Shown here: one piece after another, positions 1 to 64,000 of the stretch
How the letters are laid out: each line of letters starts with the position of its first letter
How positions within the stretch are numbered: the first letter of the stretch is position 1
Source: Pseudomonadota bacterium
Lineage (GTDB): Bacteria; Pseudomonadota; Gammaproteobacteria; Burkholderiales; REEB80
Direction: 5' to 3'
Length of the DNA: 64,000 nucleotides
Assembly: GCA_028873515.1 (NCBI GenBank)
Contig: JAGWIG010000010.1
Span: 5,642-69,641 of the forward strand
Position numbers and translations under genes: made by a program
Notes under the pieces: generated by a model
What the model was told of the DNA's origin: nothing
Databases searched by the model: none
The model's input: only the letters and a program-made list of their open reading frames with translations

Positions 1-99
1 GATTAAGCGCCAATACAAAAACCAGTGAAGGAGGCCACTGCGGTAGCCTGGAAACAACCCGACCCATCATCCTCAACAATCCTGCCTCCTGAACCGCAT

Positions 100-1041
100 T
101 CATTGCCACTCTTCTTCTTCCGGCCGCCAGGCTTCCATGCCTGGACGACCATGCCAATACCCATCACAGGAAGAAACAGGTATCCATTTCTCAATCAATG
201 CCCTCCCATATGAAGATTCAACCTTTCCCCTGGAACAATCATCAAAGGCTCGAATAATATTTCTCATATGCCTTGATTGCGGACTGATCCGAAGGGTGGT
301 CACTCCACATTCTTTCATGGATTCAATCTGATCAATCAAACAATAGGTTCGGGCTGACTGTGTCTGGGTACCATTCACAACCAGAAAAGGCTGATCTTCC
401 CTCGTCTGAAGCAAGAGGCCATCTGGATCATGAATGCACCGAAACTCACATTTATCCTTTGAAAGGTTATGGTATCGAGCGGTGAAACAACGGGCGGAAT
501 AAGCAAGCGGCAATCTTCCAAACACAAAAACTTCTGTTTCAATCGGATTCTTCAGCTGGGGCAACAGTTCAGCCAAATCTTCCTTCGAATATTCTATGGG
601 CATAACCCAACGTCTTGCCCCAAGCATGGTGACGATATCAATACTCGCCGCATTATAAAGATTAAGATGGGGACCAGCGATAAAGGGAATCTGCCCAACA
701 CTTCGCCTAAGTGCACCCATATCATTGACCTCGACCTCAAATTCACCGTTTTCTGCAATCCTGCACATGGTTTTCAGGTCAGACTGGGATTCAATCAATA
801 CAGGTGTAGACAGAACAACCTCTTTCCCTGCAGCTTTCAGATCCTTGCCTATGGAAATCCAGTCGCTCAGGCGCATCTCGTGACGCCTCGAACATACAAC
901 CTCACCCAGGTAAACCGTATGAAGCTCACTCTCCGCCATCTCGGCGTAGAACCCCAGAATCTGGTCACGGGGCCAGTAATAGAATAGTGGTCCAAGTGCG
1001 AGACGGGGGGATCTTGACTTATTGATTTCAGAAATATCCAT
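100..1041 (-). CDS. ubiV: U32-family protein, UbiV-type (O2-independent ubiquinone biosynthesis accessory factor)
   Basis: 313-aa ORF with a YhbV/UbiV-like N-terminus (LGPLFYYWP). Cys pattern VVCSRR ... ARCFTARY ... KCEFRC fits the 4-Cys Fe-S site of UbiV. Lies 9 nt downstream of the ubiU-like ORF. Confidence 0.7.
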   Translation of the reverse strand: MDISEINKSRSPRLALGPLFYYWPRDQILGFYAEMAESELHTVYLGEVVCSRRHEMRLSDWISIGKDLKAAGKEVVLSTPVLIESQSDLKTMCRIAENGEFEVEVNDMGALRRSVGQIPFIAGPHLNLYNAASIDIVTMLGARRWVMPIEYSKEDLAELLPQLKNPIETEVFVFGRLPLAYSARCFTARYHNLSKDKCEFRCIHDPDGLLLQTREDQPFLVVNGTQTQSARTYCLIDQIESMKECGVTTLRISPQSRHMRNIIRAFDDCSRGKVESSYGRALIEKWIPVSSCDGYWHGRPGMEAWRPEEEEWQ

Positions 1042-1050
1042 ATACCTCTC

Positions 1051-2082
1051 CTACTTCCATGGGCGGCTGTAAGCCCCAAGCGTATGCTGATTACCTTCCG
1101 CTACTTTATCCAATTCAGTCTTCCAGGCAGGAAGCACCCGATAGTTGATGCGGTCACACAGGCATTGATCAATAGCCTGGCGCCAGACCTTGGTAACCTG
1201 TGCTACATAGGCAGGACTTCGCTGACGCCCTTCGATCTTGATGGCAAAGACCCCGAGGTCCATAATTTTGGGCAAAACAGCCAGGACATTAAGGCTAGTG
1301 GGTTCCTCAATGGCATAATAGACATCATTGCCAACCTGAAAACGTCCCTTACAGATCACTGGATAGCCAGCACTTTCACCAATCTCGAAGCGATCCACCA
1401 AAAGACCGTTTAACCTGGATTCAAGACCCTTCGGGGTATTTTGCCAGCGAACCGCCCTGGCGGGTGAACAGACCCCATGCAGATTCGGAGCCTCACCTGC
1501 GGTATAAGACGATAAGGCACAATGACCTTCAAGCATGACACATAGGCTCCCAAAACCAAAAAGCTCAATCTCCACGGAGGTCTGGCCTATCAACTGTTCT
1601 ACCTGCTCCAGTGAGAGCACTCGGGGAAGAACAGCCCGCTTAATACCATAATAATCATGATAAAAATTAAGTGCTTCAGAATTGGTTGCTGATCCCTGGA
1701 CAGAAAGATGCCGCCGTAAATCGGGGTAGCGCTTCTGGGCATAATCCATTAAACCCAAGTCTGCCATAATCAGGGCGTCTGCCCCTGCCCCATGGGCAAT
1801 ATCTATGGATTTGTGCCACTGGGTGGTCAAGTGTTGCTGGGCATAGGTATTAATGGCAACATAAACTTTCTTTCCAGCAGCGTGGACATATTCAACTGCT
1901 TGTATCAATCCTTTTTCATCAAAATTGAGGCCAGCAAAATTCCGTGCGTTGGTATTTCCCCTCAACCCAAGATAGACACAGTCCGCACCCTCTTCCACGG
2001 CAGCCTTCAAAGCCCGTAAACTCCCTGCGGGACAGACCAGTTCGAGGCGATTAACCGATGAAAGACCATCCGAAACAGTCAT
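1051..2082 (-). CDS. ubiU: U32-family protein, UbiU-type (O2-independent ubiquinone biosynthesis accessory factor)
   Basis: 343-aa ORF with YhbU-like sequence (LELVCPAGSL, EGADCVYLGL). Cys cluster CVMLEGHCALSSY...GVCSP...ICKGRF. Paired with ubiV. Confidence 0.7.
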   Translation of the reverse strand: MTVSDGLSSVNRLELVCPAGSLRALKAAVEEGADCVYLGLRGNTNARNFAGLNFDEKGLIQAVEYVHAAGKKVYVAINTYAQQHLTTQWHKSIDIAHGAGADALIMADLGLMDYAQKRYPDLRRHLSVQGSATNSEALNFYHDYYGIKRAVLPRVLSLEQVEQLIGQTSVEIELFGFGSLCVMLEGHCALSSYTAGEAPNLHGVCSPARAVRWQNTPKGLESRLNGLLVDRFEIGESAGYPVICKGRFQVGNDVYYAIEEPTSLNVLAVLPKIMDLGVFAIKIEGRQRSPAYVAQVTKVWRQAIDQCLCDRINYRVLPAWKTELDKVAEGNQHTLGAYSRPWK

Positions 2083-2710
2083 GAAAAAATCCCCCCTATC
2101 TCCAAGTGGGCCTGCTTAATCTCAAGAATACCCTCTAGTCCTGTTTTCTCACCCGTGGTAAAGTCAGAACCTTAACATGTTCCATGATTGTGAAATTTGC
2201 TCTAAATCATAAATTTTTAAGGTTATCAATCATTCCGATAACAATTTCTCAGCCTTGACGCATATTCAGCCTCGTAGTTCAAAATCACCTGAAACCCCTA
2301 AATTAAGAGGCGATGCTGTTGATACCTTCAATCTCCGGCCTGAATAAGCCAAGCCTAGGCAATACATTTATGGCAGGTTATCGGGTTACCTCTTATTCGG
2401 AGAGTTCGGGGAGCAGTCTATGGACATTCAAGAAAAATATGAGTAACAATAAAACCACATTGTCATATTGACTTAATGATCCATTATGATTTTCATCATC
2501 GGGTGCACCCAGGCAGAAATTATTAAAGGAAGACCATGTTTGTCCTGATCTCGATCACCAGACCCCATCAGGATAAAAACCGAATAAAGACCGGACAGGC
2601 AGGAAAAAGTTAATATGTATTGCCCGTACCGGGAATACATGTGAGTGGTAATTTATTTAGATCGAAAAAAATCATTCCTTACCCAGGCTCATTTTTTGAT
2701 TGCCAATATC

Positions 2711-5233
2711 ATGACTCCTCTGTCTTCTAAAGCCAGCATGAGCGAAAATTTTCCCCAAGGCCTAACCCAGGACATCGCGAAAATCCGTCTTGCGGCAGAA
2801 GGGCCCAATGAGATCGCAACCGATCAGCGACGAACCACCCTTGACATTGCCATCGAAGTCGCACGCGAACCCATGTTCCTGTTACTGCTAATCGCCGGGG
2901 GCATCTATTACATACTGGGCGATGCACAAGAAGCTCTCATTCTTCTGGGTTTTGTGATCATTATCATGACCATAACCATTCTTCAGGAGAATCGTACTGA
3001 AAACATCCTGGAAACCCTGCGCGATCTTTCCAGCCCACGGGCACTTGTCATCCGTAATGGAACCCCTACACGTATCGCCGGACGTGAAGTCGTACGCGAA
3101 GACACCCTGATTCTGGTTGAGGGTGACCGGGTTCCGGCAGACGGCATGGTAATGGAAGCCCATGAACTCGCTGCCGACGAATCCATGCTTACGGGTGAAT
3201 CTGAAACCGTACCAAAATTCTCAAAACAGGACCAGGTCTTTGCCGGAACCCTGATTGTGCGTGGGCAAGGATTGATAAAAGTCAGCTCCATCGGTCGCAA
3301 AACCGAATTGGGCCGTATCGGTAAATCCCTGCAAGACATCACATCCGAGTCTTCACCTCTACAGGATGAAGTGGGATTACTTGCACGACGTCTGGCACTG
3401 ATAGCCATAGGCTTAAGCCTTGCCCTAACAGTTATTTACTGGATATTTCGGCACGACTGGCTTCATGGCCTGCTCGCTGGCATCACTCTGGCCATGAGTC
3501 TTCTACCTCAGGAAATCCCGGTCATCATGATTATCTTTTTTGCTCTTGGAGCACGTCGGATTGCCAATCAGAAAGTATTGACCCGACGTCTCCATGCCAT
3601 TGAAACCTTGGGCGAAACAACCGTACTCTGTGTAGACAAAACCGGAACGCTTACCGAGAACCATATGACTATAGCCGCCTTGTCCGTTGGCGGACAACTT
3701 CTCAAAACAGAGGCTCTTGAGGAAGGAGGGCTACCTGATCCTTATCATGAACTTCTTGAATATGCGGTTCTTGCAAGCGAAATTGACCCTCATGACCCCA
3801 TGGAACTGGCTTTTCATCATTTTGCCAAGGAATATCTGGCCAATACGGAACATCTTCACCCAGACTGGTCACTCACACGCGAATATGAGATTTCTCCCAG
3901 ACTTCTTGCCATGTCCCATCTTTGGCGAAACCATTCCGGCCAGTATGATGTTGCTGCTGCCAAAGGCGCACCCGAAGCCATTTCAGATCTTTGTCATATG
4001 ACAATCGATGAACAGCTTCAAGTAAATCACGATGCTGAAATCATGGCTGATCAGGGTTTGCGCGTCTTAGGTGTTGCCAAGGCAAACCATAGTATCCAGA
4101 TACCCAACCCCGAAAGCCAGCATGATTTTTCTTTTAAATTCGTGGGTCTCGTGGGTCTTGCCGATCCATTGCGAGCTGAAGTGCCTGATGCGATTACTGA
4201 ATGTCACCAGGCAGGAATTCGCGTAATCATGATCACCGGGGATCACCCCCGCACCGCCCGAGCCATTGCAGCCAGTGCCGGAATCCCTGGCAAGGTGATC
4301 ATCACGGGTAATGAAATGGAAAAAATGGACACTTTAACGCTTGCAAGACAAATCGCATCAGTACATGTCTTTGCCCGGGTTACACCTGCACAGAAACTCG
4401 CCATCGTTGAAGCCCTGAAAGAAAATGGGGAAATTGTCGCCATGACTGGCGATGGAGTCAATGATGCCCCAGCCCTTAAATCTGCTCACATCGGTATTGC
4501 CATGGGAAAACGTGGAACCGATGTCGCCCGTGAGGCGGCTTCGCTTATTCTGCTTGAAGACGACTTTACGGCCATTCTCTCGGCAATACGGCTTGGGCGG
4601 CGTATTTTTGTCAACCTGCGTCAAGCCATGGTCTATACCCTGGCAGTTCATATTCCAATCATTGGGCTATCCATTCTCCCTCTGATGTTCGGTCTTCCAC
4701 TCATCCTGACCCCTATCCACATTGCCTTTCTCGAACTGGTCATTGATCCTTCCTGCTCTCTCACATTTGAAGCCGAAACCGCAAGCCCCTACCTGATGGA
4801 ACAACCACCAAGATCTGCAACTGAATCTCTGGTTTCTTCACACCAACTCACCCTGAGTCTCATCCAGGGGCTCCTTGTGACGCTAGCGGCCATGGCCTAT
4901 TACAGCTGGGCACTATCTAAAGGCGAACCGGCCGGACATGCACGAACACTGGCTTTCATCATTCTGGTTACCGCCAATTCTGCATTGATTCTACCAACCC
5001 GTTCCCCTGAGCCTGGCTGGTTTCGATTATTCTCAAAAATTTCCTCAACCGGAATAATGGTGCTAGGTGCTACCTTGATGGGCTTGATGGTAATCACCGA
5101 AATTCCTGTCATTGCCCAGGCCTTTTCGTTTTCTCCTCCTGCCATTACTCAATGGCTGTCAGCCTTCCTGATCGGAGCCAGCATGCTGATATTGTTTGAA
5201 TGGACAAAACTGGGTCTGTACAAACGCCCCTAG
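2711..5233 (+). CDS. Cation-translocating P-type ATPase (P2/Ca2+-ATPase-like)
   Basis: Motifs TGES, CVDKTGTLT (phospho-Asp), ITGDHPRTA, TGDGVNDAPAL, plus C-terminal TM helices. The ORF opens at 2645 (GTG). ATG 2711 (MTPLSS) is chosen because it precedes the Cation_ATPase_N-like GLT..RL..GPNE segment. Start is uncertain. Confidence 0.85.
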   Translation: MTPLSSKASMSENFPQGLTQDIAKIRLAAEGPNEIATDQRRTTLDIAIEVAREPMFLLLLIAGGIYYILGDAQEALILLGFVIIIMTITILQENRTENILETLRDLSSPRALVIRNGTPTRIAGREVVREDTLILVEGDRVPADGMVMEAHELAADESMLTGESETVPKFSKQDQVFAGTLIVRGQGLIKVSSIGRKTELGRIGKSLQDITSESSPLQDEVGLLARRLALIAIGLSLALTVIYWIFRHDWLHGLLAGITLAMSLLPQEIPVIMIIFFALGARRIANQKVLTRRLHAIETLGETTVLCVDKTGTLTENHMTIAALSVGGQLLKTEALEEGGLPDPYHELLEYAVLASEIDPHDPMELAFHHFAKEYLANTEHLHPDWSLTREYEISPRLLAMSHLWRNHSGQYDVAAAKGAPEAISDLCHMTIDEQLQVNHDAEIMADQGLRVLGVAKANHSIQIPNPESQHDFSFKFVGLVGLADPLRAEVPDAITECHQAGIRVIMITGDHPRTARAIAASAGIPGKVIITGNEMEKMDTLTLARQIASVHVFARVTPAQKLAIVEALKENGEIVAMTGDGVNDAPALKSAHIGIAMGKRGTDVAREAASLILLEDDFTAILSAIRLGRRIFVNLRQAMVYTLAVHIPIIGLSILPLMFGLPLILTPIHIAFLELVIDPSCSLTFEAETASPYLMEQPPRSATESLVSSHQLTLSLIQGLLVTLAAMAYYSWALSKGEPAGHARTLAFIILVTANSALILPTRSPEPGWFRLFSKISSTGIMVLGATLMGLMVITEIPVIAQAFSFSPPAITQWLSAFLIGASMLILFEWTKLGLYKRP

Positions 5234-5717
5234 CAGCCTCGGCTTATCTAAATACGGATTAACCGTTCCAGCTCTGGAAACGATAAAAAACATTAAAACC
5301 GTCTGACAGAATAAAACTTGAACATCAGGAAATACAGTATTTTCACAGCATGATAGGTTCACTCAATTACCCAGGGAGAGCAGCTCTTCATGAATTACCG
5401 GACATGGCTTCAGTTCCATATCATCTGGCATCAAAACCTGGAAAATTCTCTTCAACAAAGCAAATCACATAATAAGTGCGCCAAATCAATAAACCTGCAT
5501 TTATATCCAGGCCAAAAAAATGGGACATGCGAAGTACCAACCCAAACAGGATGCTGGGTATAGCTGAATAAATGAAAAATGCCCAGCTTAATCTATTTCC
5601 AACTCATTGTTATAAAAAAATAAATCATGATAGCCCTTCAACTACTCAACTACATGTCAATCTTCTGCGGACCAAAATAATGGCCGGGTTCCCGTTTATG
5701 GCCTGATTGACATAATA

Positions 5718-5759
5718 ACTACATAATGTATTTTTAACTGGTAATATCACTATATAGTG
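5718..5759 (+). promoter_or_regulatory. Candidate pair of NrdR boxes upstream of nrdD
   Basis: ACTACATAATGT (5718-5729) and the perfect palindrome CACTATATAGTG (5748-5759), with centres about 30 bp apart, 65-105 nt upstream of the nrdD ATG. Both resemble the NrdR consensus acaCwAtATaTwGtgt. Confidence 0.5.
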
Positions 5760-5824
5760 TGTTTTACCAGCGCCACCCACTCATCTTCTTGACCTGAGGT
5801 CAAAACAGCTTTTCAGGAGGAAAA

Positions 5825-7870
5825 ATGCCAACCCATTCAAATGAAAATCAAAACAGCAGCCTCATTCCAATGCCATCTGAAGTTATCAAACGCAATGGCA
5901 CCCGAACCACTTTCAATGCCAGCAAAATTCACTCCGCTATTCAGAAAGCAGGGCAAGCCAGTGGGGAATATGATGCCAATGAAGCAGAACTGCTTGCCAC
6001 CCAGGTTATAAAAGTGCTGATTCACAAATTCCGGGGCAAGCCTGCTTCTATTGAAAGCATACAGGACACTGTTGAACAGATCCTGATCTCGGCGAACCAT
6101 CTCGTTACCGCACGGGCCTATATCGTTTACCGTGAACAACATAAAAAATTACGCCAGGATAGTATCACCGTCGTCGATGTAGCCAGCTCCATCAATGAAT
6201 ATCTAGAACAACAGGACTGGCGCGTCAACGCAAATGCCAATCAGGGTTATAGCCTGGGCGGCCTGATTCTCAACATTTCAGGAAAAATGGTTGCCAATTA
6301 CTGGCTGAATCACGTCTACTCCCCAGAAATGGGCAAGGCACATCGCCAGGGTGATCTACATATCCACGATCTCGACATGCTCGCCGGCTACTGCGCTGGC
6401 TGGTCACTACGTACCCTGCTTGCAGAAGGTTTGAATGGTGTTCAAGGTAAGGTCGAGGCAGGGCCGCCTAAACATCTTTCAAGTGCAGTTGGACAAATCG
6501 TAAATTTTCTGGGTACGCTGCAAAACGAATGGGCAGGTGCCCAAGCCTTCAGTTCCTTTGATACCTACATGGCACCCTTTATACGAAAGGACAATCTCTC
6601 CTACCATGAAGTCAGGCAATGCGTTCAGGAACTCATCTACAACCTGAATGTGCCTTCCCGCTGGGGCACACAAACACCTTTTACCAATCTGACCTTTGAC
6701 TGGACCTGTCCGGATGATCTCAAGGAGCAAGTGCCTATTATCGCCGGCAAGGAAATGCCCTTTACCTACGGGGATCTTCAAGCAGAAATGGATGTTATCA
6801 ATCGCGCCTATATCGAGGTCATGACAAAAGGAGACGACAAAGGCCGGGTATTCACCTTTCCGATCCCAACTTACAACATAACCCCGGATTTTCCATGGGA
6901 AAGCGATAATACCCGCCTGCTTTTTGAAATGACTGCAAAATATGGGCTGCCCTATTTTCAGAATTTTATCAACTCCGAACTCAAACCCAACATGATCCGG
7001 TCGATGTGCTGCCGCCTTCAGCTCGATCTACGGGAGCTGTTAAAGCGTGGCAACGGACTTTTTGGCAGCGCTGAACAAACGGGCTCAATAGGCGTTGTAA
7101 CCATTAATTGTGCCCGCCTTGGCTACCTCCACAAAGGAGATGAAAAAGCCTTGCTCGCCCGTCTTGAAACGCTTCTGGAAATCGGCAAGAACAGTCTTGA
7201 ACTTAAACGCAAAGTTATTCAGCGTCACATGGACGCGGGCTTGTTCCCCTACACCAGGCGCTATCTTGGAACCCTACGCAACCATTTCTCCACTCTTGGG
7301 GTCAATGGTATTAATGAAATGATCCGTAATTTCAGTGATGATCATCATGATATTACAACCGGCTGGGGATACCAGTTCGCCCTAAAACTCCTTGATCGCA
7401 TACGTGAACGGATGCTTCAGTTTCAGGATGAAACCGGGCATATGTATAATCTGGAAGCAACACCTGCAGAAGGCACTACCTACCGTTTTGCCAAGGAAGA
7501 TCGCAAGAGATTTCCGGATATCCTTCAGGCGGGAACTCAGGATATGCCCTATTACACCAATTCTTCACAATTACCTGTAGGTTACACGGATGATCCTTTT
7601 GAAGCCCTGGAGAAACAGGATGCATTGCAGAAAAAATATACCGGGGGGACTGTTCTACATTTATACATGACCGAACGTCTGTCTAATGCCGAAGCCTGCA
7701 AAAACCTGGTAAAACGCGCCCTTGAACGTTTCACCCTTCCTTACATCACCCTTACCCCCACTTTCTCAATTTGTCCGAAACATGGCTATCTGGATGGAGA
7801 GCATCGATTCTGTCCGAAATGCGATCAGGAAATACTGGCTGCCAAAACAGAATACCAGGTCACAGCTTAG
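5825..7870 (+). CDS. nrdD: Anaerobic ribonucleoside-triphosphate reductase NrdD (class III), apparently truncated before the glycyl-radical motif
   Basis: 681-aa ORF with RBS AGGAGG upstream and an N-terminal ATP-cone (VIKRNGTRTTFNASKI). NrdD core present (CCRLQLD, TFPIPTYN) with a C-terminal Zn-site-like ICPKHG...FCPKC. The ORF ends 15 aa after CPKC, without an RxxGY glycyl-radical sequence. Confidence 0.85.
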   Translation: MPTHSNENQNSSLIPMPSEVIKRNGTRTTFNASKIHSAIQKAGQASGEYDANEAELLATQVIKVLIHKFRGKPASIESIQDTVEQILISANHLVTARAYIVYREQHKKLRQDSITVVDVASSINEYLEQQDWRVNANANQGYSLGGLILNISGKMVANYWLNHVYSPEMGKAHRQGDLHIHDLDMLAGYCAGWSLRTLLAEGLNGVQGKVEAGPPKHLSSAVGQIVNFLGTLQNEWAGAQAFSSFDTYMAPFIRKDNLSYHEVRQCVQELIYNLNVPSRWGTQTPFTNLTFDWTCPDDLKEQVPIIAGKEMPFTYGDLQAEMDVINRAYIEVMTKGDDKGRVFTFPIPTYNITPDFPWESDNTRLLFEMTAKYGLPYFQNFINSELKPNMIRSMCCRLQLDLRELLKRGNGLFGSAEQTGSIGVVTINCARLGYLHKGDEKALLARLETLLEIGKNSLELKRKVIQRHMDAGLFPYTRRYLGTLRNHFSTLGVNGINEMIRNFSDDHHDITTGWGYQFALKLLDRIRERMLQFQDETGHMYNLEATPAEGTTYRFAKEDRKRFPDILQAGTQDMPYYTNSSQLPVGYTDDPFEALEKQDALQKKYTGGTVLHLYMTERLSNAEACKNLVKRALERFTLPYITLTPTFSICPKHGYLDGEHRFCPKCDQEILAAKTEYQVTA

Positions 7871-7918
7871 CCTGGACTTCCTATCGCTGCCAATATCTGG
7901 CAGATTTTAGCAGCGATA

Positions 7919-7958
7919 ATTCAATTATTATTGAATATTTCAATATTCATTGTATAAT
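7919..7958 (+). promoter_or_regulatory. Candidate ars promoter/ArsR operator (overlapping AT-rich palindromes plus -10)
   Basis: Inverted repeats ATTCAAT-tatt-ATTGAAT (7919-7936) and GAATAT-ttca-ATATTC (7933-7948), followed by TATAAT (7953-7958) just upstream of the arsR ATG at 7966. Confidence 0.4.
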
Positions 7959-7965
7959 TGCGTTC

Positions 7966-8310
7966 ATGGATACCCAAACAGCACTTAATGCATTTGCCGC
8001 CCTGGCCCATGATTCCCGGCTTTCCATCATTCGCCTGCTGATTAAGGCAGGCCCTGAGGGACTTTCTGCCGGGGTCATTGGCCAACATCTTAACATCATG
8101 GCATCCGCGCTTTCATTTCACCTGAATTATCTGGCGCAATGCAAATTAATCAGCGCCCAGCATCAAGGCAGGCGAATTATTTATGCGGCCTGTTTTAACA
8201 TCATGACAGAATTAATCCAGTTTCTCTCTGAAAACTGCTGTGAAGGCAAAGAATGTTCACTCGTAGACTCTTCAGCCTTGATAATGTGCAGCCAGGAACC
8301 CCGCTCATGA
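7966..8310 (+). CDS. arsR: ArsR/SmtB-family transcriptional repressor
   Basis: MDTQTALNAFAALAHDSRLSIIRLL... is a typical ArsR wHTH. C-terminal Cys-rich tail (ENCCEGKEC). Internal ATG chosen inside the 7771-8310 ORF. Confidence 0.8.
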   Translation: MDTQTALNAFAALAHDSRLSIIRLLIKAGPEGLSAGVIGQHLNIMASALSFHLNYLAQCKLISAQHQGRRIIYAACFNIMTELIQFLSENCCEGKECSLVDSSALIMCSQEPRS

Positions 8311-8407
8311 TCCCGACTCTTACAGGCCAGACACCCAACCAGTGAACCAGGCCACAGGATTTATGCCAAATTCCTGACCCGGTTTGAACACTTTATGGAG
8401 GAGAAGC

Positions 8408-8923
8408 ATGCTGATGAAATCCAGACCCTACAATGTATTGTTCCTTTGTACAGGCAATTCCGCACGCAGCATCTTTGCAGAATCAATCCTGAACCACCTG
8501 GGTGAAGGCCGCTTTATAGCCTATAGTGCAGGCAGTCACCCAACAGGGGCCATTCACCCTTACACATACGAAATCCTCGAAAAAACCCAATTGAAGACCC
8601 TTACGTTGCGAAGCAAATCCTGGGATGAATTCCAGGGTCCCAATGCTCCAAAAATGGATTTCATTTTTACCGTCTGTGCATCTGCAGCAGGAGAATCTTG
8701 TCCTGTCTGGCCTGGAAATCCGATTACAGGGCATTGGAACATTGACGATCCGGCCTCGGTGACGGGTAGCGAAGAACAAAAACACCAGGCCTTTCATCAG
8801 GCATACAGGCAACTTTATCGCCGCATCAGCCAGTTTATCAGCCTGCCTGCCAGCAAACTGGACAGCCTTTCCCTCGAATCCGGCCAACCTGGCAATAACT
8901 CCTCGCGGAAAGCAGGTCAGTAA
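8408..8923 (+). CDS. arsC: Arsenate reductase, LMW-PTP (thioredoxin-coupled) type
   Basis: P-loop LCTGNSARS (CX5R) and downstream Cys pair CASAAGESC. GGAGGAG RBS lies before ATG 8408. Confidence 0.85.
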   Translation: MLMKSRPYNVLFLCTGNSARSIFAESILNHLGEGRFIAYSAGSHPTGAIHPYTYEILEKTQLKTLTLRSKSWDEFQGPNAPKMDFIFTVCASAAGESCPVWPGNPITGHWNIDDPASVTGSEEQKHQAFHQAYRQLYRRISQFISLPASKLDSLSLESGQPGNNSSRKAGQ

Positions 8924-8926
8924 ACC

Positions 8927-9985
8927 ATGAAACGATCCCGTCCAGACGCCAAGCAAGCGATGAGTTTTTTTGAACAATATCTCACTGCCTGGGTTGCCCT
9001 GTGCATTCTGACCGGGATTGGACTCGGGCAGGTTTTCACCAGGACCTTTCATGACATTGCCCGGCTTGAAATCGCACAGGTCAATATCCCTGTAGGGCTT
9101 CTCATCTGGATCATGATTATTCCGATGCTGGTCAAAGTAGACTTCACAACGCTGCACCAGATCAAGGAGCATTGGAAAGGAATGGGGATTACCCTTTTTA
9201 TCAACTGGTTGATTAAACCATTTTCAATGGCTTTTTTAGGCTGGATCTTCATTGACCACCTATTTGTTTCCTGGCTTCCTGCAACCCAGACAAACAATTA
9301 TGTAGCAGGCTTGATTCTGTTGGCTGCAGCCCCATGCACAGCCATGGTCTTTGTCTGGAGCCGACTTGCAAATGGAAACCCCCTATTCACCCTGTCGCAG
9401 GTTGCCCTGAACGATAGCATCATGATTTTTGCCTATGCTCCCATCGTTGCCCTTCTATTAGGTTTTTCTTCAATCGTGGTACCATGGGATACCCTCCTGA
9501 TTTCGGTTCTGCTCTACATTATCCTTCCAGTACTTCTTTCCCGAATATTACGTTCACACATGCTGGCCCAGGGACAGGTGTATTTCAACAAGGTGGCACA
9601 TCAAATGGGAGCAGCCTCCATTGTTTCCTTGCTGTGTACACTGATACTGCTATTTGCTTTCCAGGGGCCATCCATCATCCGGCAGCCTCTCATCATTGCC
9701 ATGCTGGCTGTACCTATCGTTATTCAGGTCATCCTGAACTCTAGCCTTGCCTATTGGCTTAACCGGGTTTTCGGCGTTGAACACAGTATCGCCTGCCCTT
9801 CTGCCTTGATCGGTGCCTCCAATTTTTTTGAGTTGGCCGTGGCTACAGCAATCAGCCTGTATGGATTTCAATCAGGAGCAGCACTGGCAACAGTTGTAGG
9901 GGTTCTCGTCGAAGTACCCGTGATGCTCCTGGTCGTCCATGCCGTCAACATCAGTAAAAACTGGTATGAGCGTAAACCCGGCTGA
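8927..9985 (+). CDS. acr3: ACR3-family arsenite efflux permease
   Basis: 352-aa polytopic membrane protein with ACR3-like sequence (FEQYLTAWVALCI..., LLAAAPCTAMVFVWS). Starts 3 nt after arsC. Confidence 0.85.
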   Translation: MKRSRPDAKQAMSFFEQYLTAWVALCILTGIGLGQVFTRTFHDIARLEIAQVNIPVGLLIWIMIIPMLVKVDFTTLHQIKEHWKGMGITLFINWLIKPFSMAFLGWIFIDHLFVSWLPATQTNNYVAGLILLAAAPCTAMVFVWSRLANGNPLFTLSQVALNDSIMIFAYAPIVALLLGFSSIVVPWDTLLISVLLYIILPVLLSRILRSHMLAQGQVYFNKVAHQMGAASIVSLLCTLILLFAFQGPSIIRQPLIIAMLAVPIVIQVILNSSLAYWLNRVFGVEHSIACPSALIGASNFFELAVATAISLYGFQSGAALATVVGVLVEVPVMLLVVHAVNISKNWYERKPG

Positions 9986-10009
9986 CGTGACCCGCACCTG
10001 TCTGCCAAT

Positions 10010-11146
10010 CTATAACAGTAACCAGGCCAAACCTGCACCCATAACCAGAAAAGGAACCGAATAAAAGTGAAATTCAAGCCAAAGCATTCGCTCCCTGGCC
10101 ATCCGTAACGCAATAAGATTCGCGAGTGACCCTAGAACGAAACCAAACCCTCCCACGTTGACAGCATAGGCTAGAAGCCGGCCGGAAGGTAAAAATTTCT
10201 GTAATAACAAGGCTGCTGGTACATTGCTGATAACCTGGGAAGTAAACAGGCTGAACAGAAACATATGCACGGAAGAATGCAGATGTACAGAAGCCAGCCA
10301 GGAAGACAGCCTGTCAAAGTGTGTCAAAAATCCGATATCCAGAAACATCAGTATAAAAACAGCAATGAGACTCCAGTCGACATCAGCCAGTATCCTTGGG
10401 AACAGGATCGTAAAAAAAACCAGCAGCAGCATTAAACTCCATCCCGGATACCCAGACTCGATTCCTAAAACAAATCCGGCATATAAAAGCAAACAGCGAT
10501 AAAGCATTTTCATCTCTGCCGGCTCTGGATACTCATCGAGTTCAACTGCAATGGGATCATTTCGAAAAACCAGAGCCGTAACCCCAAGCAGCACAGGGAG
10601 CAGGACCATTTCCAAAGGAGCCATTTGCAGGGTGAAATCAAGAAATGACAGATGTGATTGCTGCCATAGGAAAATGTTCTGGGGATTTCCGATAGGCGTA
10701 AAAAGCGACCCGGTATTGACAGCCAGAGCCTCGAAAATAACCAGCCTTCCTACGGGCAGGATACTGATTTTTCTTAATCCAAGAGTCAAAGGCACAACGA
10801 TAAACAACATAATGTCATTCGTGAGCAGCATGGATCCCAGTGCAGCAAACAATACCAGAAATATTGCCAGGGGACGCTCATGATGCAGGTGATGAATTAC
10901 ATGTATACCGAGATGGGATAAATAGCCACTTCTCTCTATTCCTTTTGTTAGAAGCATCAGTCCTGCAAGGGAATAAATTGTACGCCAGTCAATCGAACGG
11001 ACTGCTTCATGTTCTTTCACTGGATGAATCAGGTAAAGTATGACCCCTGCCAGAAGAAGAAGGTGTAACAGCCGGTCCTGCCTGAACATCCAGTACAGCT
11101 TCTCCAGAAATGAGCAAACCAGATTAGGACGTAAGCTTAATGCCAT
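10010..11146 (-). CDS. ArsB/NhaD-superfamily (CitMHS-like) anion permease
   Basis: 378-aa polytopic membrane ORF convergent with acr3. Sequence pattern (LTNDIMLFIVVPLTL, FTPIGNPQNIFLW) is typical of the ArsB/NhaD permease superfamily. Substrate unknown. Confidence 0.55.
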   Translation of the reverse strand: MALSLRPNLVCSFLEKLYWMFRQDRLLHLLLLAGVILYLIHPVKEHEAVRSIDWRTIYSLAGLMLLTKGIERSGYLSHLGIHVIHHLHHERPLAIFLVLFAALGSMLLTNDIMLFIVVPLTLGLRKISILPVGRLVIFEALAVNTGSLFTPIGNPQNIFLWQQSHLSFLDFTLQMAPLEMVLLPVLLGVTALVFRNDPIAVELDEYPEPAEMKMLYRCLLLYAGFVLGIESGYPGWSLMLLLVFFTILFPRILADVDWSLIAVFILMFLDIGFLTHFDRLSSWLASVHLHSSVHMFLFSLFTSQVISNVPAALLLQKFLPSGRLLAYAVNVGGFGFVLGSLANLIALRMARERMLWLEFHFYSVPFLVMGAGLAWLLL

Positions 11147-11372
11147 TGTTGCCTAACGCTTTCTACCTGATCCCTGCCTTTGGGTTTTTTTGAAATCATG
11201 GTCCGCTTCCGGTTCTGGCAAGGATGGTGGAACTGCCTGCTCCCGGCTTGCATTGCCAGCACCATCCAATTATGAATTTTATTACATATTTCCAGAACGC
11301 TAATTTTCCAATATTATTTCGTTAATATTGTTAGAAAACATTGTTTTCAGCATCCAAATTATAGAGATCAAA

Positions 11373-11927
11373 ATGAGCCTTTCCATCCGAAATGAAACCA
11401 CACAGGCAGAACCGGCTAGTTTATCGAGAAAAATTTCCTTCCGATCCACTTTGCTTCTGCTGACCATGGGGGCGTTCGCAACCCTTGTCCAGGCAGGTTT
11501 ACGCTTTCCCTTACACATTCCAGGCCACCAGGGGTTAATATGGATGGCCATTTTAATCTATGCACGCATGAATTCATCCTATCGTTTTTCAGCAGTCATA
11601 TGTTCTGTTGGAGCGGCATCAGTGTCTCCTTTTCTGGGATTTCATGATCCCTTCGCAGCATTTTCCTTTATTCTCTCCGGGCTTGCTCTCGATCTGGGTT
11701 TTATAGCCTTTGCACCCAAACGCCTGGGAATGGTTGCGCTTATGGGAGCAGTGGTTTTTCTGGCTCAACCCCTGCTGCAATCCCTCATCATGTCCACACC
11801 GAATGCCTTGTTCCACACTGCAAATTTTGGCCTCCCCTATCTGTTGCTGACTCATCTGGCATTTGGCTTTACCGGCTCTTTGATTGGCCTTGGACTTGCA
11901 AAAACAAAACACATAAATTGCAACTGA
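11373..11927 (+). CDS. Small polytopic membrane protein of unknown function (first gene of the TonB-receptor operon)
   Basis: About 185 aa from ATG 11373 (MSLSIRNE...), with 5-6 hydrophobic helices. Lies 43 nt upstream of the TonB-dependent receptor. No family recognised by eye. Confidence 0.5.
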   Translation: MSLSIRNETTQAEPASLSRKISFRSTLLLLTMGAFATLVQAGLRFPLHIPGHQGLIWMAILIYARMNSSYRFSAVICSVGAASVSPFLGFHDPFAAFSFILSGLALDLGFIAFAPKRLGMVALMGAVVFLAQPLLQSLIMSTPNALFHTANFGLPYLLLTHLAFGFTGSLIGLGLAKTKHINCN

Positions 11928-11970
11928 AACGCCCCTCTTCAATTCAGAACAATAACCCAGGCTACTTATA

Positions 11971-14016
11971 ATGAAAAAAAAACCTTTCCAGATTCGTATT
12001 CTGTTTCTTTTGTTGATCTGCACACTACCTCTTTCCGCCAGAGCCGACAATCCCCGAAATGAAGTTTTTCAGGGCGGCGAAATTGTTGTGTCATCCCATC
12101 GTCCAGTAATAGAACAAGTCAGCACGGTAAGAACCGTTACGGAATCTGAAATCAGAAAAATGGGAGCCACCACGCTTGACGAAGCCATCAACCTGCTTCC
12201 GGGCATCAATATCCGTGTGGGTGGGGATGGCACACCCCGCATCGATCTTCGTGGGTTCGTCACCCGTCACATCAAACTTCTCATCAATGGCGTGCCTTTT
12301 AATTCAACCTATGACGGCCAGTTTGATCCAACCCTGATTCCCGTTGAGTCCATTGCGGAAATCAAACTAATTTCCGGTGGAGCCTCAATGCTCTATGGAG
12401 ATGGTGATCTTGCGGGAGTCATCAACATCATCACAAAAAAAGGTTATGCCCCCCCCCACCTTGATAATGCGGGAGCAGAAACCGGTACTGATGGCTTCAA
12501 TCGGCTTTATGGCTCTGTTGCGGGATCAAAAGGACGAGGAAGCTATTATCTGAGCGCAAGCGAATCGGGGAGGGAAGGCGAACCAGCTTCCTCGAATAAT
12601 GACTATACATTTGGCAAAACAGGAGGCCTGATTTCCAATAGCGATCGCCTGCGTAAAAACCTTTACGGAAACTTCGGCTACCACGTCTCGTCAAAAACGG
12701 CTATTGATCTTACTTTCACACATATTGAAGGGCATAATGGCCTTGCATTACCTGGCATAGACAACAAAAACGATCCTTTTGCACCAACAGTCAAATACGA
12801 ACGCCTGGATCACATTGTCGGCAATACAGTCCAGCTCACTGGGGACTTCAAGCCTGCCCATCGTTTATCCATGCGCTCATGGCTGTACTTCAATACGTTG
12901 ACAGAAGATGACAATAGCTATGATAACGCCAACTATGATACGGTTAGTAATCCTTCTCTTAAAAACACTTTTCTCACCCATAATACGACCCATATTCCAG
13001 GTGCCCATATCCAGTTAAGCTATCATGCCATAAGTTCAGGCACCTTAAGCCTTGCCGCTGATAGCCGCATCGAATACTGGAACCAGACTGGCTTGCTCCA
13101 CAATGTTCCCTTAGGGGGTGGAGGTGGGGGAGGAGGGGGCCACGGAGGAGGCGGTGGGGGAACATATACTTCACAGAACATCAATCTTGCCCGGGAAATC
13201 GGAATCCAGTCCCTTGACCTTGAGTACTCCGTTCATCCTCTTCCCAAGCTGAGCCTGGTTGCAGGTGTCGGCCAATATTGGCAGCGACTGGATAATGATA
13301 GTCACAGAAATGCCCATGGATTTCTTCTGGGTTCTTCCTATCAATGGTTGCCCAGAACACGCTTACGTGCCTCTTTCAGCCGTCATATCCGTTTTCCTGA
13401 AATCCAGCAGCTCTACAATGCCACTTCAGGCGATCCTGGCCTTTTGCCTGAATCAGCCCTGAACACAGAAATAGGGATTGATCATCAAATATTATCCGGC
13501 ACCACTGTCGGGTTGACTCTTTTTCATGATGACGTCCACAACTACATTGAAAAAAACAATACCACCAACTTCTATCAGAACTATGATCATTACCTGTTCC
13601 AGGGAATAGAATTTTCTGGAAAAACACGTTATTTCAAGCGTCTGGAATTAACAGGAACCTATACTTACCTGCAATCAGAAAACAAGTCTTATGCCGCATC
13701 CAGCAATCTGCTGCAATATCGGCCAAGGCATAAGCTTGACCTTTCTGCCGACTATCGTTTCAATCATGGTTATAGCGCTTTCATGTCCATGCTTTTTATC
13801 GCCAACCAGGAATATTTCTCCAATTCAAACCCGACACAAAATGGCCAGCTCAATGGCTATACATTATTCAATATCAAGCTGAACAAACACATTGAAGCCA
13901 CTCACCTGACGCTGTATGTCGGGGCAAACAATCTGTTCGACAAAAATTATGAAACAAGCTATGGTTTTCCTCAGGCAGGCCGGGTAATTTATACAGGCAT
14001 CGAATACGGATTATGA
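11971..14016 (+). CDS. TonB-dependent outer-membrane receptor with internal poly-Gly/His tract
   Basis: Signal peptide and plug domain (TLDEAINLLPGINI, IDLRGF, LINGVP, AGVINIITKKG), with beta-barrel repeats to the C-terminus. GGGGGGGGHGGGGGG insert. Confidence 0.85.
   Translation: MKKKPFQIRILFLLLICTLPLSARADNPRNEVFQGGEIVVSSHRPVIEQVSTVRTVTESEIRKMGATTLDEAINLLPGINIRVGGDGTPRIDLRGFVTRHIKLLINGVPFNSTYDGQFDPTLIPVESIAEIKLISGGASMLYGDGDLAGVINIITKKGYAPPHLDNAGAETGTDGFNRLYGSVAGSKGRGSYYLSASESGREGEPASSNNDYTFGKTGGLISNSDRLRKNLYGNFGYHVSSKTAIDLTFTHIEGHNGLALPGIDNKNDPFAPTVKYERLDHIVGNTVQLTGDFKPAHRLSMRSWLYFNTLTEDDNSYDNANYDTVSNPSLKNTFLTHNTTHIPGAHIQLSYHAISSGTLSLAADSRIEYWNQTGLLHNVPLGGGGGGGGGHGGGGGGTYTSQNINLAREIGIQSLDLEYSVHPLPKLSLVAGVGQYWQRLDNDSHRNAHGFLLGSSYQWLPRTRLRASFSRHIRFPEIQQLYNATSGDPGLLPESALNTEIGIDHQILSGTTVGLTLFHDDVHNYIEKNNTTNFYQNYDHYLFQGIEFSGKTRYFKRLELTGTYTYLQSENKSYAASSNLLQYRPRHKLDLSADYRFNHGYSAFMSMLFIANQEYFSNSNPTQNGQLNGYTLFNIKLNKHIEATHLTLYVGANNLFDKNYETSYGFPQAGRVIYTGIEYGL
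13114..13160 (+). repeat. G-run-rich low-complexity tract (four G5 runs) encoding Gly8-His-Gly6
   Basis: Sequence GGGGGtGGaGGtGGGGGaGGaGGGGGccacGGaGGaGGcGGtGGGGG read directly on the sense strand of the receptor gene. Confidence 0.9.
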
Positions 14017-14017
14017 C

Positions 14018-14743
14018 ATGCGCTTTTTAGTAAGCATTGACGATACAGATAATCTGGACAGTCCAGGAACTGGAGAAGTTGCTCAGTGGCTGCGTGAGCA
14101 CCTTGAGTGCATGAAACTCGCCAAAACAACGTTTATTACGCGTCATCAGCTTTTCATTCACCCGGATATAGCCTATACATCACATAACAGCAGCATGTGT
14201 TTTATTGCCGAGGCCATTGCCCCGCTAAACACCATTATTCCGGTTATGGCATCAAAAATCAGGGAATTTTCCTCCCTTGATTCTGATCCCGGTCTTTGTA
14301 TTGCCAGCCTGGATAGCCTCCAACATCCAGAAGAACTGGTTGCTTTTGGAAAAGCTGCCAAAACCGAAGTCCTGAACAAAGACATGGCGTATGCCCTTGC
14401 CCTTAAAACAGGAGCTCATCTTTCAGAACACGGCGGGGATGGAAGTGGCGTCATTGGTGCCCTGGCAGGTGCAGGATTGCGTCTTTCCGGCGAAGATGGC
14501 AAGCTGCGGGGCAGCCTTTCTTTCAGCCAAACCCTTATATCAGTTTCAAAAATAAGGATACATCCAGATATTCAGGATATCCGAACCCTTTCCCATGAAA
14601 CCATTACCGATGATGAACTGGTCGAAATTGTCGACAAACCTAAAACGGTCATGCAGGAAGGCAAAGCGGTATTACTTCTTACGCATTGCGAGGCCAGCAG
14701 GAACTGGCGCACCCTGACGCGAAAGGAACTGAAAAATTACTGA
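14018..14743 (+). CDS. Stand-alone TiaS-TCKD-like (Thr18-Cyt34 kinase domain-like) protein, function unknown
   Basis: 241-aa ORF starting 1 nt after the receptor stop. N-terminus MRFLVSIDDTDNLDSPGTGE matches the archaeal TiaS MRxxVGIDDTDS...T18 signature as I recall it. Further similarities: RHQLFIHPDIAYTSHNSSMCF, DPGLCI, GSGVIGALAGAG. Comparison is from memory, not from an alignment. Confidence 0.5.
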   Translation: MRFLVSIDDTDNLDSPGTGEVAQWLREHLECMKLAKTTFITRHQLFIHPDIAYTSHNSSMCFIAEAIAPLNTIIPVMASKIREFSSLDSDPGLCIASLDSLQHPEELVAFGKAAKTEVLNKDMAYALALKTGAHLSEHGGDGSGVIGALAGAGLRLSGEDGKLRGSLSFSQTLISVSKIRIHPDIQDIRTLSHETITDDELVEIVDKPKTVMQEGKAVLLLTHCEASRNWRTLTRKELKNY

Positions 14744-14756
14744 TTGCTGGCAGCCA

Positions 14757-14954
14757 GTGGATAAGGGCCGGCTTTATCTGGGCGGAAAAAACAATGAGGA
14801 TGAAGCCTCCAGGCTTGCCTCTCTTTGCCCTGGTTTTGCTCCTGACGAAGAGGACGAACAGGTTTCCTTAATACCTCGCTCCTGTTACAACTGCCGACAG
14901 CGCAGGTGGACGTCGGACAGCTTTATCTGTATGCTGCACTTTAAACCGGCCTGA
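14757..14954 (+). CDS. Small Cys-containing ORF (possible Zn-binding), hypothetical
   Basis: 65-aa GTG-initiated ORF 13 nt after the TCKD-like gene, with Cys at CPGF...CYNC...FIC. Coding status unproven. Confidence 0.3.
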   Translation: MDKGRLYLGGKNNEDEASRLASLCPGFAPDEEDEQVSLIPRSCYNCRQRRWTSDSFICMLHFKPA

Positions 14955-15140
14955 ATTTAACATCTGATCTTATCCGCAAAGTTCAAAAAATCATGCAACT
15001 TGGTGTATTCAGGATAGGTTCGACTGTTACCTGGGAAGCGTTCCTTCCAAATTGAGCGTCAAGCTCTGGTACAGCTTGCCTGTTCATTAAAATGGTTTTA
15101 TGCTCAGACAGGAATTTCAGAATCATAATGGACATCTTGC

Positions 15141-17576
15141 ATGCATAAACCCATACCGTTTGCTCCCGGATGGCCGGGTATAAAACCAAGCTGGACTTCT
15201 AGTGACAAAACTGGCGTAGGAACAGCACTTAATCAGAACACCCAAATCTGGTTCACGTTAAGCCACGGAATTATAAACGAAATATATTTCCCCAGGCTGG
15301 ACACCCCCAGTACGCGTGACATGGAAATGCTGGTCACCAATGGCCGGGATTTCTTTTCAGAAGAAAAACGTCATACCCATAGTGAACTAACCTACCCAAA
15401 TGAAGGGGTGCCACTCTATCAAATCGTCAATCGATGTAAAAACCATCTTTATCAGATTGAAAAGCGAATCCTTGCCGATCCACTTCGGGACTCCCTGCTT
15501 CAAAGAATAAATTTTATTCCGGAAGACACACTAGACAATCCTCATCTGTATGTCCTGCTATCTCCCCATCTTGGTAACATGGGGTACGATAACACAGCCT
15601 GGATTGGTGAGTACAAGGGCACCCCAATGCTCTTTGCGCAGCGCCAGCATTTTTGTCTTGCGCTGGCCTGTTCAGCACCCTGGCTTGGTCTGAGCGTCGG
15701 ATTTGTTGGCACTTCGGATGGATGGCAGGATCTCCATCGTCACAAGCGCATGACTATGTTTCATGAACGGGCAGAAAACGGCAACGTAGCACTTATCGGA
15801 GAAATTGACTGGCGTACCGCAAATGGGCCGTTTTTGCTATCCCTGGGTTTTGGCCTTAGCCCTTTTGAAGCCGGAAACCGTGCCTTGGCAAGTCTTCAGG
15901 ATGGGTATTCATGGGCTGAAAAAAAGTATGTCCAGGAATGGCTTACGTGGCATGATACCCTGCGGCCAATGGACGAGCATGTTGTTGAAGGATGGAATCC
16001 CTATCGGGTAAGTGCGACAGTTTTAAGGGTACATGAATCCAAACGCATCATGGGCAGCCTCATCGCGAGTCTATCCTTTCCATGGGGCGCATCAAAAAGT
16101 GATAACGACATGGGCGGATACCATCTGACCTGGCCCCGTGATCTCTCAGAATCCGCTGGTGGACTTCTTGCCATGGGTGCACCAAACGATGCCTGGCCCA
16201 TTATTCATTATCTGCAGTCAACCCAGGAAAATGACGGGCATTGGCCCCAGAACATGTGGCTGGATGGAAAACCTTACTGGTCAGGTATCCAGCTTGACGA
16301 AACCGCTTTTCCCATCATGCTCATTGACCTGGCCCGAAGGGAAGGAGTACTTTCTGATGGCGAATTCCGCAGACTCTGGCCAATGGTTCGCAAGGCAGCT
16401 GCCTTTATTGCCCGAAATGGCCCGATAACGGAACAGGATCGCTGGGAAGAAGATGCTGGTTATTCCCCTTTTACACTGGCAGTGGCCATTGCCGCGCTGC
16501 TTGTTGCTGCCGAACTCGCTGAACGGATCAATGAGCACAATATAGCCAGCTATCTTCGTGAAACAGCCGATGTATGGAATGACGGAATTGATCGATGGAC
16601 CTATGTTCAAGATACAGATCTGTCACGCGAAATCGGGGTAGAAGGTTATTACCTCCGGATTGCTCCACCCGACATCACCAAAGTTTCCAATCCCGCGCTT
16701 TGCTTTATCCCAATCAAGAACCAGCCATCAGGAATAAAATTGCTTCCAGCCAGCCAGATTGTCAGCCCGGATGCGCTAGCACTGGTGCGTTTTGGCTTAA
16801 GGGCTCCTGACGATCCCCGCATTCTCAATACCATCAAGGTTATCGATAAACTGCTTAAAGTCGAGACCCCGCATGGTCCGGCATGGCATCGATACAATCA
16901 TGATGGCTATGGGGAACATGAAGATGGGCAGCCATTCGATGGATCAGGCATTGGACGGCCCTGGCCCCTTCTGACCGGGGAAAGGGCTCATTATGAGCTG
17001 GCCGCAGGCAATCTGGACGAAGCCAAACGCCTGCAACAGACCATGGCCATGTTTGCCAATGCCGGAGGCATGTTCCCGGAACAAATCTGGGATGCCCCAG
17101 ATATTCCAAAAAAAGACCTCTACCTTGGAGCTCCTTCAGGCTCAGCCATGCCCCTGGTCTGGGCTCATGCCGAATACGTCAAACTGGTTCGATCCATGCG
17201 TGAAGAAAGAGTTTTTGATGCCCCCCCGCAAACCATAGATCGATATATCGTACACAAGATGGTTTCTCCCCATTCATTCTGGCGTTTCAACTTTAAACGT
17301 AAAATCATTCCTGCAGGAAAAATCCTGCGTCTTGAAATATTTCATGAAGCCATGATCCACTGGACTGGGGATAACTGGCAGAGCAGTCAGGATATGGACA
17401 CCAAAAATACCGGGCTGGGAATTCATATTGCCGATCTGCCTACACAGAACCTGGAGCCCGGCAGCAAGATTCAGTTTACTTTCTACTGGATTGACTCCCA
17501 GCGCTGGGAAGAGATTGATTACATGGTCAAGGTAGTCGAAGTCGGGGATAAACGGCTATATATCAAGCATTCCTGA
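15141..17576 (+). CDS. Glycoside hydrolase family 15 glucoamylase (glucan 1,4-alpha-glucosidase)
   Basis: 811-aa ORF with bacterial GH15 N-domain and (alpha/alpha)6 catalytic-domain signatures (SLIASLSFPWG, GGYHLTWPRD, QDRWEE, PEQIWD). Confidence 0.85.
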   Translation: MHKPIPFAPGWPGIKPSWTSSDKTGVGTALNQNTQIWFTLSHGIINEIYFPRLDTPSTRDMEMLVTNGRDFFSEEKRHTHSELTYPNEGVPLYQIVNRCKNHLYQIEKRILADPLRDSLLQRINFIPEDTLDNPHLYVLLSPHLGNMGYDNTAWIGEYKGTPMLFAQRQHFCLALACSAPWLGLSVGFVGTSDGWQDLHRHKRMTMFHERAENGNVALIGEIDWRTANGPFLLSLGFGLSPFEAGNRALASLQDGYSWAEKKYVQEWLTWHDTLRPMDEHVVEGWNPYRVSATVLRVHESKRIMGSLIASLSFPWGASKSDNDMGGYHLTWPRDLSESAGGLLAMGAPNDAWPIIHYLQSTQENDGHWPQNMWLDGKPYWSGIQLDETAFPIMLIDLARREGVLSDGEFRRLWPMVRKAAAFIARNGPITEQDRWEEDAGYSPFTLAVAIAALLVAAELAERINEHNIASYLRETADVWNDGIDRWTYVQDTDLSREIGVEGYYLRIAPPDITKVSNPALCFIPIKNQPSGIKLLPASQIVSPDALALVRFGLRAPDDPRILNTIKVIDKLLKVETPHGPAWHRYNHDGYGEHEDGQPFDGSGIGRPWPLLTGERAHYELAAGNLDEAKRLQQTMAMFANAGGMFPEQIWDAPDIPKKDLYLGAPSGSAMPLVWAHAEYVKLVRSMREERVFDAPPQTIDRYIVHKMVSPHSFWRFNFKRKIIPAGKILRLEIFHEAMIHWTGDNWQSSQDMDTKNTGLGIHIADLPTQNLEPGSKIQFTFYWIDSQRWEEIDYMVKVVEVGDKRLYIKHS

Positions 17577-18551
17577 ACGCAATGCAGCGCAGCGGGCACT
17601 ACCAAGCAACGCCGTATCAGGATTTAAGATAACCCTTACCGGCATACTTTCAAGCAGGGGCTGCATACGTCCTTTAGCAATAAAGGCTCTCATAAACGTG
17701 GGCTGTTTCAGGGCAGCAATAATCTTTGGCGCAATTCCACCGCCAAGATAAACCCCTCCGGTTGCCATAAATTTAAGCGCTACATTACCTGCTTCCGCGC
17801 CGTAGAAGGATACAAAAAACTCCATGGCCATTTCACAAAGTGCACAGGTGTGGTTTAGTGCTGCCTCTGAAATCAGGGCGGGATCCGGATTCCTGGCCAA
17901 TTTTTCTGCCATTTCAGGTTGTTCTGCCTTATGGCCCGTATCCCGCAAAAATTCATAAATAGCTTTAAGACCTGGTCCTGACAGAACACGCTCATAACTC
18001 ACATGCTTCCCTCTGCTACCCCCAAGATACAGCATGAACTCTGCCTGCAGGGCATTACGCGGGGCAAAATCCCCATGCCCTCCTTCACAGGCAAAGGGGT
18101 GATGGGTCTTCCCATCCCAATATAGACCCGCTTCTCCCAGACCCGTGCCCGCTGAAATAACTGCCTGATTTCCCGTTGCAGGCGAATCTCCGGCATTCAG
18201 GACATAAAAATCAGCCTCCCCCAGAGCACCAATACCCCAGGCATTGGCCTCCAGATCGTTAATCAGCATGAGTTCCTTCAAACCAGTCTTTTGAACAAGA
18301 TCCAGAACCTCCACCTCCCAGGGCAAATTAGGCGTCTTTGCTATACCCCGGTGTATCGGTGCAGCAATCCCCAGACAGCTCAGTGCAATCGAAGCAGGAT
18401 GTTCATGGATAAACATCTGAACAATTTTGGCAAGATTGGAATATTGCTGGCTCGAATAGATTTTAATGCAAGTTCTGACCAGTTTCCCATCAATCACATC
18501 AAAATAGGCAAATCTCGACGACGTTCCACCAATATCTCCTGCAAGAATCAT
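17556..18551 (-). CDS. glk: Glucokinase
   Basis: MILAGDIGGTSSRFAYF N-terminal ATP-binding motif with Glk-like length (331 aa). Its 3' end overlaps the GH15 3' end by 21 nt (convergent). Confidence 0.85.
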   Translation of the reverse strand: MILAGDIGGTSSRFAYFDVIDGKLVRTCIKIYSSQQYSNLAKIVQMFIHEHPASIALSCLGIAAPIHRGIAKTPNLPWEVEVLDLVQKTGLKELMLINDLEANAWGIGALGEADFYVLNAGDSPATGNQAVISAGTGLGEAGLYWDGKTHHPFACEGGHGDFAPRNALQAEFMLYLGGSRGKHVSYERVLSGPGLKAIYEFLRDTGHKAEQPEMAEKLARNPDPALISEAALNHTCALCEMAMEFFVSFYGAEAGNVALKFMATGGVYLGGGIAPKIIAALKQPTFMRAFIAKGRMQPLLESMPVRVILNPDTALLGSARCAALRSGMLDI

Positions 18552-18975
18552 GGTATCTACCCTCTTCTACCTTACACTAGCCATTTCTGATGAATTTAAG
18601 CATTCAACCAGAAATCGGAAGCCACATTACCTGTGACAGAGTTTTACATTCTGGAACACCCTTTTCAACTACCTGTGCCTTATGCACCTGACTGGGATAA
18701 AAGCGGAATTCCTGAAAATTTCCTATTAAAACCAGGGTGACACCTGAATTTGATAGCCACTTTTGAGAGTTTCCCGGAATTTTGAAGATACGTTCATGAA
18801 ATTCCCACATTTACTGAGTCCGGCTGGACCCATTGATAACACAGGCCTGCATCCAGGTCACTTTAGGCCATGTTACAAAATCCGGCCGATAATTTCATCA
18901 GGACTTCATTCATGGCTACCTTTATCCTTAGGCAACCTGACAATAGCACAACCACCCTTTTATAGATCCCATCCA

Positions 18976-19953
18976 TCATCCTTGTCCATTTCCGTTATCA
19001 AGAATGGCCTTCCTGATAGCCTTTGCCAGTTCATCAGGCATAAACTTCGCAACATATCCATCTGCACCCACGCTTTTGGCGTGAGATTCATTGGCTGATC
19101 CAGACAGGGAGGAATGAATGACGACAGGAATTTCCTTCAGGCTATCACTTTCCTTAATCTGTCTCGTCAAGGTAAATCCATCCATTTCCGGCATTTCAAG
19201 ATCTGTCAACACAAGAGCAATCTTCTGGCAGGCAGGGATACCGGCAATTTTGGCTTCCTGCTCCAGCTGCTGAAGACGCACAAAAGCTTCCTTGCCAGTT
19301 TTAGTACCAATAAAGGGCAACTTGAGGTGGGTCAATGTCTTTTCAATCTGGCTCCGCGCCACCGCGGAATCATCGGCATAGAGAATAACAGATCCTTGAG
19401 GAATAGAGATAGCTTCAATCGGACTCAGTTCATCTCCCCCCTTGAACCGGGTAGGCAAAACCTGACGTAGAATCTGCTCGACATCCAGAACAAGCGCAAG
19501 ACGCATCTCATCTGCATTCTCGCCAAGCCGGGCAAGACTGGTGACCATACCCCCAACGGCCGCACCCTCCGCTGACAAAACCTGGTTCCATTCCAGCCGG
19601 GTAATCTCCTCGACTTCTTCTACGGCAAAACCATGGATGGAACGCTCATACTCTGTCACAAGCAGAATATTCCGCCCTGTCGGCTTACAGCCAACCACCG
19701 CGGGAAGATCAATGACGGGGATGATCTGACCCCGGATATTAGCCACCCCCATGACATGCTGCGGAGCACCTGGCATGGGGGTAATGACAGGCATCACCAG
19801 CGCCTCACGCACCTTGAACACATTGATGCCAAACAGCTCCTGGGTACCACTGTTCTGATCAACCCCCAAACGAAAAATCAGCAGTTCAAATTTATTGGTT
19901 CCAGCAAGATTGGATCGCTCATCAACTTCCTGCAAAACATGACTCATGTTCAA
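18976..19953 (-). CDS. cheV: Chemotaxis coupling protein CheV (CheW-like domain + receiver domain)
   Basis: N-terminal CheW-like region (FGINVFKVREA..., IRGQIIPVIDL) and C-terminal REC (ILYADDS..., VLTDLEMPEMDG, K at GYVAKF). Confidence 0.85.
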   Translation of the reverse strand: MNMSHVLQEVDERSNLAGTNKFELLIFRLGVDQNSGTQELFGINVFKVREALVMPVITPMPGAPQHVMGVANIRGQIIPVIDLPAVVGCKPTGRNILLVTEYERSIHGFAVEEVEEITRLEWNQVLSAEGAAVGGMVTSLARLGENADEMRLALVLDVEQILRQVLPTRFKGGDELSPIEAISIPQGSVILYADDSAVARSQIEKTLTHLKLPFIGTKTGKEAFVRLQQLEQEAKIAGIPACQKIALVLTDLEMPEMDGFTLTRQIKESDSLKEIPVVIHSSLSGSANESHAKSVGADGYVAKFMPDELAKAIRKAILDNGNGQG

Positions 19954-19959
19954 CTCTCC

Positions 19960-21210
19960 TTATCTCCTGACGGCCGCTTCACGCAACCGGTCAAGCTTTT
20001 GCAAAATATCCTGCTCAAGGCGAACCAGTTCTGTACTTTGACGGATGGCCTCCTCACGGTTTCCCGATTCAAGGTTTATGAGCACGTTCTTCCCAACCTG
20101 ATGCACCTGGATATGGGGTGAATCCAGTTCCTTGAAATCTGGCAAATCACCAAAGAGTTCGCGACCTATGCCGTCATACCATTTGCCAAAATAACAGTGA
20201 TGATGATCTGGCAGATCCGATTCATTCATGAAATCATGGGTTTTGGTGACCTCTTCACGTACGCGGTTAATAAAGATTTGATGACTCTGCTTGACGGCAT
20301 CGACAAACATGGTCATGGCCAACCCGTTTAGTCCCTGGACGCGTTGATTGTGCTGGAAGGCCAAGGCCTCCGCCCCTTGAACCCTCTGGTAAGCAATCTG
20401 GCTCGTGCCTGCAATATCTTTCGCAGAATCGTCGATGGCCGCAATATTGCTTTGAACTTCTTCCGTTGCTACCTGAACCCGTTTGGAGAGACTACGGACC
20501 TCATCAGCCACTACAGCAAATCCTCGGCCATGTTCTCCAGCCCGGGCTGCCTCAATAGCCGCATTCAGGGCAAGAAGATTGGTCTGATAGGCAATTTCCC
20601 GGATTGTCTGGGCAATGCGCCCAATCGTCCCGACCTGGGTAATAAGACCCTCGGATGCCTTCCGGTTTTCCATGATGGATTGCTGGATATCATGGAGCGT
20701 GCTCCCTACTTCATCCATACTTTGCTGGGCTTCCCTGGAAGTATTGATCAATGTAGCACCCTGGTTGGATACCTTACCGATCAACGTGTTAATGGTATCA
20801 ATTGCAAAGCGTTCCGCAGTCCTATCCCTCCAGGAAACATGAAAAGCGATAATCTGACCAGCCTCATCCTGAAGGGGGCTAAAAATCAGGGAAAACATCA
20901 CATCATCCCGGCATAATTCGGTTTGATGAAATTTCATCTTTTTTTCAATCAAGGTTCGAAATATATTCCGTATCCGATCAGGTTCCTTATGAAACTGATG
21001 AATGGAAAAGGTAGAGGACTGCTGTACCTCTGTTCCTGTCAGCCTGACATGGAGAGATGGATAATAAAAATCCAGGCTCTTCAGTGCTGCCTCGTTCATA
21101 TACAAGATCCTGTTTTCCATGGCTGGATCATTTTCAACCAGCATTTCCAGTGTATCGAACGAATCAAGCAGTTGCTGGATCCAGCTCATGCTGCTGCTTT
21201 CAATGGCCAT
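19960..21210 (-). CDS. Soluble methyl-accepting chemotaxis protein: PAS-like N-domain, short MA signalling domain, C-terminal CZB (chemoreceptor zinc-binding) domain
   Basis: Canonical tip [37 protein letters not shown]-terminal CZB signature SHQIF...[10 protein letters not shown]...SPHIQVHQ. No TM helices. Confidence 0.8.
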
Positions 21211-21236
21211 CCTGTTCTCCTGAAAAAATCATCCAA

Positions 21237-21995
21237 TCAGCGTGAAATAGCTGTTCCGACATTTAACCCGTCAAACCAGTCGAGAAATCGCTGTACATTG
21301 GTACCGCTATAAATGGCCCCATGCTGTGGGCATAGATACTGGATATCGAGTTTGGAGACCCGGTTAATCCAATCCCTTTTCGCTTCATTGGAAGGCATCC
21401 AGCGTTGATGAAAATATCTGGCCTTCTGAATATGATCATCAAAGGATTTCGCTTCATCGCCACCCATCCTGCGATTCACCCAGGCATCATGCCCAGGCTG
21501 CAATATTGCCGCCCCCACATCTCCAGAAAAAAACACCTTGGCTTCAGCGTCATAGACATGAAAATTGGCTGAAGCATGAAGGTAATGGGCAGGAATAAAT
21601 TCCAGTTTGCGGTCACCAATAAAAAGCTCTCCCCCATCATCTGGAATTCCGCACAAAACTGCCTCCAGCGCGCCATAATGACGAATGAATCCTTCCCACA
21701 GGCTAGGCACATGCCACTGGATCTGGTCGTTGCAGGCATTCCACAAAGGCAGGCTGGAGGCAATATCCGGATCCTGATGAGAAACGAAAGCAGCCTTGAC
21801 GGCAGCAATAGGTACCACTTCCACCATTGCAGTAAACACATAGGGAAAAATTTCGAAACCGCCAGGATCGAGTATGATGGCCTGTCCATTGGATTCCATG
21901 ATATAAACGTTGGAATCAATCACCCGACGTTCATCCTGATCATAGATCATCCACCAGCGATGACTACCCTGTTCAAAAACGGGCGCCACTTTCAT
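21237..21995 (-). CDS. Metallo-beta-lactamase-fold di-iron protein, ODP-like (flavodiiron N-domain-like, no flavodoxin domain)
   Basis: 252 aa. Ligand-like motifs SHQDPD (HxDxD), AHYLHASANFHVYD, FFSGDVG and CPQHG are collinear with the flavodiiron/ODP di-iron site. Embedded in a che operon. Confidence 0.6.
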   Translation of the reverse strand: MKVAPVFEQGSHRWWMIYDQDERRVIDSNVYIMESNGQAIILDPGGFEIFPYVFTAMVEVVPIAAVKAAFVSHQDPDIASSLPLWNACNDQIQWHVPSLWEGFIRHYGALEAVLCGIPDDGGELFIGDRKLEFIPAHYLHASANFHVYDAEAKVFFSGDVGAAILQPGHDAWVNRRMGGDEAKSFDDHIQKARYFHQRWMPSNEAKRDWINRVSKLDIQYLCPQHGAIYSGTNVQRFLDWFDGLNVGTAISR

Positions 21996-22593
21996 GTAGT
22001 ATCCTTTCGAGTTGTTTGCTATAGGAACGTATGCTCTGGGCGACCGTAGACACGGCCTGACCCATTTCCCTTGAGACGCTGACCAGTGGTGCTCCCGAGT
22101 CTATGGACAAGGCCGCCTCAATGCGGCCATTTGTCACGATGTACTCCTGTTCGGCAATACTTTCCTGCATTCTGCCTGCGGCATGGATAACCTTTTTGAG
22201 AATGACTAAAGCACAACCTTCCTCTATAGCTATCCTGCCTGCCAAATTCATTCGAGTATTTTCCAGGGCAGGACTGGTTTTACCCTTTCGGTCCAGTTCT
22301 TCAATCATGGTCTGAAAAATCACCAGGTAGCGTCGATTCTGCATGATATGCATATGGGCCTGAATCAGCGGGGCAATACATTCATGCAGCAGAAGACCTG
22401 ATTTAGTAAGAAATGTAGCCCGTTCGCGAAACGCCTGAGCGACCACGCCGTAACCTGCCAGCGCACTGCCATGACGCTTGACCAGAACCATGGCATTAAG
22501 GGCACGGCGGTCAATTTCACGGAGGGATTTTTCCAGGGTACGCAGCACAAGGTGAGAATCATCCACCAGTTCCATCAAATCTTGGATATTCAT
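21973..22593 (-). CDS. 206-aa protein with two degenerate MCP hairpin-tip-like motifs (sensor-less mini-receptor-like)
   Basis: aa 26-59 IDRRALNAMVLVKRHGSALAGYGVVAQAFRERA resemble the canonical tip [30 protein letters not shown]. aa 153-187 TNGRIEAALSIDSGAPLVSVSREMGQA form a second weaker copy. The ATG overlaps the cheA stop, and the 3' end overlaps the ODP-like start by 23 nt. Confidence 0.45.
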   Translation of the reverse strand: MNIQDLMELVDDSHLVLRTLEKSLREIDRRALNAMVLVKRHGSALAGYGVVAQAFRERATFLTKSGLLLHECIAPLIQAHMHIMQNRRYLVIFQTMIEELDRKGKTSPALENTRMNLAGRIAIEEGCALVILKKVIHAAGRMQESIAEQEYIVTNGRIEAALSIDSGAPLVSVSREMGQAVSTVAQSIRSYSKQLERILHESGARF

Positions 22594-24635
22594 CAGGCAA
22601 TTCCTTGCTGTCTGGAATGGACCATCTTCATCTGCTCGATTGCCCTGGATATCAGCGTTCCAGGATCCAGAATAAGCACCACATCCCCTTTGCCAGATAT
22701 CGTGGCCCCCTGATACCAGCTTCCCATCTTGTCTTCGGGAAGAAAATCAATTGGTTTGACTACAGAATCCTCATTACCCAACACTTCAGAAGCCATGAAA
22801 AGTCCGCGATCAGTGAGAATGCCTTCCACGGGTTCACCTTCAAGCCTCAGTGGCCTGTCATGGAAAAGGTTGCCCAGATCCACAATAGGAGTCACCCTTG
22901 AGCCACTGATCTGATAGACCGTACGTCCATCCAAATGGTGTATAAGCCCTTTCTGGATATCGATAAGGCTTTCTATCGCAGAAATGGGCAAGGCATAGAT
23001 ATCCCGGCGTAAACGAAGATAAAGCACGGGTAGCACCGCCATGCTCAGGGGGAACTCCATGGAAATGGTGGTTCCTTCGCCAAGGCGGGTCTGGACATCA
23101 AGATGCCCCCGAAGCTTGCGCGCCGTATCTTTGACCACATCCATCCCAACCCCCCGTCCGGAAAGATCGGTGGCCTTGTCCTTGGTGGAAAATCCAGGGC
23201 GGAAGATGAGTTCCAGCGCCTCCTGTTCTGACAGGCACGCCGCTTCTTCACCAGTAATCACTCCCTTGGCAAGCGCCTTCTGGACAAGAAACCGTCGATC
23301 GATTCCTCGCCCATTGTCCGAGACTTCAATCCGTACCTTGTCGCCCAGATGAACTGCAGCAATACGGATGCAGGCTTCCCTCGGTTTACCAGCAGATTGA
23401 CGTTCTTCGGGCTTCTCAATCCCATGATCCAGACTATTACGAACAAGGTGGGTAATAGGACTGGAAAGGGCGTCAACGACCGTTTTGTCAATTTCCACCT
23501 CTTCACCTGCAATATCCAGTCTCACTTCCTTGCCCAATTGCCTGGAAGCGTCCCGTACCGCACGCGGCAACTGTTGAAACAACCGCTTGCAAGGCTGCAT
23601 CCTAAGATGCATAACCGTATTCTGGATATCATTGACAGTGAGATCCATTTCCCTGGAAATACGGCTCAGGTCTTCATTGACCTGAACCAGACTTCCCACG
23701 GCAGAAGCCAGCCTATTCCGTAGCAGCACCAGTTCACCTACCTGGTTAATCACTGAATCCAGGCGCCCTGAATCAACCCGGATAGTAGTCTCCGACATAT
23801 CAGAAACAGAAGGGGGTCTTCTCGGTGGCAAAGCACTATCTAATGAGGGAGATTTAGCTGTTGACCGGGTTTTTTCCGGTGTCGATGAACCAGTACCCTG
23901 GGTCATTACTGCTAAAGGGACAGGTTCAGGACTGATGCTGTGAAAAAACTGTTCAAGAACCTGATCATGATCATGTTGCTTGCCGGGAATCCGTGATTCT
24001 GTGCCCCTGTACGTACTGGAAAATGGCAGATCCCCCCTGGAATGATTACCTGTCTTTTCATCCAGCTTCAATTCCCAGCCATCAGGCCCACCATCGCTTT
24101 CATTACTGGACGCCAATTTTTCCGATTCAGACGAAACCCCAGATGAAAAAGCCTGTAATTGCACAACGAATGTCGAAGTCGGGTGGGCTGGGGAGTCCTG
24201 TCCATTTTCTTCAATCCCGGCTCCCAATAAGCTATCGTCTGACTCAAGAGCCGGAAAATGTCCTGCAGCAAGTTCCCGAATCCGTCTTGAAAGTTCTTCA
24301 GGCCCATGGGCAGGATGATTTCCTTGAGCGAGCTCTTCAAGCATGACGTGAATCACATCCATGCCGTTCAGTATGGTATCAATCATGATCCGGGTAACCG
24401 GGAGGACATGGGAACGAAGCTTGTCGAGCAAGTCTTCAAGGTGATGTGTCCATTCAACAAGATTGTCTGCCTCGAGAAACCCGGCGCCCCCTTTCAGGGT
24501 ATGAAAAGCGCGGAAGACTGATGCCAGAATCCCATCATCGCCAGGATCGTTCTCAAGACGAAGTGTGTCCTCCTGGGCTTTTTCCAGAAGCTCCCTGGCC
24601 TCAGTCAGGTAGTCTTGCAGTATTTCCTCATCCAT
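22593..24635 (-). CDS. cheA: Chemotaxis histidine kinase CheA
   Basis: Hpt FHTLKGGAGF, N-box HLVRNSLDHGIE, G1 DNGRGID, G2 GRGVGMDVV, and a C-terminal CheW-like P5 domain. Confidence 0.9.
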   Translation of the reverse strand: MDEEILQDYLTEARELLEKAQEDTLRLENDPGDDGILASVFRAFHTLKGGAGFLEADNLVEWTHHLEDLLDKLRSHVLPVTRIMIDTILNGMDVIHVMLEELAQGNHPAHGPEELSRRIRELAAGHFPALESDDSLLGAGIEENGQDSPAHPTSTFVVQLQAFSSGVSSESEKLASSNESDGGPDGWELKLDEKTGNHSRGDLPFSSTYRGTESRIPGKQHDHDQVLEQFFHSISPEPVPLAVMTQGTGSSTPEKTRSTAKSPSLDSALPPRRPPSVSDMSETTIRVDSGRLDSVINQVGELVLLRNRLASAVGSLVQVNEDLSRISREMDLTVNDIQNTVMHLRMQPCKRLFQQLPRAVRDASRQLGKEVRLDIAGEEVEIDKTVVDALSSPITHLVRNSLDHGIEKPEERQSAGKPREACIRIAAVHLGDKVRIEVSDNGRGIDRRFLVQKALAKGVITGEEAACLSEQEALELIFRPGFSTKDKATDLSGRGVGMDVVKDTARKLRGHLDVQTRLGEGTTISMEFPLSMAVLPVLYLRLRRDIYALPISAIESLIDIQKGLIHHLDGRTVYQISGSRVTPIVDLGNLFHDRPLRLEGEPVEGILTDRGLFMASEVLGNEDSVVKPIDFLPEDKMGSWYQGATISGKGDVVLILDPGTLISRAIEQMKMVHSRQQGIA

Positions 24636-24849
24636 GACTCTATCCCTGATTTAAATTCGCTCATATTTTTCGGCGGCAGGCAGGTATCGCCACAAGCATT
24701 TGTCCAGCCTTCGACATGCTCTAATAAATCTTGAGTAAAAATCAGCTTGAAAAGAATGTATGTGCAGCTTTCTTGCGCCATATCACTTTTCTTGGCCATA
24801 TTTATATGGAATACACTGAGGAATAATAAAACAGCATTGATCAGCATAG

Positions 24850-25237
24850 GGGGCAGCATTAAGCTGCGCCCCTGCCACACCACCTGGCTCCACCATGCGG
24901 TCCAAGAAGTTGAGATCATGTAAATCTCGGAATGCCAAGGCTGTCGAAATAGCTTACCGTAAAGACTTTGTTCAAGACGGAATTGGTGGAATTCGATGGG
25001 ATGGTGAGCATGACCAGGTCATCTCATGTGAACTATCCGCCCAGGCTGGCGGTATCCGTGCTGGTGAACAGTCTCAAATGGGTATCCAGCCGGATGATCC
25101 GCAAAAGGAATATCCGTGTATCCGAAAGCAGCCATGGGGCGGCGCATTGTGGCGCCATCTTGTTTTGCGGCCTCGTGCGACGGCGCACCAATTGCCATCA
25201 TTCACCAGTATATCAAGCAACGGCAAATGCCTGAATA
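24850..25237 (+). pseudogene. tnpA: IS200/IS605-family Y1 transposase (TnpA) remnant, multiply frameshifted
   Basis: Pieces of TnpA appear in three frames: ...HVNYPPRLAVSVLVNSLKWVSSRMIRK... (frame of 24968), ...PWGGALW... (frame of 24895), ...SCFAASCDGAPIAIIHQYIKQRQMPE* (third frame, stop 25235-25237). A weak HTTW...(YHxVW-like) piece lies near 24875. No intact ORF. Confidence 0.6.
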
Positions 25238-25451
25238 AACTAACAACAGGGATACCTGCGGTATCCGCGCTATTCATTTCCCCTCCCTGAGCGGCGAGGA
25301 TCGACGCGCAATCCCTTAAAATAAAACAGACCTTTCAAAACTGGACAGGAGGCATGAATAATCCGAAATGCATACCAAATTGATCTAAGTCATTTGATGG
25401 ATAAAATTTCTGGAATAGAATTAATTCAAGAATCTTGGCTATCTCCCAAAT

Positions 25452-25525
25452 GACCGCACCCCCGCGGTCTAATGCGGCCGCCCCCGGCGGCCTATCTTGA
25501 CCGCTCCCCGGCGGTCTTTTTTTTT
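25452..25525 (+). repeat. Array of three GC-rich 18-nt hairpins (period 23-24 nt), the last followed by T9
   Basis: GACCGCacccccGCGGTC (25452-25469), GGCCGCCcccGGCGGCC (25476-25492), GACCGCtccccgGCGGTC (25499-25516) then TTTTTTTTT (25517-25525). The last unit looks like a rho-independent terminator. Confidence 0.8.
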
Positions 25526-25729
25526 GCCGGCCTCCCAGAGGCTTCGGACATTTAGATAAAATTCGTGTTTACCCTGAAAAGGAATATGTAGGCCAGTTAG
25601 TTACACTATCAATTCAGGTCCGCGAAAAGATTCAGCCAATAGTACGTAATAGTGATCCAGAACAAAAGAACCATGACCCATCCCGGTTAAAATCAAACGA
25701 TAATAAACTTGTTCGGTATTCTCCTATTA

Positions 25730-25754
25730 GGCCGCCACCCCGCGGTCTTTTTTT
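25730..25754 (+). repeat. Fourth copy of the GC-rich hairpin, followed by T7
   Basis: GGCCGCcaccccGCGGTC (25730-25747) plus TTTTTTT. Same consensus GRCCGC-N-CCCC-N-GCGGYC as the array at 25452-25516. Confidence 0.75.
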
Positions 25755-25923
25755 ACCTGGGGATAAAACAATGCTTATATGAAAGGGCTAGCCAATGCTC
25801 TATCTACATAACATGATAAGGATCAATAAGTTAACATTATTTTCACGACCCATGGTGAATAATGTTCAAATGGATGAGCCATGAACTCTTAGCTGAGCGC
25901 AGCTTATCTATAACAGGAGTTTT

Positions 25924-27465
25924 ATGATCAATAGGCAATTTATGGGCCATAACCAGAAAATTCCGATGACACAAGCTTTAACTACCATTGCTTTGAAGCA
26001 ATTATCCGGATTATTTTCTGAACTTCCCTTGATTATTCATTATCACGATAAATTTACTGATTCCTATCTTACAGTCGATAACCCCAAAAAAAATGACCTC
26101 TGGCAAATTTCGGTCTCTGGATTGGTGCAATCCGTAAATTTCGAAAAATTCGACAAACCCCTGCGATTTGTCATGAAACACTGGTTTAATCATCAACTGC
26201 AAAATTATGCCATCAGTACTGCTATAACCAGGTTTGACCGTATAAAAAAAATCCCGGCATCTGACTTGATACAGGTCGTATTATCTTCACCTAAAACGAT
26301 AGGTTCTATCTGGCAATCATTCCTGGCCAGGGAATTTCACGTCCTGACACTGGATAGCCTCAAAAATATCCTCAACTTTTTCTGCATATCCAATATCGGA
26401 AACTGGTCATCAGGTTCTTCGCATTATCTTTCCGAACTCCCCATTCCTGTCATGGACAGATATACATCCATACAGACTGGCAACATTTTCCTGAGCGGGG
26501 CCGAAGAGGCGATCCTTGTTGCCCATTTCAATGAAATGTCAAAGAATATGATTCACAATCCCGGTTCGATATCAGATCAAACCCTGAGGGAAACCACCCT
26601 TCTTGTATGCTCTTATCAGTTTGGACTCTGGCCTGTCCAGATTGGGATGTTACAGCTGCAGGATATTCGAATCTGGAATGAGGCTGGAGAGACCCACCCT
26701 TGCGTCCACCTGACCTTCAAAAGAGTAAGACAGCGACTCCCGGCCCGATCCATGCCCCTATGCCGCAAGGTTAAGCAGGAATGGGGTATCCTTTTTACCG
26801 AGCTTTACAAACGCGCAGAAAGAAAAGGGCTCAAGGAAAGCGATCGTGTTTTTCAGACCCGAAGCGCCAAGGAAACAGCACAAATCCTTACCAGGACAAC
26901 AGGAAGGTTACTGCCTGCAAGCAGGAGTGCCTCCGTATTGCGCCATACGGCCGCTAAACGATTAGTCAACGCAGGACTTAGCCATGAGGAACTTGCTGAA
27001 TTTATGGGGCATCATTCCGCCCATTCCAGTCAGGTCTATTTTCAAACCATGACCCATCATGCAGAACGGGTGAACAATGCACTTGGAATATTTGACAGCA
27101 GGCAACCTGATGCAAAAATTCTCCATGACCATTTTATCAGCTACAGGGAACTTGCCGCACTCGATGCTACACAGCAAATAGGTGGGGCTCCACATGGCCT
27201 GCTTATTTCCGGGATTGGTGGCTGTAAAACAGGCCAGCCTTCCTGCCCTTACAACCCGGTCATCGCATGTTATGGATGCCCCCGGTTCATGCCTCTCAAC
27301 GAGTCAAAAATTCATGAAAAAGTTCTTTCTGATTTTAGATCTGTCGTGACTTTTTTTTCCAGGACCTGTCAGGGAAGCCTCGATTCCCCAGCCTTCTTGC
27401 AGCTCAAAAGGACCTTTTCTGCCATTCTTGCAATAATTGCCGAAATTGAAATGGATAAAAAATGA
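25924..27465 (+). mobile_element. Large tyrosine-recombinase-like protein (513 aa) with C-terminal Cys cluster, first of a pair
   Basis: RBS AGGAG before the ATG. C-terminal catalytic-domain pattern ...VLRHTAAKRLVNAGLSHEELAEFMGHHSAHSSQVYF (R-H...GH...Y). Box I-like LLVCSYQFGLWPVQIGMLQLQDI. Cys cluster GGCKTGQPSCPYNPVIACYGCPRF. Confidence 0.65.
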
Positions 27466-29753
27466 ACCAGTTTTACAAATCTTTTATAGAGTCCGGTTTG
27501 AAGCTTGCTAAAGACCATGATATAAAATGGGAAATGTTTCTCAGGCCGGATGGCTCCGTAACCAGGAAAAACATCTGGAACCTGACCAAAATAACAAACA
27601 GCCCTTCACCCCCAAGCTATTGCATCCATGATTTAGGGTCAGATAACCGAACCCTGGAGATCCTCAATATCCAACGCCAGCAGAAACATCTGCCTATATA
27701 CGAAAAGAAACCCCTTTCATCAGCGTGGCTTGATTTCATAAAAGCAGCGGTTCTGAATCAGCTATTCTTGCGCAACTTCACCGCGAATCATGTATTGACC
27801 CAGATTTGTCGACCATTACGGGTACTGGCTACATGCACACCCCATGAGCCATGGGAACTACTCGCTGAAGATATTACGCTCGCTCTAGGCATTGCCAATA
27901 CGCTTCAGGCTTCAGGCCATCTGGCTCAATGCATAAACATCGTTACCCGCAGCATTATCGATACTTACCATATTGCTGATATTGGGCCTCTTTATCCCGC
28001 CCTGCCTTCAATTTCCGAGGAAAGGAAGAATGTCCACCACTCCAGGCAGACCTATTCGGGTGACAGGTTTCAGCCCAGCCTTGAAACAATCAAAAAAACA
28101 CAAAGCCTGCCCGAACACCAGGCTTTTTTGGAGCTGGTTAGAATTGTGTTTACTGAACAGCCCAGAACCTTTATGGATCATCTGCGTTTTGCCCAGGTCA
28201 AGATCATGCTGCTATGCGGTATGCAGACTGCAGATATCAGCCTCCTGCCTGAGGACTGGAAAAGACAACAGGATTTTTACACACCATCTGGACAACTGGC
28301 TGGTGAACATGGAGGTTATTCTCAAGCCATGTTCCTGCAACATTTTTTTGAAAGGCATCAGGCAGGGAATTCAGGTGGCACTGCTCTTTACGAAGCCCGA
28401 AAATATGTACCAGCAATATTTGAGCAGGATGTGGTTCAGACGCTCGACAGTATCGCCCGGCTCACTCAACCGTTACGCCAAACCCTGCGCAGGCAAATGG
28501 AAGAAAACCGTATCCTGCCCTGGTTTCACCAGGACGAACTGGTTCTGGCCATCAAGCTCTACCCCTATCTGACGGGTAACCCGATATTAGTCTCAGGTAG
28601 CCCTGACGAACACGAATTTCCTTCACGCTACCAACAGTCTCTTGACCCTGGCTTGTTCAACGAGCTTCACAAAACCCAACTTGCCATGGCTGGTACAGCC
28701 AGGCTGAACATGTCACTTTATGTCTATTTCAACCGCATGAAAGGTAAAGTTACCTTCCGAAAGTCCGATGGCACACCCTGGCATGGCTTACGCATGAAAT
28801 GGGACGAGGTATTTCTAAGAATTGATGAGGTTGAAAATTACCTCGCGCGGGAATCCGCAACCAAGCACTCCAGTCTAACCTCCCTCCCAACGTCAACAGG
28901 AAAGCTGGAGCCCTGGAAACTGATGTTTCTCATGCCCATCCGTGCCTTGATAGAAACTCGCAATGAAGGACTATGTGATATCACACGGTATTTTGCAGTA
29001 GGCAGGATGGATTCGAGAATGGTACAGCACTCCCTGTCAGGAAACCAGTCTGGAGTACAGGGCCTTTTTGAGGCTTATGGCCGGACCGATGAAGATCGAA
29101 GTCTGGCTTTAAATGCTCATTCTCTCAAACATCTGCAGATCACAGATTCCTTTTACCCAAAAATAATCAGGATGGTTCTTCTCCAAAAACTACACCCGCA
29201 CAATCTTAAACATATACATGAAAACCACCCCTATGCTTTTGCAGACAGACGGGAGCAGATTAACCTCCCCAGTGGGGCTGAAAAAATCATGGGAGAAAAA
29301 GTATTGGCAGTTGCGAAACTAATCAAGGCTGGTAAAGCAGATAATCCCATTGTGCAAACCTTCAAGAAAATCCAGAAAACTCAAGGTGAAGCAGTTGCTT
29401 TAGCCTTTCTCGGAACCGAGGCTAGCGGTTTCCATGCCACTCCTTATGGATACTGCATAACGAGCCTGACCTCTGAACCCTGCCCCAAATACCTGGAATG
29501 CTTTGCAAACTGTCGTCATCTGGCAGCCAGTAACCTTTCCGAAAATGGGCGTCATCTCACCACATTGAAAAACCGCTTTGAGAAAGCACTGGTCGACGCC
29601 CTGAACCGCCCAGCCGAATCCATAGGCAGGGAAAACCAGATAATGCACATCAAGGAAAGGTTAGGTGCAGTGCAAACCCTGCTAGCCTCGGTAAACATGA
29701 ACTCGACCATTTTGAAACAACCCCCGCCTGCATGCAGCGAATTCCAGTCCTGA
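27462..29753 (+). mobile_element. Second large tyrosine-recombinase-like protein (763 aa), Tn554-TnpB/BIM-like partner
   Basis: ATGA overlap with the upstream gene. Box I-like IMLLCGMQTADISLLPEDW. AHSLKHL...ENHPYAF resembles HxLRH...Y. Cys cluster YGYCITSLTSEPCPKYLECFANCRHL parallels that of the first protein. Family assignment is by eye. Confidence 0.5.
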
Positions 29754-30803
29754 TTAACGTAAGGTCGAAGGCCATAGGGCATGCAGCCTCTTTTTATCAG
29801 GCTGGTACACCACACCCCTTTCGGTAACCAGCGCTGTCACAAGCTCAGCAGGAGTCACATCAAAAGCGGGGTTGCGGATCGCCACTCCTTCCGGAACCCA
29901 GTGCATGCCGTTATAACCTTTCACTTCACTGTCTGGACGCTCCTCAATGGGAATGCCGTCTCCGGTAGGCAGGGTCATATCTATCGTCGACAGCGGACAG
30001 GCCACATAAAAAGGGATATTATGGCGCCGCGCGAGCACCGCCACCATGTACGTGCCGATTTTGTTAGCCACATCTCCATTCGACGCGACACGATCCGCCC
30101 CTACAATCACGGCATCAATCTCGCCATGACTCATCATGAAACCCGCCATGCTATCAGTAATGAGCGTAACAGGAATTCTTTCCTGCATCATCTCCCATGC
30201 GGTCAGGCGTGCACCTTGAAGAAAAGGACGGGTTTCATCAGCGATAACCGAAATCCTCTTCCCGGCCTCATGTGCCGAGCGAATTATCCCAAGCGCTGTG
30301 CCATGCCCTGCAGTAGCTAGCGCTCCTGCATTGCAATGGGTCAGCACCCGTGCCTCATCAGGCAGTAATGCCGCACCATACTCACCAATGATGCGATTGA
30401 TACGAATATCTTCAGCCAGAATTTCATGGGCTTCAGCAAGGAGGTGCTGAGCCACGAAGGCCTGCTCCTGCTTTACCACACTTGACCAGACCCGACGCAT
30501 GCGCTCAAGAGCCCAGAACAGATTAACAGCGGTCGGCCGGCTTTGTGCCAAAATGGTGAAACCGGATTCCAGATCCTTGCTGAAATTTTCTGTCGGCATA
30601 TCATGCAGACGCATTGCTTCCAGAGCCACTCCATAAGCTGCAGCTACACCAATTGCCGGAGCTCCACGCACCACCATGTCGTGAATGGCTTGAGCTACAG
30701 AGGCCGCGGAATCACAGGCCAGGTATTCAAATGATACAGGTAACACGCGCTGATCTATCATCTCCAGCCTATTATCCACCCAGCGCAGGGTTTCGATCTT
30801 CAA
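29754..30803 (-). CDS. mtnA: S-methyl-5-thioribose-1-phosphate isomerase
   Basis: 349 aa. MtnA/eIF-2B-like sequence (RGAPAIGVAAAYG, THCNAGALAT, GADRVASNGDVANKIGTY). Confidence 0.85.
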   Translation of the reverse strand: MKIETLRWVDNRLEMIDQRVLPVSFEYLACDSAASVAQAIHDMVVRGAPAIGVAAAYGVALEAMRLHDMPTENFSKDLESGFTILAQSRPTAVNLFWALERMRRVWSSVVKQEQAFVAQHLLAEAHEILAEDIRINRIIGEYGAALLPDEARVLTHCNAGALATAGHGTALGIIRSAHEAGKRISVIADETRPFLQGARLTAWEMMQERIPVTLITDSMAGFMMSHGEIDAVIVGADRVASNGDVANKIGTYMVAVLARRHNIPFYVACPLSTIDMTLPTGDGIPIEERPDSEVKGYNGMHWVPEGVAIRNPAFDVTPAELVTALVTERGVVYQPDKKRLHALWPSTLR

Positions 30804-30806
30804 GTT

Positions 30807-31334
30807 TTAATCCCCTTCAAATTCGCACAGCGCAAAAACCTTTTGACCCTTTTCTTCCAGACGCCTGCGCCCACCAATATCTGGCAAATCGATAATGAAG
30901 CAGCATTCAACAACCTGCCCACCCATTTTCTCAATCAGCTTGCATGCTGCTTCAGCCGTTCCACCGGTTGCAATCAAATCATCTATAAGCAGAATCTGCT
31001 CTTGGGCGCTGATTGCATCGGTATGCATTTCAATACGATCAGTGCTGTATTCCAGTTCATAATCGTATCCAATCGTTTCAGCAGGAAGCTTTCCTTTCTT
31101 TCGAATCAGCACAAAACCCTTTCCGAGTGCATAAGCCAACGCCGCACCAAAGATGAAACCACGTGACTCAATTCCTGCAATCTTGTCGATTTTCATGGGA
31201 CGATAACGGCTGACCAGTTCATCAACCGCAATATGCAGACCATCTGGATCCTTAAGCAGGGTTGTGATATCTCGAAACATGACACCCTGCCTTGGGTAAT
31301 GGGGCACAGTTCGGATACGGGACTTAATCGGCAT
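30807..31334 (-). CDS. apt: Adenine phosphoribosyltransferase
   Basis: 175 aa with the PRPP motif ILLIDDLIATGGTA and an Apt-like N-terminus (IRTVPHYPRQGVMFRDITTLL). Confidence 0.9.
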   Translation of the reverse strand: MPIKSRIRTVPHYPRQGVMFRDITTLLKDPDGLHIAVDELVSRYRPMKIDKIAGIESRGFIFGAALAYALGKGFVLIRKKGKLPAETIGYDYELEYSTDRIEMHTDAISAQEQILLIDDLIATGGTAEAACKLIEKMGGQVVECCFIIDLPDIGGRRRLEEKGQKVFALCEFEGD

Positions 31335-31367
31335 ATTGGCTCCTGTTGTCTACCCTCAATGTAATGG

Positions 31368-32255
31368 CTACCGGTTCAGCACACGTCCGGCAATGGCATC
31401 CAGTTTTTTCAGTTTTTCTGGATCGCGTGCGGCTGTAGCCGTGATAAGGGCGTGCTCCAGTGCCCTATGACAGGAACACATATGAGCACTGGCATCTTCA
31501 CCCAGCTTTGGAACAACCTGCCTGACAAGAATTCTCGCCTTGTCAGCATTGTTCATCAACACCTTGACTATCTGGTCCACACTCACGTCATCGTGATCAG
31601 GGTGCCAGCAATCATAGTCAGTCACCATGGCTACGGTTGCATAGCATATTTCAGCTTCACGTGCGAGCTTGGCCTCAGGCATGTTGGTCATGCCAATCAC
31701 GTCGCACCCCCATGCGCGATACAGTTCAGATTCTGCCAGGCAGGAAAACTGCGGGCCTTCCATTACCAGGTAGACCCCTCCTCTTAACACGTCAATACCT
31801 GTCTGCCTGGCAGTAACTTCCAGGATATCACCAAGACGGGAGCAGACTGGATGCGCCATCGAAACGTGCGCAACCATACCCTGGCCAAAAAAGGATTTGT
31901 CACGGGCAAAGGTACGGTCAATAAACTGATCCACAATGACAAACATACCCGGTTTCAGATGTTCATGCAGCGAGCCTACAGCACTGATTGAAATAATGTC
32001 CGTTACACCCGAGCGTTTCAGGGCATCGATATTGGCACGGTAATTGATTTCAGAAGGTGCAAGTTTATGTCCACGACCATGCCTTGGCAAAAACACCAGC
32101 TGATGTCCATTCAGATCTCCGAACAAGAGTTCGTCCGACGGTTCACCAAATGAGGACAATACTTTCTCCCATCGCTGGTTGATGAGCCCATCAATATCGT
32201 ACACACCGCTTCCGCCGATAATGCCAATGACTGGCTTCTGTTCCCCTATGCCCAT
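31368..32255 (-). CDS. mtnP: S-methyl-5'-thioadenosine phosphorylase
   Basis: IGIIGGSGVY, PRHGRGH and GMTNMPEAKLAREAE motifs. Start is uncertain: the ORF opens at 32291 (TTG, overlapping the upstream stop), with ATGs at 32276 and 32255. Confidence 0.85.
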   Translation of the reverse strand: MGIGEQKPVIGIIGGSGVYDIDGLINQRWEKVLSSFGEPSDELLFGDLNGHQLVFLPRHGRGHKLAPSEINYRANIDALKRSGVTDIISISAVGSLHEHLKPGMFVIVDQFIDRTFARDKSFFGQGMVAHVSMAHPVCSRLGDILEVTARQTGIDVLRGGVYLVMEGPQFSCLAESELYRAWGCDVIGMTNMPEAKLAREAEICYATVAMVTDYDCWHPDHDDVSVDQIVKVLMNNADKARILVRQVVPKLGEDASAHMCSCHRALEHALITATAARDPEKLKKLDAIAGRVLNR

Positions 32256-32287
32256 ATGTTTTCCCTGGTTTTTCATGCAGATTTCAG

Positions 32288-34267
32288 TCAAATAACACGG
32301 TCATTGCCTCCATCTACCGGTATTTGTGCTCCAGTCGTCCTGGAAAACAGGGGGCCACACAATTCGGCAGCCAATTCGGCTACATCCCGACTGGTCACTT
32401 CGACATTCAGCACATTGTTTTTCCTGTATTCTTCTACCGTAAGGCCATAGTGCCTGGCACGTGCCTCCAGCACCTCGCAGGTCCACAATGCCGTATCGAA
32501 TACCCCATTTGGATGCAATGAATTGATGCGGATATTGTCTTTCCCCCACTCCAGGGCTGCAACCCTGGCCAGTTGGTTAAGCGCTGCCTTGGAGGTGGAA
32601 TAGGCCGCCACTCCGGGCCCTGGAGCAGAAACATTCTTCGATCCCATGACCACCACACGCCCGCCACGCGGAGCCATTTCAAGAAAAGGATGACACTCGC
32701 GCATCAGCATGAGGTTGGCATCCAGGTTAATACGCATGACTTTATGCCACTCTTCGGTATTAAGCCTATCTATGGGACTGCTTTTTGGAAAAATTCCGGC
32801 ATTCAGCACCAGCATATCCAATCCACCAAACTTTTCAATGGCCTGTTCCAAAGCACGCTTAAACTCTTTTTCCGACGTAAGGTTACACTGCAACCCCAAA
32901 AAACCTGATTCTTTTTTCATCGAAGTCACCGAGGCGTCCAAATCAAGGGCTACCACAGCAGCATTACGTGCAAGCAGGGATTCAACACACGCCTTGCCAA
33001 TACCAGAAGCCGCCCCGGTAACCAGGGCTATTTCGCCAGTAAATTGCGGCAACTTGCCGTCCTTACGCAATTTTGCCTGTTCAAGATCCCAGTACTCGAC
33101 ATTGAAAATGTCCTGTGCCTGCAAAGCATGATATCCTCCAAGCGCCGTAGCCCGCATGATAATGTCCATGGTGTGGCGGTACAGGTCAGCGACAATATTG
33201 GCTTCCCTTACACTCCTGCCTATCGTGCATAATCCCAGTTCGGTATCCAGCACTACACGGGGCGCCGGATCCAGCATGATTTTTTGTTCCCTGGGCTGAA
33301 GTCCGGCATAATCATCAAAATATCTTCTGTAGTTTTCCACATAGGACGCAACATTACGGCCTAACATTGGCAAACGTTTAGTACGGATAACATGATCCGG
33401 AGTGGCAGGGCCCTGTTGGGAAATTACATCAACATCCTGACGTCGGGAAAAAGACATGCTTCTGGCATCGCCATGCCTGGAAACAATGACCGGACAACCT
33501 GCGGCCCTCGAAACATCCAGACGCATCCGGGCTTGAGCAAGCATGACGTCTCCGCCTTTGGCTACCACTCCTGTTTCCAGTCCAAATTTCCAGGCATGGT
33601 GACGTTTAAGATAATCCTCAGCCCGCCTGACCAGTTTTATCATCCTTTCATAAGATTCTCTTGCAGACCTGCCAAACGAGAAGATCCCATGATTCATCAA
33701 CACCATTCCCAGAGTATTTCTTTCAGCCTGGGCTGCAAAACGTTCTGCACAAAGTTTAGCCAGGTCGAAACCTGGCATGACATAGGGAATGATGACCACT
33801 GTACTGCCGTATATCTCGCGTATCCGGGACTCACCATCCTTTGTATTGGTAATGGAGATAACCGCGTCAGCATGAGTGTGATCCACATATTGATAGGGTA
33901 GAATTGCATGCAGAATGGCTTCTACAGAAGGAATCGGGGATAAGGCCCGGATCTGATGAGTAACGAGCTGATTCACCATCTCAAGATCAGAAAGGGCTGA
34001 AAGACTGACCAGCTTTTGTAGAGGCTTCAAACGAACAGGCGTAAAACCCGCCCGCTCGATAGTTTCAAGATCCCATCCGCTACCCTTGACATAAAGAATC
34101 TGCTCTTCTTCCCCGAAGATATTTTTCTCCACAAGCTTCACCGAGGTATTTCCACCCCCATGCAACACCAGGGATTTATCCTGGCCCAATAAACGTGAGG
34201 TATAAACGCGCAATGCCAGCTCATCCTGACAGGATGCGGCATCGGTGTCATTCCAAAGGCTACGCAA
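32288..34267 (-). CDS. Bifunctional class II aldolase/adducin-domain + short-chain dehydrogenase (SDR) fusion
   Basis: 659 aa. The N-terminal half is aldolase-like (LVLHGGGNTSVK, HTHADAV). The C-terminal half is SDR (ALVTGAASGIGKA, NAG, YSTSKAA). Confidence 0.8.
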   Translation of the reverse strand: MRSLWNDTDAASCQDELALRVYTSRLLGQDKSLVLHGGGNTSVKLVEKNIFGEEEQILYVKGSGWDLETIERAGFTPVRLKPLQKLVSLSALSDLEMVNQLVTHQIRALSPIPSVEAILHAILPYQYVDHTHADAVISITNTKDGESRIREIYGSTVVIIPYVMPGFDLAKLCAERFAAQAERNTLGMVLMNHGIFSFGRSARESYERMIKLVRRAEDYLKRHHAWKFGLETGVVAKGGDVMLAQARMRLDVSRAAGCPVIVSRHGDARSMSFSRRQDVDVISQQGPATPDHVIRTKRLPMLGRNVASYVENYRRYFDDYAGLQPREQKIMLDPAPRVVLDTELGLCTIGRSVREANIVADLYRHTMDIIMRATALGGYHALQAQDIFNVEYWDLEQAKLRKDGKLPQFTGEIALVTGAASGIGKACVESLLARNAAVVALDLDASVTSMKKESGFLGLQCNLTSEKEFKRALEQAIEKFGGLDMLVLNAGIFPKSSPIDRLNTEEWHKVMRINLDANLMLMRECHPFLEMAPRGGRVVVMGSKNVSAPGPGVAAYSTSKAALNQLARVAALEWGKDNIRINSLHPNGVFDTALWTCEVLEARARHYGLTVEEYRKNNVLNVEVTSRDVAELAAELCGPLFSRTTGAQIPVDGGNDRVI

Positions 34268-34567
34268 TTCTTTTCCCCCAAACTGGCTTATTTTCTGGAT
34301 TCTTCATTTTCTATCGTAAATCAGGCCAGGCAATCCCTGGCTATACCTTAAACAGCTGGAAAATACTTCGCAAAAACATAAATAGCTCCTGAACCGGAAA
34401 ATAAAACATGGACCGCCAGTTCAACAATCCTGTTTTCCTAAAAAAATCCCATAGCCTTATCCCATGGAAGTTGACACAGACAGTCCTTGTTCCCTGATAC
34501 AGGCCCTACATAGCTTAACATGAACAAACGGATCTTATTTTGCATGAGGATTTTCTGTAATCCAAAT

Positions 34568-35602
34568 TCAACAATTCAATAATTCAATAGATCTGGCATG
34601 ATCATTGCCGCTACATCCGACAATGCAGTTTTTTCCCTGAATTTTAGCCTGGTACATACGTTGATCAGCCAGGCTGACCAAAGCCGACCCATGGGTAATA
34701 TTATCCGTAAGCCATTCAGCAACCCCAAAGCTATATGTCTGAATGGTAGCATCCGGTTTTTGTACGGCAGGGCAGCGTTCGCGAATGAACTCCTCAGCCC
34801 CCTTACCATTTGTATGTGGCAAAAGGAAAACGAATTCCTCACCACCCCATCGCAGGATGATATCACTGCTACGCAAGGTTTCCTGCCAGGCATCCGCCAC
34901 CTGAACCAGCAACTGGTCTCCAGCATCATGCCCATGGTTATCGTTAATCTGCTTGAAATTGTCCAGATCCACGAAAACCAGTGCCAGAGGGTAATGATGG
35001 CGGCGTGCCAAAGCCAGTTGAAGTGCAATCATTTCGATTCCGCTTCGACGGTTGAACACCCCGGTTAACGGATCAATGACGGACTGGGTAAACAGGTTAT
35101 GCATTAATTGTAACTGGCTTATGGACGACAGTATCCCTACAGTCGCGACCAGGATTAACAGCCAGAATACGGCTATGGCCTTGAAATCCGGAATCATGTA
35201 TGTATGGGACGTAATCATTGGAAGTGAGGAGATAAGCAGCAATGGCAGGACAAATGCAATACTTTCCCGTATCGTCAATGGGAAAATACTGATGCCTGCT
35301 ACCATCACAAAAGGGAGAAAAGCATAACTGCTGGCTGCAATCATTCCTGTTTTACTCATCAAGGTGTTAGAAAGTATCAGATGTGAGAACAGGAAAAACA
35401 AAGAGGGGATGGAGAAAAGGATAACGAGGGCCCAGTAAGCATGCTTAAGGGAAATTGCGCGGCGACAATAAAACACCAATCCAGTGAAAGCGAAACTGGC
35501 AACGATACGCCCGAAGGCAAGGTTGACCCATGCCACATGCGTAAACACCAGCATATCCACGGGAATCCAGAGGGGTGTCAGTACTGCAAAAAGACTGGCC
35601 AT
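34568..35602 (-). CDS. Membrane-anchored diguanylate cyclase (GGDEF)
   Basis: N-terminal region of about 170 aa with multiple TM helices, then a GGDEF domain (DPLTGVFNRR, RWGGEEFVFLL). Confidence 0.8.
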   Translation of the reverse strand: MASLFAVLTPLWIPVDMLVFTHVAWVNLAFGRIVASFAFTGLVFYCRRAISLKHAYWALVILFSIPSLFFLFSHLILSNTLMSKTGMIAASSYAFLPFVMVAGISIFPLTIRESIAFVLPLLLISSLPMITSHTYMIPDFKAIAVFWLLILVATVGILSSISQLQLMHNLFTQSVIDPLTGVFNRRSGIEMIALQLALARRHHYPLALVFVDLDNFKQINDNHGHDAGDQLLVQVADAWQETLRSSDIILRWGGEEFVFLLPHTNGKGAEEFIRERCPAVQKPDATIQTYSFGVAEWLTDNITHGSALVSLADQRMYQAKIQGKNCIVGCSGNDHARSIELLNC

Positions 35603-36196
35603 CAGCCGGATACGTAACAGAATGAAAGCAGAACGCTGGCTCTCGAAAACAGCAGAATGCTGGTCTGCGCTGACCAGATCAGCGAATTCATTGCGTTTAA
35701 CAGAAAAAAAAACTGCCTGACAGGGAGATCATTTTTTCAACCCAGCTGATCCTGCCGGAGATTGGATGGTCCGGGTGAAATTCAACCATGATGGCGCCCC
35801 TCCCCTGATATGATGGCTACCCTACTTTGCTCGCCGATTGATATAAATCCCTTTTGTAACTTTTAGTTATCCCCGGAACATTGCCATATGTCAAAGCAGG
35901 ACCCGGAAAAGCACAGGTTTAGCTGCGCTCAATCAGCAGACAGCTAAAGTGGTTTCAGGCATCAAGGCCAGGTTAATTTTATTCTCTATTATGAGCAGGC
36001 CATCCCCGACTTATCGCATGTTCCATTAATTTATTTACCCTTGTAGCCAGATGATCAATGACAGTCCCCCGTCTTACAGACCCATCCACATCCAGTTATG
36101 GCGAAAAACTTCCCATACCACCGGTAACACGCCCTACCACACTTTAAACAGGCTTGTCTGAATAATGAAAACCCTCCAGAAACTTCTTGAGGCAAG

Positions 36197-36799
36197 CTAT
36201 GAAAGGCTGTGCAGATATGCTGCCAGTTCCCTCATCTCATGGGTGTTGAGGCCCTGAGCCACCTTTTGCATAACAGGGTTGCTTCGATCACCCGATTTGA
36301 ATGCCATCAACTGTCGAATAATATACTCGCTTTGCTGCCCTGCAAGCCTCGGGAAAGAACCTACTCCCTGGGCATGAACTCCATGGCAGGCAGCACAGGC
36401 TGGAACATTAGCTGCAGCAACGCCGTCATGAAAAATCTGCTCGCCTCCCGAAACTTCTTCCATAGGCATGGGTGTGCCTGGAGCTGGCGGCAGGCTTGCA
36501 TAATACTTGGCCAGACTGTTAATGGTTGAATTATCCAATTGTGCAGCCATGCCCCACATGTAAGCCTGCGCGTCTGGGTCAGTCCGGCTCTGATTATGAA
36601 AAGCCTTGAGCTGTGCTTCAAGATAAGACGCATTTTGTCCCGCAAGACGGGGGAAAATTGGAGAAACACTGACTCCCTGAGGGCCATGACAGGATGAACA
36701 AACTGTATTGGCAAGGGTTGTAGCACTTTCTTGAGCAATCGCAGGTTCTGCCAGGACCAAAAAGCCAAGAGCTGTATATAACATAGCTTGTTTTAACAA
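36197..36799 (-). CDS. Dihaem cytochrome c4
   Basis: Signal peptide and two CxxCH motifs (CSSCHG, CAACHG), each followed by a ...M... axial-ligand region. 200 aa. Confidence 0.8.
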   Translation of the reverse strand: MLKQAMLYTALGFLVLAEPAIAQESATTLANTVCSSCHGPQGVSVSPIFPRLAGQNASYLEAQLKAFHNQSRTDPDAQAYMWGMAAQLDNSTINSLAKYYASLPPAPGTPMPMEEVSGGEQIFHDGVAAANVPACAACHGVHAQGVGSFPRLAGQQSEYIIRQLMAFKSGDRSNPVMQKVAQGLNTHEMRELAAYLHSLS

Positions 36800-37822
36800 T
36801 TACATTTCCTTTTCACGAGTTAAACCTGTCTAACAGACAGAAAATGGATAAATGGGCGGGCTACAACCCGCCTTGTCTTCACAAATCAACCTTCCTGCCA
36901 GTTCCAACACACCGGGTACCTGGAAATAATGGCCTGAAATCAACCCTGAACAGAAGGTTTGACCGAACACCCCCTTCCTGCCTGAATTTTTCATCAACGT
37001 GACCGAAACCAGGTCTGTCTGAGAATATGTTTTATCTGGATCTTCTTTTTATTACCCTGAATAAAACCGTAATCGCTGTCGAATCAATCATCCCGAAGGA
37101 AAACCAGGTTGCTGCTGTGAAATCCGGGCCAATCCTTTCTGCTTCAACTCCCGGCTTATGCAACACACCCATGCTGTTTTCCTAGTCTGAGCCATGGTAA
37201 TCATGAAACCTGAAACATGCCGGGTTCAGCCAATAAAACCGGAAAACACCATTGCATTACAAAGAGCCTGCTTTCTGGCTTGGCGCCATCAGCAACAAAG
37301 GGATAGGGATTCAATTGAATCTTAAGATATGTCAACTGAAAAACGTACATAACTGTCCTGACTTACTCTCACCCGGATCGATCAAACGGATTTCAATCCT
37401 GAAGGCTGTTGCTCCATGACTCACTTTTGGCAGCGTACGTCTGATAATCCGTTTAGACCCTGGCAAAAGAAAACAGGAGTGCCTTCTTCATTTCTTTTCT
37501 CATTAATTAAATCAACGTGATTTTCTGCTCTATTGAGCGTAGATATTCTATAAGGTTTTCACCAGAAAAATTTGATGTACATCACTTAAAATGAACAATT
37601 AGGATGTAATCCGATGAATTCCGGGCACGCAAATTCACTACGGAACAAAAGATTAGGCAATCACGCATAGACCTTCTTTGAATTTTTTCTTCCTGTTGCC
37701 CGGTGGGCCCTCAATATCCAGTTAATCCACTTTTGCCATCAAATGAATATCCAGTATCATGGGAACCAGCTCTTAAATCTTGCCACTCTTGAGTCAATAC
37801 AATCAGGAATATTGGAGTTTTG

Positions 37823-38614
37823 ATGAAAAAAACCGATACTGCATATCCCTCAAAACCCAAACTGAAAATTTACAAGCAGGAACTGCATAATCTGCAGATA
37901 GAGCTGGTCAAGCTGCAAAAACATATCATCAGCAACCAGCTGCGTATTGTCGTAATATTTGAAGGGCGTGATGCGGCAGGCAAGGACGGAACCATCAAAC
38001 GGATTACCGAGCACCTGTCTCCACGTGAAACGAGAGTGGTCGCCTTAGGCAAACCCAACGGCCATGATGAAAGCAGCTGGTATTTCCAGCGTTACGTCCG
38101 CTACCTGCCCTCGGCCCAGGAGATGGTCCTGTTTAACCGAAGCTGGTATAACCGGGCTGGAGTTGAACGGGTAATGGAATTTTGCAGTTCCTCGCAGTAT
38201 GAGGAGTTCATGACCATGGTCCCGGTATTCGAACAGATGCTGGTTCATGATGGCATCCAGCTGTTCAAGTATTACCTCGATATCAGCCAGAAGGAACAGG
38301 AAGAACGACTCAAATCCAGAAGAACAGATCCCTTGACGCAATGGAAGACAAGCCCCATTGATGCAGTGGCGCTACGGCACTGGAATGACTACTCCTTAGC
38401 AAGGAATGAAATGTTTGCCCGCTCCCACTCAACCCTTGCACCCTGGACTGTCGTCCGGGCCAATATCAAGGAACTCGCCAGACTTAATGTCATCCGGGAT
38501 CTCTTGAGTCGCACGGAATATAAAGGAAAAACCCCCGGTCACATCCTGCCGGATCCGGCCATTGTCTTTCCCTATCAGGACGAAGCACTAAAAAGTGGGC
38601 TTATCGAACCCTGA
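37823..38614 (+). CDS. ppk2: Polyphosphate kinase 2 (PPK2)
   Basis: Walker A FEGRDAAGKDGTIKRI and PPK2 lid/core motifs (FNRSWYNRAGVERV). Confidence 0.85.
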   Translation: MKKTDTAYPSKPKLKIYKQELHNLQIELVKLQKHIISNQLRIVVIFEGRDAAGKDGTIKRITEHLSPRETRVVALGKPNGHDESSWYFQRYVRYLPSAQEMVLFNRSWYNRAGVERVMEFCSSSQYEEFMTMVPVFEQMLVHDGIQLFKYYLDISQKEQEERLKSRRTDPLTQWKTSPIDAVALRHWNDYSLARNEMFARSHSTLAPWTVVRANIKELARLNVIRDLLSRTEYKGKTPGHILPDPAIVFPYQDEALKSGLIEP

Positions 38615-38620
38615 ACTTGC

Positions 38621-39019
38621 TCATGGCAAACCCAGTTTCCTGTGTTCCAGCATCATGCAACGGTCCATGACTACCTCAAGACCCGCATCCAGGGCACGCT
38701 TTGCCCCGGCCTCGCTTATGACTCCAAACTGCATCCAGACTGCCTTGGCACCCATCCGGATAGCCGAATCAACAATGGCGGGAACTTCAGTTGAAGCACG
38801 AAAAATATCAACAATATCCACAGGGCCGGGAATGTCTTCAAGACGTGAATAAGCGGTCTCTCCCAATACCGTCTTGATATTCGGATTAACTGGAAAAATC
38901 TGGTAACCCCGGGATTTCAGATAACGGGCAACCTTGTAACTGTCCCGTTCAGGTCGATCGCTCAAACCAACAACTGCAATAGTATGAGATGAAGATAAAA
39001 GATGGGGAATATCAGTCAT
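38621..39019 (-). CDS. CoA-binding domain protein (YccU-like)
   Basis: IAVVGLSDRPERDSYKVARYLKSRGYQIFPVNP. Start chosen at ATG 39019, which overlaps the stop of the upstream GT9 gene (ATGA). Confidence 0.7.
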   Translation of the reverse strand: MTDIPHLLSSSHTIAVVGLSDRPERDSYKVARYLKSRGYQIFPVNPNIKTVLGETAYSRLEDIPGPVDIVDIFRASTEVPAIVDSAIRMGAKAVWMQFGVISEAGAKRALDAGLEVVMDRCMMLEHRKLGLP

Positions 39020-40104
39020 GATCTGCTTTCTTCCAGAATCCGCCTTACAGTGCGAATGACACGCTGGGGAGACATTTCCTTCAAGCAATCGGAATCGCTA
39101 TCCTCACGACGTTGGCATCCTTCAAGATGACATGGAACACAGCTTCCCTCACCTTGCAGAAGATAAACATTACCCCGCCACTGCGTTCCAACCCTCTCAA
39201 AAGGATTGGAACTGACTGACCAGCCTTTAGGCCAGGGGGCCCACTTAACCGGATTGGTCGGACCAAACAGGGCAAGAGTCGGAACCCCGGTTGCTGCAGC
39301 AAGATGCGTGACAACTGTATCCGTACCGACATACAGCCTGGATCGGGAAACAAGATAGGCCACCTGTCCAAAATTCAGGATACCAGCGAGATTCAATGTC
39401 TTTGGGGGCAACCTTGCTATAACTGACTCAATCATAGCACATTCCATGGCCCGATCACTGCCTGTGAACACAACCTGAAAGCCCATGCCAATAAGCCAGT
39501 CAGCCAGGGTCACCCAACCTTCCATATGCCAGGCCTTGTAGGTAAACTGGGGCACCATATGCAAAACGACATAAGGTTTACCTGGATCAAAATTATCAAA
39601 GGTATTAAAAATAACCGCATCCTGATCATTAAATCCTGCCATTACCGTTCCATCTGCAGGGAGATTCAGTTTTTGGGCCAGAGCCAGATTCATCCGCACC
39701 GTATGGGTCGTCTCATCATCAAAAGAAACAGCCATATGCAAAAGGTGGCTTTTAAATCGATGTTTTTCATCTATCATCCCGATTCTTAACCTTCCGGCTG
39801 CAAAGGCGTAAAGCACAGGCCGATCTCCGCTCTGTGTTGAAATGGCCCAGTCATACTTGCGCCATATACGCCACAGGAACGCCAGATGACTAAAAAATGA
39901 AGGCCTTTCCTGAATGGTCAGGATTTGATCAATATCCGTATTACGGGAAATGATACCGCGGGTGGAGGCAAACACGAGCATATCAATTCGTGCATGGGGA
40001 AACGCCTTACGTAAAGTATGTACAAGCGGGGTGGCCAGTAGGACATCCCCATTACGACGGGTACAGATGACCAGTATTTTATCCGGTATACTAGTCATGG
40101 CCAT
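39016..40104 (-). CDS. Glycosyltransferase family 9 (LPS heptosyltransferase-like)
   Basis: KILVICTRRNGDVLLATPL N-terminus and GTDTVVTHLAAATGVPTLALFGPT C-terminal GT9 signature. Internal ATG 40104 chosen inside the 39016-40260 ORF. Confidence 0.75.
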   Translation of the reverse strand: MAMTSIPDKILVICTRRNGDVLLATPLVHTLRKAFPHARIDMLVFASTRGIISRNTDIDQILTIQERPSFFSHLAFLWRIWRKYDWAISTQSGDRPVLYAFAAGRLRIGMIDEKHRFKSHLLHMAVSFDDETTHTVRMNLALAQKLNLPADGTVMAGFNDQDAVIFNTFDNFDPGKPYVVLHMVPQFTYKAWHMEGWVTLADWLIGMGFQVVFTGSDRAMECAMIESVIARLPPKTLNLAGILNFGQVAYLVSRSRLYVGTDTVVTHLAAATGVPTLALFGPTNPVKWAPWPKGWSVSSNPFERVGTQWRGNVYLLQGEGSCVPCHLEGCQRREDSDSDCLKEMSPQRVIRTVRRILEESRS

Positions 40105-40906
40105 ATTGATCCAGACCCGATTCGGACCAAAAGAGATCTGATGCAAGCAGACGATCGAACCTGCCTTGATTCTCAGGAAGCTGTACCCGGTCACTTTGAG
40201 GGTGCCACAAATGCCAGACAAAGGCTCCAAATCGTGCATTTTTATGATAAATTCCGGCATGGATAAGCCTGACAGCCAGATCTGAATCTTCTAGCCCCCA
40301 CCCTGAATAACTTTCATCGAATCCATTAATTCTCAACAGATCATGACGCCATGCAGAAAGATTCGCCGTAACACACCCCTGCCAGCGACGTGGTGCCCAT
40401 TTCCGCCATGCTCCATCAGGCAGGCAGAAAAAAGGTAATAACCGGTTGATGTCGCGGCGCACCCAGTGACCCAGCCAGCAGCTTAGAGACCAACCTGAAA
40501 TCAGGAATTCATTCCTGAGAATCCGCTGAGTCAGGGTTCCATTGAGAAGCACGCGGTTACCAGACAAAAACCAGCCTGGCTCAGCCATTAGCCGATGCCG
40601 GGCCACAAAATGACGTGAGGGAATACAGTCCCCGTCTGTAAAAATAATATAGTCAGACGAAGTTGCTGCAATGGCCCGGTTGCGAATGGCAGCAGCACGA
40701 AATCCTTGATCTTCCTGCCAGACATGAATCAGCTCAAACGGTAAACCTGTTCGCAGGCTATCAATCAAATTCCGAGTGGATCGGGCTGAACCGTCGTCAG
40801 CAACAATCACGTCAAAATCAGTATCGCTCTGCAGGGCATAACCTTGCAGTACCGCTTTTAATGCCTGGGGGTTATTGTAGGTCGTCACGATGACGCTGAT
40901 ATGCAT
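40091..40906 (-). CDS. Glycosyltransferase family 2
   Basis: ISVIVTTYNNPQALKAVL...DVIVADDGS...FTDGDCIP (DxD). Confidence 0.75.
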   Translation of the reverse strand: MHISVIVTTYNNPQALKAVLQGYALQSDTDFDVIVADDGSARSTRNLIDSLRTGLPFELIHVWQEDQGFRAAAIRNRAIAATSSDYIIFTDGDCIPSRHFVARHRLMAEPGWFLSGNRVLLNGTLTQRILRNEFLISGWSLSCWLGHWVRRDINRLLPFFCLPDGAWRKWAPRRWQGCVTANLSAWRHDLLRINGFDESYSGWGLEDSDLAVRLIHAGIYHKNARFGAFVWHLWHPQSDRVQLPENQGRFDRLLASDLFWSESGLDQYGHD

Positions 40907-41654
40907 CCGCTGGTTTCCTGTCCAACAACATCCGCTTTACATAACGATAATAGGTGCCTTCGGCATTCGATACCGCCAGCATGAATCCTTCGGTTCCATC
41001 CAGAAAGCCGCGCCGAATGAAATAGGTCCTCGTAAAGGCCCAGAAACCATGTAATACCGCCTTGCATAAACCGCCCCGCCTGTTCTTGCGCCCCATCTCC
41101 AAAGCACCGGCAGTAGAATAGGCATTAACCTTTGCAAGAACCGCTTCCAGATCCCTGAAACTATGATGCTGGAGAGGCTCATCAAGTTTGCCGATCATGC
41201 CTTCTACAATCAGTGTCTCATGAACCAGAACGTCACTGAAACGGCCATGTCCACGCAAGAACAGCCTCGTGACATAATCTGGCCACCAGCCTCCATGACG
41301 CATGAGACGCCCACAATAACTTGAAGCACGTGGCATCTGGAAAGCTACTTTTCCGGCAGGATTTCTAATTGCCTGGATAATTTCGGCACGCAGGGCTTCG
41401 CTAACTATTTCATCCGCATCTATCGAAAGCACCCAATCCCCTGTCGCCATGGAAATGGCCCTGTTTTTCTGGGGACCAAACCCTGGCCAGTCTGTCACTT
41501 TCACACGTGCCCCATATTCCTCACAAATCCTGACAGTTTCATCGCTGCTGCCTGAATCAAGCACCACAATCTCATCCGCAAAGATAACAGACTCAAGACA
41601 GTCCCGAATACATAAAGCTTCATTTTTAGTAATAATCGTCACAGTCAGGCTCAT
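40872..41654 (-). CDS. Glycosyltransferase family 2 (LPS core, KdtX/WaaE-like)
   Basis: LTVTIITKNEALCIRDCLESV...EIVVLDSGSSDET...SIDADE. ATG 41654 overlaps the stop of the upstream ligase gene. Confidence 0.75.
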   Translation of the reverse strand: MSLTVTIITKNEALCIRDCLESVIFADEIVVLDSGSSDETVRICEEYGARVKVTDWPGFGPQKNRAISMATGDWVLSIDADEIVSEALRAEIIQAIRNPAGKVAFQMPRASSYCGRLMRHGGWWPDYVTRLFLRGHGRFSDVLVHETLIVEGMIGKLDEPLQHHSFRDLEAVLAKVNAYSTAGALEMGRKNRRGGLCKAVLHGFWAFTRTYFIRRGFLDGTEGFMLAVSNAEGTYYRYVKRMLLDRKPADAYQRHRDDLQ

Positions 41655-42886
41655 GTTTTCTTCCAAACTCCAGGCAAACTGGAAAAAAACAGGGCAGAAA
41701 ACCAGGCAAAACACAGGCTCTCCGTATGACTTAACAGAACCGCATCAACCATTCCCCCACTCATATAAAGAATGACAAGTCCGCGAGCAAGGTTTCTTTC
41801 CCTGTCACCTAATTCCTGTGATGCCCTCCAGGAACAAAGGTAGAGATAAAACAGGGCTACCAGACCAACTGCCCCCAACTGCACGGCAATAAGCAGATAA
41901 TCATTATGAGGGTTGTCCGTTGCAACCTGGCCGGTTCCCGCAACTTTTCCCTGGTAGGCTGCCATGAAGCTGCCTGTGCCCACACCAGAAAGCGGGTGCT
42001 CCTTCCATATTTGCAGGCTGTTTTCATAAAAATCAAGACGCAGCCCTATCGAATCGTACTGGTTTGCAACCGGGTTTCTCTCCCATTTCAGCACCTGGGA
42101 TCTGGCAAGCATGATACCGTGCTCAAATCGATGCGAATAGTGAAAGGCTGCGAATCCGGCCATGACAATCAATATAAGGCCGCCCCATAATCCCCAGGAT
42201 TTCGCATGGGCAAACAGGAATGCTGCATAAAGGGCAAGCAGGGCAAGTGTCAGATAGCCTGTACGGCCTGGCACCAGAAAAACGATGCTGTAGATAGCAG
42301 GCAGGGCCAGGGCCACCCAACCAAGACGCGGCATTCCCTTTGATTGCACAGCACGGAGAAGCCAGACAAACACAGCAAAGGACATCAAGAAATTCTGGGT
42401 AATATGATCCTTGAATGGCTCCGGCTCACCAGGTTGGCCATGTAAATGCAGGATTTCAGGATGAAGCAGGCCAAAGGCAATAAGGAAAGTTAAAACCAGG
42501 GTTAGCCCCATTGCCCACAAAAAAGCATTGAGCATGCGGGTTTTTAGCCTGGGCTCGTCAGGGATAAGTCCCACAAATAATCCGATCAACAGGAATACCT
42601 TCAGCTTGAAAAGCATATTGAGAGCATCGGCAACGCGTCCGGGCCCATGAAAGGAACCCAGGACAAGCAGCAGAAAAAGAATCAGTCCTGCCCTTGCAAC
42701 GGGGTTACGCCACATAAGACGCCATTTTTCTGCGTAACTGCCACCTAGAATCCAGCAAAGCAGGATAAGCCCGAGCAGGATATTATCCGAAACCACTGAA
42801 ACCGGTATGGAAAATCCAAGCAAAACAAGCAGGACAGGCGCACCGGTCCTGGCCTGTGTTCTAATTGTATTCACGAATCCCTGCAC
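41651..42886 (-). CDS. O-antigen ligase family (Wzy_C/WaaL-like) membrane protein
   Basis: 411-aa protein with about 10-12 TM helices and a periplasmic-loop motif ...TDNPHNDYLLIAVQLG (H-N-x-Y/L typical of Wzy_C). Confidence 0.7.
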   Translation of the reverse strand: MQGFVNTIRTQARTGAPVLLVLLGFSIPVSVVSDNILLGLILLCWILGGSYAEKWRLMWRNPVARAGLILFLLLVLGSFHGPGRVADALNMLFKLKVFLLIGLFVGLIPDEPRLKTRMLNAFLWAMGLTLVLTFLIAFGLLHPEILHLHGQPGEPEPFKDHITQNFLMSFAVFVWLLRAVQSKGMPRLGWVALALPAIYSIVFLVPGRTGYLTLALLALYAAFLFAHAKSWGLWGGLILIVMAGFAAFHYSHRFEHGIMLARSQVLKWERNPVANQYDSIGLRLDFYENSLQIWKEHPLSGVGTGSFMAAYQGKVAGTGQVATDNPHNDYLLIAVQLGAVGLVALFYLYLCSWRASQELGDRERNLARGLVILYMSGGMVDAVLLSHTESLCFAWFSALFFSSLPGVWKKT

Positions 42887-42951
42887 ACTGGACCTTCTGT
42901 TTGAGCGGCGCTACAAACCGCAGATGAAAAGATTATAACCAAACTCATGTG

Positions 42952-43725
42952 TTATCGCCTGGCAAGAAGTACTGGGTTGATCGCTTCCAGAGTAGTTACA
43001 TACCCTTCCAGATCCAGTCCAAATATGGGTTGCATGTCCCTTGCGCGTTGCAGGAGTTCAGCAGGCGATGGGAAATTGCTGCTTTTCAGGCCAAAAACAA
43101 TCACATTGCCTCTTACCTGCGCAGGCAGGCATAGTATTTTTCCATCAAACGCTGCCCTGATGAGTTCCAGTTTATCCCTAAACCGAGAATCACTACCCCA
43201 AAGGTTGACTGCCACTACTCCTTTGTCACGCAGGGCGCGCAGGCAATCAAGATAAAACAGTTCCGATCCAAGCATCGGGGCCAGGTCATTGCCATCGAAG
43301 GCATCCACAAAAATGACATCTGCAGCATGGGGACGTATTGCAATATAGGCCGCTCCATCCTCAATATGCACAACATGGCGCTCATCTTCAGGCAGATTGA
43401 ACCAGGCCCTTGCTGCATGAAGAACCTCTTCGTTACACTCGATACTCTTCAAATTAGCCTCAGGTATCCTTGCATGCAGGAAACGGACTATTGAACCCCC
43501 ACCAAGTCCGATCATCAGGATATCACGCGGGTTTTCACAAAAAAGCGTAAAAGCCATCATGCAACGGGTGTATTCAAGCTCCAGCCGGTCAGGGGCCTGA
43601 ATGCGCATGGCACTTTGCACATGTGGTGTACCGAGGTGCAGGCTGCGTACACCCCTGTGTTCCTGGACCTGCACCCCTGGCGCAATATCCTGCCGGTGAC
43701 GGATGAATCTGTTAAACATTCGCAT
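42952..43725 (-). CDS. Spermidine-synthase-like SAM-dependent transferase
   Basis: ILMIGLGGGS SAM-binding motif and VIFVDAFDG, as in the spermine/spermidine synthase family. Confidence 0.65.
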   Translation of the reverse strand: MRMFNRFIRHRQDIAPGVQVQEHRGVRSLHLGTPHVQSAMRIQAPDRLELEYTRCMMAFTLFCENPRDILMIGLGGGSIVRFLHARIPEANLKSIECNEEVLHAARAWFNLPEDERHVVHIEDGAAYIAIRPHAADVIFVDAFDGNDLAPMLGSELFYLDCLRALRDKGVVAVNLWGSDSRFRDKLELIRAAFDGKILCLPAQVRGNVIVFGLKSSNFPSPAELLQRARDMQPIFGLDLEGYVTTLEAINPVLLARR

Positions 43726-43892
43726 TTGGCAATCACTTTAAAATGCCGGAGTACAAGGCCCGACAGCAAAAACGCCTGGTTAGCGGGCAATATGCACACC
43801 TGCCATGTCCATACAGTCCACCCCCTGAACCGGGAGGATTTCTGGACAATCTGTTAAAATGCATTCCTTTGCATTGTATCGGAAAATAACTC

Positions 43893-45611
43893 ATGCGCGT
43901 TTCTGAATTTTTTCTCTCGACCCTCAAGGAGGCTCCAAGTGAAGCCGAACTTCCCAGCCACAAGCTGATGCTTCGTGCTGGCCTGATTCGCAGGCTTTCA
44001 AGTGGGCTTTATTCCTGGATGCCTCTGGGACTTCGAGTGCTCCGCAAGGTGGAAACCATCGTGCGGGAAGAAATGAACCGGGCTGGTGCCATAGAACTCC
44101 TGATGCCAGCCGTGCAGCCCGCAGAGCTCTGGCAGGAAACGAAACGCTGGCAAAAATACGGACCTGAGCTTTTGCGCATAAAAGATCGACATGAACGCGA
44201 TTACTGTTTCGGGCCGACACATGAGGAAGTCATCACCGATATCGCCCGTCGGGAAATCCGCAGTTATCGGCAGCTACCTGTCAATTTCTATCAGATTCAA
44301 AATAAATTCCGTGATGAAATCCGACCCCGTTTCGGGGTTATGAGGGCTCGTGAATTCATTATGAAAGATGCCTACTCCTTTCATCCTGACCAGTCCAGCC
44401 TGAACACCACCTATACCCGCATGCATGAGGCCTATATACGTATTTTCAGCCGCCTTGACCTTGAATTCAGGGCAGTTGCCGCTGATACCGGATCAATCGG
44501 AGGCACAGGTTCGCATGAGTTCCATGTGCTAGCTGATTGTGGAGAGGATTCGATTGCCTACTGTCCGACATCGGGTTATGCGGCCAACATCGAGCTTGCT
44601 GAAGCCATGGCAGTAAAAAACATGTCAGAAAATCCATCGGAACCCCTGGAAAAAATTGCAACACCTGGTGTAAAAAGTATTGAAGATGTCAGCCAGTTTT
44701 TCAAAACTGAATCCTGCCATGCAGTCAAAACACTCATCATTGAAAATGACCATGGTGATTTTGCAGCGCTGCTGTTACGGGGCGATCATGAACTCAACGA
44801 AATCAAGGCTGCCAAAATCCCTGCTGTAGGAGGCAGCTTCCGCTTGGCCAGTGAAGAATCCGTCCGGAAAATCACAGGCGCCAGTTCTGGATCCCTGGGC
44901 CCCCTGGGGCTTTCCATCCCGCTTATCGCCGACCGTTCAGTAGCCCTGCTTGAAAATTTCATTGCGGGCGCAAACGAAGATGGATTCCATTATCAGCATG
45001 TCAGTTTTTCCCGGGATCTGTCCCATGCAGTGATTGCAGACATCCGGAATGTTCAGGAAGGGGATCCCAGCCCGGACTGCAAAGGGAAGTTATCCCTGTG
45101 CAGAGGAATTGAAGTCGGCCATATATTCCAGCTGGGTACCCGCTATTCAGAGGCAATGAACGCAACCTTCCTGGACGAGGCGGGACAGGCGAAACCCCTT
45201 GTAATGGGTTGCTATGGCATAGGGGTTTCCCGTATTGTCGGTGCTGCGATTGAACAATGCAATGATGAAAAGGGAATACGCTGGCCTGTCGCGATGGCCC
45301 CTTTTACAGTCGCTATCTGTCCTATCGGTCTCAAAAAAAGTGAACCGGTCAGAACCGCCACTGAAACTCTATACCAGAAGCTGACAGAACAAGGGATTGA
45401 AGTCCTGCTTGATGACCGGGATGAACGCCCAGGAGTCATGTTCGCAGATATGGAACTGATTGGCATTCCTTACCGCGTGACGATAGGGGAACGCAACCTT
45501 GGAAATGGGCTGGTGGAATTCATGACACGCAATGGCGAATCCAGTGAACTTCTCGCTTTGCAAGAAGTAGCAGGCCGCATACAATCACAAATAACTCAAA
45601 AAAATCACTAG
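43893..45611 (+). CDS. proS: Prolyl-tRNA synthetase
   Basis: [19 protein letters not shown]..., class II motifs, a bacterial-type INS editing domain, and 572 aa length. Confidence 0.95.
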
Positions 45612-45622
45612 CAGGAGAAACT

Positions 45623-46240
45623 TTGCGGCTGAGCACCATTATTTCCAGCTTTTGTTTATGCCTCCTGGCTCCCTGCGCCTCGGCGCAATCACTTGAAACC
45701 ATGAGTGCGAGCGTACGAGTGGCCCTATCCAACGCCATTGATGCGCCAGTCAATCTTGACAATGATCCAGGATTTCAGTCCCGGAAGGAAAAGGATATCT
45801 GGATTGACAGCATGTCTGTCCGTCTCAGGCATAGCATCCCGGATAAATTCATGCGGCGCCGGTTTCTTACGGTGCTTCATTACGAGGCAGATCGGGCAGG
45901 CCTCGATCCCCAGTTGGTACTGGGTCTTATCCAGGTTGAAAGCGGATTCAATCAGTATGCCATTTCAAGCTCCAGCGCAATAGGGTATATGCAGGTCATG
46001 CCATTCTGGATCAGGCAAATTGGTGAAAAAGGACAGGATCTGTTTAACCTGGAAACCAACCTTCGTTATGGCTGCACCATCCTGCGCCATTACATTGATG
46101 CCGAGCATGGCAATCTCTACATGGCTCTAGGGCACTACAATGGCACACCAGGCCGGGCTCATTATCCCGAACAGGTCCTCGCCGCATGGAAACACCGCTG
46201 GAACTGGTCAAACGATCTCATCCTTGCTACCTATCACTGA
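45623..46240 (+). CDS. Lytic transglycosylase (SLT domain), secreted
   Basis: Signal peptide and the catalytic motif LIQVESGFNQYAISSSSAIGYMQVMP. Confidence 0.8.
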   Translation: MRLSTIISSFCLCLLAPCASAQSLETMSASVRVALSNAIDAPVNLDNDPGFQSRKEKDIWIDSMSVRLRHSIPDKFMRRRFLTVLHYEADRAGLDPQLVLGLIQVESGFNQYAISSSSAIGYMQVMPFWIRQIGEKGQDLFNLETNLRYGCTILRHYIDAEHGNLYMALGHYNGTPGRAHYPEQVLAAWKHRWNWSNDLILATYH

Positions 46241-46680
46241 CCTGCAGGTTTCTCCCCGATCTCGGCGGCATCAGGCAACCATAGATTGCGGGCCAAACGC
46301 GGAGTAAACCGGGCCACAAGACATATGGATGAAATACCAATCACCGAACAGGCAAACAGGAATACCCCATATCCGCGTGGATAATCATGAAGGCTTACCT
46401 CTATCCCGGCAACAAGCGTGCCGAGCATCAGCGTCACCATACGCCAGACCATGAGATAAGGAGTCACCCGCAATCTGGCCAGACTTCCCAGCATAAGCAG
46501 GGCAAAAACGGAAAAACCGAAACCATAGCTGAAGCGGGCATATTCTGCGGGTAAATGACGATGGGCAAATGCCCATTGATTGAAAAGAAAAAGGGATACA
46601 AGCCAGACAAGCATCAACAAGAGCCATTTGAAGCGTCCGGGTCTGGAATCAGGCAATCCTACCTCCGCTTGCTCGGACAT
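46234..46680 (-). CDS. Hypothetical membrane protein
   Basis: 148-aa ORF with 4 hydrophobic helices. No family recognised. Confidence 0.4.
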   Translation of the reverse strand: MSEQAEVGLPDSRPGRFKWLLLMLVWLVSLFLFNQWAFAHRHLPAEYARFSYGFGFSVFALLMLGSLARLRVTPYLMVWRMVTLMLGTLVAGIEVSLHDYPRGYGVFLFACSVIGISSICLVARFTPRLARNLWLPDAAEIGEKPAGQ

Positions 46681-47261
46681 ACTGCATGCAGGGCATCAAG
46701 TGCTGCAGAACCTTTATGGGCATCCAGATAGGATCTGACCTGCCTCAGGACATGTTGAGCTGCACTGCCATGAGCCTTGCACACCCTAAGTTCAGCCTCG
46801 GCCCTTTCCAGCTCGCCCTGATTGACCGCTTCGTCAGCAAGTTTGGTAGCCAGCTGGGCATCCAGTATGGCCTGGTCAGGATCCTCAGTAACAAGGGATC
46901 GGGCTTCACGCAACAAGACTTCGACCTGAATTGGCAAATACCCCATTGAATTCGCTGCATTTGCTGCCTGCTCGGCTTGCTGGATAGCCTGGGCGATAAG
47001 GAGAGCCTCGCTCGCCTTGTCCCGGGCAAGCAACGCCCAGTCTTTTGCCTTGCTGTAATCGCCCAAGGCAAGATTAACTTCAGCACCACTCAGGGCAGCC
47101 TGGGCTTCATTCATCTGCTCTGCGGCATAAGGGGCTGCACCGACCTGCTCCGCAGCCCGGATAGCCGACCGGGCATCAGCCATTTCCTGGGTCGGCGCAC
47201 TCGCACACGAAGCGAGCAGTAAAACAAGCAAGCCAATAAGCCACAAACGAATTGCGCGCAT
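46659..47261 (-). CDS. DUF4398-like Ala/Gln-rich lipoprotein
   Basis: Start at ATG 47261 gives MRAIRLWLIGLLVLLLASC (lipobox), followed by helical Ala-rich repeats. The 345-aa ORF-track version is an upstream over-extension. Confidence 0.6.
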   Translation of the reverse strand: MRAIRLWLIGLLVLLLASCASAPTQEMADARSAIRAAEQVGAAPYAAEQMNEAQAALSGAEVNLALGDYSKAKDWALLARDKASEALLIAQAIQQAEQAANAANSMGYLPIQVEVLLREARSLVTEDPDQAILDAQLATKLADEAVNQGELERAEAELRVCKAHGSAAQHVLRQVRSYLDAHKGSAALDALHAVCPSKRR

Positions 47262-47266
47262 TATGA

Positions 47267-48652
<1,386 letters not shown>

Positions 48653-48659
<7 letters not shown>

Positions 48660-49000
48660 TTCATCGACTACACCTGCTCGCATCCATCAGCCTTGTGAGC
48701 CTTATCCTGCTTACCTTGGGCTGGGAAACCGTATTTGCCCCACTAAAACCCGGTGGATCCTGGATGGTATTGAAAACCCTTCCCCTTCTTTTTATTCTTC
48801 CAGGTATCCTGCGGGGTCGACTCTATACCTGCCAGTATGCGTCCATGCTCATCCTTGCCTATTTTGCAGAAGGAGTGGTGAGAACCTTGACCGATCAGGG
48901 ACTTTCTGCCCATCTTGCAGCAGTTGAAATCCTCCTGAGCCTGACTTTTTTTATTGGGGATATTTTTTTCGTTAAATTAAGCAAACGCCTGCCGGCCTGA
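48653..49000 (+). CDS. DUF2069-like small membrane protein
   Basis: 115 aa with 4 TM helices. Overlaps the upstream stop by 7 nt. Confidence 0.5.
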
Positions 49001-49067
49001 TGCTCTTCAGTAAGAGACAGCCATGGCCAGCCCAGGTTAAACAATCTTTTCAGTTGCGGAGACAATC

Positions 49068-49400
49068 ATGGATAATACGCTAACAGGACTTGCCTCGGAA
49101 TCCTGCCAAACCAGCCCCATCCGGATTACGGACCCAGAATCCGGGAAACTCCTAGAAACCCTTTCTGGATGGGTTTTACTTAATCACGCCATCAGCAAGG
49201 ACTTTACCTTCAGGAATTTCAGCCAGGTGATGGGGTTTGTCAATTCAGTTGCCTGGATTGCACAACGCCAAAATCACCATCCAGATGTAACATTTAGCTA
49301 CAATACCGTAAAAATCCGCTTTTCCACCCACTCATCAGGAGGATTGACCCGTAACGATTTTATCTGCGCTGCAAAAGTTGAAAGTCTGTTACAAATCTAA
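49068..49400 (+). CDS. phhB: Pterin-4-alpha-carbinolamine dehydratase
   Basis: ...[42 protein letters not shown]. Confidence 0.85.
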
Positions 49401-49419
49401 AAAAAAACCAGGGTTCAAG

Positions 49420-49752
49420 ATGAAAAACTACCTATGGTTCATACTCGCCTCAATTGCCGAAATCGCAGGGTGTTTTGCATTCTGGGCCTGGCTTCGGCTC
49501 GGTAGAAGTGCATTATGGACCATCCCGGGAATGCTTTCACTTGCCTTATTTGCATTTGCCCTGACCAAGGTTGATCTTCCCCAAAATGTTGCGGGTCGGG
49601 CTTATGCGGCTTATGGGGGAATATATATCACTGCGAGCCTGATCTGGCTCTGGCTGGCTGAAGGGGTTCAACCAACTAAATGGGATTGGATTGGCGCAAG
49701 CATTTGCCTACTCGGAATGAGCATCATCCTGCTTGGTTCCAAATTTGCTTGA
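49420..49752 (+). CDS. ynfA: UPF0060 (YnfA-family) membrane protein
   Basis: [28 protein letters not shown]... About 110 aa with 4 TM helices. Confidence 0.75.
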
Positions 49753-50014
49753 CAGTTGTAGATACAAACAATACTCATACCCAATCAGTCAAGAAGATTT
49801 TCTGTACAGAAAATTACTCATAAAACATTATCATCCTGAAAAGAAAGCTGCTTTACCGAACTCATATAAGTTTGCCATAATAATCTCATATCCAGAGCCC
49901 ATCACATGATCCATGCTTTAATTATCACAACTATGCCCCCCTATATTAGGAAATAGATCTTCCATAATCCATTTTATATTGGCTGTACCTATACTGTAAG
50001 AATCGAAAGAAAGT

Positions 50015-50674
50015 ATGCGTATCCTACTTGTAGAAGATGATCCCATGATCGGTGAGGCTATCAAGGTTGCTTTGAAAGATGCAGCCTATGCAGTAGATTG
50101 GGTTAAAAACGGAACATCAGCCAATCAAGTGTTGGAAAGTGGAGAGTATCAAGCAGTGTTACTTGATTTGGGCTTGCCCAAACGCGACGGGCTGGAAGTG
50201 CTACGTTTATTGCGCCAAAGGCGAAGTCACATACCTGTCATCATCATTACCGCCCGAGATGGAGTTGAAAACCGCATTAAAGGACTAGATACCGGTGCTG
50301 ATGACTATCTTGCCAAGCCTTTTGATATCAATGAACTACTTGCCCGATTGCGGGCCGTCATTCGACGTCAAGGGGGAAATGCCTCCCCAATACTCAGCAA
50401 TGGTCTAATAAGCCTCAATCCAGCGACGCGGGAGGCGCAATGTTCGGAAGGTGCACACTTATTGAGCGCACGAGAATTTTCCCTGCTCTATGCATTATTA
50501 TTACGACCCGGAGTAATTTTAACCCGTACCGAACTTGAAGAACACATCTATGGCTGGAATGAAGAAGTAGAAAGCAACGCTGTAGATTTTCTCATCCACA
50601 GCATACGGAAAAAACTAGGGATGAATTCCATCAAGAATATCCGAGGTGCTGGCTGGATGGTTACAAAACCATGA
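50015..50674 (+). CDS. OmpR-family response regulator (QseB/BasR-like)
   Basis: MRILLVEDD..., LLDLGLPKRDG, K at YLAKPF, and a winged-helix C-terminus (IRGAGWMV). Confidence 0.9.
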   Translation: MRILLVEDDPMIGEAIKVALKDAAYAVDWVKNGTSANQVLESGEYQAVLLDLGLPKRDGLEVLRLLRQRRSHIPVIIITARDGVENRIKGLDTGADDYLAKPFDINELLARLRAVIRRQGGNASPILSNGLISLNPATREAQCSEGAHLLSAREFSLLYALLLRPGVILTRTELEEHIYGWNEEVESNAVDFLIHSIRKKLGMNSIKNIRGAGWMVTKP

Positions 50675-51969
50675 GACCTTCCCTTGAACGGCATCTTACC
50701 CATTCTCTAGGATTCACTATTATCCTGGCAGGATTTTTAGCAGGAATAATCTCACTCACACTTGCCTATATGGAAGCGCAGGAATTTCAGGATAACACCT
50801 TACGACAAATTGCAGCATTATTGGATAATAATTTTTCATCTAAACAATCTACAAGCAATGAACCAAACATTTCAGACATAGACCCTGAAGAGAAAATAAA
50901 AATCATGAGTTTGCAGTTCGCTGAAAAGACTGCAGGACTGCCAACTAATCTAAGTCCAGGTTTTCACAGCGTCTACACCCCAAAAGGTTACTGGAGAATA
51001 TTTATCCAGAAAACCAATCAAGGATCCTCGATTGTCGTAGCCCAAGCAACCAAGGCACGTAATGAAATAGCAATTAATAGCGCCCTTCGTACCCTTGTGC
51101 CCCTAGTTATACTATTACCATTGCTGGTCTGGCTTGCCAGACATATTATAAGAAATGAGCTTAATCCACTGCGCGTTCTCGCCCAAAAGCTAGAACACCA
51201 ACCAGCAGAACATCCAGAGGCTTTACCCGATGCTGGAATTCCAAATGAAATACTTCCTTTTATCCATGGCATTAATGGCCAGATGCAGCGTATCAAGCGG
51301 CTGATGGAACAGCAAGAACGATTTATTGCCGATGCTGCCCACGAATTGCGTACCCCATTGACCGCTCTATCACTTCAACTCCAAAACCTACAGCAAGCTA
51401 ATACCCTTAAAGAAATGCGATTGCGCATTAACCCTCTTAAAACAGGAATTGAAAGAGCTCGGCGTATGACCGAACAACTTTTAAGCCTAGCGAAAAACAA
51501 AACCTATAAACATCGAATGGAACATGTTGATTTATCAAAAATGGCACGTGAACTGATCGCGGATTACCTGCCCTTGGCTGAAGCCAGATCGCTTGATCTA
51601 GGACTTGAGGACGCCGGTAACCTTACTCTTTATACTGAACCCGATACATTGCTTATGATACTCAGAAATGCGCTTGAAAATTCAATACAATATACCCCTA
51701 ACATGGGTCAAGTCACCCTGCGCCTTCATGCCGAAGGAGATGATATGGTCATCGAAGTATGTGATACAGGCAAAGGCATACCGGTTTCCGAAAGGGAACG
51801 GGTTTTTGATCCCTTTTATCGCATTAATGACCAAGGTGGTGAAGGAAGCGGGTTAGGACTTGCCATTGTTAACGATGCAGCCAAGCGCTTAGGTGGGACA
51901 GTTACTTTAAAGGAACCGGCTAATGGAACAGGATTGATTTTTTACTACCGGCAGCCGCGCGTACCATGA
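50671..51969 (+). CDS. Sensor histidine kinase (QseC-like, 2 TM + HisKA + HATPase)
   Basis: H-box FIADAAHELRTPLT, N-box LRNALENSIQYT, G-boxes DTGKGI / GSGLGLAIV. ATGA overlap with the regulator gene. Confidence 0.85.
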   Translation: MRPSLERHLTHSLGFTIILAGFLAGIISLTLAYMEAQEFQDNTLRQIAALLDNNFSSKQSTSNEPNISDIDPEEKIKIMSLQFAEKTAGLPTNLSPGFHSVYTPKGYWRIFIQKTNQGSSIVVAQATKARNEIAINSALRTLVPLVILLPLLVWLARHIIRNELNPLRVLAQKLEHQPAEHPEALPDAGIPNEILPFIHGINGQMQRIKRLMEQQERFIADAAHELRTPLTALSLQLQNLQQANTLKEMRLRINPLKTGIERARRMTEQLLSLAKNKTYKHRMEHVDLSKMARELIADYLPLAEARSLDLGLEDAGNLTLYTEPDTLLMILRNALENSIQYTPNMGQVTLRLHAEGDDMVIEVCDTGKGIPVSERERVFDPFYRINDQGGEGSGLGLAIVNDAAKRLGGTVTLKEPANGTGLIFYYRQPRVP

Positions 51970-52128
51970 AGGTTATTCAACCCAACGAACGGTATCCCCT
52001 TTTCAAGGGTGCGCTAATTCCCTGCTAATTTTTCTTCCATACAATAACTTCATGATTTGTTAATCGTCACTAAAACGATTTTCAGAGAACTGATTTTTAT
52101 GAACATTAATTTTTAAGGAAGAAATATC

Positions 52129-52437
52129 ATGACTAGCAAGAAAACAATGCTTTCGGCCATCTTTATTGCATCAACAACCATTGCATTCGGTGCCCAAGCC
52201 TATACTGGGGCAGAATTTTCCAAAAATGCCAAAATCAATATTCAGGAAGCTCGTACAATTGCCATTAAAACTTTTCCGGGGAAAATTATTGACGAAGAAC
52301 TAGAAAATGAGCAAGGTGGCAGTGGCTTACGCTATTCCTTCGATATCAAAAAAAATGGGGCGACTCATGAAGTTGGCATCGATGCTCAAACTGGAAAAGT
52401 ACTTGAAAACTCCATGGAAGGTGCCAATCCAGACTAA
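52129..52437 (+). CDS. PepSY-domain small secreted protein
   Basis: Signal peptide, then ...EARTIAIKTFPGKIIDEELENEQGGSGLRYSFDIKKNGATHEVGIDAQTGKVLE. Confidence 0.7.
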   Translation: MTSKKTMLSAIFIASTTIAFGAQAYTGAEFSKNAKINIQEARTIAIKTFPGKIIDEELENEQGGSGLRYSFDIKKNGATHEVGIDAQTGKVLENSMEGANPD

Positions 52438-52524
52438 AAATTGTATTCTGTACAATCAAAGCCTTATAGAACCAATCAATAGACTGCCAACTTAACCCCT
52501 ACCGGAACCAGAAACTGGAAAAGG

Positions 52525-52547
52525 CCTGCCGAAATAATTTCGGCAGG
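52525..52547. terminator. Perfect 10-bp hairpin between convergent genes (possible bidirectional terminator)
   Basis: CCTGCCGAAA-taa-TTTCGGCAGG between the PepSY gene (+) and the porin gene (-). U-tracts are weak on both strands. Confidence 0.5.
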
Positions 52548-52562
52548 AATCCTTGATAAAGC

Positions 52563-53279
52563 TTAGAACGTTTTAGTCATGCTGACGAATACATGTGAGT
52601 CAGCGGTTTTAACACCATCTGCCTCGGTATAGAGGGCCTTGTTGGCATTGGTGGTCGTATAATTGACGCTGGCACTGTAACCATGACCAAAATCATGTGC
52701 CAAAGACACTTTGTAATCCGTATAATTCAGTCCAGCATTGGCTGCACCTGTCACAACCTGATGCCCGGCATGCAGACCCAGAGTCAGATTCTCCGGCAAG
52801 GGCACAGCCAGAGCCGCTTCATAGTAGTAGGATCCACTGGAATCAGGCAGGTTATAGAACTTGTTCAATTCATGACTGTATTTAACCGTCAGCCACCTGT
52901 ACCCCAGTGAAACATTGGCTTCATCGGTGCTAAAATGGGTGTCTCCGAAATAGGTGTACTGGATGAGCCCAGCACTCCAGTTCCAGTCCTGGTTAATAAC
53001 CCCGTTGTATCCTCCGTAGAAATCCGTCTCTTCATTTACCCTGGTATTATTCTGGAAAATATCTGAACTGATGCTGCTACCCCATATCCCGGCATACCAG
53101 CCTGCTGGATTAGTCCAGTCAAATCCACCCTGAATGGCGGGTTTATTTGCTGAATTGGTAATCCCGCGATAGACATAATTGGTTGTCGCGGAAAGATTCC
53201 CGAGCACACTGGCAAAAACCGGTGCGGTAAAGCCCATACAGCCGGCAACAATCATTGTTTTCATAATTCTGTTTTGCAT
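52563..53279 (-). CDS. TorF-family (TIGR02001-like) putative outer-membrane beta-barrel
   Basis: Signal peptide, then ...TTNYVYRGITNSANKPAIQGGFDW...GWYAGIWGSS, ending in F. Start is uncertain (53279 or 53264). Confidence 0.6.
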   Translation of the reverse strand: MQNRIMKTMIVAGCMGFTAPVFASVLGNLSATTNYVYRGITNSANKPAIQGGFDWTNPAGWYAGIWGSSISSDIFQNNTRVNEETDFYGGYNGVINQDWNWSAGLIQYTYFGDTHFSTDEANVSLGYRWLTVKYSHELNKFYNLPDSSGSYYYEAALAVPLPENLTLGLHAGHQVVTGAANAGLNYTDYKVSLAHDFGHGYSASVNYTTTNANKALYTEADGVKTADSHVFVSMTKTF

Positions 53280-53442
53280 TAGAGTCCCCTGCCTTTCACT
53301 TTTTATTAAACCGGAAATAGAGAGATACCCGTATTTTTCGGGCATGGGAGAAGATTAGGAGGGAATACTTAAGGCAGAATTAAGACTCGAAATTCATCCG
53401 GAAAAAAATCAGGGAATAAGTAAAAAAACATACACTGTCCGC

Positions 53443-53476
53443 AAAAAAACAGCGGGAAAGATTTCACTTTCCCGCT
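53443..53476 (-). terminator. Rho-independent terminator downstream of leuA
   Basis: On the minus strand: AGCGGGAAAG-tgaaat-CTTTCCCGCT followed by GTTTTTTT. Lies 9 nt after the leuA stop. Confidence 0.8.
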
Positions 53477-53484
53477 TCTTCCAG

Positions 53485-55020
53485 TCAAACCTGGGGATGT
53501 GCCCGCTCAATTTTGCTATGCAGCCGGTTCAGAGCGTGGACATAGGCCTTTGCAGAGGCAATAACAATATCGGTATCCGCGCCCTGCCCATTTACGATAC
53601 GACCTTTATCATGGAGCCGGACAGTCACCTCCCCCTGTGAATCTGTACCCTGGGTGATGGCATTGACCGAATAAAGCTGAAGTTCGGCCTGAGCGCCCGT
53701 AATCGCTGCCATAGCCTTAAATGCCGCATCCACTGGGCCACTACCCTGGGCCTTGGCTGATTTCTCTACATCACCATCCTGAAGGATAACTGTTGCTTCT
53801 GGAGTTTCACCCGTTTCTGAAGTAACCTTGAGCCAGACAAGCCGGTACTGTTCATTTTCATTTGCCTGCTCTTCTTCACTCATCAAGGCCTGCAGATCTT
53901 CATCAAATATCTCGTGCTTCTTGTCAGCCAGATCCTTGAATCGGGCAAAGGCAGTATTGAGCGCTTCTTCAGAGTCAAGCTCTATGCCTAATTCCTTTAA
54001 TCTCGTTCGAAAGGCGTTACGCCCGGAATGTTTGCCCAGCACCATTCGGTTGGCGGTCCAGCCTACTTCCTCAGCCGACATGATTTCATAGGTCTCACGA
54101 TTCTTGAGTACTCCATCCTGGTGGATGCCAGATTCATGAGCAAAGGCGTTGGCCCCCACAATAGCCTTGTTAGGCTGAACCGCAAACCCGGTAATATTGG
54201 ATACCAGCCGGGAAGCAGGTACAATCTGGGAAGGATCAATTCTTGTCGTACACGAAAATATATCCTGCCGTGTCTTGACAGCCATGACAATTTCTTCCAG
54301 GGCAGCATTTCCGGCACGTTCACCCAGACCATTGATGGTACATTCAACCTGGCGCGCTCCATGCATTACCGCAGAAAGGGAGTTGGCAACGGCAAGGCCC
54401 AGATCATTGTGGCAATGGACAGAAAATATCGCCTTGTCAGAATTGGGAAGACGGGTACGTAATGATTCAATGAGTGCGCCAAACATGTCTGGCAGCGTAT
54501 ACCCAACCGTATCCGGTATGTTGATGGTGCGCGCCCCTGCATCAATCACCTTCTCCAGTATCCTGCAAAGGAAATCAATGTCGGAACGACCCGCATCTTC
54601 GGGAGAAAACTCGATATTATCCGTATAACGTGAAGCCCACCGTACTGCCTGCACAGCCTGCTCTATAACCTGTTCAGGCTCCATCCGGAGCTTCAGCTTC
54701 ATATGGATGGGACTTGTTGCAATGAAAGTATGAATCCGCCCGGAAACAGCGGGACGAATAGCTTCTCCAGCCCGTTCAATATCCTTCTCAAGGGCACGTG
54801 CCAACCCACAGACCGTACTATCCCTGATGACGGCAGCCACTGCCTTGACGGATTCAAAATCACCATTGCTGGCTGCAGGGAACCCTGCTTCAATCACATC
54901 CACCCTCAGTTTCTCCAGCTGCCGTGCAATCCGGATTTTTTCTTCCCTTGTCATTGAAGCACCAGGGCTCTGTTCCCCGTCCCTCAAAGTTGTATCAAAA
55001 ATAATCAAATGATCTTTCAT
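53485..55020 (-). CDS. leuA: 2-isopropylmalate synthase
   Basis: [27 protein letters not shown], and a C-terminal LeuA dimerisation/regulatory domain. Confidence 0.95.
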
Positions 55021-55232
55021 GTCTTATTCTCCAGCTGCGCCTGTCAAACCAAAATCGGATTTTTTCCGCATGGACGATAGATGATAAATAGGATAAGGGG
55101 TGGGATATTTAGCGCGCAAGGCGCAGTAGAAGGCTTCCCAGTTCAGGCTGGGAGCAAAGCATGTCATGAATCATCATGATGGAATAGGTATTCATGAGTT
55201 AACTATATAATTTTCACGAATCAATGGCAAGA

Positions 55233-55994
55233 TCAGGCTGGTTTTTCTCTCGACCTATGGCGCCTGATGTAGTATATAACCCACAGCACATAACCGGAAA
55301 TGCCATAAGCTACAAATACGAAAAAAACGACCAGGGGAGGGTAGGTAGCCAGCAGAATGAAGGCAAGCAAAGGAATGAGCACCACAAAAAACGGGACGCT
55401 TTTCCTTAAATTGATATCCTTGAAACTATAATAACGAATATTGCTCACCATGGTTAACCCTGCAAAAAAAGTCAGGGCGCAGGAGATCCAGTTAAGCTCA
55501 CGTCCGGGGATGCCTACGTCGTACATCATCCAGACAAAACCTGCAATAAGGGCTGCTGCTGCAGGACTGGGCAAACCCGTAAAAAAACGCTTATCCGCAA
55601 TTTCTACCTGGGTATTGAAACGTGCAAGTCTTAATGCTGCTCCAGCTGCATAAACAAAAGCTGCGATCCAGCCTATCCTTCCGAGCGACTGAAGCGACCA
55701 GACATAGATAACCAAAGCAGGAGCAATACCAAATGCAACCATATCGGACAAACTGTCGTACTGAACACCAAAATCGGACTGGGTACCCGTGAGCCTGGCT
55801 ATGCGTCCATCCATGCTATCAGTAATCATTGCAATGAAAATCGCTACTGCGGCATATCCGAAGTTTCCATTCATCGCCTGCACAATCGCGTAAAATCCTG
55901 CAAAAAGTCCTGCCGAAGTAAAAAGGTTGGGCAAGACATAATAGCCCTTGCTGCGAGGCCGGATCTTTTGATGCTCTGGTTCAGTCTGAGTCAT
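55233..55994 (-). CDS. pssA: CDP-diacylglycerol-serine O-phosphatidyltransferase
   Basis: CDP-alcohol phosphatidyltransferase motif DSMDGRIARL...G...DSLSD. GGAGGTG RBS lies before ATG 55994. Confidence 0.85.
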   Translation of the reverse strand: MTQTEPEHQKIRPRSKGYYVLPNLFTSAGLFAGFYAIVQAMNGNFGYAAVAIFIAMITDSMDGRIARLTGTQSDFGVQYDSLSDMVAFGIAPALVIYVWSLQSLGRIGWIAAFVYAAGAALRLARFNTQVEIADKRFFTGLPSPAAAALIAGFVWMMYDVGIPGRELNWISCALTFFAGLTMVSNIRYYSFKDINLRKSVPFFVVLIPLLAFILLATYPPLVVFFVFVAYGISGYVLWVIYYIRRHRSREKPA

Positions 55995-56047
55995 GCCACC
56001 TCCGGTATACCAAGACGCCATATAGCCGCAAGTTCCAGGTCTGTTTC

Positions 56048-56692
56048 CTAGTCATGCAGCCGTGCAAGTACATCCTGACCGCCCTTGACGTGATCGCCAA
56101 TTGCCACATCGACCCGGCTCTCTTCGGGAAGATAAACATCAACACGGGACCCAAACCGGATGAAACCATAGCGTTCTGCCCGGGCAAGAACAGAACCTAC
56201 ATCGACATAGCAAAGAATACGCCTGGCAATGAGCCCCGCTATCTGGACACATATTATATCTTTTCCTTCAGGCGTTTTAATCCATAAAGCGTTGCGCTCA
56301 TTCTGTTCTGAGGCCTTATCAAGAGACGCATTCAGAAAAGAGCCACTGAAATACCAACGCTTGATAACTTTTCCTTCGACCGGACTGCGGTTGGAATGAA
56401 CGTTAAAAACATTCATGAATATGCTGACCTTGATGGCAGTCCTGTCCAGATAGGCATCCCTGGTTTTTTCCACTGCTACCACCCGCCCATCTGCAGGAAC
56501 GATTACCAAATGAGGATCATCTGGACAATGCCGAGGGGGATCGCGAAAAAACTGGAGTATAAAAATGGCCAAAAGCCAAAACGGGAGACTCCATCCCTTT
56601 CCTAGAAGCCAGGTTGCGGAAACTGCCAGCACCAGGCCAAGGAAAATGAAGGGAAGGCCCTCACGGGCAATGACCGGATGAGATTTTTGCAT
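56048..56692 (-). CDS. psd: Phosphatidylserine decarboxylase (short, membrane-anchored form)
   Basis: 214 aa. [13 protein letters not shown] and the C-terminal [10 protein letters not shown] self-cleavage-type motif. Confidence 0.85.
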
Positions 56693-56753
56693 CAGGAGCG
56701 AATCCGCACAAAGTGAAGCCGGAAGCCGAAGCTTCCGGCAAGCGGGTTAAAAA

Positions 56754-57785
<1,032 letters not shown>

Positions 57786-57807
57786 TCAATACCCGGACGT
57801 TTTCCCG

Positions 57808-58301
57808 TCAGGGGTTCAAGATACGGTTGCCACGACCGATGCCGGAAGCACCAGTGCGAACAGTTTCCACGATAAGATTGTGATCCAGGGCATCAAGAAA
57901 AGCATCCAGTTTTGCAACATCGCCCGTCAGTTCTATCGTATAGGTCTCATCAGAGACATCGATGACATGCCCACGAAAAATGCTTACCAGACGGGCAATA
58001 TCCTCTGTATTGCCTTCAGCAGTACTGACCTTGACCAACATGAGTTCCCGCTCGATGTGCCCTCCTTCGGTAAGGTTGACCACCTTGACGACCTCGATGA
58101 GCTTATCAAGCTGTTTGAGAATCTGCTCGATGACATCGGCTGATCCCGCTGTCACGATCGTCATCCGGGAAAGTGTCGGATCTTCGGTCGGTGCAACCGA
58201 AAGCGATTCTATATTATAGCCACGTGCGGAAAAAAGACCTGCCACCCGGGATAACGCACCGGACTCATTTTCCATGAGAAGAGAAAAAATATGCCGCATA
58301 T

Positions 58302-58305
<4 letters not shown>
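57808..58305 (-). CDS. ilvH: Acetolactate synthase small (regulatory) subunit
   Basis: ACT domain LLMENESGALSRVAGLFSARGYNIESLSV. ATGA overlap with ilvI. Confidence 0.9.
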
Positions 58306-59999
<1,694 letters not shown>

Positions 60000-60179
60000 A
60001 CCATCTGCCTTTTATCTCAACATAACGTCATAAACCCATAAAAATACCACCAAACACCTGTCTCTGCCAACTTTTTACATCCTTCTGCCAACTCAGCGGC
60101 CCGTCAAGAAAGACTTTCGACAGGTCAGCACTCCCACCGTATAATCAGGCTTCCTTACTTTCTTTATCCTGAAAAAACC

Positions 60180-60815
60180 ATGGTCCTGAAATCTGCCGGG
60201 TTCTGGCACCGTATCGCCAGCATGCTTTATGAGGGGCTGGTAATCATTGCCTTGTTCATGGTTGCCACCTTTCTCTATCTTCTGGCAATCCATAATTTCA
60301 GCAGTGCGGGAAACATGGGGTCTGATCGCCATCTTCTTCAAGTCTGGCTTGCATTGGTGGCAGGCCTCTATTTTACCTGGTTTTGGGTGCATGGTGGTCA
60401 AACCATTGCAATGAAAACCTGGAGACTGAAAATTACTGACAGGCAGGGAAGGAAATTAACTGCCAGCCGTGCCATCCTGCGCTATCTGGTTGCGCTGGCC
60501 GGATTTTTTTTCTTTGGGGCAGGTCTCCTGTGGGCACTGTTTGATCGTGAAAAACTGTTCCTTCATGATCGTTTGCTGTCCACGCTGGTTATCTCCTGCT
60601 GGGGATCAAATCCTCTCAACACGGACAAGAAGATAAAAGGCAACAAGAAAGAAGAGAACACCAGGCAGCAGGGCCGAGAAAATCGGGGGCCAGTTATTCA
60701 AGACACCGAGATGAACAAAAATCTGGTTGGTGAGATAGAAAAAAAGCCCGACCAGAATAGCCGTGATAAGACGGCCGCTGCTCGCAACGGAGCGGGCGGG
60801 CAGGTAGGCGAATGA
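60180..60815 (+). CDS. RDD-family membrane protein (3' end uncertain)
   Basis: RIASMLYEGLVI..., GQTIAMKTWRLKI, LFLHDRLLST. The last 70 aa or so are basic, low-complexity sequence that overlaps the lptG 3' end. Confidence 0.6.
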   Translation: MVLKSAGFWHRIASMLYEGLVIIALFMVATFLYLLAIHNFSSAGNMGSDRHLLQVWLALVAGLYFTWFWVHGGQTIAMKTWRLKITDRQGRKLTASRAILRYLVALAGFFFFGAGLLWALFDREKLFLHDRLLSTLVISCWGSNPLNTDKKIKGNKKEENTRQQGRENRGPVIQDTEMNKNLVGEIEKKPDQNSRDKTAAARNGAGGQVGE

Positions 60816-61679
60816 CAGAGCAAGAAGCAGCATGATAAGACAGGTAAATGGATAGAATAATTTGGCCCAGAGCGCAATTTCATATCGCGCCACACGCTGG
60901 CCATTTGCCTCAAAATGAGTGATATAGGAGTACAAATCCCCGATTGAAAGATCATCAGGAACAACAAGAAGCACACTCAGGATGTCAGGATTCAGTACCG
61001 TCTTCCAGGTCATCTGTGGCAGATGCACAATTTGCGTTCTTTCCGGACTAAAACGTGTCTGCACAACATCTGTCAGATTCCAGCGGTTATGGCCAATATA
61101 CATGCCTTTTGCTGCCTGTTCGATGCTCGTCAATCTCCACTGCGGATCAAAACTGTAGATGTTGATATCAAGCAGAGTCATGTCCGGCTTGATTTGGCTA
61201 ACATTGACAAATCGACCGGCGTCCTTGACCCAGAGCCCGGATCGGAATTCCTGGGCCACCATGGAATGTGTGGCGCGAAGCTTAAGCTGCTGGGCTGCCT
61301 GCTGGGAATAGGGAACAACTACTTCACCCAGTAGCAGGGTAACCAGCATAAAACCCATGCCCGTTCTCACCATGGCATAGGACATGCGTGGTACAGACAT
61401 CCCGGATACCCGCATGACGGTGAACTCGGAACTGTGGTTGAGCTGAATCAGGGCATAAAGACCGCCAATCAGGGCCGTAACCGGCATAAGCCGATAGGCA
61501 TTGGCAGGAAAATGGAGCAGCACAACCTCGAAAACGGGCCAGAGTGTGTAATGGCCCTGACCAATGGAACCCAACTGGTGAGCAAGATCAAAAAATGAAA
61601 AAAGGGCGAGAAGTCCTGACATCACCAGCAATGAGGCTCCATAAATCTGTCGCGAAAGATAACGGTAAAGGACCTTCAA
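60606..61679 (-). CDS. lptG: LPS export ABC permease LptG
   Basis: MKVLYRYLSRQI... YjgP/YjgQ family, 357 aa. ATGA-type overlap with lptF. Confidence 0.85.
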   Translation of the reverse strand: MKVLYRYLSRQIYGASLLVMSGLLALFSFFDLAHQLGSIGQGHYTLWPVFEVVLLHFPANAYRLMPVTALIGGLYALIQLNHSSEFTVMRVSGMSVPRMSYAMVRTGMGFMLVTLLLGEVVVPYSQQAAQQLKLRATHSMVAQEFRSGLWVKDAGRFVNVSQIKPDMTLLDINIYSFDPQWRLTSIEQAAKGMYIGHNRWNLTDVVQTRFSPERTQIVHLPQMTWKTVLNPDILSVLLVVPDDLSIGDLYSYITHFEANGQRVARYEIALWAKLFYPFTCLIMLLLALSFAYLPARSVASSGRLITAILVGLFFYLTNQIFVHLGVLNNWPPIFSALLPGVLFFLVAFYLLVRVERI

Positions 61680-62755
61680 CGATGTCGCCTTCTAAACCAC
61701 GAAACCAGAAAAAGCCTGCGGTAAAACAGATACCCCGCAAGGGCCAGCATCAGCAGGTGGACCCACCAAAGGCCGATAGCAGGAGAAAGCTTCCCTTGTT
61801 CAACCCAGGTATCCGATATGCTTAACAGGTTCGCGTAAATCATGAAGATGAGCAGGGCCAGAAGAAAATGCCACGATTTTCCTGTTCTCGGATTCACCGC
61901 GGCCAAAGGAATCGCCAGCAAGGCGAGAATCAGGGCGCTGATAGGCTTGCTCAGACGCCACTGGAGTTCCGCCTGTGCATCAGCGGTCGGGGTGTGCATC
62001 AGTTTTATCGTTGAAGTCGCCTTGGCAGTCGGGTTCACGGCGGAAGCACGAGGCTGAAGGTATAAATCATAGTGCTTGAAACTCATCACCTGATAATCCA
62101 GTTTCCCGGGTTCACCATCATAGCGCCGTCCGTTATCCAGTTCCAGGTATTCAATACCATTGGGCAGACTCCGGTGATAGCCGCGACTGGCGACAACAAT
62201 GCTGATCTTTCCAGCCTTGCGCGACTGAACAAATATGTTTCGGACTTCCTGATGATTGGCAGAAAGCGAATCCACAAAATAAACCCGATCCTGTGCTCCT
62301 GATTCACGGAAGACTCCCGGAGTAATCATGGAGAGATCGGTACGGCTTTGCATGAAACTCAGATACTTTGCATTTTCGCTGGCCGCCCATGGAGACAAGA
62401 CCAGGCTCAGTATTGCTAAGGCAGCCACGACGGGGAAAATGAAATAAAGCACCGGCCCTATCCAATGTGTCACATCCAGTCCCGAACTGAACCAGACTGT
62501 CATTTCACTGTCACGATAACTTCTGTTAAGCGTCATCAGGATACCGATGAACAAGGTCAGCGAAATCACCACCGGGATATAATTAAGGAGGGTAAACCCC
62601 AGGAATGACAAAAATTCGTTTGGCTGAATGACGCCACCTGCCGCATCGCCAAGCAGCCTGACTATAAAAATAGTCAGCGTTATGGCCATGAGTACGGTAA
62701 AGATGAGCGCCACGCTACGGGCAAGCTCATTAACCAAAGCTTGTCTAAAAATCAT
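61676..62755 (-). CDS. lptF: LPS export ABC permease LptF
   Basis: MIFRQALVNELARSV... YjgP/YjgQ family. Divergent from pepA, which is the conserved proteobacterial arrangement. Confidence 0.85.
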   Translation of the reverse strand: MIFRQALVNELARSVALIFTVLMAITLTIFIVRLLGDAAGGVIQPNEFLSFLGFTLLNYIPVVISLTLFIGILMTLNRSYRDSEMTVWFSSGLDVTHWIGPVLYFIFPVVAALAILSLVLSPWAASENAKYLSFMQSRTDLSMITPGVFRESGAQDRVYFVDSLSANHQEVRNIFVQSRKAGKISIVVASRGYHRSLPNGIEYLELDNGRRYDGEPGKLDYQVMSFKHYDLYLQPRASAVNPTAKATSTIKLMHTPTADAQAELQWRLSKPISALILALLAIPLAAVNPRTGKSWHFLLALLIFMIYANLLSISDTWVEQGKLSPAIGLWWVHLLMLALAGYLFYRRLFLVSWFRRRHR

Positions 62756-62855
62756 GTTTTGAATGAATCTTTGACTTTATGCGTCAAAAGAAAAATAATC
62801 ACGGTTACCAAAATATTTTCAGTATCAAACCAAATAAGATTATAAGGAGCCTTTT

Positions 62856-64000
62856 GTGGAATTCAGCATAAAAAGCGGCAGTCCTGAAAAACAGCGGACT
62901 GCCTGCGTTGTCATAGGCGTATTCGAACCCAGAAAACTATCCATTCCAGCAGAACAGATAGATCGTGCCTCTAATGGTTATCTGGGTGATATTATGCGCC
63001 GCGGCGACATGGATGGAAAGCTGGGACGTACCCTCCTTTTGCACAATGTGCCGAATACACTTGGCGATCGCATTCTACTGGTAGGACTTGGCCGGGAAAA
63101 GGATTTTCATGAAAAAGAATACAGAAAAGCCATTTCCTCAACCATTACTGCCTTAAATGATACCGGTGCGGCAGATGCATCCTTCTACCTGACAGAAGTT
63201 CCCCTGAAGAAAAAAACAACGGCTTGGAAAATCGAACAGGCAGTCATCGGGATCCTGGATAACCTTTACCGTTTCGATGAGTGTAAAAGTAAAATCGAAG
63301 AACCGAAACGCAGCCTGAAACGAATCATCCTGAGCGTCCCTCGCCGCAATGAGCTTGAGACCGGAGAAGCTGCCATGCGTCAGGGGGAAGCCATAGGCAA
63401 GGGTGTAAATCTTGCACGTGATCTTGGAAACCGTCCAGGAAATATCTGCACCCCGACCCATCTTGCCGAAACTGCCCAGAAACTGGCTCAATCCCTCCCC
63501 TTAAAAGTCACGGTTCTGGGGCGAAATGACATGGAAATGCTCAAAATGGGCGCTTTGCTCTCTGTCGCCCGCGGAAGCCGTCAGGAACCAAAACTCATTA
63601 CCCTTGAATACCAGGGCAGCAATGCGGATCAAAAACCCATCGTACTGGTTGGAAAAGGGGTAACCTTCGATTCAGGCGGGATTTCAATCAAGCCTGGAGA
63701 AGCAATGGATGAAATGAAATTCGACATGTGTGGAGCTGCCGCTGTCCTTGGCACCTTGCAGGCTGTGGCTGAACTTAAACTCCCTGTCAATGTTGTGGGT
63801 GTGATCCCTGCTACCGAAAACCTGCCAGATGGCGAGGCAAGCAAACCGGGGGACATTGTTACCAGCCTGTCCGGCAAAACCATTGAAATCCTCAATACCG
63901 ATGCAGAAGGCCGCCTCATCCTTTGCGATGCCCTTACCTACAGTGCACGCTTCATGCCTGATACAATCATTGACCTGGCCACACTGACCGGGGCCTGCGT
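62856..64000 (+). CDS. pepA: Leucyl aminopeptidase PepA (3'-partial, runs off the window)
   Basis: GTG start 62856 with AAGGAG RBS at 62844-62849. Translation VEFSIKSGSPEKQ... and the M17 signature VGKGVTFDSGGISIKPG...NTDAEGRLILCDAL. Not in the ORF track because no stop is reached. Confidence 0.9.
   Translation, partial: MEFSIKSGSPEKQRTACVVIGVFEPRKLSIPAEQIDRASNGYLGDIMRRGDMDGKLGRTLLLHNVPNTLGDRILLVGLGREKDFHEKEYRKAISSTITALNDTGAADASFYLTEVPLKKKTTAWKIEQAVIGILDNLYRFDECKSKIEEPKRSLKRIILSVPRRNELETGEAAMRQGEAIGKGVNLARDLGNRPGNICTPTHLAETAQKLAQSLPLKVTVLGRNDMEMLKMGALLSVARGSRQEPKLITLEYQGSNADQKPIVLVGKGVTFDSGGISIKPGEAMDEMKFDMCGAAAVLGTLQAVAELKLPVNVVGVIPATENLPDGEASKPGDIVTSLSGKTIEILNTDAEGRLILCDALTYSARFMPDTIIDLATLTGAC

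Follow-up and report, generated by a model that had tools for sequence, protein, structure and literature searches.

The analysis of a small bacterial operon, which contains a relative of the kinase domain (TCKD) of the archaeal enzyme TiaS, indicates a role other than tRNA modification, namely in a hitherto undescribed step, dependent on ATP, by which tungsten or molybdenum is acquired. On balance we favour the reading that the TCKD-like protein and a small partner with four cysteines (Cys4) are the conserved core of a widespread system by which W and/or Mo is acquired for the pterin cofactor. That the family as a whole is tied to Mo/W-cofactor supply seems highly probable, and the same is likely for the copy in the window, the stretch of 64,000 nucleotides that was analysed, judged by its sequence relationship to other members. 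The operon has four genes (11328-14954, Table 1), which encode an S-component-like inner-membrane protein, a TonB-dependent receptor, the TCKD-like protein and the Cys4 protein. For the last two the original prediction had given coordinates, sequences, the 1-nt gap to the receptor gene and the 65-aa Cys ORF 13 nt downstream, all of which are as it described them.

Table 1. Features of the four-gene operon, in positions of the window
Feature	Position	Strand	Remarks
S-component-like integral membrane protein	11328..11927	+	199-aa ORF; first gene of module
TonB-dependent outer-membrane receptor	11971..14016	+	681 aa; 43 nt after S-component gene
Poly-glycine loop GGGGGGGGGHGGGGGG	13114..13161	+	receptor residues 382-397
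TCKD-like gene, 241-aa protein	14018-14743	+	starts MRFLVSIDDTDNLDSPGTGE; 1 nt past receptor stop
TCKD-like kinase domain, residues 1-157	14018..14488	+	Foldseek to TiaS, NCBIfam, residue conservation
C-terminal beta-rich domain, residues 158-241 and stop codon	14489..14743	+	AlphaFold model
Cys4 protein, 65 aa	14757..14954	+	GTG start; 13 nt downstream of TCKD gene

An AlphaFold model of the 241-aa protein (pLDDT 90) was compared with the PDB by means of Foldseek. Nine TiaS chains were retrieved with E-values of 2.7e-11 to 1.5e-6, in alignments of about 158 columns with an rmsd of 2.0-2.4 Å and, for the best of them, 28-30% identity. TiaS was the sole significant match, the next one having E > 1e-3. 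The fold in common, which includes TiaS of A. fulgidus (3AMT/3AMU/4RVZ/5XOB) and P. furiosus (3U02), starts with a strand carrying D8-D9-x-D11 and has T18 at the identical position. Since residues 1-20 align gap-free with TiaS (MRVWVGIDDTDSSRGMCTT..., PDB 3au7/4rvz), D8, D9, D11 and T18 coincide; the TiaS N-terminus from which the prediction had started agrees with these entries. At the sequence level the NCBIfam model for TiaS (NF040849) aligned residues 1-156 with positions 1-154 of its 422 (E 1.6e-6), at 27 bits (27.0) against an equivalog cut-off of 600, which places the protein outside full-length TiaS, and a phmmer search of the PDB gave E 0.02 for TiaS. As modelled, residues 1-157 take up the TiaS TCKD fold and keep both the ATP/Mg-binding Asp triad and Thr18, the structural evidence being that of predicted models. 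The domain residues are D8-D9-T10-D11, T18-G19, R42-H43-Q44, Y53-T54-S55-H56-N57-S58 and G142-x-G144-x-I-G-A-L-A-G. Of the further collinear similarities that had been proposed, RHQL...YTSHNS...F and GxGxIGALAGxG align with R-LI..P.IPY.T..N...F and GRGLIGALAAVG of TiaS, with R..P.I.Y.T..N...F and GxGxIGALA as common motifs, whereas DPGLCI aligns at PG alone.

Conservation was assessed in 24 close homologues and in 142 diverse representatives with at most 50% mutual identity. Among the latter DDTD is kept in 98-99% and T18 in 95%, with Ser otherwise; R42, H43, Q44, T54, N57 and S58 reach 97-100% and H56 94%. Together with the Foldseek match (2.7e-11) this bears out the claim that the protein is bacterial, homologous to the TiaS TCKD and free-standing, with the catalytic signature kept. 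C61 (84%), C94 (77%), H48 (60%) and H138 (51%) are not universal and hence cannot all be essential ligands. The Pfam model TiaS_TCKD (PF22641, gathering score 27 bits) did not match the window protein at E <= 1; homologues score 15.6-25.6 bits, slightly under the gathering score, and some members carry precomputed PF22641 matches. Since the fold match is unambiguous but the score sub-threshold, the family constitutes a divergent branch that is missed by the current model. Its hosts are bacteria, mostly anaerobes, and its size exceeds 3,700 clusters of sequences (90% identity), with no fewer than 488 species representatives.

Some databases automatically name members 'tRNA(Ile2) 2-agmatinylcytidine synthetase', others leave them 'hypothetical'. 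The automatic name, the fold and the presence of the catalytic residues would suit a bacterial TiaS-like enzyme that modifies cytidine in tRNA or other RNA, which we nevertheless consider highly improbable. The protein has 241 aa instead of the ~420 of TiaS and lacks the ferredoxin-like (FLD), OB and zinc-ribbon domains that hold tRNA in TiaS. The absence of the first two had been predicted and is seen in two models, since the structural match to TiaS ends at about 158 residues in the window protein and likewise in the predicted model of a second, independent family member. What follows in the window protein is an unrelated beta-rich domain (158-241), confidently modelled with two helices and six strands, all of them short (block pLDDT 86-95), outside the good TiaS structural alignments and with no Pfam or NCBIfam match. 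In addition there is the separate or fused Cys4 module, and the invariant residues H43, Q44, S55, H56 and S58 are specific to the TCKD-like family. The 27 bits against a cut-off of 600 argue in the same direction, as does the genomic context: TiaS is archaeal and a lone tRNA-modification gene, whereas the bacterial family is found in uptake and Mo/W operons under control of the Moco/Tuco riboswitch, with translation genes never in the neighbourhoods of the loci analysed.

The window protein also matches methanogenesis marker protein 11 (NCBIfam TIGR03280; E 1e-7, residues 2-154 on positions 134-282 of 292), slightly above the TiaS model with 31.4 versus 27.0 bits, and 41.5 versus 34.4 for the Nitrogeniibacter orthologue. 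With 31.4 bits against a cut-off of 255.8, and bacterial hosts, it falls outside that family. As the C-terminal half of marker 11 aligns to the TCKD-like domain, marker 11 represents a third branch of the TCKD superfamily; it has ~130 extra N-terminal residues, is restricted to methanogenic archaea, and we know of no Cys4 partner or importer link for it. By analogy the TCKD-like protein probably uses ATP in the unusual way of TiaS, which in papers of 2011 is said to cleave ATP to AMP and PPi and to phosphorylate a carbonyl oxygen. Searches of the literature on TiaS-like/TCKD proteins, methanogenesis marker 11, the Moco riboswitch and W/Mo uptake returned no description of the family, nor of the import-linked role that had been called new for this fold, and no experiment on any of its members was found.

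The four cysteines of the partner protein, C24 (CPGF), C43 and C46 (CYNC) and C58, belong to the motif C24-x2-F-x2-D-x-E-D-E ... S-C43-Y-N-C46-R-x-R-R-W-T-x2-S-F-x-C58, in which, together with A21, the residues C24, F27, D30, E34, C43, C46, R47, R49, W51 and C58 are invariant. A homologue lies directly 3' of the TCKD gene in 49 of 82 loci, with a median gap of 5 nt; in 25 of the 142 representatives (18%) the TCKD-like protein carries it as a C-terminal fusion. This supports a conserved protein that is functionally coupled to the TCKD-like protein, as the prediction had envisaged, and a metal-binding module is plausible. Its proposed origin as a detached zinc ribbon of TiaS was discarded, as neither sequence nor structure resembles the TiaS ZRD or anything in the PDB or Pfam: the profile found 0 PDB matches at E <= 10, Pfam has no family for it, and in a natural fusion the Foldseek match ends with the TCKD. 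A large-database search for other domain contexts retrieved nothing but 76 small unnamed proteins. We lean towards the view that both proteins make up a cytoplasmic two-part enzyme, separate here and fused in other bacteria.

A different role for Cys4 would be that of a ribosomal precursor substrate, the carbonyls of which are ATP-activated by the TCKD enzyme in a YcaO-like manner to give a thiol-rich W/Mo-binding peptide or peptide-derived cofactor that is re-imported like methanobactin. Methanobactin operons provide a parallel. Here a small ORF with a conserved Cys core in its C-terminal half lies directly 3' of an ATP-dependent carbonyl-activating enzyme and adjoins importers, a TonB receptor included. 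This is however improbable given the fusions in 18% of the representatives, the conservation of all 65 aa rather than of a core alone, and the domain-like appearance of invariant F27, R47, R49 and W51 and of the beta-hairpin past the CxNC knuckle, modelled with moderate confidence (pLDDT ~70-79) in the Cys4 part of a fusion. Moreover, maturation genes, such as those for a protease or an exporter, were not seen to recur around the loci.

The receptor has Plug (Pfam, E 8e-21) and TonB_dep_Rec_b-barrel (E 4e-29) domains, both well above cut-offs, in keeping with the Plug and 22-strand barrel expected of the outer-membrane receptor in a TonB-dependent uptake system. Its best similarities in NCBIfam are BtuB and siderophore receptors, all far under their cut-offs. 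Orthologous receptors occur in 25 of the 82 loci, and runs of 11-23 Gly are found at the position equivalent to its poly-glycine loop (loci L005, L007, L008, L012, L029, L031, L042). A TonB gene sits in the operon of relatives; none was identified adjoining the window's operon. The S-component-like protein likely starts at the ATG at 11373, which gives 184 aa, and most of its residues 21-177 lie in hydrophobic stretches. It shares a BLAST cluster, present in 32 of the 82 loci, with ~190-aa proteins that in loci of Desulfuromonadales adjoin CbiQ and a double ABC ATPase. Its similarity to the ECF S-component family PF09819 ('ABC_cobalt') is weak (E 0.16), that of the P. propionicus orthologue is at E 8e-4, and it has no sequence match in the PDB, solved S-components included. 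EcfT (CbiQ) or EcfA genes were found nowhere in the 64-kb window. Promoter and terminator scans of 11000-15300 did not exceed shuffled expectation.

A BtuM-type solitary S-component beside an outer-membrane receptor serves vitamin B12 uptake in Proteobacteria, and the window's type-A S-component-like protein, without EcfT/EcfA and beside a BtuB-like TonB receptor, resembles this arrangement. The idea of cobalamin uptake arose from this pairing and from the BtuB-like receptor scores. It was rejected because no cobalamin riboswitch was present in the window or in 22 loci scanned, orthologous operons carrying Moco/Tuco and not B12 riboswitches, and because the S-component-like protein has no PDB sequence match.

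In the 82 loci what stays constant is the terminal place of the TCKD-cys pair in an uptake operon, where it stands last or first. The importers are of three kinds without homology to one another: a TonB-dependent receptor (TBDR) with an S-component, as in the window, a TBDR with an ECF module, and a MolA-like type II ABC importer (24-25 loci). A same-strand importer gene lies immediately next to the pair in 46 loci, and 58 have an importer component of one sort or another, several of the rest being truncated contigs; Gram-positive ABC systems are among the importers. The link to TonB receptors that had been predicted holds in 25 loci but is lineage-specific, the general link being that to three importer kinds. 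The binding protein of the ABC variant matches H. influenzae MolA/HI_1472 with E 7.5e-28, and MolA binds both molybdate and tungstate (PMC4031551). An importer of this kind, made up of a MolA-like cluster-A binding protein, a FecCD-type permease and an ATPase, is absent from the 64-kb window. The association with TonB and ECF systems suggests that W/Mo is also taken up by outer-membrane (TonB-dependent) and ECF-type routes that had not been recognised before.

Association with three unrelated importer types would also fit a generic cytoplasmic sensing module, that is, a regulator or gate which senses W/Mo by Cys4 together with ATP and controls the importer, by analogy with ModC-type trans-inhibition domains. 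Thr18, which is autophosphorylated in TiaS, could then serve as a switch. We give this little credence, since the full catalytic signature is kept at 95-100%, the pair is a riboswitch-controlled unit apart from the transporter genes in Geobacterales, and in several loci it lies beside Mo/W biosynthesis or storage genes with no importer nearby.

The metal is indicated by regulation and by neighbouring genes. The Moco/Tuco riboswitch RF01055 is present at the operon head in 15 of the 22 loci scanned and absent there in six (L007, L010, L022, L031, L066, L084). It heads the Firmicutes-type operon in 8 of 10 loci, with 55-88 bits at a gathering score of 36. In 7 of 7 Geobacterales loci it precedes the TCKD gene at a distance of 85-171 nt, and five of these have a second copy past the Cys ORF. 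All copies checked lack P3, and the P3-less class has been associated with the tungsten cofactor (Regulski et al. 2008, PMC2408646), a correlation from one paper, so that the metal may be W or Mo. At least one Mo/W gene is found within 10 kb in 29 of the 82 loci. The neighbours include TupA-like (E 6.5e-71), MoeA, MoaA, MoaE, MOSC and MFS_MOT1 genes and a MoSto homologue (2ogx, E 1e-56), MoSto homologues and MoeA being frequent; the Petroclostridium locus has a Moco-biosynthesis cluster, and in Nitrogeniibacter mangrovi a regulator that combines a ModE N-terminal domain with a PBP_like domain is divergent from a type-A operon. In two phyla the importer operons, and in Geobacterales the TCKD-cys pair itself, follow a P3-less Moco/Tuco riboswitch and have Mo/W genes around them.

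In the window RF01055 is absent, whether searched for at the gathering score (all 64 kb) or at E <= 10 (10900-12100), and the 64 kb contain no Mo/W genes, so that the Mo/W assignment of its copy rests on orthology, namely 44-60% identity and the shared S-component-TBDR-TCKD-cys module. A candidate ModE-type operator, the inverted repeat AATATG-N10-CATATTT, was found upstream in closely related Burkholderiales-type loci alone; it is absent from the window and therefore unusable as evidence for it.

The original prediction had proposed a role linked to import and not to tRNA. Its direction was right, but amidation of an imported organic small molecule found no specific support: the context of Moco/Tuco riboswitch, MolA-like protein and TupA, MoeA, MoaA/E, MoSto and ModE-type genes indicates W/Mo instead. 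Close to that idea is the possibility that the pair processes an organic molecule and not a metal oxyanion, either a W/Mo-binding metallophore or a salvaged pterin-type precursor (cPMP, molybdopterin or a dephospho form) which the TCKD kinase would then phosphorylate or activate. Organic chelates or vitamins are the typical cargo of TonB receptors, BtuF/FecB-class binding proteins and ECF S-components, the weak similarities of the receptor are to BtuB and siderophore receptors, and FN3 lipoproteins and SLH/Big_5 proteins for cell-surface capture accompany the system. Besides, control by a cofactor riboswitch fits precursor salvage as well as metal uptake, and TiaS acts on an organic carbonyl. 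We still hold this to be unlikely. The binding protein of the ABC variant has oxyanion-binding MolA as its closest functionally named structure, genes for making or exporting a metallophore were not seen to recur around the loci, a partner with four cysteines speaks for metal or thiol chemistry, and the faint Foldseek matches to the pterin pyrophosphokinase HPPK (E ~1e-2) are at noise level.

For a W/Mo acquisition system we propose the following mechanism. Receptor and S-component would carry tungstate or molybdate species into the cell, where the TCKD domain would spend ATP on them as TiaS does to activate a carbonyl oxygen. In this step an oxo group, either of the oxyanion itself or of some bound form, would be phosphorylated or adenylylated. 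The activated group may then be displaced by Cys4 thiolates or by the molybdopterin dithiolene, by which the metal would be trapped in the cytoplasm and handed to MoeA-type cofactor assembly. Since no transport ATPase is encoded in the window's architecture, such ATP-dependent trapping could be the source of directionality for uptake via a solitary S-component. As chelates, more than free oxyanions, are the usual cargo of TonB receptors and FecCD/BtuF-type systems, what is imported may be something other than the oxyanion, and oxyanion activation as the specific chemistry of the TCKD domain is put forward tentatively. It is a bold and rather improbable extension, drawn by analogy with TiaS and its cytidine carbonyl, that TCKD-Cys4 might be a previously unknown ATP-spending activator of tungstate (or molybdate), with phosphoryl or adenylyl transfer to a metal-oxo oxygen and capture of the metal by cysteine thiolates. 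MoSto and MogA/MoeA, which spend ATP to bind or insert an oxyanion, are functional analogues only, the amino-acid-kinase fold of MoSto and the folds of MoeA/MogA being unrelated to TCKD. Tungsten-specific maturation of the cofactor, as treated in a 2026 paper, involves MoeA1/MobB/FdhD alone.

The system shares with ModABC, TupABC, WtpABC and MolBC-A its regulon logic (Moco/Tuco riboswitch, ModE-type regulators) and its neighbourhoods. Unlike these importers the window's operon has no ABC ATPase, and we know of none among them with a TonB-dependent receptor, an ECF-type module or an obligatory ATP-using enzyme attached in the cytoplasm. To our knowledge the formation of agmatidine on archaeal tRNA(Ile2) is the one reaction with which the TCKD kinase fold has been linked until now; the large bacterial branch has another domain make-up, an obligate Cys4 partner and a wholly different biological setting, and the present analysis offers a first functional lead for a family mislabelled as a tRNA enzyme or left 'hypothetical'. 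How anaerobes acquire trace tungsten and discriminate it from molybdenum en route to the pterin cofactor is poorly understood, and a riboswitch-controlled, ATP-using component common to TonB, ECF and ABC uptake is a testable candidate for a step in tungsten acquisition. If the proposed activation is true, it would supply a missing step of metal activation and trapping, by which anaerobes link uptake with the synthesis of the tungsten cofactor, its chemistry may be common to methanogenesis marker protein 11, and a tungstate-activating pair could underlie tungsten/molybdenum selectivity.

Several searches bore out the original prediction that the 241-aa protein is a homologue of the kinase domain (TCKD) of archaeal TiaS. 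Residues 1-156 match positions 1-154 of the NCBIfam TiaS model (E 1.6e-6, far below the family cut-off), and TiaS gave the only hits of note when the PDB was searched by sequence (E about 0.02). The N-terminal alignment to TiaS is without gaps and places D8, D9, D11 and T18 on the same-numbered TiaS residues. An AlphaFold2 model made from 24 homologues was confident (pLDDT 90, pTM 0.85). Its only significant PDB matches in Foldseek were TiaS from two archaea (E 2.7e-11 to 1.5e-6; about 158 columns, rmsd 2.0-2.4 Å, 28-30% identity), with the next match at E > 1e-3; the outcome was the same for a second model, built for a naturally fused protein of a different lineage. The resemblance to TiaS is real, and the predicted structure shows a TCKD fold with intact ATP/Mg site and Thr18. 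The match stops at about residue 158, in line with the earlier view that the OB and ferredoxin-like domains of TiaS are missing: FLD, OB and zinc-ribbon domains are absent from the window protein, and residues 158-241 form a beta-rich domain for which no relative was detected. The protein lacks a signal peptide, and the fold begins with the N-terminus as its first strand, which shows a cytoplasmic location.

The common kinase domain might invite the rival reading of the TCKD-like protein as a tRNA enzyme, but the tRNA-binding domains of TiaS were tested for and are absent. With an equivalog score of 27 bits against a cut-off of 600, identity with TiaS was rejected. The C-terminal half of methanogenesis marker 11 (NCBIfam TIGR03280) scores slightly better than TiaS, both for the window protein (E 1e-7, also far below cut-off) and for a homologue at L087:8247-8987; identity with marker 11 was rejected as well, despite this slightly closer score. 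To our knowledge all methanogens need W/Mo formylmethanofuran dehydrogenase, so marker 11 might have a Mo/W-related role in common with the family; our search found no literature on marker 11.

The window protein is a member of a large family of stand-alone proteins of about 245 aa, with 3,764 clusters at 90% identity and 1,093 representatives at 50% identity (E < 1e-30 for 374 of these); at least 488 species-representative genomes carry it. Its hosts are mostly anaerobes (Geobacterales/Desulfuromonadales, Syntrophomonadaceae, Peptococcaceae/Desulfotomaculia, Coriobacteriia and Thermodesulfobacteriota), with some Burkholderiales and other Proteobacteria. Databases name its members 'hypothetical protein' or, automatically, 'tRNA(Ile2) 2-agmatinylcytidine synthetase'. 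Conservation was determined for 142 representatives of at most 50% mutual identity. The DDTD acidic residues, on which the original prediction depended, are clearly conserved (D8/D9/T10/D11 in 98-99%), as are T18 (95%, otherwise Ser) and the family-specific R42-H43-Q44, T54, N57 and S58 (97-100%) and H56 (94%). Cys and His residues that resembled ligands in close relatives are less constant (C61 84%, C94 77%, H48 60%, H138 51%).

The window module consists of four co-directional ORFs in a compact arrangement with gaps of 43, 1 and 13 nt; sequence, gaps and Cys positions as first reported were all correct on re-reading of the ORFs.

Features of the module in the window and of its surroundings
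Feature	Position	Remarks
SBF/Acr3-like permease ORF	8927-9985	upstream of module
CitMHS-type permease ORF	10010-11146	divergent, upstream of module
Membrane protein	11328-11927	likely start 11373
TonB-dependent receptor	11971-14016	Plug and barrel domains
Poly-Gly run of receptor	13114-13161	receptor residues 382-397
241-aa TCKD-like protein	14018-14743	
65-aa Cys ORF	14757-14954	GTG start
GH15 glucan 1,4-alpha-glucosidase	15141-17576	downstream of module; 739.4 bits, slightly below the TIGR01535 cut-off (741.9)
Glucokinase-like gene	17556-18551	convergent; overlaps GH15 gene end by 21 nt

The GH15 and glucokinase-like genes also follow the module in the closest MAG, and appear unrelated to it. 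In a syntenic MAG (L003:1704-4983) the equivalents of the two permease genes are preceded by ArsR-like and low-molecular-weight phosphatase (ArsC-like) genes, which suggests that an arsenic-resistance cluster adjoins the window module. The poly-Gly run, 15 Gly and one His (GGGGGGGGGHGGGGGG), is unusual for a TonB-dependent receptor; orthologous receptors (L005, L007, L008, L012, L029, L031, L042) have 11-23 consecutive Gly at the equivalent position.

Genomic context was studied at 82 loci, of which 80 came from genomes and the other two were that of P. propionicus and that of the window. ORFs were called and clustered by all-against-all BLAST, gene order was mapped and clusters were annotated. 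The TCKD-cys pair, i.e. the TCKD-like gene and the Cys ORF, is the last element of uptake operons, or often the first in Geobacterales. Three architectures were found. Type A (Proteobacteria, including the window) has an S-component-like protein, TonB receptor, TCKD, in part of the cases cys, and sometimes TonB. Type B (Desulfuromonadales) occurs either as TonB receptor, double ECF ATPase, CbiQ, S-component, TCKD, cys or as TCKD, cys, ATPase, CbiQ, S-component, TonB, FN3 lipoprotein, receptor, FN3 lipoprotein. Type C (Firmicutes and others) has an SLH/Big_5 surface protein, Ig/CopC-like protein, FecCD permease, ATPase, BtuF-class binding protein, TCKD, cys. The proposed link to TonB-dependent receptors holds only in part: a TonB receptor occurs in 25, ECF parts in 35, type II ABC parts in 25 and any importer part in 58 of the 82 loci. 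At several loci without any such part, the contig breaks off no more than 1 kb from the TCKD gene. An importer gene is immediately adjacent on the same strand in 46/82. The family is linked to import in general, not to TonB receptors specifically.

FN3-repeat lipoprotein-like proteins flank the receptor in Geobacterales (L014-L016, L026, L034, L035; about 14.9-19.9 kb), and Firmicutes operons are led by a 1,000-1,500-aa SLH + Big_5 surface protein and an Ig/CopC-like protein (L043:2890-5967, L053:2313-6077). Such cell-surface proteins may capture cargo outside the cell. Burkholderiales-type operons carry an inverted repeat, AATATG-N10-CATATTT, just before their S-component gene (L005:5198-5217, L006:4744-4763, L008:417-436, L010:7001-7020, L012:813-832); it may serve as an operator, and the window lacks it.

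The 65-aa Cys protein is a genuine, obligate partner of the TCKD-like enzyme. When its conservation was checked, as the original prediction advised, a homologous small ORF was found directly after the TCKD-like gene in 49/82 loci (median gap 5 nt), and the module is fused to the enzyme's C-terminus in 25 of the 142 representatives. Its consensus is C..F..D.EDE.V.DE..SCYNCRYRRWT..SF.C, with A21, C24, F27, D30, E34, C43, C46, R47, R49, W51 and C58 invariant. The fusion model (whole-chain pTM 0.85) shows the module with moderate confidence (pLDDT about 70-79) and with a beta-hairpin after the CxNC knuckle. No Pfam family and no PDB sequence relative at E ≤ 10 was found, nor does the module lengthen the Foldseek alignment of the fusion to TiaS; a Cys4 module that binds metal is therefore plausible, whereas homology to the zinc ribbon of TiaS is not supported. 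A profile search of a large protein database gave no more than 76 small proteins, all unnamed, and did not place the module in any other domain context. A rival reading, which we consider unlikely, makes the Cys protein a RiPP-like substrate. Two of the 25 fusions (P0148, 826 aa, and P0269, 922 aa), sharing < 50% identity, combine TCKD and Cys4 with a DAO-type FAD oxidoreductase and a BFD-like [2Fe-2S] domain, which hints at a redox step. In P0176 (492 aa), another of these rare longer forms, some 200 aa from an unknown family precede TCKD at the N-terminus.

Several lines of evidence point to tungsten or molybdenum. Rfam scans gave a clear signal, with the Moco/Tuco riboswitch RF01055 at the head of the type-C operon in 8 of the 10 loci scanned (55-88 bits, gathering score 36) and 85-171 nt before the TCKD gene in 7/7 Geobacterales loci. 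Five of those seven have a second copy after the Cys ORF, before the ECF and receptor genes; in Geobacterales the TCKD-cys pair is thus a separate unit under riboswitch control. None of the copies inspected has a P3 stem, and the P3-less class correlates almost perfectly with tungsten-cofactor genes (Regulski et al. 2008, PMC2408646). Three tandem riboswitches of P3-less length occur immediately downstream of the pair in a Syntrophomonadaceae MAG (L041:11176-11756), resembling the triple arrangement described in S. wolfei (Regulski et al., PMC2408646). The second-best solved relative of the type-C binding protein is HI_1472/MolA (E 7.5e-28), which belongs to a type II importer and binds molybdate as well as tungstate (PMC4031551). 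Genes that recur in the neighbourhood of the TCKD gene encode TupA-like proteins (E 6.5e-71 against the TupA model), MoeA, MoaA, MoaE, MOSC and a molybdenum storage protein homologue (E 1e-56 to 2ogx); an MFS_MOT1 molybdate transporter is directly downstream in Thermincola, and the Petroclostridium operon lies within a MoaA-MoaC-MOSC-MoaD-MoeB cluster. At least one Mo/W gene occurs within 10 kb in 29/82 loci. A less likely rival reading has the pair act on organic cargo such as a metallophore or pterin precursor.

Nitrogeniibacter mangrovi, type A like the window, has its operon divergent from a regulator with a ModE N-terminal domain and a PBP-like domain otherwise fused to MoeA-type proteins, which we take to be the architecture of tungstate-responsive TunR regulators. 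A regulatory role of the pair itself is a further rival that we consider unlikely. We consider it very probable that the family is part of Mo/W-cofactor supply.

Beside the TCKD gene there is a recurrent pair made up of a MoSto-like amino-acid-kinase gene and 'c20', a conserved acidic ORF of 70-82 aa from an unknown family (L001:9055-10176; also about 10 further loci such as L011, L017, L021 and L047). In Petroclostridium the TCKD-cys pair is followed by cNMP-binding SrpI-like (encapsulin family 2) and Aminotran_5 cysteine-desulfurase-like genes (L088:9381-12168), which probably form an encapsulin operon of their own.

The window has no riboswitch in the Rfam scan, no recognisable ModE-type operator and, within its 64 kb, no Mo/W or ECF T/A genes, so its copy is assigned by orthology. 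The closest relative (60% identity, MAG of an unclassified proteobacterium) has the same synteny and is also without riboswitch. The orthology rests on a shared four-gene module and on identities of 44-60% within the family, and the window copy is likely to take part in Mo/W-cofactor supply too.

In the mechanism we propose, receptor and inner-membrane component would pass tungstate or molybdate species, on which the TCKD domain would then act. In TiaS, ATP puts a phosphate on a carbonyl oxygen, which becomes a leaving group. By analogy the enzyme would activate an oxo group, after which Cys4 thiolates, or molybdopterin dithiolene, could bind the metal; we regard ATP activation of an oxo group as a tentative and rather doubtful proposal. 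Since type-A systems such as the window's are without transport ATPase, the TCKD reaction could drive their uptake by trapping cargo.

We know of no Mo/W uptake system with a TCKD-like component. The literature searched, including a 2026 paper on tungsten-specific cofactor maturation, holds no description of the family or of such a role in Mo/W uptake. We rate the family as a functionally new branch of the TCKD superfamily that comes with a new partner domain, and there is a real chance that the whole system is a new kind of W/Mo acquisition pathway.

Follow-up and report, generated by a model that had tools for sequence, protein, structure and literature searches.

A conserved five-gene chemosensory cassette with an oxygen-binding di-iron protein and a putative miniature receptor in acidophilic bacteria

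[quoted passage not shown] As read from the sequence, they probably constitute one translationally coupled operon, carried as a horizontally moved cassette. Its products would form a wholly cytoplasmic signalling complex sensing oxygen, ferrous iron and redox state, in which ODP acts through P4 and CheA passes its phosphate to a CheY encoded elsewhere. Such a cassette would unite three predicted sensors (oxygen, iron and redox) and is common to acid-loving bacteria of two phyla. The features of the segment are as follows.

18976-19947, minus strand: cheV, 323 aa (Pfam CheW and Response_reg); the ORF reaches TTG 19953 (18976-19953)
CheV residues 33-164: CheW-like domain
CheV residues 190-313: receiver domain, with D193/D194, phospho-Asp251 and K303
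19960-21210, minus strand: soluble receptor, whole gene (MCPsignal and CZB)
19960-20310, minus strand: receptor CZB zinc-binding domain, residues 301-416 (PF13682, 8.7e-14)
20311-20805, minus strand: receptor MA signalling domain, residues 136-300 (PF00015, 1.4e-29; PDB MCP matches)
20806-21210, minus strand: receptor Aer2-type PAS, predicted haem-binding, residues 1-135 (family profile against PDB)
21237-21995, minus strand: ODP, 252 aa, metallo-beta-lactamase fold (PF19583, 3.4e-64)
21973-21995, minus strand: dual-coding overlap of the P4 3' end and the ODP 5' end, 23 nt, from sequence
21973-22593, minus strand: P4, 206-aa all-helical soluble mini-receptor (putative), without transmembrane segment
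P4 residues 26-57: motif 1, EIDRRALNAMVLVKRHG..AGYGVVAQAFRE, homologous to the MCP hairpin tip by profile
P4 residues 103-107: variable loop
P4 residues 148-181: motif 2, EQEY.VTNGRIEAAL..GAPL..VS.EMG.AV, weakly tip-like
22593-24635, minus strand: cheA, 680 aa (Pfam and NCBIfam: Hpt, H-kinase_dim, HATPase_c, CheW)
CheA residues 4-104: P1/Hpt, phospho-His45
CheA residues 283-343: P3 dimerisation domain
CheA residues 393-531: P4 ATPase domain
CheA residues 537-664: P5 CheW-like domain
24636-25923, no strand: non-coding upstream boundary, 1.3 kb, followed by a divergent integrase-like ORF
25442-25470, 25489-25517 and 25720-25748: three REP-like hairpin copies upstream of cheA

The cheA stop and the P4 start share one base at 22593 (TGATG), P4 and ODP share 23 nt, and a 26-nt gap separates ODP from the receptor gene. 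The gap between the receptor gene and cheV is 6 nt when counted from TTG 19953 and 12 nt from ATG 19947. The coordinates and junctions agree with a preliminary description of this DNA except at the cheV start, which had been placed at the TTG; the likely start is the ATG, which is preceded by AAGGAG and agrees with the 323-aa gene call. The 1-nt cheA/P4 overlap is present in 52 of 63 loci and the P4/ODP overlap has an identical length of 23 nt in 61 of 65. These two overlaps indicate translational coupling, and by its sequence the five-gene packing is well beyond chance.

Of 70 species-level loci, whose hosts belong to the Acidithiobacillia, Acidobacteriota and Ectothiorhodospiraceae, nearly all keep the order cheA-P4-ODP-receptor-cheV. 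The cluster had been regarded as a proteobacterial version of ODP signalling. It does occur in Proteobacteria, the host here being a Ferrovum-related betaproteobacterium as judged from IlvC, but most of the species-level copies found are from Acidobacteriota, a second phylum. Identities across phyla are 72-75% for ODP, 70-76% for CheV and 60-63% for CheA. Values of ~60-76% over such a distance point to horizontal movement of the cassette among acidophilic bacteria and those of iron-rich habitats. A chance juxtaposition, which had been considered for the case that no relative kept the neighbourhood, or the decay of a larger che operon into a remnant without coherent function, is highly improbable. 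The cheY, cheZ and second receptor genes of the Acidithiobacillia cassettes are missing here, and the cluster has REP-like repeats and an integrase-like ORF as neighbours, as might be expected of a remnant. However, all five ORFs are intact, their catalytic and metal-binding residues are conserved, and more than 30 acidobacterial species have this five-gene core on its own. Together with the gene order kept in ~70 species and the conservation of the exact overlap lengths, this effectively refutes such an origin.

Membership of the 21237-21995 product in the ODP family, as first proposed, is firm by sequence: besides the PF19583 match, it is related to the solved ODPs 6QRQ (4.5e-54) and 6QNM (3.7e-43). 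The metal-site motifs H73-x-D75-x-D77, H137/H140, D159 and H225 are invariant (HxDxD, H..H, D, H) in 66/66 orthologs.

P4 had been described as a mini-protein resembling a receptor tip. Direct HMM searches with P4 alone against Pfam, NCBIfam and PDB sequences give no significant match, MCPsignal included, and do not support this relation, while profile-profile comparison does. The P4 family has ~391 proteins (51 representatives at 50% identity), and its broadened profile aligns in hhalign over residues 1-76 with the MCP hairpin tip (97.6%, E 3.6e-12), which links P4 to the MCP signalling family; its best PDB profile match is Tm14 (4.7e-12). P4 residues 11-90 align to the tip fragment of Tm14 present in crystals with CheA-P4P5 and CheW (3UR1, 4JPB). 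The aligned motif keeps the N, R, G and F/Y positions, and in the hhalign alignment another residue replaces the central Gly of the canonical G-x-x-G-x-G turn. By these profiles the first ~76 residues of P4 show homology to the part of a receptor that touches CheA-P5 and CheW, and distant family members attain the Pfam MCPsignal cutoff. Formal MCPsignal membership of P4 itself appears borderline because direct searches miss this family and the AlphaFold2 hairpin is absent: two models (pLDDT 86 and 92.6) feature an unbroken helix through the tip-like motif, with no U-turn. This motif is off-centre, at residue ~45 of 206, versus a central position in Tm14. Motifs 1 and 2 are each ~60 residues from the 103-107 loop and would therefore be neighbours in any antiparallel fold. 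P4 is best viewed as a previously unannotated miniature receptor paired with ODP.

The missing hairpin in both models, the lack of a direct MCPsignal match and the expected proximity of the two motifs would also suit an unlikely reading in which P4 is a dedicated ODP partner outside arrays, its receptor tip being a relic and motifs 1 and 2 jointly binding ODP. The P4-ODP pair would then act elsewhere or indirectly on CheA, for example in Fe/O2 buffering or delivery or as a nitrosative/oxidative stress module. Distant mini-MCP relatives of P4 are encoded directly upstream of an ODP gene in 4/4 cases examined, which speaks for the pairing of P4 with ODP. Some distant pairs are found beside genes for NMO, haemerythrin, TusA/DUF2249 and NnrS without cheA, so that a P4-ODP pair need not act via a dedicated CheA. 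Cryo-ET of Treponema denticola, in which ODP has no clear array position (PMC7666581), goes in the same direction. Such a role outside arrays sits poorly, however, with the overlap of the P4 start with the final base of the cheA stop in about 65 species, with the joint travel of the five genes across phyla, and with the identity of the tip-aligned region, which is the one that in Tm14 binds CheA-P5 and CheW in crystals and whose N, R, G and F/Y positions are kept. We favour P4 as the cognate ODP transducer, equivalent to Tm14 of Thermotoga and TDE2496 of Treponema, for which ODP-receptor coupling is published (PMC7666581, PMC7319448, PMC6978683). Binding of Fe(II) and O2 would change the ODP conformation and this change would be passed to P4, whose tip-like motif might touch the CheA-P5/CheV layer beside the PAS-MA-CZB receptor.

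Pfam and profile matches bear out the PAS-MA-CZB architecture first proposed for that receptor, and its PAS-like region can be narrowed to a predicted Aer2-type haem-PAS. The N-terminal region has only subthreshold Pfam hits (PAS_4, PAS_9), while its family profile matches the Aer2 structures 3VOL (1.3e-13), 4HI4 (7.5e-11) and 6CEQ (1.1e-6). His74 (FHK) aligns with the Aer2 FHKNP motif and Trp127 is followed by D129-x-T131 (WRDRT); H74 and W127, invariant in orthologs, are candidates for the haem His and O2 Trp whose roles are hallmarks of Aer2 (PMC10107281). Some 135 residues precede the MA domain, and Pfam detects no HAMP on either side of the PAS. The MA domain has about 13 + 12 heptads, which corresponds to the shortest (24H-like) class as judged by length only, and its hairpin tip AGEHGRGF (residues 224-231) is invariant in 49/49 orthologs. 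The CZB domain has a complete 3His/1Cys candidate ligand set (H310, C339, H366, H370), as in 10/10 other proteobacterial orthologs versus 9/38 acidobacterial ones. Since most acidobacterial orthologs have a degenerate ligand set, the zinc/redox input does not appear essential to the cassette.

The CheA and CheV identities first proposed are matched by their Pfam domains. The CheA His45 motif FHTLKGG is found in 57/58 orthologs, the one exception being an alignment gap, and the CheV active-site residues are invariant in 57/57. By sequence, the phospho-His and the ATPase of CheA, the phospho-Asp of CheV and the di-iron site of ODP are all intact. The CheA linker (178 aa) has a Ser/Pro/Gly/Glu-rich composition, with no P2 docking domain detectable by Pfam. 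No coupling protein of the CheW type other than CheV is encoded in the window, where tblastn reveals no other CheW, CheY, CheZ, MCP or CheA-like sequence. The absence of methylation enzymes in or next to the cluster, remarked on earlier, extends to the ~38 larger window ORFs scanned with Pfam, none of which codes for CheR or CheB. CheA autophosphorylation would integrate the haem-O2, di-iron Fe(II)/O2 and Zn-thiol redox signals. CheV would couple the receptors to the kinase, and its phosphorylation might serve the adaptation or phosphate-sink role supplied elsewhere by CheR/CheB.

As output, CheA most likely phosphorylates a CheY whose gene lies elsewhere and which would act on flagellar rotation (aerotaxis or Fe(II) taxis), because the Acidithiobacillus thiooxidans cassette follows cheY-cheZ within a flagellar regulon (flg genes, motB, cheY, cheZ, cheA, P4, ODP, MCP-CZB, cheV, MCP-CZB). 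The self-contained, CheV-only pathway envisaged in the preliminary description holds for the window and the acidobacterial copies but not for this species. Flagellar output is implied by the Acidithiobacillus gene order; for the window cassette and the acidobacterial copies, which lack a local CheY/CheZ, we infer it. The only other receiver domain in the window belongs to an OmpR-type regulator (50015-50674), and neither cheY nor cheZ lies beside the acidobacterial copies, that of Bryobacterales included. This absence and the lack of a CheA P2 domain could speak for a non-flagellar output here and in Acidobacteriota, which is less likely still than a relic tip in P4. In that case phosphorylated CheV or an unlinked receiver, such as a c-di-GMP enzyme, would control biofilm formation or a microaerobic transition. 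A GGDEF protein, the N-terminal half of which has no assignment, is encoded 10 kb from the cassette, but its gene is unlinked to the cassette in other loci. The position of the A. thiooxidans cassette amid flagellar genes, cheY and cheZ also argues against a non-flagellar role, as do sigma-28-type promoters: 5/33 acidobacterial loci have the consensus TAAAG-N15-16-GCCGATA at 36-46 nt upstream of cheA, versus 0.6% per locus in shuffles. The che genes of A. caldus are RpoF-dependent (PMC6543871), and several of the published Ferrovum genomes, which vary in this respect, have flagella and chemotaxis genes (PMC7236192).

All five proteins of the cassette lack transmembrane segments and are predicted soluble, so any array they build would be cytoplasmic, like those of Vibrio cholerae cluster I/F9 with DosM and of Rhodobacter CheA3/A4. 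Those systems comprise CheW, CheR, CheB and receptors with long or double signalling domains; to our knowledge they have no P4-like or ODP-like part. Aer2 (McpB) of Pseudomonas aeruginosa and Vibrio operates in F7-type clusters with CheB and CheR. The window receptor is soluble like Aer2, has a related PAS (3VOL) and keeps the haem His, the O2 Trp and the W-x-D-x-T motif, while it differs by the lack of a detected HAMP and of a CheR/CheB pentapeptide context, a much shorter signalling domain and an added C-terminal CZB. With Helicobacter pylori TlpD and other soluble MCP-CZB proteins it shares a cytoplasmic location, the C-terminal CZB and the 3His/1Cys zinc site, and the cassette resembles the H. 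pylori pathway in its reliance on CheV with methylation enzymes absent locally. TlpD works with CheW, CheVs and membrane receptors, and we know of no ODP or mini-receptor in its system; unlike TlpD, most acidobacterial orthologs in the cassette have lost the CZB ligands. PAS-MCP-CZB receptors are an already described kind, a listed subgroup of CZB architectures (PMC8262984).

ODP-receptor pairs are likewise known. ODP is paired with a cognate sensor-less soluble receptor in Thermotoga maritima (ODP/Tm14) and T. denticola (TDE2498/TDE2496), where CheA is controlled by a receptor on which an auxiliary sensor protein acts (Muok et al. 2019 PNAS, as cited in PMC7666581, PMC7319448 and PMC6978683). 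The window pair is alike in that an ODP related to a solved one (4.5e-54) adjoins a ~200-aa soluble, all-helical, sensor-less protein whose best solved relative is Tm14. Unlike Tm14, P4 is not a full MA hairpin: its tip motif is off-centre, a second motif (RIEAA...) occurs at ~160, Pfam misses the protein and the AlphaFold2 models lack the U-turn. The placement of the pair differs too, between cheA on one side and a second, sensor-rich receptor and cheV on the other, with overlaps of constant length (1 nt and 23 nt). Its hosts are acidophilic Proteobacteria and Acidobacteriota instead of Thermotogae and spirochaetes.

The cassette consists of five genes on the minus strand (18976-24635), and none of the five products has a transmembrane segment:

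22593-24635, minus strand: cheA, with Hpt, dimerisation, HATPase_c and CheW-like P5 domains recognised by Pfam and NCBIfam
21973-22593, minus strand: gene of the 206-residue protein P4, without a Pfam or NCBIfam family
21237-21995, minus strand: ODP gene, 252 residues, metallo-beta-lactamase fold (PF19583, 3.4e-64)
19960-21210, minus strand: receptor gene, 416 residues, MCPsignal and C-terminal CZB domains
18976-19953, minus strand: cheV, with CheW-like and receiver domains

The junctions of the genes, checked on the sequence, are as the preliminary description gave them. The cheA stop and the P4 start have one base in common (TGATG), the P4 and ODP genes overlap by 23 nt, and gaps of 26 nt and 6 nt separate the ODP gene from the receptor gene and the latter from cheV. 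The second gap becomes 12 nt if cheV starts at ATG 19947, which is preceded by a Shine-Dalgarno sequence and agrees with an independent gene call. CheV had been proposed to supply the only coupling and receiver functions, with no methylation enzyme nearby. In tblastn, searches with CheY, CheZ, CheW-domain, receiver, MA, CZB, CheA, ODP and P4 queries found no second che-type gene in the 64 kb, and CheR and CheB are absent from the ~38 larger window ORFs scanned with Pfam. The sole other receiver in the window belongs to an OmpR-type two-component pair (50015-51969). No remnant of cheY or cheZ was found in the 1.3 kb upstream of cheA or anywhere in the window, and neither the Rfam scan nor the tRNA scan gave a hit in the window.

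The five-gene neighbourhood, whose absence from relatives would have pointed to a chance juxtaposition, is conserved. A survey limited to one genome per species yielded 70 loci with a P4 relative, nearly all of which carry cheA-P4-ODP-receptor-cheV (phmmer with the window proteins). The junction of cheA with P4 retains its 1-nt overlap in 52 of 63 loci, that of P4 with ODP its 23-nt overlap in 61 of 65. Hosts include Acidithiobacillus, Igneacidithiobacillus and many Terriglobia and Bryobacterales (Acidobacteriota), together with Acidihalobacter, an Ectothiorhodospiraceae MAG and a few unclassified proteobacterial MAGs. The window organism is a betaproteobacterium whose IlvC shares 83-85% identity with the Ferrovum protein and ~100% with its equivalent in a 'Burkholderiales bacterium' MAG; none of the ~391 P4-family proteins is a named homolog from Ferrovum itself. 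Acidithiobacillus, Acidihalobacter and this Ferrovum relative are acidophiles. Identity among the betaproteobacterial, acidithiobacillial and acidobacterial copies is 72-75% for ODP, 70-76% for CheV, 60-63% for CheA, 49-55% for P4 and 43-47% for the receptor, and these between-group values are about equal to the lowest within-group ones. Such a pattern indicates that the cassette has been transferred horizontally as a whole.

One flank of the cassette encodes glucokinase and glucoamylase. The other is a 1.3-kb spacer with REP-like hairpins followed by an integrase-like ORF. The REP-like element (GACCGC-loop-GCGGTC then a T run) occurs in three copies upstream of cheA (25442-25470, 25489-25517 and 25720-25748), two of which score as terminator-like hairpins on the plus strand. 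The 513-aa ORF 25924-27465 has a weak, below-cutoff Phage_integrase match (1.4e-5) and overlaps by 4 nt the family-less 763-aa ORF 27462-29753; both are divergent from the cassette. This ORF pair and the repeats may mark an island boundary, compatible with horizontal acquisition. Directly downstream of cheV lies a 68-aa ORF (18604-18810) that has no family match, is also called in an independent assembly and contains a weak terminator-like hairpin (18747-18732). Further away, a GGDEF diguanylate cyclase gene (34568-35602) codes the sole c-di-GMP enzyme among the window ORFs scanned; the N-terminal 170 residues of its product match no Pfam family, and the gene is unlinked to the cassette in other loci. 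The window also encodes the anaerobic ribonucleotide reductase NrdD (5825-7870) and a dihaem cytochrome c with a cbb3-type signature (36197-36799), which fit a host that meets low oxygen.

The product of 21237-21995, described at first as ODP-like, falls in the ODP family proper (PF19583, 216.8 bits versus a cutoff of 27.2). Its residues 6-248 align to solved ODPs (6QRQ 4.5e-54, 6QNM 3.7e-43), and the alignment to flavodiiron proteins is weak (1e-5). The motifs HQDPD (73-77), PAHYLH (135-140), SGDVG (157-161) and PQHGA (223-227) match those of solved ODPs. Residues H73/D75/D77, H137/H140, D159 and H225, which align to the 6QRQ motifs and which we take to be the di-iron ligands, are invariant in 66 of 66 orthologs. 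Assignment to the family by sequence is secure because the match to solved ODPs is nearly full-length and the metal motifs are invariant.

P4 is a helical mini-protein, distinct from the CheA ATPase domain of the same name. Its family numbers ~391 proteins in a word-indexed search, nearly all of 205-209 aa, Pfam-less and mostly labelled hypothetical; a few records carry the label 'chemotaxis protein'. When 1.84 billion representatives were searched exhaustively with a profile, only 51 P4-family clusters came back, none of them a long MCP. Two segments are almost invariant, motif 1 at residues 26-57 (EIDRRALNAMVLVKRHG..AGYGVVAQAFRE) and motif 2 at residues 148-181 (EQEYVVTNGRIEAAL..GAPL.RVS.EMG.AV), and the variable loop between them tolerates a 23-residue insertion. 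Searches of Pfam, NCBIfam and the PDB with the P4 sequence (phmmer) or a close-family profile (hmmsearch) led to no family assignment, and neither query had an MCP among its PDB matches at E<10. The close-family profile matched the receptor tip weakly (E 0.003).

The link between P4 and MCPs was seen only after distant representatives were added to the profile. These outer-tier members (P0151-P0171) have 197-213 aa and match P4 over its full length. Where P4 has motif 1 they show an almost canonical tip, ALNAILLAKRAGxxAxGFGVLSxELR, and where it has motif 2 they show ARxAKIEAAYGG...L.QVS. They match Pfam MCPsignal with E values between 4e-9 and 3e-5, and two of them exceed the gathering cutoff (PF00015, 36-37 bits, cutoff 34.6). 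With the broadened family, hhalign pairs P4 residues 1-76 with receptor tip residues 184-259 (97.6%, E 3.6e-12). Against the PDB, the broadened profile matches Tm14 (3G6B/3G67, 4.7e-12), Tm1143 (6.5e-9) and Tsr (3.7e-8); the tip fragment of Tm14 that was crystallised together with CheA-P4P5 and CheW (3UR1, 4JPB) aligns to P4 residues 11-90. The proposal that 21973-22593 codes a tip-like member of the MCP family thus stands as regards tip homology, although the protein has no Pfam or NCBIfam match of its own. On these alignments the N-terminal half of P4 is a homolog of the kinase-interacting chemoreceptor tip, because the broadened profile aligns with it and Tm14 is the best solved match. Tm14 is the Thermotoga receptor for which publications describe a pairing with ODP (PMC7666581, PMC7319448, PMC6978683). 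Judged by the gene next to it and by the solved protein closest to it, P4 is the putative counterpart of ODP-cognate receptors; with 206 aa, no transmembrane segment, no other domain and an adjacent ODP gene it belongs to their small, soluble, sensor-less type.

The partnership of P4 and ODP is further supported by the distant relatives. In the four mini-MCP contigs looked up, the gene is each time immediately followed by an ODP gene. A nitronate-monooxygenase-family gene precedes the pair in two of the four, and haemerythrin, TusA/DUF2249, NnrS and SirB genes follow it in one, which suggests a context of NO or oxygen stress. Named members of this distant group are Betaproteobacteria such as Azonexus. 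The two-gene pair is a conserved core that can occur without a dedicated cheA, as in the contigs L072:2-6280 and L071:3-1893 where none is adjacent. Such pairs leave room for the view that P4 and ODP do not always act through an array, and an explanation in which they act mainly outside one draws on them; we regard it as unlikely.

P4 as modelled departs from a single long hairpin with a central tip and matched arms of a defined heptad class, and its tip motif is off-centre, at residue ~45 of 206. Two AlphaFold2 models (pLDDT 86.1 and 92.6, pTM 0.75 and 0.82) place helices at 3-102, 108-162 and 168-204, the first continuous through the tip motif with no break at 42-47. Foldseek searches of the PDB with both models hit no MCP; the matches were generic helical bundles, de novo maquettes and BAR-like proteins, uninformative on topology. 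Mean-field DCA (199 sequences, Neff 63) peaked close to the anti-diagonals expected (i+j about 87, 207, 215 and 327-346); the z-scores stayed under 2.1 and were exceeded by those of implausible control pairings. The N and C halves are not significantly similar (E 0.075 in the close family, 0.0095 in the broad one). The C half aligns in register with the receptor tip, IEAA with IEAA (E 6.7e-4, probability 27%), which is suggestive of two tip hairpins duplicated in tandem within P4. From homology a U-turn is expected at 42-47, whereas AlphaFold predicts an open form. The U-turn would close a four-helix bundle of ~39, 55, 55 and 37 residues with two adjacent tips. Motifs 1 and 2 are adjacent in every antiparallel topology because both lie ~60 residues from the 103-107 loop. 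Tentatively, and with more doubt than confidence, P4 could represent an unrecognised family of miniature receptors. Two tip-derived hairpins, one canonical-like (~3-100) and one diverged with RIEAA (~108-204), would stand side by side in a single chain of ~200 residues and mimic the tip of a receptor dimer, with one face towards the CheA-P5/CheV lattice and the other towards ODP. In that way an array made of another receptor would be able to take in a soluble di-iron sensor. With the Aer2-PAS/CZB receptor included, the result would be a mobile taxis cassette with three sensors for O2, Fe(II) and redox state, passed between iron-oxidising acidophiles and peat-soil Acidobacteriota.

The receptor brings two further candidate inputs. 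Its N-terminal region, called PAS-like in the preliminary description, is a PAS domain and specifically Aer2-type by ortholog profile, although the Pfam PAS models stay below threshold (E about 0.006). The profile, built from ten orthologous N-terminal domains, matches the PAS domain of P. aeruginosa Aer2 (3VOL 1.3e-13, 4HI4 7.5e-11) and a Vibrio PAS-haem domain (1e-6). His74 (FHK motif) and Trp127 (SW motif) are invariant in the ten aligned orthologs and align to the FHKNP and W-x-D-x-T segments of Aer2, the window protein having WRDRT; by the FHKNP alignment we take His74 to correspond to the Aer2 haem ligand. Hallmarks of the Aer2 PAS domain are an E-eta His coordinating b-type haem, an I-beta Trp hydrogen-bonding O2 and a DxT motif (PMC10107281). 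The receptor N-terminus has the sequence features of an Aer2-type PAS-haem domain and is predicted to bind haem and O2. The signalling (MA) domain is short, about 165 residues, with a tip AGEHGRGF invariant in 49 of 49 orthologs; judged by length alone, it fits the shortest, 24H-like class.

The CZB domain (PF13682, 52.1 bits versus a cutoff of 29.4) retains the candidate zinc ligands H310, C339, H366 and H370 in the window receptor; their spacing was compared with that in DgcZ. The ligand set is complete in all ten other proteobacterial orthologs and in 9 of 38 acidobacterial ones. In the remaining 29 (loci L015-L070 of the survey) ligands are replaced, for instance by I-S-Y-Y. Among the acidobacterial orthologs the zinc/redox input has apparently disappeared on repeated occasions. 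No CZB-like loss affects the Aer2-type His and Trp of the PAS domain in the ten orthologs aligned. The soluble PAS-MCP-CZB organization is an already listed CZB architecture (PMC8262984).

CheA has P1 (Hpt with its His), P3, P4 and P5 domains, and His45 is conserved. No Pfam domain, and so no P2 docking domain, was found within residues 105-282 (window 23790-24323), a 178-residue P1-P3 linker rich in Ser, Pro, Gly and Glu. The protein still counts as a CheA because P2 is not universal in CheAs. CheV combines CheW (5e-28) and Response_reg (5.5e-14) domains; its DD, D251, S/T and K303 are invariant, as expected by sequence for an intact phospho-acceptor site.

The genomic context of the cassette in other hosts bears on its output. 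In A. thiooxidans it lies within the flagellar regulon, in the order flgE, flgD, flgC, flgB, flgA, flgM, flgN, csrA, fliW, PilZ protein, motB, cheY, cheZ, cheA, P4, ODP, MCP-CZB, cheV, second MCP-CZB. Acidithiobacillus copies have cheY-cheZ directly upstream and a second, PAS-less MCP-CZB after cheV (in two such contigs, L074:6992-7899 and 13212-14555; L004:4935-5420 and 11606-12949). In A. caldus, a species of which mutants are available, the che genes require RpoF, the flagellar sigma factor (PMC6543871). The window and acidobacterial copies lack cheY-cheZ and the second receptor, and in the window as in a Bryobacterales genome the five genes stand alone without cheY/cheZ. Among 33 acidobacterial loci, five show a complete sigma-28 (FliA) consensus, TAAAG-N15-16-GCCGATA, at 36-46 nt upstream of cheA (shuffle rate 0.6% per locus). 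These sites stand before the stand-alone cassette in loci L047, L049, L054, L061 and L067. No sigma-28 site lies upstream of the window cheA, and a generic sigma-70 and terminator scan gave background level. A sigma-54-like TGG-N9-TTG upstream of the window cheA was dropped, as it is not conserved in other loci. For this organism the most economical reading is that CheA would feed a flagellar CheY encoded elsewhere; an output other than motility is more improbable still than action of P4-ODP mainly outside an array.

Catalytic or metal-binding residues are intact in all five proteins, the five genes are co-inherited, with a flagellar context in one lineage, and the linkage of P4 to ODP is obligatory. 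A picture of the mechanism, which we hold as a whole to be rather probable, can be drawn as follows. ODP would sense Fe(II) and O2 and pass the signal to P4, which would dock at the CheA-P5/CheV layer next to the PAS-haem/CZB receptor, and the three inputs would be integrated by CheA. CheV would serve as receptor-kinase coupler and pathway adapter, replacing CheW, CheR and CheB, and taxis would be driven by a CheY encoded elsewhere.

The Acidithiobacillus and Ferrovum lineages are known for Fe(II) oxidation, and the way of life of iron oxidisers centres on locating the narrow layer in which Fe(II) and O2 occur together. The cassette is a compact, fully soluble five-protein system that could be rebuilt in vitro. 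Once rebuilt, it could show by what means an auxiliary metalloprotein regulates CheA, how a pathway that lacks CheW, CheR and CheB can be coupled and adapted by CheV alone, and how the inputs of a di-iron centre, a haem-PAS and a zinc-thiol switch are combined. The P4 family, of ~200 aa and missed by domain databases, provides a reliable genomic marker for ODP signalling. Cross-phylum identity of 60-75% makes the cassette a clear case of sensory-module transfer between phyla, putatively in shared acidic, iron-rich habitats.

The family of every domain was known already, as were ODP-receptor pairs and PAS-MCP-CZB receptors. No description of the cassette was found in the literature; the Acidithiobacillus and Ferrovum papers examined name cheA, cheY, cheZ and cheV, and the intervening genes are absent from them. 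ODP-receptor sensing in the literature found is confined to one spirochaete and one thermophile, and the cassette extends it to Acidithiobacillus, a Ferrovum relative and many Acidobacteriota. New with respect to these systems are the P4 family, in which the tip motif sits off-centre and a second motif (RIEAA) is present, and which is invisible to domain databases; the fixed five-gene cassette of three predicted O2/iron/redox sensors and a P2-less CheA, with CheV as the sole coupling protein; and its distribution and transfer across two phyla.

Follow-up and report, generated by a model that had tools for sequence, protein, structure and literature searches.

The locus examined here raises the question of whether a protein of about 200 residues can stand in for a chemoreceptor and, if so, whether one chain can build the hairpin tip that ordinary methyl-accepting chemotaxis proteins (MCPs) assemble from two. 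The window, that is, the whole 64,000-nucleotide stretch of DNA that was analysed, encodes such a protein, here called X, next to cheA. A sequence-only reading of the window had assigned X two MCP tip-like motifs, set in four helices of a single chain so that both tips would lie at the same end. We compared this proposal with profile searches, structure prediction, covariation and gene neighbourhoods.

Gene X is coupled to cheA and paired with ODP

The genes and translation signals of the locus are:
22593..24635, minus strand: cheA, with Hpt, dimerisation, HATPase and CheW-like P5 domains (Pfam), in conserved synteny and translationally coupled to X
22602..22606, minus strand: Shine-Dalgarno-like AAGGA inside the 3' end of cheA, 8 nt upstream of the X start (read from the sequence)
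22591-22595, minus strand: TGATG stop/start overlap of cheA and X (read from the sequence)
21973..22593, minus strand: gene X, for a 206-residue mini MCP-tip-like protein (ORF listing, about 390 homologues, all-helical AF2 model)
21237..21995, minus strand: ODP, an oxygen-binding di-iron protein, PF19583 (Pfam, E=3e-64), overlapping the 3' end of X by 23 nt
19960..21210, minus strand: soluble PAS-MCP-CZB chemoreceptor (Pfam)
18976..19953, minus strand: cheV, CheW domain plus receiver (Pfam)

The ATG of X shares its A with the cheA stop codon TGA, and its reading frame, closed by an upstream stop, holds no further in-frame start. Protein X has about 390 homologues, nearly all of 205-207 residues. 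The family comprises about 1,600 sequences, 339 of which were retrieved, and relatives of the Rhodocyclales type number more than 1,200 (Dechloromonas, Azonexus, Zoogloea). Because the homologues are so uniform in length, the short N-terminal arm of X is genuine; this uniformity and the ORF limits together exclude a longer upstream start. The earlier description of an arm of only about 40 residues before tip 1, and of coupling to cheA upstream and to the ODP gene downstream, therefore holds, and the normal-length receptor with an upstream start that it had allowed for was not seen. The arms are matched in both subfamilies, with about 40 residues before tip 1 and about 38 after tip 2.

ODP lies directly downstream of X in the window and in six cheA-X-ODP-MCP-cheV loci of other assemblies. 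Among loci with X-like genes, it is the next gene downstream in 80 of 80 from Rhodocyclales, in all three from A. thiooxidans and in L084-L086. The 23-nt overlap recurs in A. thiooxidans. X and ODP are an obligatory, translationally coupled gene pair, and in the Acidithiobacillus-type lineage this pair sits in a cheA-X-ODP-MCP-cheV cassette. None of the 80 Rhodocyclales loci has CheA, CheV or an MCP within 8 kb of X-ODP. The X cassettes examined contain no CheW3 (triple-CheW), CheV being present instead, and in A. thiooxidans cheZ is a separate gene, two genes upstream. A metagenome search for related loci with P0159 returned no confirmed relative. In published work, ODP is genetically coupled to a soluble MCP that has no sensor domain and acts on CheA activity (PMC7666581; PMC7319448), and MCP-ODP operons are known in both gene orders (PMC7319448). 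A paper on the flagellar regulon of Acidithiobacillus caldus lists cheW, cheA, cheZ and cheY as RpoF-dependent; its regulon passages say nothing of what lies between cheA and the annotated cheW.

Acidithiobacillus-type members of the X family are mostly annotated "hypothetical protein", and the sequence-only reading overlooked what is most telling for function, namely that X is obligatorily paired with ODP. Other identities for X were considered. The window protein scores 18.6 bits against DUF3581 (PF12119; cut-off 25, E=0.0014), a family absent from the 25 in Pfam that most relatives match; since the match is sub-threshold and not common to most relatives, we rejected it. Neither X nor its relatives match CheZ (PF04344), no match was found for a CheW-like identity of X, and a search of NCBIfam with X gave no match.

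Motif 1 and the receptor hairpin tip

Two features define the N-terminal half:
22417..22524, minus strand: motif 1 (residues 24-59), MCP hairpin tip homologue, ALNA..R.G....G[YF].VVA...R (hhalign, PDB MCP matches, weak PF00015)
22453..22470, minus strand: expected tip-1 turn (residues 42-47; G42...G47, then G49), aligned with Tsr G390-G395 (pLDDT dip, covariation at i+j=87, DSSP without a break)

In hhalign, the N-terminal half of the superfamily aligned to the MCP profile with P=2.5e-9 and a probability of 96%. A search of the PDB with A5, a profile built from both subfamilies, matched Tsr, Aer, TM14 and TM1143 at E=1e-6 to 5e-5 (hmmsearch); only A5 succeeded, and neither phmmer with X nor hmmsearch with the close-family profile A2 found an MCP in the PDB. 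Positions 7-89 of A5 span nearly the whole 90-residue TM14 fragment 4JPB_B (residues 4-86; E=1.7e-6). Both arms flanking motif 1 are collinear with the receptor hairpin and the conserved tip sequence is in register, with equivalents of Tsr L380, N381, V384, R388, G390, G395, F396, V398 and R404 retained. By these profile alignments, X residues ~7-89 are homologous to the protein-interaction hairpin with which receptors bind CheA-P5/CheW. The likeness of motif 1 to the most conserved part of MCPs is thus borne out, although the string first quoted for it occupies residues 27-59 and not 26-59.

The Pfam model PF00015 (MCPsignal) has a gathering threshold of 34.6 bits, which neither X nor any scanned relative reaches. 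Ten X family members score 10.5-17.8 bits and Rhodocyclales relatives 17-33.5 bits, with E values down to 5e-8, and the window protein itself has no PF00015 match at E<=1. When both motifs were surveyed in homologues, motif 2 was invariant and the motif 1 region gave weak PF00015 matches in 108 of 119 family members, with residues 31-80 on profile positions 53-102. Precomputed annotation lists PF00015 for the Rhodocyclales relatives, despite their sub-threshold scores here.

Motif 2 is invariant and weakly tip-like

The C-terminal half carries:
22051..22155, minus strand: motif 2 (residues 147-181), invariant EQEYVVTNGRIEAAL..SGAPL..VS.EMG.AV, weakly tip-like (invariant columns, hhalign in MCP tip register, mixed shuffles)
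22093..22107, minus strand: turn 2 (residues 163-167), non-helical in both AF2 models and set on the U-turn of MCPs by hhalign

Motif 2 falls on the MCP tip without gaps: N155 corresponds to Tsr N381, I158-E159-A160-A161 to VEAA, D165 to the tip glutamate E391 and E176 to E402. Altogether it keeps equivalents of Tsr N381, V384, E385, E391, G393 and E402. Against the MCP profile, however, hhalign gives P=0.003-0.015, and the resemblance lies mostly in "NxxIEAA". A second PF00015 stretch was never reported by hmmscan in X relatives, and comparison of the N- and C-terminal halves with profiles A2 and A5 (hhalign) detected no internal repeat. Of the two tip-like motifs first proposed, motif 1 is therefore significant and motif 2 sub-threshold; the two separate MCPsignal matches looked for by HMMER reduce to one significant MCPsignal-like match, an outcome that the sequence-only reading had itself named as refuting, and the repeat search was likewise negative. 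The second motif is present, but the string quoted for it covers residues 154-180, not 153-187.

These results leave a sizeable chance, if less than an even one, that hairpin 1 alone derives from an MCP. Hairpin 2 would then be unrelated or convergent, kept invariant by ODP binding or by capping of the bundle, and X would replace a dimer tip structurally without being a two-tip protein by descent. The single significant match, the P values of motif 2 and the lack of a repeat between the halves all fit this account, as does the conservation of motif 2 together with ODP linkage in both subfamilies. Shuffling spoke on both sides: 41 of 200 heptad-block shuffles reached the observed motif 2 score, so that a short block carries it, whereas none of 200 column shuffles did. 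Also against an unrelated hairpin 2, it is precisely the tip of the MCP profile to which the C-terminal half aligns best locally (hhalign), with the AF2 turn at 163-167 on the U-turn and no gaps. The complementary subsets of tip residues in motifs 1 and 2 would fit sub-functionalisation of two protomer equivalents.

Predicted fold of X

AF2 was run twice on the X family member P0001, which is one residue off window protein X (E99D). Both models are all-helical, with pLDDT of 89.9 and 91.0 and pTM of 0.78 and 0.80. DSSP assigns helices 3-102, 108-162 and 168-205 in both and finds no break at motif 1, where pLDDT dips at the expected turn (residues 42-47). The loop between the first two helices is:
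22258..22293, minus strand: variable connector (residues 101-112; AF2 loop 103-107), the least conserved part of X and its indel site, a loop in both AF2 models

A loop had been foreseen at residues 101-112, and one homologue carries a 22-residue insertion there.

Foldseek was used solely for shape triangulation; its search of the PDB returned generic helical proteins only, with no MCP chain among the top 50. Against de novo designed helical proteins of ~195-200 residues, which we take to be four-helix bundles, the X model gave RMSD values of 9.7-12.8 Å over ~200-210 columns, and against elongated helical targets mostly 17-41 Å. The match to 9FED had a TMq of 0.61-0.62 and an RMSD of 4.0-4.1 Å over 195 columns. 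From the design description in PMC13137300, we infer that 9FED is a rod formed by one chain, with three long helices and a short one of 26 residues. Idealised geometries reproduced the Foldseek values only with a fold-back model. This compact-rod fit is in conflict with the unbroken DSSP helix at motif 1.

Covariation in the X family (Neff 79, a weak signal with z about 2-3) is strongest on the antidiagonals i+j=209, expected for a connector hairpin, and i+j=87, expected for a fold-back at motif 1; at this Neff of 79, the i+j~330 antidiagonal expected for hairpin 2 is absent. Taken together, the models suggest that X alone probably folds into the four-helix tip that normally needs two receptor chains. 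The proposed order of helix, tip 1, helix, loop, helix, tip 2 and helix agrees with the AF2 helices and loops, and the placing of both tips at one end of four helices from one chain agrees with the compact Foldseek rod and with i+j=209 and 87. The monomer model is all-helical and resembles a compact single-chain rod in Foldseek. The part of this picture that did not materialise is a DSSP break at motif 1, the first helix running unbroken from 3 to 102.

A conventional homodimeric mini-receptor would account for that unbroken helix, and we consider it unlikely. Each chain would form a long hairpin turning at 103-107, two chains would make a four-helix bundle of ~150 Å, and motifs 1 and 2 would face each other mid-shaft (43 opposite 165, i+j=210) as a hinge or binding site and not as tips. 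The DSSP strings of both AF2 models are exactly those predicted, the strongest covariation antidiagonal lies at i+j~209, and homodimeric hairpins are the rule in ordinary MCPs and are also formed by TM14, the partner of ODP (3G67, matched by A5). However, the estimated TM-score ceiling for a hairpin of 2x100 residues against 9FED is ~0.49, below the observed value, and RMSDs of 4-13 Å to compact rods are incompatible with an idealised long hairpin, which gives 41-45 Å. The would-be tip at 103-107 is the least conserved and most indel-prone part of X. Motif 1 has arms collinear with the receptor hairpin on both sides; there is also the covariation peak at i+j=87, and a hairpin 150 Å long would not be expected to reach a pTM as high as 0.8.

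Comparison with known receptors

Like TM14 (3G67/3G6B) and TDE2496, X is soluble, lacks transmembrane and sensor domains and is ODP-adjacent, and it shares MCP tip homology with TM14 (matched at E=1e-5; PIR fragment 4JPB_B at E=1.7e-6). We take TM14 to be an ordinary homodimeric hairpin with arms of ~100 residues. Its single tip match lies near the middle of a 213-residue chain (X profile 4-137 on TM14 63-193), and the alignment, in which the TM14 tip meets motif 1, is confined to residues 4-137 of X. X, in contrast, has a 40-residue N-terminal arm, a second conserved turn and its chain midpoint in the variable connector. The single-tip homodimeric hairpin layout of the TM14/TDE2496 type is not found in X, whose tip motif is at residue ~43 of 206; nor do its 206 residues hold the long MCP hairpin of at least 24 heptads, in which methylation and flexible-bundle subdomains are found. 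Unlike TM14, Acidithiobacillus-type members of the X family no longer reach Pfam PF00015. The receptor fragments TM14 4JPB_B and 3UR1_C, presumably pieces of receptor tip from crystals that also contain CheA and CheW, have the size of X hairpin 1 and align collinearly to it (fragment residues 4-86 against X profile 7-89). Such a fragment is, we assume, an artificial truncation that needs a second copy to form a bundle. ODP-cognate receptors of the T. maritima TM14 and T. denticola TDE2496 type are reported to modulate CheA and to join existing arrays (PMC7666581).

The statement that no natural single-chain receptor had been described was mistaken, since the R. centenum and F9 DosM proteins are natural, soluble, single-chain MCPs with double signalling domains (PMC4692393, PMC7534058). 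DosM and F9 receptors are mostly sensor-less array scaffolds (PMC7534058, PMC9321776, PMC4692393). X is proposed to resemble them as a natural single chain with two signalling-tip elements, but DosM carries a tandem of two full MCPsignal domains, whereas X has one demonstrable tip in ~206 residues. DosM is an extended rod with one tip per end that bridges two baseplates and is encoded with triple-CheW; in X, encoded with ODP (and CheV), both turns are predicted at the same end. Engineered Tsr~Tsr fusions and single-chain Tar kinase-control modules (foldon) are connected in the way suggested for X, with the C-arm of the first hairpin joined to the N-arm of the second to give a one-chain four-helix bundle (PMC4692393; bioRxiv 10.1101/2020.03.27.011866). 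They are synthetic, contain two copies of a full-length signalling domain and readily swap subunits; X occurs naturally and is asymmetric, its short arms each about 40 residues long. Both natural receptors with two signalling domains (DosM) and soluble MCPs paired with ODP (TM14, TDE2496) are already known.

Proposed role of X

On balance, we favour the view that X is a miniaturised, sensor-less descendant of an MCP tip that serves as the array-docking partner, or cognate receptor, of the O2/Fe(II) sensor ODP. The chain alone would form an up-down-up-down four-helix rod (H1a 3-42, H1b 44-102, H2 108-162, H3 168-205), with both conserved turns at one end and the termini and variable connector at the other; being such a rod, one chain would substitute for the tip of a receptor homodimer. 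The motif 1 hairpin would insert into CheA/CheV(CheW) arrays, probably beside ordinary receptor dimers, and the diverged hairpin 2, with motif 2, would complete the bundle. ODP would bind X depending on its iron/oxygen state and thereby alter CheA activity. We advance only tentatively, as a doubtful extension, that labour is divided within this asymmetric tip, one hairpin making array contacts (CheA-P5/CheW-type, trimer) and the other offering the ODP input face, such that a soluble 200-residue protein without methylation helices suffices to feed an O2/Fe(II) signal into arrays.

Least probable is that X is a decoy or regulator, a tip mimic competing with receptors for CheA-P5/CheV so as to cap or limit arrays or fix the state of CheA, with ODP merely tuning the competition: X does lack methylation helices and a sensor domain and is translationally coupled to cheA, and ODP deletion reportedly alters CheA ordering in T. 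denticola arrays (PMC7666581), but in Rhodocyclales X and ODP form an isolated pair with cheA nowhere near, and an input module therefore fits better than a dedicated CheA regulator.

Our analysis corrects the annotation of the Acidithiobacillus-type "hypothetical protein" members of the X family. Should the single-chain fold be true, X would rank as the smallest natural unit that can hold a receptor position in a chemosensory array. It would also offer, ready to use, the kind of soluble monomeric "tip" that laboratories have had to engineer in order to reconstitute and image CheA/CheW(CheV) complexes. Its asymmetry would separate inward (trimer) from outward (kinase/coupling-protein) tip residues, which is hard in homodimers. 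For Rhodocyclales and for acidophiles that oxidise iron and sulfur, X would also provide a testable route by which oxygen or iron information from ODP reaches the kinase.

The X gene and its family

The protein considered here, X, is encoded directly behind cheA and ahead of a gene for an oxygen-binding di-iron protein (ODP):

21973-22593, minus strand, ORF encoding X, 206 aa

The gene is real and its boundaries are correct. As read from the sequence, the cheA stop codon and the X start codon have one base in common (TGATG), and 8 nt before the start there is an AAGGA box; a longer version of X is absent, because every listed ORF already opens at the earliest start codon that follows a stop. 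Searching 5.8 billion proteins gave 391 relatives. Among the 120 listed, nearly all measure 205-207 aa, most come from Acidithiobacillus species or acid-mine metagenomes, and the closest, leaving aside the near-identical P0001, has 58% identity. P0001, the first row in both structure predictions described below, carries D for E at position 99, in a variable region, as its single difference (E99D) from X. Two cluster representatives look artefactual: P0137 has the X N-terminus fused behind a CheA C-terminus, probably through a frameshift or miscalled gene, and P0147 has the C-terminal two-thirds of X behind an unrelated hydrophobic N-terminus.

Motif 1 matches the receptor tip

X alone gave no match to PF00015, the signalling domain of methyl-accepting chemotaxis proteins (MCPs); weak matches occur in 108 of 119 family members, and in the ten examined individually residues ~31-80 always correspond to profile positions ~53-102, the tip. 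Among 1.84 billion cluster representatives, searched exhaustively with a profile, no canonical MCP emerged, but a second, Rhodocyclales-type group of 197-213-aa proteins did (E=6e-7 to 9e-4); its members align with X from end to end, share both of its motifs (residues 24-59 and 147-181) and match PF00015 in individual scans at E=5e-8 to 5e-3. This group has more than 1,200 members, from Dechloromonas, Azonexus, Zoogloea and others, already annotated as "chemotaxis protein" or "methyl-accepting chemotaxis protein".

When the two subfamilies were combined in one profile, it matched the solved MCPs Aer (1e-6), TM14 fragment 4JPB_B (1.7e-6), Tsr (1.8e-6), TM14 (1e-5) and TM1143 (3.5e-5), with X positions 7-89 spanning nearly all of the TM14 tip piece that was crystallised. 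In an hhalign comparison with a profile built from 136 MCP signalling-domain segments, P was 2.5e-9 and the probability 96%. By Tsr numbering, the residues retained in X are A379, L380, N381, A382, V384, R388, G390, G395, F396 (as Tyr), V398, V399, A400 and R404. These hhalign and profile matches uphold the sequence-only reading of motif 1, which, judged by sequence comparison, is a true MCP tip.

Predicted fold

AlphaFold2 was run twice, once on the 119 sequences of the close family and once on 128 sequences from both subfamilies. The two models are all-helical and confident (pLDDT 89.9 and 91.0, pTM 0.78 and 0.80), with lower pLDDT at residues 41-50 and 161-170, and DSSP assigns helices to residues 3-102, 108-162 and 168-205. 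The helix/tip/loop layout first proposed thus agrees with the predicted loops at 103-107 and 163-167, but finds no DSSP break at motif 1.

Foldseek superpositions served as a shape ruler for the model. De novo reaction-centre and maquette proteins of 190-199 residues, presumably four-helix bundles, superposed with an RMSD of 9.7-12.8 Å over ~200-210 columns, and elongated helical proteins mostly with 17-41 Å. Among idealised C-alpha models, the fold-back four-helix topology gave 13-19 Å, the long hairpin gave 41-45 Å, and a three-helix bundle whose N-helix protrudes gave 29-38 Å. The best structural match was 9FED (TMq 0.61-0.62, TMt 0.67-0.68; RMSD 4.0-4.1 Å across 195 columns), taken as a single-chain rod of one 26-residue and three long helices from the design in PMC13137300; by our estimate, a long hairpin would reach a TM ceiling of ~0.49 against it. 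From these values and the idealised geometries, we infer a fold-back of the model close to residue 43. This reading conflicts with DSSP, in which helix 3-102 is unbroken at motif 1 in both models; a one-turn segment (SALA), flanked by kinks at the conserved G42 and G47/G49, is probably masked within the 'H' run. Two circumstantial points concern the helices: in both subfamilies ~40 residues precede tip 1 and ~38 follow turn 2 (residues 163-167); and helix H1a of X has a hydrophobic a/d stripe.

Covariation, independently of the models, weakly favours a fold-back at motif 1. In mean-field DCA of 339 unique family sequences (Neff 79), individual couplings were too noisy and were summed along antidiagonals at sequence separations of at least 24. 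The two highest antidiagonal peaks lie at i+j=209 (z=2.7), which corresponds to the connector hairpin and also takes in H1a-H3 contacts, and at i+j=87 (z=2.1), which corresponds to a hairpin with its centre at residue 43.5. The latter ranks first when the Acidithiobacillus subfamily is taken by itself (z=2.8) and is modest in the Rhodocyclales subfamily (z=1.2-1.6); the signal at i+j~330, expected for hairpin 2, is weak.

A further circumstantial point is that the connector (residues 101-112) is the least conserved part of X. In the homologue P0059, a 22-residue Gly/Asn-rich insertion falls exactly in this loop, equivalent to residues 101-107, so this end of X is structurally permissive.

Motif 2

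The C-terminal half aligns best with the MCP profile precisely at the tip and needs no gaps, pairing N155 with N381, I158 with V384, E159 with E385, A160-A161, D165 with E391, G167 with G393, L170 with F396, V173 with V399 and E176 with E402. The hhalign score is ~20 (P=0.003-0.015, probability 3-11%). None of 200 column shuffles of the MCP profile attained it; with 7-column blocks kept intact 41 of 200 did, placing most of the signal in a short block around NxxIEAA. Motif 2 is only suggestively tip-like.

The sequence-only reading had itself named a single significant MCPsignal match, or none, as grounds for its refutation. Only one match was significant, hmmscan never reporting a second PF00015 stretch, and the halves of X bear no similarity to one another. 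Of the proposed two tips, the first is strong and the second weak, and by that criterion sequence does not establish the pair; the fold evidence, which is indirect, leans towards a single-chain tip.

The X-ODP pair

Pfam matches give the window gene order cheA-X-ODP-(PAS-MCP-CZB)-cheV, found also in three loci from other assemblies (L084, L085 and L086). In A. thiooxidans the order is motB-cheY-cheZ-cheA-X-ODP-MCP(CZB)-cheV-MCP, adjoining flagellar genes, and there, as in the window, X and the ODP gene behind it share 23 nt. The che genes of the A. caldus cluster are reported to require the flagellar sigma factor RpoF (PMC6543871). In each of the 80 Rhodocyclales-type loci retrieved, an ODP gene comes no more than a few tens of bases after the X-like gene, and none of them has CheA, CheV or the neighbour-type MCP within 8 kb. 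The invariant unit is therefore X-ODP, an obligatory and translationally coupled pair.

The window cassette (18976-24635, minus strand), compared with L001 (3984-12555), lacks cheW, cheR, cheB, cheY and cheZ. No cheZ match occurs in the whole 64-kb window, and the only other CheY-like match is a response regulator at ~50015-50674 (30% identity). In A. thiooxidans, motB-cheY-cheZ lies directly upstream of cheA; that place is occupied in the window by two large, overlapping, divergent ORFs of 513 and 763 aa (25924-29753, plus strand), so a mobile element may have inserted here. The 513-aa ORF resembles a phage integrase (tyrosine recombinase) below the Pfam threshold, and the 763-aa ORF matches no Pfam family.

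CheA (22593-24635, minus strand) has a long Ser/Pro/Gly-rich low-complexity linker (residues ~130-280) from Hpt (P1) to the dimerisation domain, with no Pfam match where the CheY-binding P2 is expected. The PAS-MCP-CZB receptor (19960-21210, minus strand) is short and soluble (416 aa, signalling domain only ~160 residues); its counterparts are a 282-aa MCP-CZB in A. thiooxidans and 463-470-aa MCPs elsewhere. The cassette of L085, from a MAG that bears the label Acidobacteriota, is directly followed (11407-14621) by another chemosensory cluster, comprising a CheA-receiver hybrid, CheW and CheR. In L027 (5683-12122, Zoogloea ramigera), a PF10136 site-specific recombinase lies upstream of a stand-alone X-ODP pair and a HemN-like oxygen-independent coproporphyrinogen oxidase downstream, hinting at an oxygen-related neighbourhood.

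A putative ODP-docking mini-receptor

The earlier statement that no natural single-chain receptor had been described was incorrect, natural soluble MCPs with two signalling domains in one chain being already on record from R. centenum and as F9 DosM (PMC4692393, PMC7534058). DosM has two full signalling domains, forms an extended rod that carries a tip at either end, and is accompanied by a triple-CheW. Engineered single-chain Tar and Tsr constructs resemble X in connectivity, and TM14 and TDE2496 in ODP partnership; unlike all of these, X has 206 aa, is asymmetric and is predicted to place its turns at the same end. The searchable literature, which does not include the key ODP paper, yielded no account of such an architecture.

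TM14 we take to be a sensor-less soluble MCP coupled to ODP. TDE2496, also a sensor-less soluble MCP, is genetically coupled to ODP, an oxygen/iron sensor; it modulates CheA and is probably incorporated into arrays already present (PMC7666581). Operons that pair an MCP with ODP have been described in both gene orders (PMC7319448).

Hairpin 1 of X is homologous in sequence to the part of the receptor that makes contact with CheA-P5/CheW. The tip residues kept are complementary, basic and glycine positions in motif 1 and the acidic E385, E391 and E402 equivalents in motif 2, which we speculate could reflect sub-functionalisation of the two motifs. The function of X is best explained as that of an ODP-docking mini-receptor, presumably an ODP-cognate receptor pared down to a four-helix tip formed by one chain. 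Its motif 1 would dock into CheA/CheV(CheW) arrays, of its own cassette or, in Rhodocyclales, encoded elsewhere, and ODP, bound to X according to its metal and oxygen state, would alter kinase output.

Follow-up and report, generated by a model that had tools for sequence, protein, structure and literature searches.

What does a fused class II aldolase/short-chain dehydrogenase (SDR) do in an operon with mtnP, apt, and mtnA? Every cell that uses SAM must dispose of MTA and 5'-deoxyadenosine, both of which inhibit the enzymes producing them. The DHAP shunt comprises MtnP (or MtnN together with MtnK), MtnA, the aldolase Ald2/DrdA (EC 4.1.2.62), and a separate alcohol dehydrogenase; it is found in Rhodospirillum rubrum, Rhodopseudomonas palustris, Bacillus thuringiensis, and E. 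coli ATCC 25922, and is identified in genome sequences through the FucA-like enzyme Ald2/DrdA. The established shunt of R. rubrum, R. palustris, and E. coli ATCC 25922 ends in 2-(methylthio)ethanol or ethanol, and every characterized DHAP shunt closes with reduction to an alcohol, not with oxidation (PMC10986504). According to Ald2-based surveys, organisms without Ald2, e.g., cyanobacteria, 'must employ another pathway' (PMC8102628). The operon analyzed here lies in a 64,000-nucleotide stretch of a Pseudomonadota genome (the window). With a probability of about 0.75, it degrades MTA and 5'-deoxyadenosine, by-products of SAM, by the logic of the DHAP shunt, with the fused aldolase-SDR as the predicted enzyme of the cleavage step.

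The ORF listing of the window contains four co-directional minus-strand ORFs within 29754-34267, in the order fusion-mtnP-apt-mtnA, and confirms the positions, strand, and order given in the first-pass annotation. The fusion gene (32288..34267) encodes 659 aa from a TTG start with GGGGGA upstream; it is followed by mtnP for S-methyl-5'-thioadenosine phosphorylase (longest ORF 31368-32291, 307 aa), apt for adenine phosphoribosyltransferase (30807..31334, 175 aa), and mtnA for S-methyl-5-thioribose-1-phosphate isomerase (29754..30803, 349 aa), the sole copy in the genome. Taken as longest ORFs, fusion and mtnP overlap by 4 nt, whereas gaps of 33 nt (mtnP/apt) and 3 nt (apt/mtnA) separate the others. 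Both gaps stand as originally described, but the overlap results from the longest-ORF rule: mtnP probably starts at the ATG at 32255 and spans 31368..32255 (295 aa), 32 nt downstream of the fusion gene, since the MtnP model alignment begins only at residue 18 of the 307-aa ORF, AGGGA precedes this ATG, and the orthologue from Ferrovum myxofaciens has 295 aa. With the corrected start, the four genes are still tightly packed and co-directional. A terminator-like hairpin with a T-run, seen by consensus scan only (34447..34469, minus strand), follows the upstream GGDEF gene and sets it apart from the operon, so that a promoter of the operon's own should be located in 34268-34446; promoter-like matches of a consensus scan in this interval are not above chance.

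Profile scores over curated cut-offs bear out the proposed gene identities. The fusion protein reaches 1071.9 bits on NF006196 (cut-off 831), with residues 1-659 aligned to model positions 1-657, and is a full-length member of this family (PRK08324.2-4, 'bifunctional aldolase/short-chain dehydrogenase'). For the other three proteins, the scores are 516 bits for MtnP (NF006492; cut-off 437), 270 and 224 bits for Apt (NF002634, cut-off 170, and TIGR01090, cut-off 186, respectively), and 458 bits for MtnA (TIGR00512; cut-off 279). Close homologues of the fusion are labeled 'bifunctional aldolase/short-chain dehydrogenase' by NCBI and 'rhamnose utilization protein RhaD (predicted bifunctional aldolase and dehydrogenase)' by JGI; the JGI label bears out the earlier remark that rhamnose enzyme is the usual annotation of this family.

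Three parts constitute the fusion protein. The aldolase domain (aa 1-222; 33602..34267, minus strand) is of the RhaE-type class II and matches PF00596 (Aldolase_II) at residues 21-219; its motifs GGGNTS (37-42), KGSG (61-64), D-H130-T-H132, and H193-G are invariant in 101 family members, SDR-less forms included. The middle alpha/beta region (aa 223-405; 33053..33601, minus strand) is specific to the fusion family and covered by NF006196 and its sister models. The SDR domain (aa 406-659; 32291..33052, minus strand; PF00106, PF13561, match at residues 413-654) has the hallmarks of a classical SDR, i.e., the TGxxxGxG cofactor motif (TGAASGIG, 417-424) and the N-S-Y-K tetrad (N514, S543, Y556, and K560), all of them, like Asp442, invariant in full-length members. 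Asp442, at the end of strand beta-2, points to a preference for NAD over NADP. The AlphaFold model of the protein has a pLDDT of 88.5 and a pTM of 0.87; in the middle region, most 10-residue means lie at 85-97, falling to 70-75 around residues 231-240, 321-330, and 391-400. The best 50 Foldseek matches listed correspond to the N-terminal domain (PDB ID: 3m4r) or to SDRs, and include no solved relative of the middle region; the SDR half matches NAD(H)-bound SDRs among them. The closest solved structure among the matches listed, 3m4r (E 4.6e-47, 41% identity, and TM 0.93 with the aldolase half), is the N-terminal class II aldolase domain of a conserved Thermoplasma acidophilum protein from structural genomics and covers the first domain only.

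The same three-part architecture occurs in RhaEW (Bacillus subtilis YuxG and Chloroflexus aurantiacus Caur_2283), a bifunctional L-rhamnulose-1-P aldolase/L-lactaldehyde dehydrogenase in which RhaE is a demonstrated aldolase; the enzyme oxidizes its aldehyde with NAD+, is inactive with NADH, releases no DHAP without NAD+, and its genes lie 'always' within rhamnose utilization loci (PMC3870299). The window protein has the invariant aldolase and SDR motifs and the NAD-type Asp in common with RhaEW, and probably also the reaction logic, in which a ketose-1-P yields DHAP and an aldehyde that is then handled by the fused SDR. It differs in residues near the motifs (W65/T131/F198/L488 in the window family, G/M or V/W/S in RhaEW) and in its neighbors, which are mtnP, apt, and mtnA, with no rha genes nearby or genome-wide. 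The RhaEW model TIGR02632 gives 421 bits, under the cut-off of 567.75, and in the tree the NF006196 clade, to which the window protein belongs, is sister to RhaEW (support 100) rather than nested within it. In a tree with E. coli FucA, Ald2, RhaD, and AraD-like sequences, the fusion aldolase halves form a clade of their own on a long branch (support 100), while FucA-like mtnA neighbors from relatives group with E. coli FucA and the characterized Ald2 (support 97). Classical aldolase models match the fusion with E of 1e-6 or weaker, and the MtnB model TIGR03328 gives its aldolase half 15.9 bits (cut-off 137). Membership in the FucA/Ald2/DrdA clade of single-domain enzymes of about 215 aa is ruled out by the separate long-branch clade, identity with bona fide RhaEW by the score, the separate clade, and the missing rha genes, and an MtnB-type aldolase half by its profile score.

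The genome, 100% complete by marker genes, contains no MtnB, MtnC, MtnD (ARD), or RuBisCO-like protein, so the absence of mtnB/C/D noted for the window extends to the whole genome. The fusion is its only PF00596 (class II aldolase-family) protein, which leaves the product of MtnA without any other candidate enzyme. RhaA (PF06134) was not found in the genome, and tblastn with E. coli MtnK, Ald2, FucA, FucO, RhaA, RhaB, RhaD, and RhaM returned zero matches; the search for rhamnose genes suggested at the outset shows rhaA, rhaB, rhaD, and rhaM all to be missing. Neither clustering with MtnB, nor rhamnose-linked clustering with RhaEW, nor a full canonical salvage pathway was found.

A RhaE-type gene is present in 11 of 41 genomes from the same order, and it directly adjoins mtnA in 10 of the 10 with an assembled flank. 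Three 500-513-aa forms with a decayed SDR half still adjoin mtnA and retain intact aldolase motifs. Thirteen other genomes have mtnA, and 11 of these encode a FucA-like aldolase of 212-236 aa adjacent to it or in the same operon. Two genomes (G030 and G038) combine mtnP, an Ald2-like gene, apt, and mtnA, the Ald2-like gene replacing the fusion; the MtnP, Apt, and MtnA of the window share 71-80% identity with theirs. MtnB over the cut-off and ARD (MtnD) are each absent from all 41 genomes, so the order appears to use the DHAP shunt and not the canonical pathway. The order fusion-mtnP-apt-mtnA recurs in L007, L008, L009, and Ferrovum, and apt holds the same operon position in these as well as in G030 and G038; the operon of F. 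myxofaciens, a culturable species, is identical. This recurrence and the 10/10 adjacency of aldolase and mtnA argue that the arrangement is not due to chance. A genome of the same genus (G001) has neither the fusion nor mtnA, which indicates that the operon is dispensable. The comparison argues for non-orthologous displacement of the DHAP-shunt aldolase by the RhaE-type fusion, i.e., for a replacement and not for a fusion of known shunt enzymes.

In the proposed pathway, MtnP would phosphorolyze MTA or 5'-deoxyadenosine to adenine and 5-methylthioribose-1-P (or 5-deoxyribose-1-P), Apt would convert adenine to AMP, and MtnA would isomerize the sugar phosphate to its ribulose-1-P form. The metal-dependent N-terminal RhaE-type domain, in the place held by a small FucA/Ald2-like aldolase in related genomes, would yield DHAP and 2-(methylthio)acetaldehyde (or acetaldehyde). 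The C-terminal NAD-type SDR would process the reactive aldehyde at once, most likely oxidizing it, as RhaEW does with lactaldehyde, to 2-(methylthio)acetate (or acetate); this would draw the reversible cleavage forward and clear a toxic product. On the side of the genes, MtnP is present, MtnA shares an operon with an aldolase, and MtnB, MtnC, MtnD, and RuBisCO-like proteins are lacking. The substrate of the aldolase is quite probably MTRu-1-P/5-deoxyribulose-1-P, an assignment drawn wholly from gene context and phyletic pattern. If this role is right, oxidation of the aldehyde is somewhat favored over its reduction, because RhaEW, the only characterized relative, is NAD+-dependent and inactive with NADH, and because Asp442 is invariant. 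Comparative genomics strongly backs the first-pass annotation as to a DHAP-shunt operon with Apt recycling and a fused cleavage enzyme, but the aldolase is of the distant RhaE type instead of the Ald2/DrdA/FucA type, and the likeliest last step here is another than reduction to 2-(methylthio)ethanol.

A reductive ending, with the same pathway and aldolase role and the SDR forming 2-(methylthio)ethanol (or ethanol) with NAD(P)H, is clearly less probable. It agrees with the end products of all characterized DHAP shunts (PMC10986504), a point against the dominant reading. Most SDRs are ketone/aldehyde reductases or alcohol dehydrogenases, the closest solved folds among the matches listed are carbonyl reductases and hydroxy-acid dehydrogenases, and the known methanethiol and ethylene routes of sulfur salvage start from the alcohol. 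However, RhaEW, the only characterized member of the fusion family, uses NAD+ and is inactive with NADH (PMC3870299), the invariant Asp442 speaks for NAD rather than NADP, and oxidation would render the reversible cleavage irreversible, giving a reason for the fusion. The range of substrates could also be narrower. Since the sole spermidine-synthase-like gene is a weak match (29 bits), the size of the MTA flux is uncertain, and 5'-deoxyadenosine may be the main substrate of the operon. That it serves 5'-deoxyadenosine exclusively (5-deoxyribulose-1-P to DHAP and acetate), with MTA scarcely made or passing mainly through methylthioinosine phosphorylase/Hpt, is unlikely. In its favor, besides the weak spermidine-synthase match, are the universal occurrence of radical SAM enzymes, an additional methylthioinosine-type phosphorylase gene that adjoins hpt elsewhere in the genome, and the usefulness of acetate, whereas 2-(methylthio)acetate has no known fate. 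Yet MtnP scores well over the MTAP equivalog cut-off, the methylthioinosine route also gives MTR-1-P and would still need MtnA and the aldolase, and known shunt enzymes take both substrates (PMC6079011, PMC10986504).

Still less credence is given to a different action on the MtnA product, such as an MtnB-like dehydration or rearrangement with a redox step on an undescribed route to methionine. MtnB and class II aldolases share their fold and metal site, and MtnB and DEP1 have promiscuous aldolase activity (PMC6079011, PMC8102628); moreover, the genome has no other means of recovering the methylthio group, and no function is known for the family-specific middle domain. Nevertheless, RhaE was shown to be an aldolase (PMC3870299), the genome encodes no MtnC, MtnD, or RuBisCO-like protein to carry on, and in related operons the gene takes the position of the FucA/Ald2-like aldolase, not that of MtnB. 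Least probable, with hardly any weight, is an aldolase/dehydrogenase for 6-deoxyhexoses (rhamnose/fucose type) or other sugar phosphates whose adjacency to mtnP, apt, and mtnA is meaningless. The shared RhaEW architecture and catalytic motifs and the many family members unlinked to mtn genes would fit it; the RhaEW score (421 against 568), the separate clade with support 100, the missing RhaA, and the lack of tblastn matches to RhaA, RhaB, RhaD, RhaM, and FucA in the genome speak against it, as do the mtnA adjacency in 10/10 relatives, recurring in several phyla, and the alternation of the fusion with Ald2-like genes in the same operon.

As a DHAP shunt with a fused aldolase-SDR, the operon would be a variant of the known pathway. 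Its first two enzymes (MtnP and MtnA) are the same, its genes are clustered in an operon and independent of MtnB/MtnC/MtnD, a ribulose-1-P intermediate is predicted to be cleaved to DHAP and a C2 aldehyde, and in relatives the same operon encodes a FucA/Ald2-like aldolase, as in the standard form of the pathway. The differences lie in the aldolase, which stems from a distant RhaE-type clade and not from FucA/Ald2/DrdA, in its fusion to an SDR that probably oxidizes rather than reduces, and in the built-in apt. No paper linking the fusion family to MTA/5'-deoxyadenosine salvage was found in the literature, and 2-(methylthio)acetate as a sulfur end product has, to our knowledge, so far not been tied to the salvage of SAM by-products.

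The fusion is linked to mtnA in Opitutaceae (L061) and in Roseivirgaceae (L082) as well, where mtnA belongs to different lineages, and sister subfamilies of NF006196 are likewise found near mtnA. About 60 of 80 NF006196 loci have no mtn gene within 8 kb, and other genes are conserved next to the Bacteroidota members (a PEP-hydrolase-like gene and UPF0261), so that some of the family may act on another substrate. In five genomes the fusion is unlinked to mtnA, of which each has a single copy elsewhere; in three of these genomes the fusion is the sole PF00596 protein. In a phylum sample of 201 genomes, about 10% of which encode NF006196, mtnA is present in 20/21 genomes with the protein and in 108/180 without it, an association overstated by kinship; with mtnA this common (64%), little weight attaches to co-occurrence alone. 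Clustered at 90% identity, the proteins related to the fusion at E <= 1e-100 form at least 8,000 clusters.

Gene context suggests a function for at least the proteobacterial branch of NF006196, a family that currently carries a rhamnose label or no function. A broader reading is tentative, its odds somewhat short of even: NF006196, perhaps with the sister subfamilies near mtnA, could be the missing MTA/5'-deoxyadenosine aldolase of many bacteria with mtnP and mtnA but without Ald2 or MtnB, coupled obligatorily to NAD+-dependent oxidation and yielding DHAP, NADH, and acetate or 2-(methylthio)acetate; candidate carriers would be iron- and sulfur-oxidizing Proteobacteria, symbionts, Opitutae, and some cyanobacteria. 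If the fusion is the shunt aldolase, a widespread misannotation could be corrected, many genome-scale metabolic reconstructions would gain a complete salvage route, and the methylthio group may take another course than the known alcohol/methanethiol/ethylene route.

The four minus-strand open reading frames between 29754 and 34267 lie exactly where the first-pass annotation had placed them, and the architecture it described for the fusion protein (32288-34267) holds: of the 659 residues, positions 21-219 form a class II aldolase domain (PF00596) at the N-terminus and positions 413-654 a short-chain dehydrogenase (SDR) at the C-terminus. In profile searches the fusion matches NF006196, "bifunctional aldolase/short-chain dehydrogenase", over its full length (1072 bits vs a cut-off of 831), and falls under the cut-off of the rhamnose-enzyme model TIGR02632 (421 bits vs 568). 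MtnP (S-methyl-5'-thioadenosine phosphorylase), Apt (adenine phosphoribosyltransferase), and MtnA (S-methyl-5-thioribose-1-phosphate isomerase) all exceed their curated cut-offs. The 4-nt overlap attributed to the fusion and mtnP genes is probably a longest-ORF artefact and the real spacing about 32 nt, since in the longest ORF the MtnP model alignment begins only at residue 18, a Shine-Dalgarno-like AGGGA sequence precedes an ATG at 32255 in the same frame, and the Ferrovum orthologue is 295 residues long.

The upstream GGDEF gene is followed by a hairpin and T-run (34447-34469), which suggests an independent start for the operon. An Rfam scan of 29000-36000 (E <= 1) detected no SAM or SAH riboswitch (the sole match was a chance miRNA-like one), and a consensus scan returned 6 sigma-70-like sites vs 6.7 expected by chance, none of which is claimed as a promoter. 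At the other end, a plus-strand gene run (24895-29753) extends precisely to the stop codon of mtnA and encodes a 131-aa ORF with no family match, a 513-aa tyrosine-recombinase-like protein (weak PF00589 match; NF041502), and a 763-aa protein that lacks a Pfam match, whose nearest Atlas clusters are called integrases and include "gamma-mobile-trio integrase GmtZ". The run resembles a recombinase-trio mobile element located immediately next to the operon.

The assembly (3.4 Mb, 275 contigs) is 100% complete by marker genes. An origin of the contig from a chimeric MAG bin is ruled out, as the ProS of the window shares 78% identity with that of a same-genus genome (G001) vs 62-64% with those of other families. 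The lack of mtnB, mtnC, and mtnD, observed for the window in the first pass, extends to the whole genome, where rhamnose genes were likewise sought and not found. Domain searches identified the fusion as the sole protein carrying a class II aldolase domain, and detected no enolase-phosphatase MtnC, acireductone dioxygenase (ARD), RuBisCO-like protein, or rhamnose isomerase. With E. coli ATCC 25922 queries (tblastn), RhaB, RhaA, RhaD, RhaM, MtnK, Ald2, FucA, and FucO had no match in the genome, and MtnA matched only the mtnA of the window. Judging by this predicted gene complement, no enzyme other than the fusion is on offer for the MtnA product.

The PNP family has three members in the genome: MtnP, a methylthioinosine-type phosphorylase, and the hopanoid-associated HpnG; the same search revealed no Pfs-type nucleosidase. 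The methylthioinosine-type phosphorylase (NF006599, 358 bits vs 223) adjoins a hypoxanthine-guanine phosphoribosyltransferase, and the two genes overlap (locus L088, G000:C13:96289-99999, ORFs 938-1498 and 1495-2244). The pair, which mirrors the mtnP-apt pairing, implies a putative deaminase route also supplying MtnA. The only spermine/spermidine-synthase-like gene of the genome lies in the window (42952-43725, minus strand) and is a weak match (PF01564, 29 bits); 5'-methylthioadenosine (MTA) may derive here mostly from sources other than polyamine synthesis.

The comparison covered 41 genomes of the order, almost all of different families. A gene with the RhaE-type aldolase occurs in 11 (seven full fusions above the NF006196 cut-off, one split across contig ends, and three forms of about 500 aa), and it directly adjoins mtnA on the same strand in all 10 genomes with an assembled flank. 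Thirteen other genomes encode mtnA, and 11 of them have a FucA-like aldolase of 212-236 aa next to it or within its operon. Two of these relatives (G030 and G038) carry mtnP, the small aldolase, apt, and mtnA, with MtnP, Apt, and MtnA 71-80% identical to those of the window; by gene order, this is the operon of the window with another aldolase. For the small mtnA-adjacent aldolases, the best-scoring models are those of fuculose-phosphate aldolases, and the MtnB scores fall far short of the cut-off. Neither an MtnB above cut-off nor an ARD domain was found in any of the 41 genomes, and an MtnB-type function for the small aldolases is thereby ruled out. Because of this displacement pattern and the absence of MtnB and ARD, the order appears to use the DHAP shunt (MtnP, MtnA, then an aldolase yielding DHAP and a C2 aldehyde), with two unrelated-looking aldolases alternating in one genomic slot. 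The operon is variable within the lineage, since both the fusion and mtnA are missing from a same-genus genome (G001, 1.9 Mb vs 3.4 Mb for that of the window) and a same-family genome (G002).

The aldolase-domain tree places nine of ten small mtnA-adjacent aldolases in a group (support 97) with E. coli FucA and with Ald2, an enzyme characterised by experiment, and unites all fusion-type halves in a single clade (support 100) set off by a very long branch. The full-length tree separates RhaEW proteins above the TIGR02632 cut-off from NF006196 proteins (support 100 for each clade). Within the latter, mtnA-linked members are basal and paraphyletic, and unlinked gammaproteobacterial, cyanobacterial, and verrucomicrobial members are nested among them. 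The initial reading of the genes as a DHAP-shunt operon thus survives the placement of the aldolase, which neither clusters with MtnB nor falls with RhaEW beside rhamnose genes.

The GGGNTS, KGSG, D-H-x-H, and H-G aldolase motifs show no variation across the 101 family members examined, truncated forms included. Three genomes (G019, G035, and G036; loci L108 6080-7582, L109 6041-7582, and L110) encode versions of 500-513 aa, still adjoining mtnA, in which every aldolase motif persists and the SDR half no longer has its glycine motif or catalytic residues. It is therefore the aldolase activity that goes with MtnA, and the dehydrogenase half is dispensable. Every full-length member keeps unchanged the SDR glycine motif, the N-S-Y-K tetrad, and Asp442, which lies at the end of strand β2 and indicates a predicted preference for NAD over NADP. 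In a fold search with the full-length AlphaFold model (pLDDT 88.5, pTM 0.87), the first domain resembles PDB ID: 3m4r and the last domain NAD(H)-bound generic SDRs; the middle 180 residues are covered by none of the matches listed, and no full-length structure was among them.

The fusion most likely couples cleavage to oxidation; besides DHAP, it would yield 2-(methylthio)acetate where MTA is the starting compound and acetate where 5'-deoxyadenosine is. Oxidation of the aldehyde would draw the reversible cleavage forward and clear a reactive compound. Alternatively, the SDR half might reduce the aldehyde to the alcohol, as occurs in all known DHAP shunts (PMC10986504). An E. coli mtnK-mtnA-ald2 cassette confers on K-12 the ability to use 5-deoxyribose for growth (PMC10986504). 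Oxidation is favoured because RhaEW, the only characterised relative, oxidises with NAD+: it converts lactaldehyde to lactate, has no activity with NADH, and without NAD+ releases neither DHAP nor lactate (PMC3870299).

In a sample of 80 loci from public genomes, the full four-gene order is repeated in three, and the fusion is followed by mtnA in about 13 more. The mtnA-linked loci include one from Opitutaceae and one from Roseivirgaceae, both with a divergent mtnA, and the cultured organism Ferrovum myxofaciens has an identical operon. Each of five genomes with an unlinked fusion encodes one mtnA elsewhere, and in three of them the fusion is the sole class II aldolase-family protein. Across 201 genomes of the phylum, an NF006196 protein occurs in 21, of which 20 encode mtnA (the exception is 69% complete), vs 108 of the 180 genomes without it; as related genomes are not independent, this co-occurrence is supportive only.

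In nine gammaproteobacterial loci, mostly from MAGs, the gene 3' of the fusion on the same strand encodes a conserved product of about 280 aa outside any Pfam family (e.g., L043 4794-5636). In a Bacteroidota clade, the fusion is followed on its strand by PEP-hydrolase-like (PF09370) and UPF0261 genes (L069 10622-11485 and 11838-13070; 12 or 10 further Bacteroidota loci), conserved neighbours that suggest a different or extended role. The shunt-aldolase assignment may not be valid across the whole NF006196 family. A different fusion subfamily, which scores about 530-543 bits on NF006196 and reaches none of the cut-offs tested, is located 5-9 kb from mtnA in 6.1-6.8 Mb genomes of one family (G154:C1:638561-646825; also G103, G122, G134, and G221), each with a true RhaEW elsewhere; the mtn link may reach such sister subfamilies. 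Full-text searches, with one key paper outside their coverage, found no report connecting RhaEW/YuxG-type fusions with the DHAP shunt or with salvage of MTA or 5'-deoxyadenosine. Gene context supports this fusion-based route as a proposed variant of the DHAP shunt.
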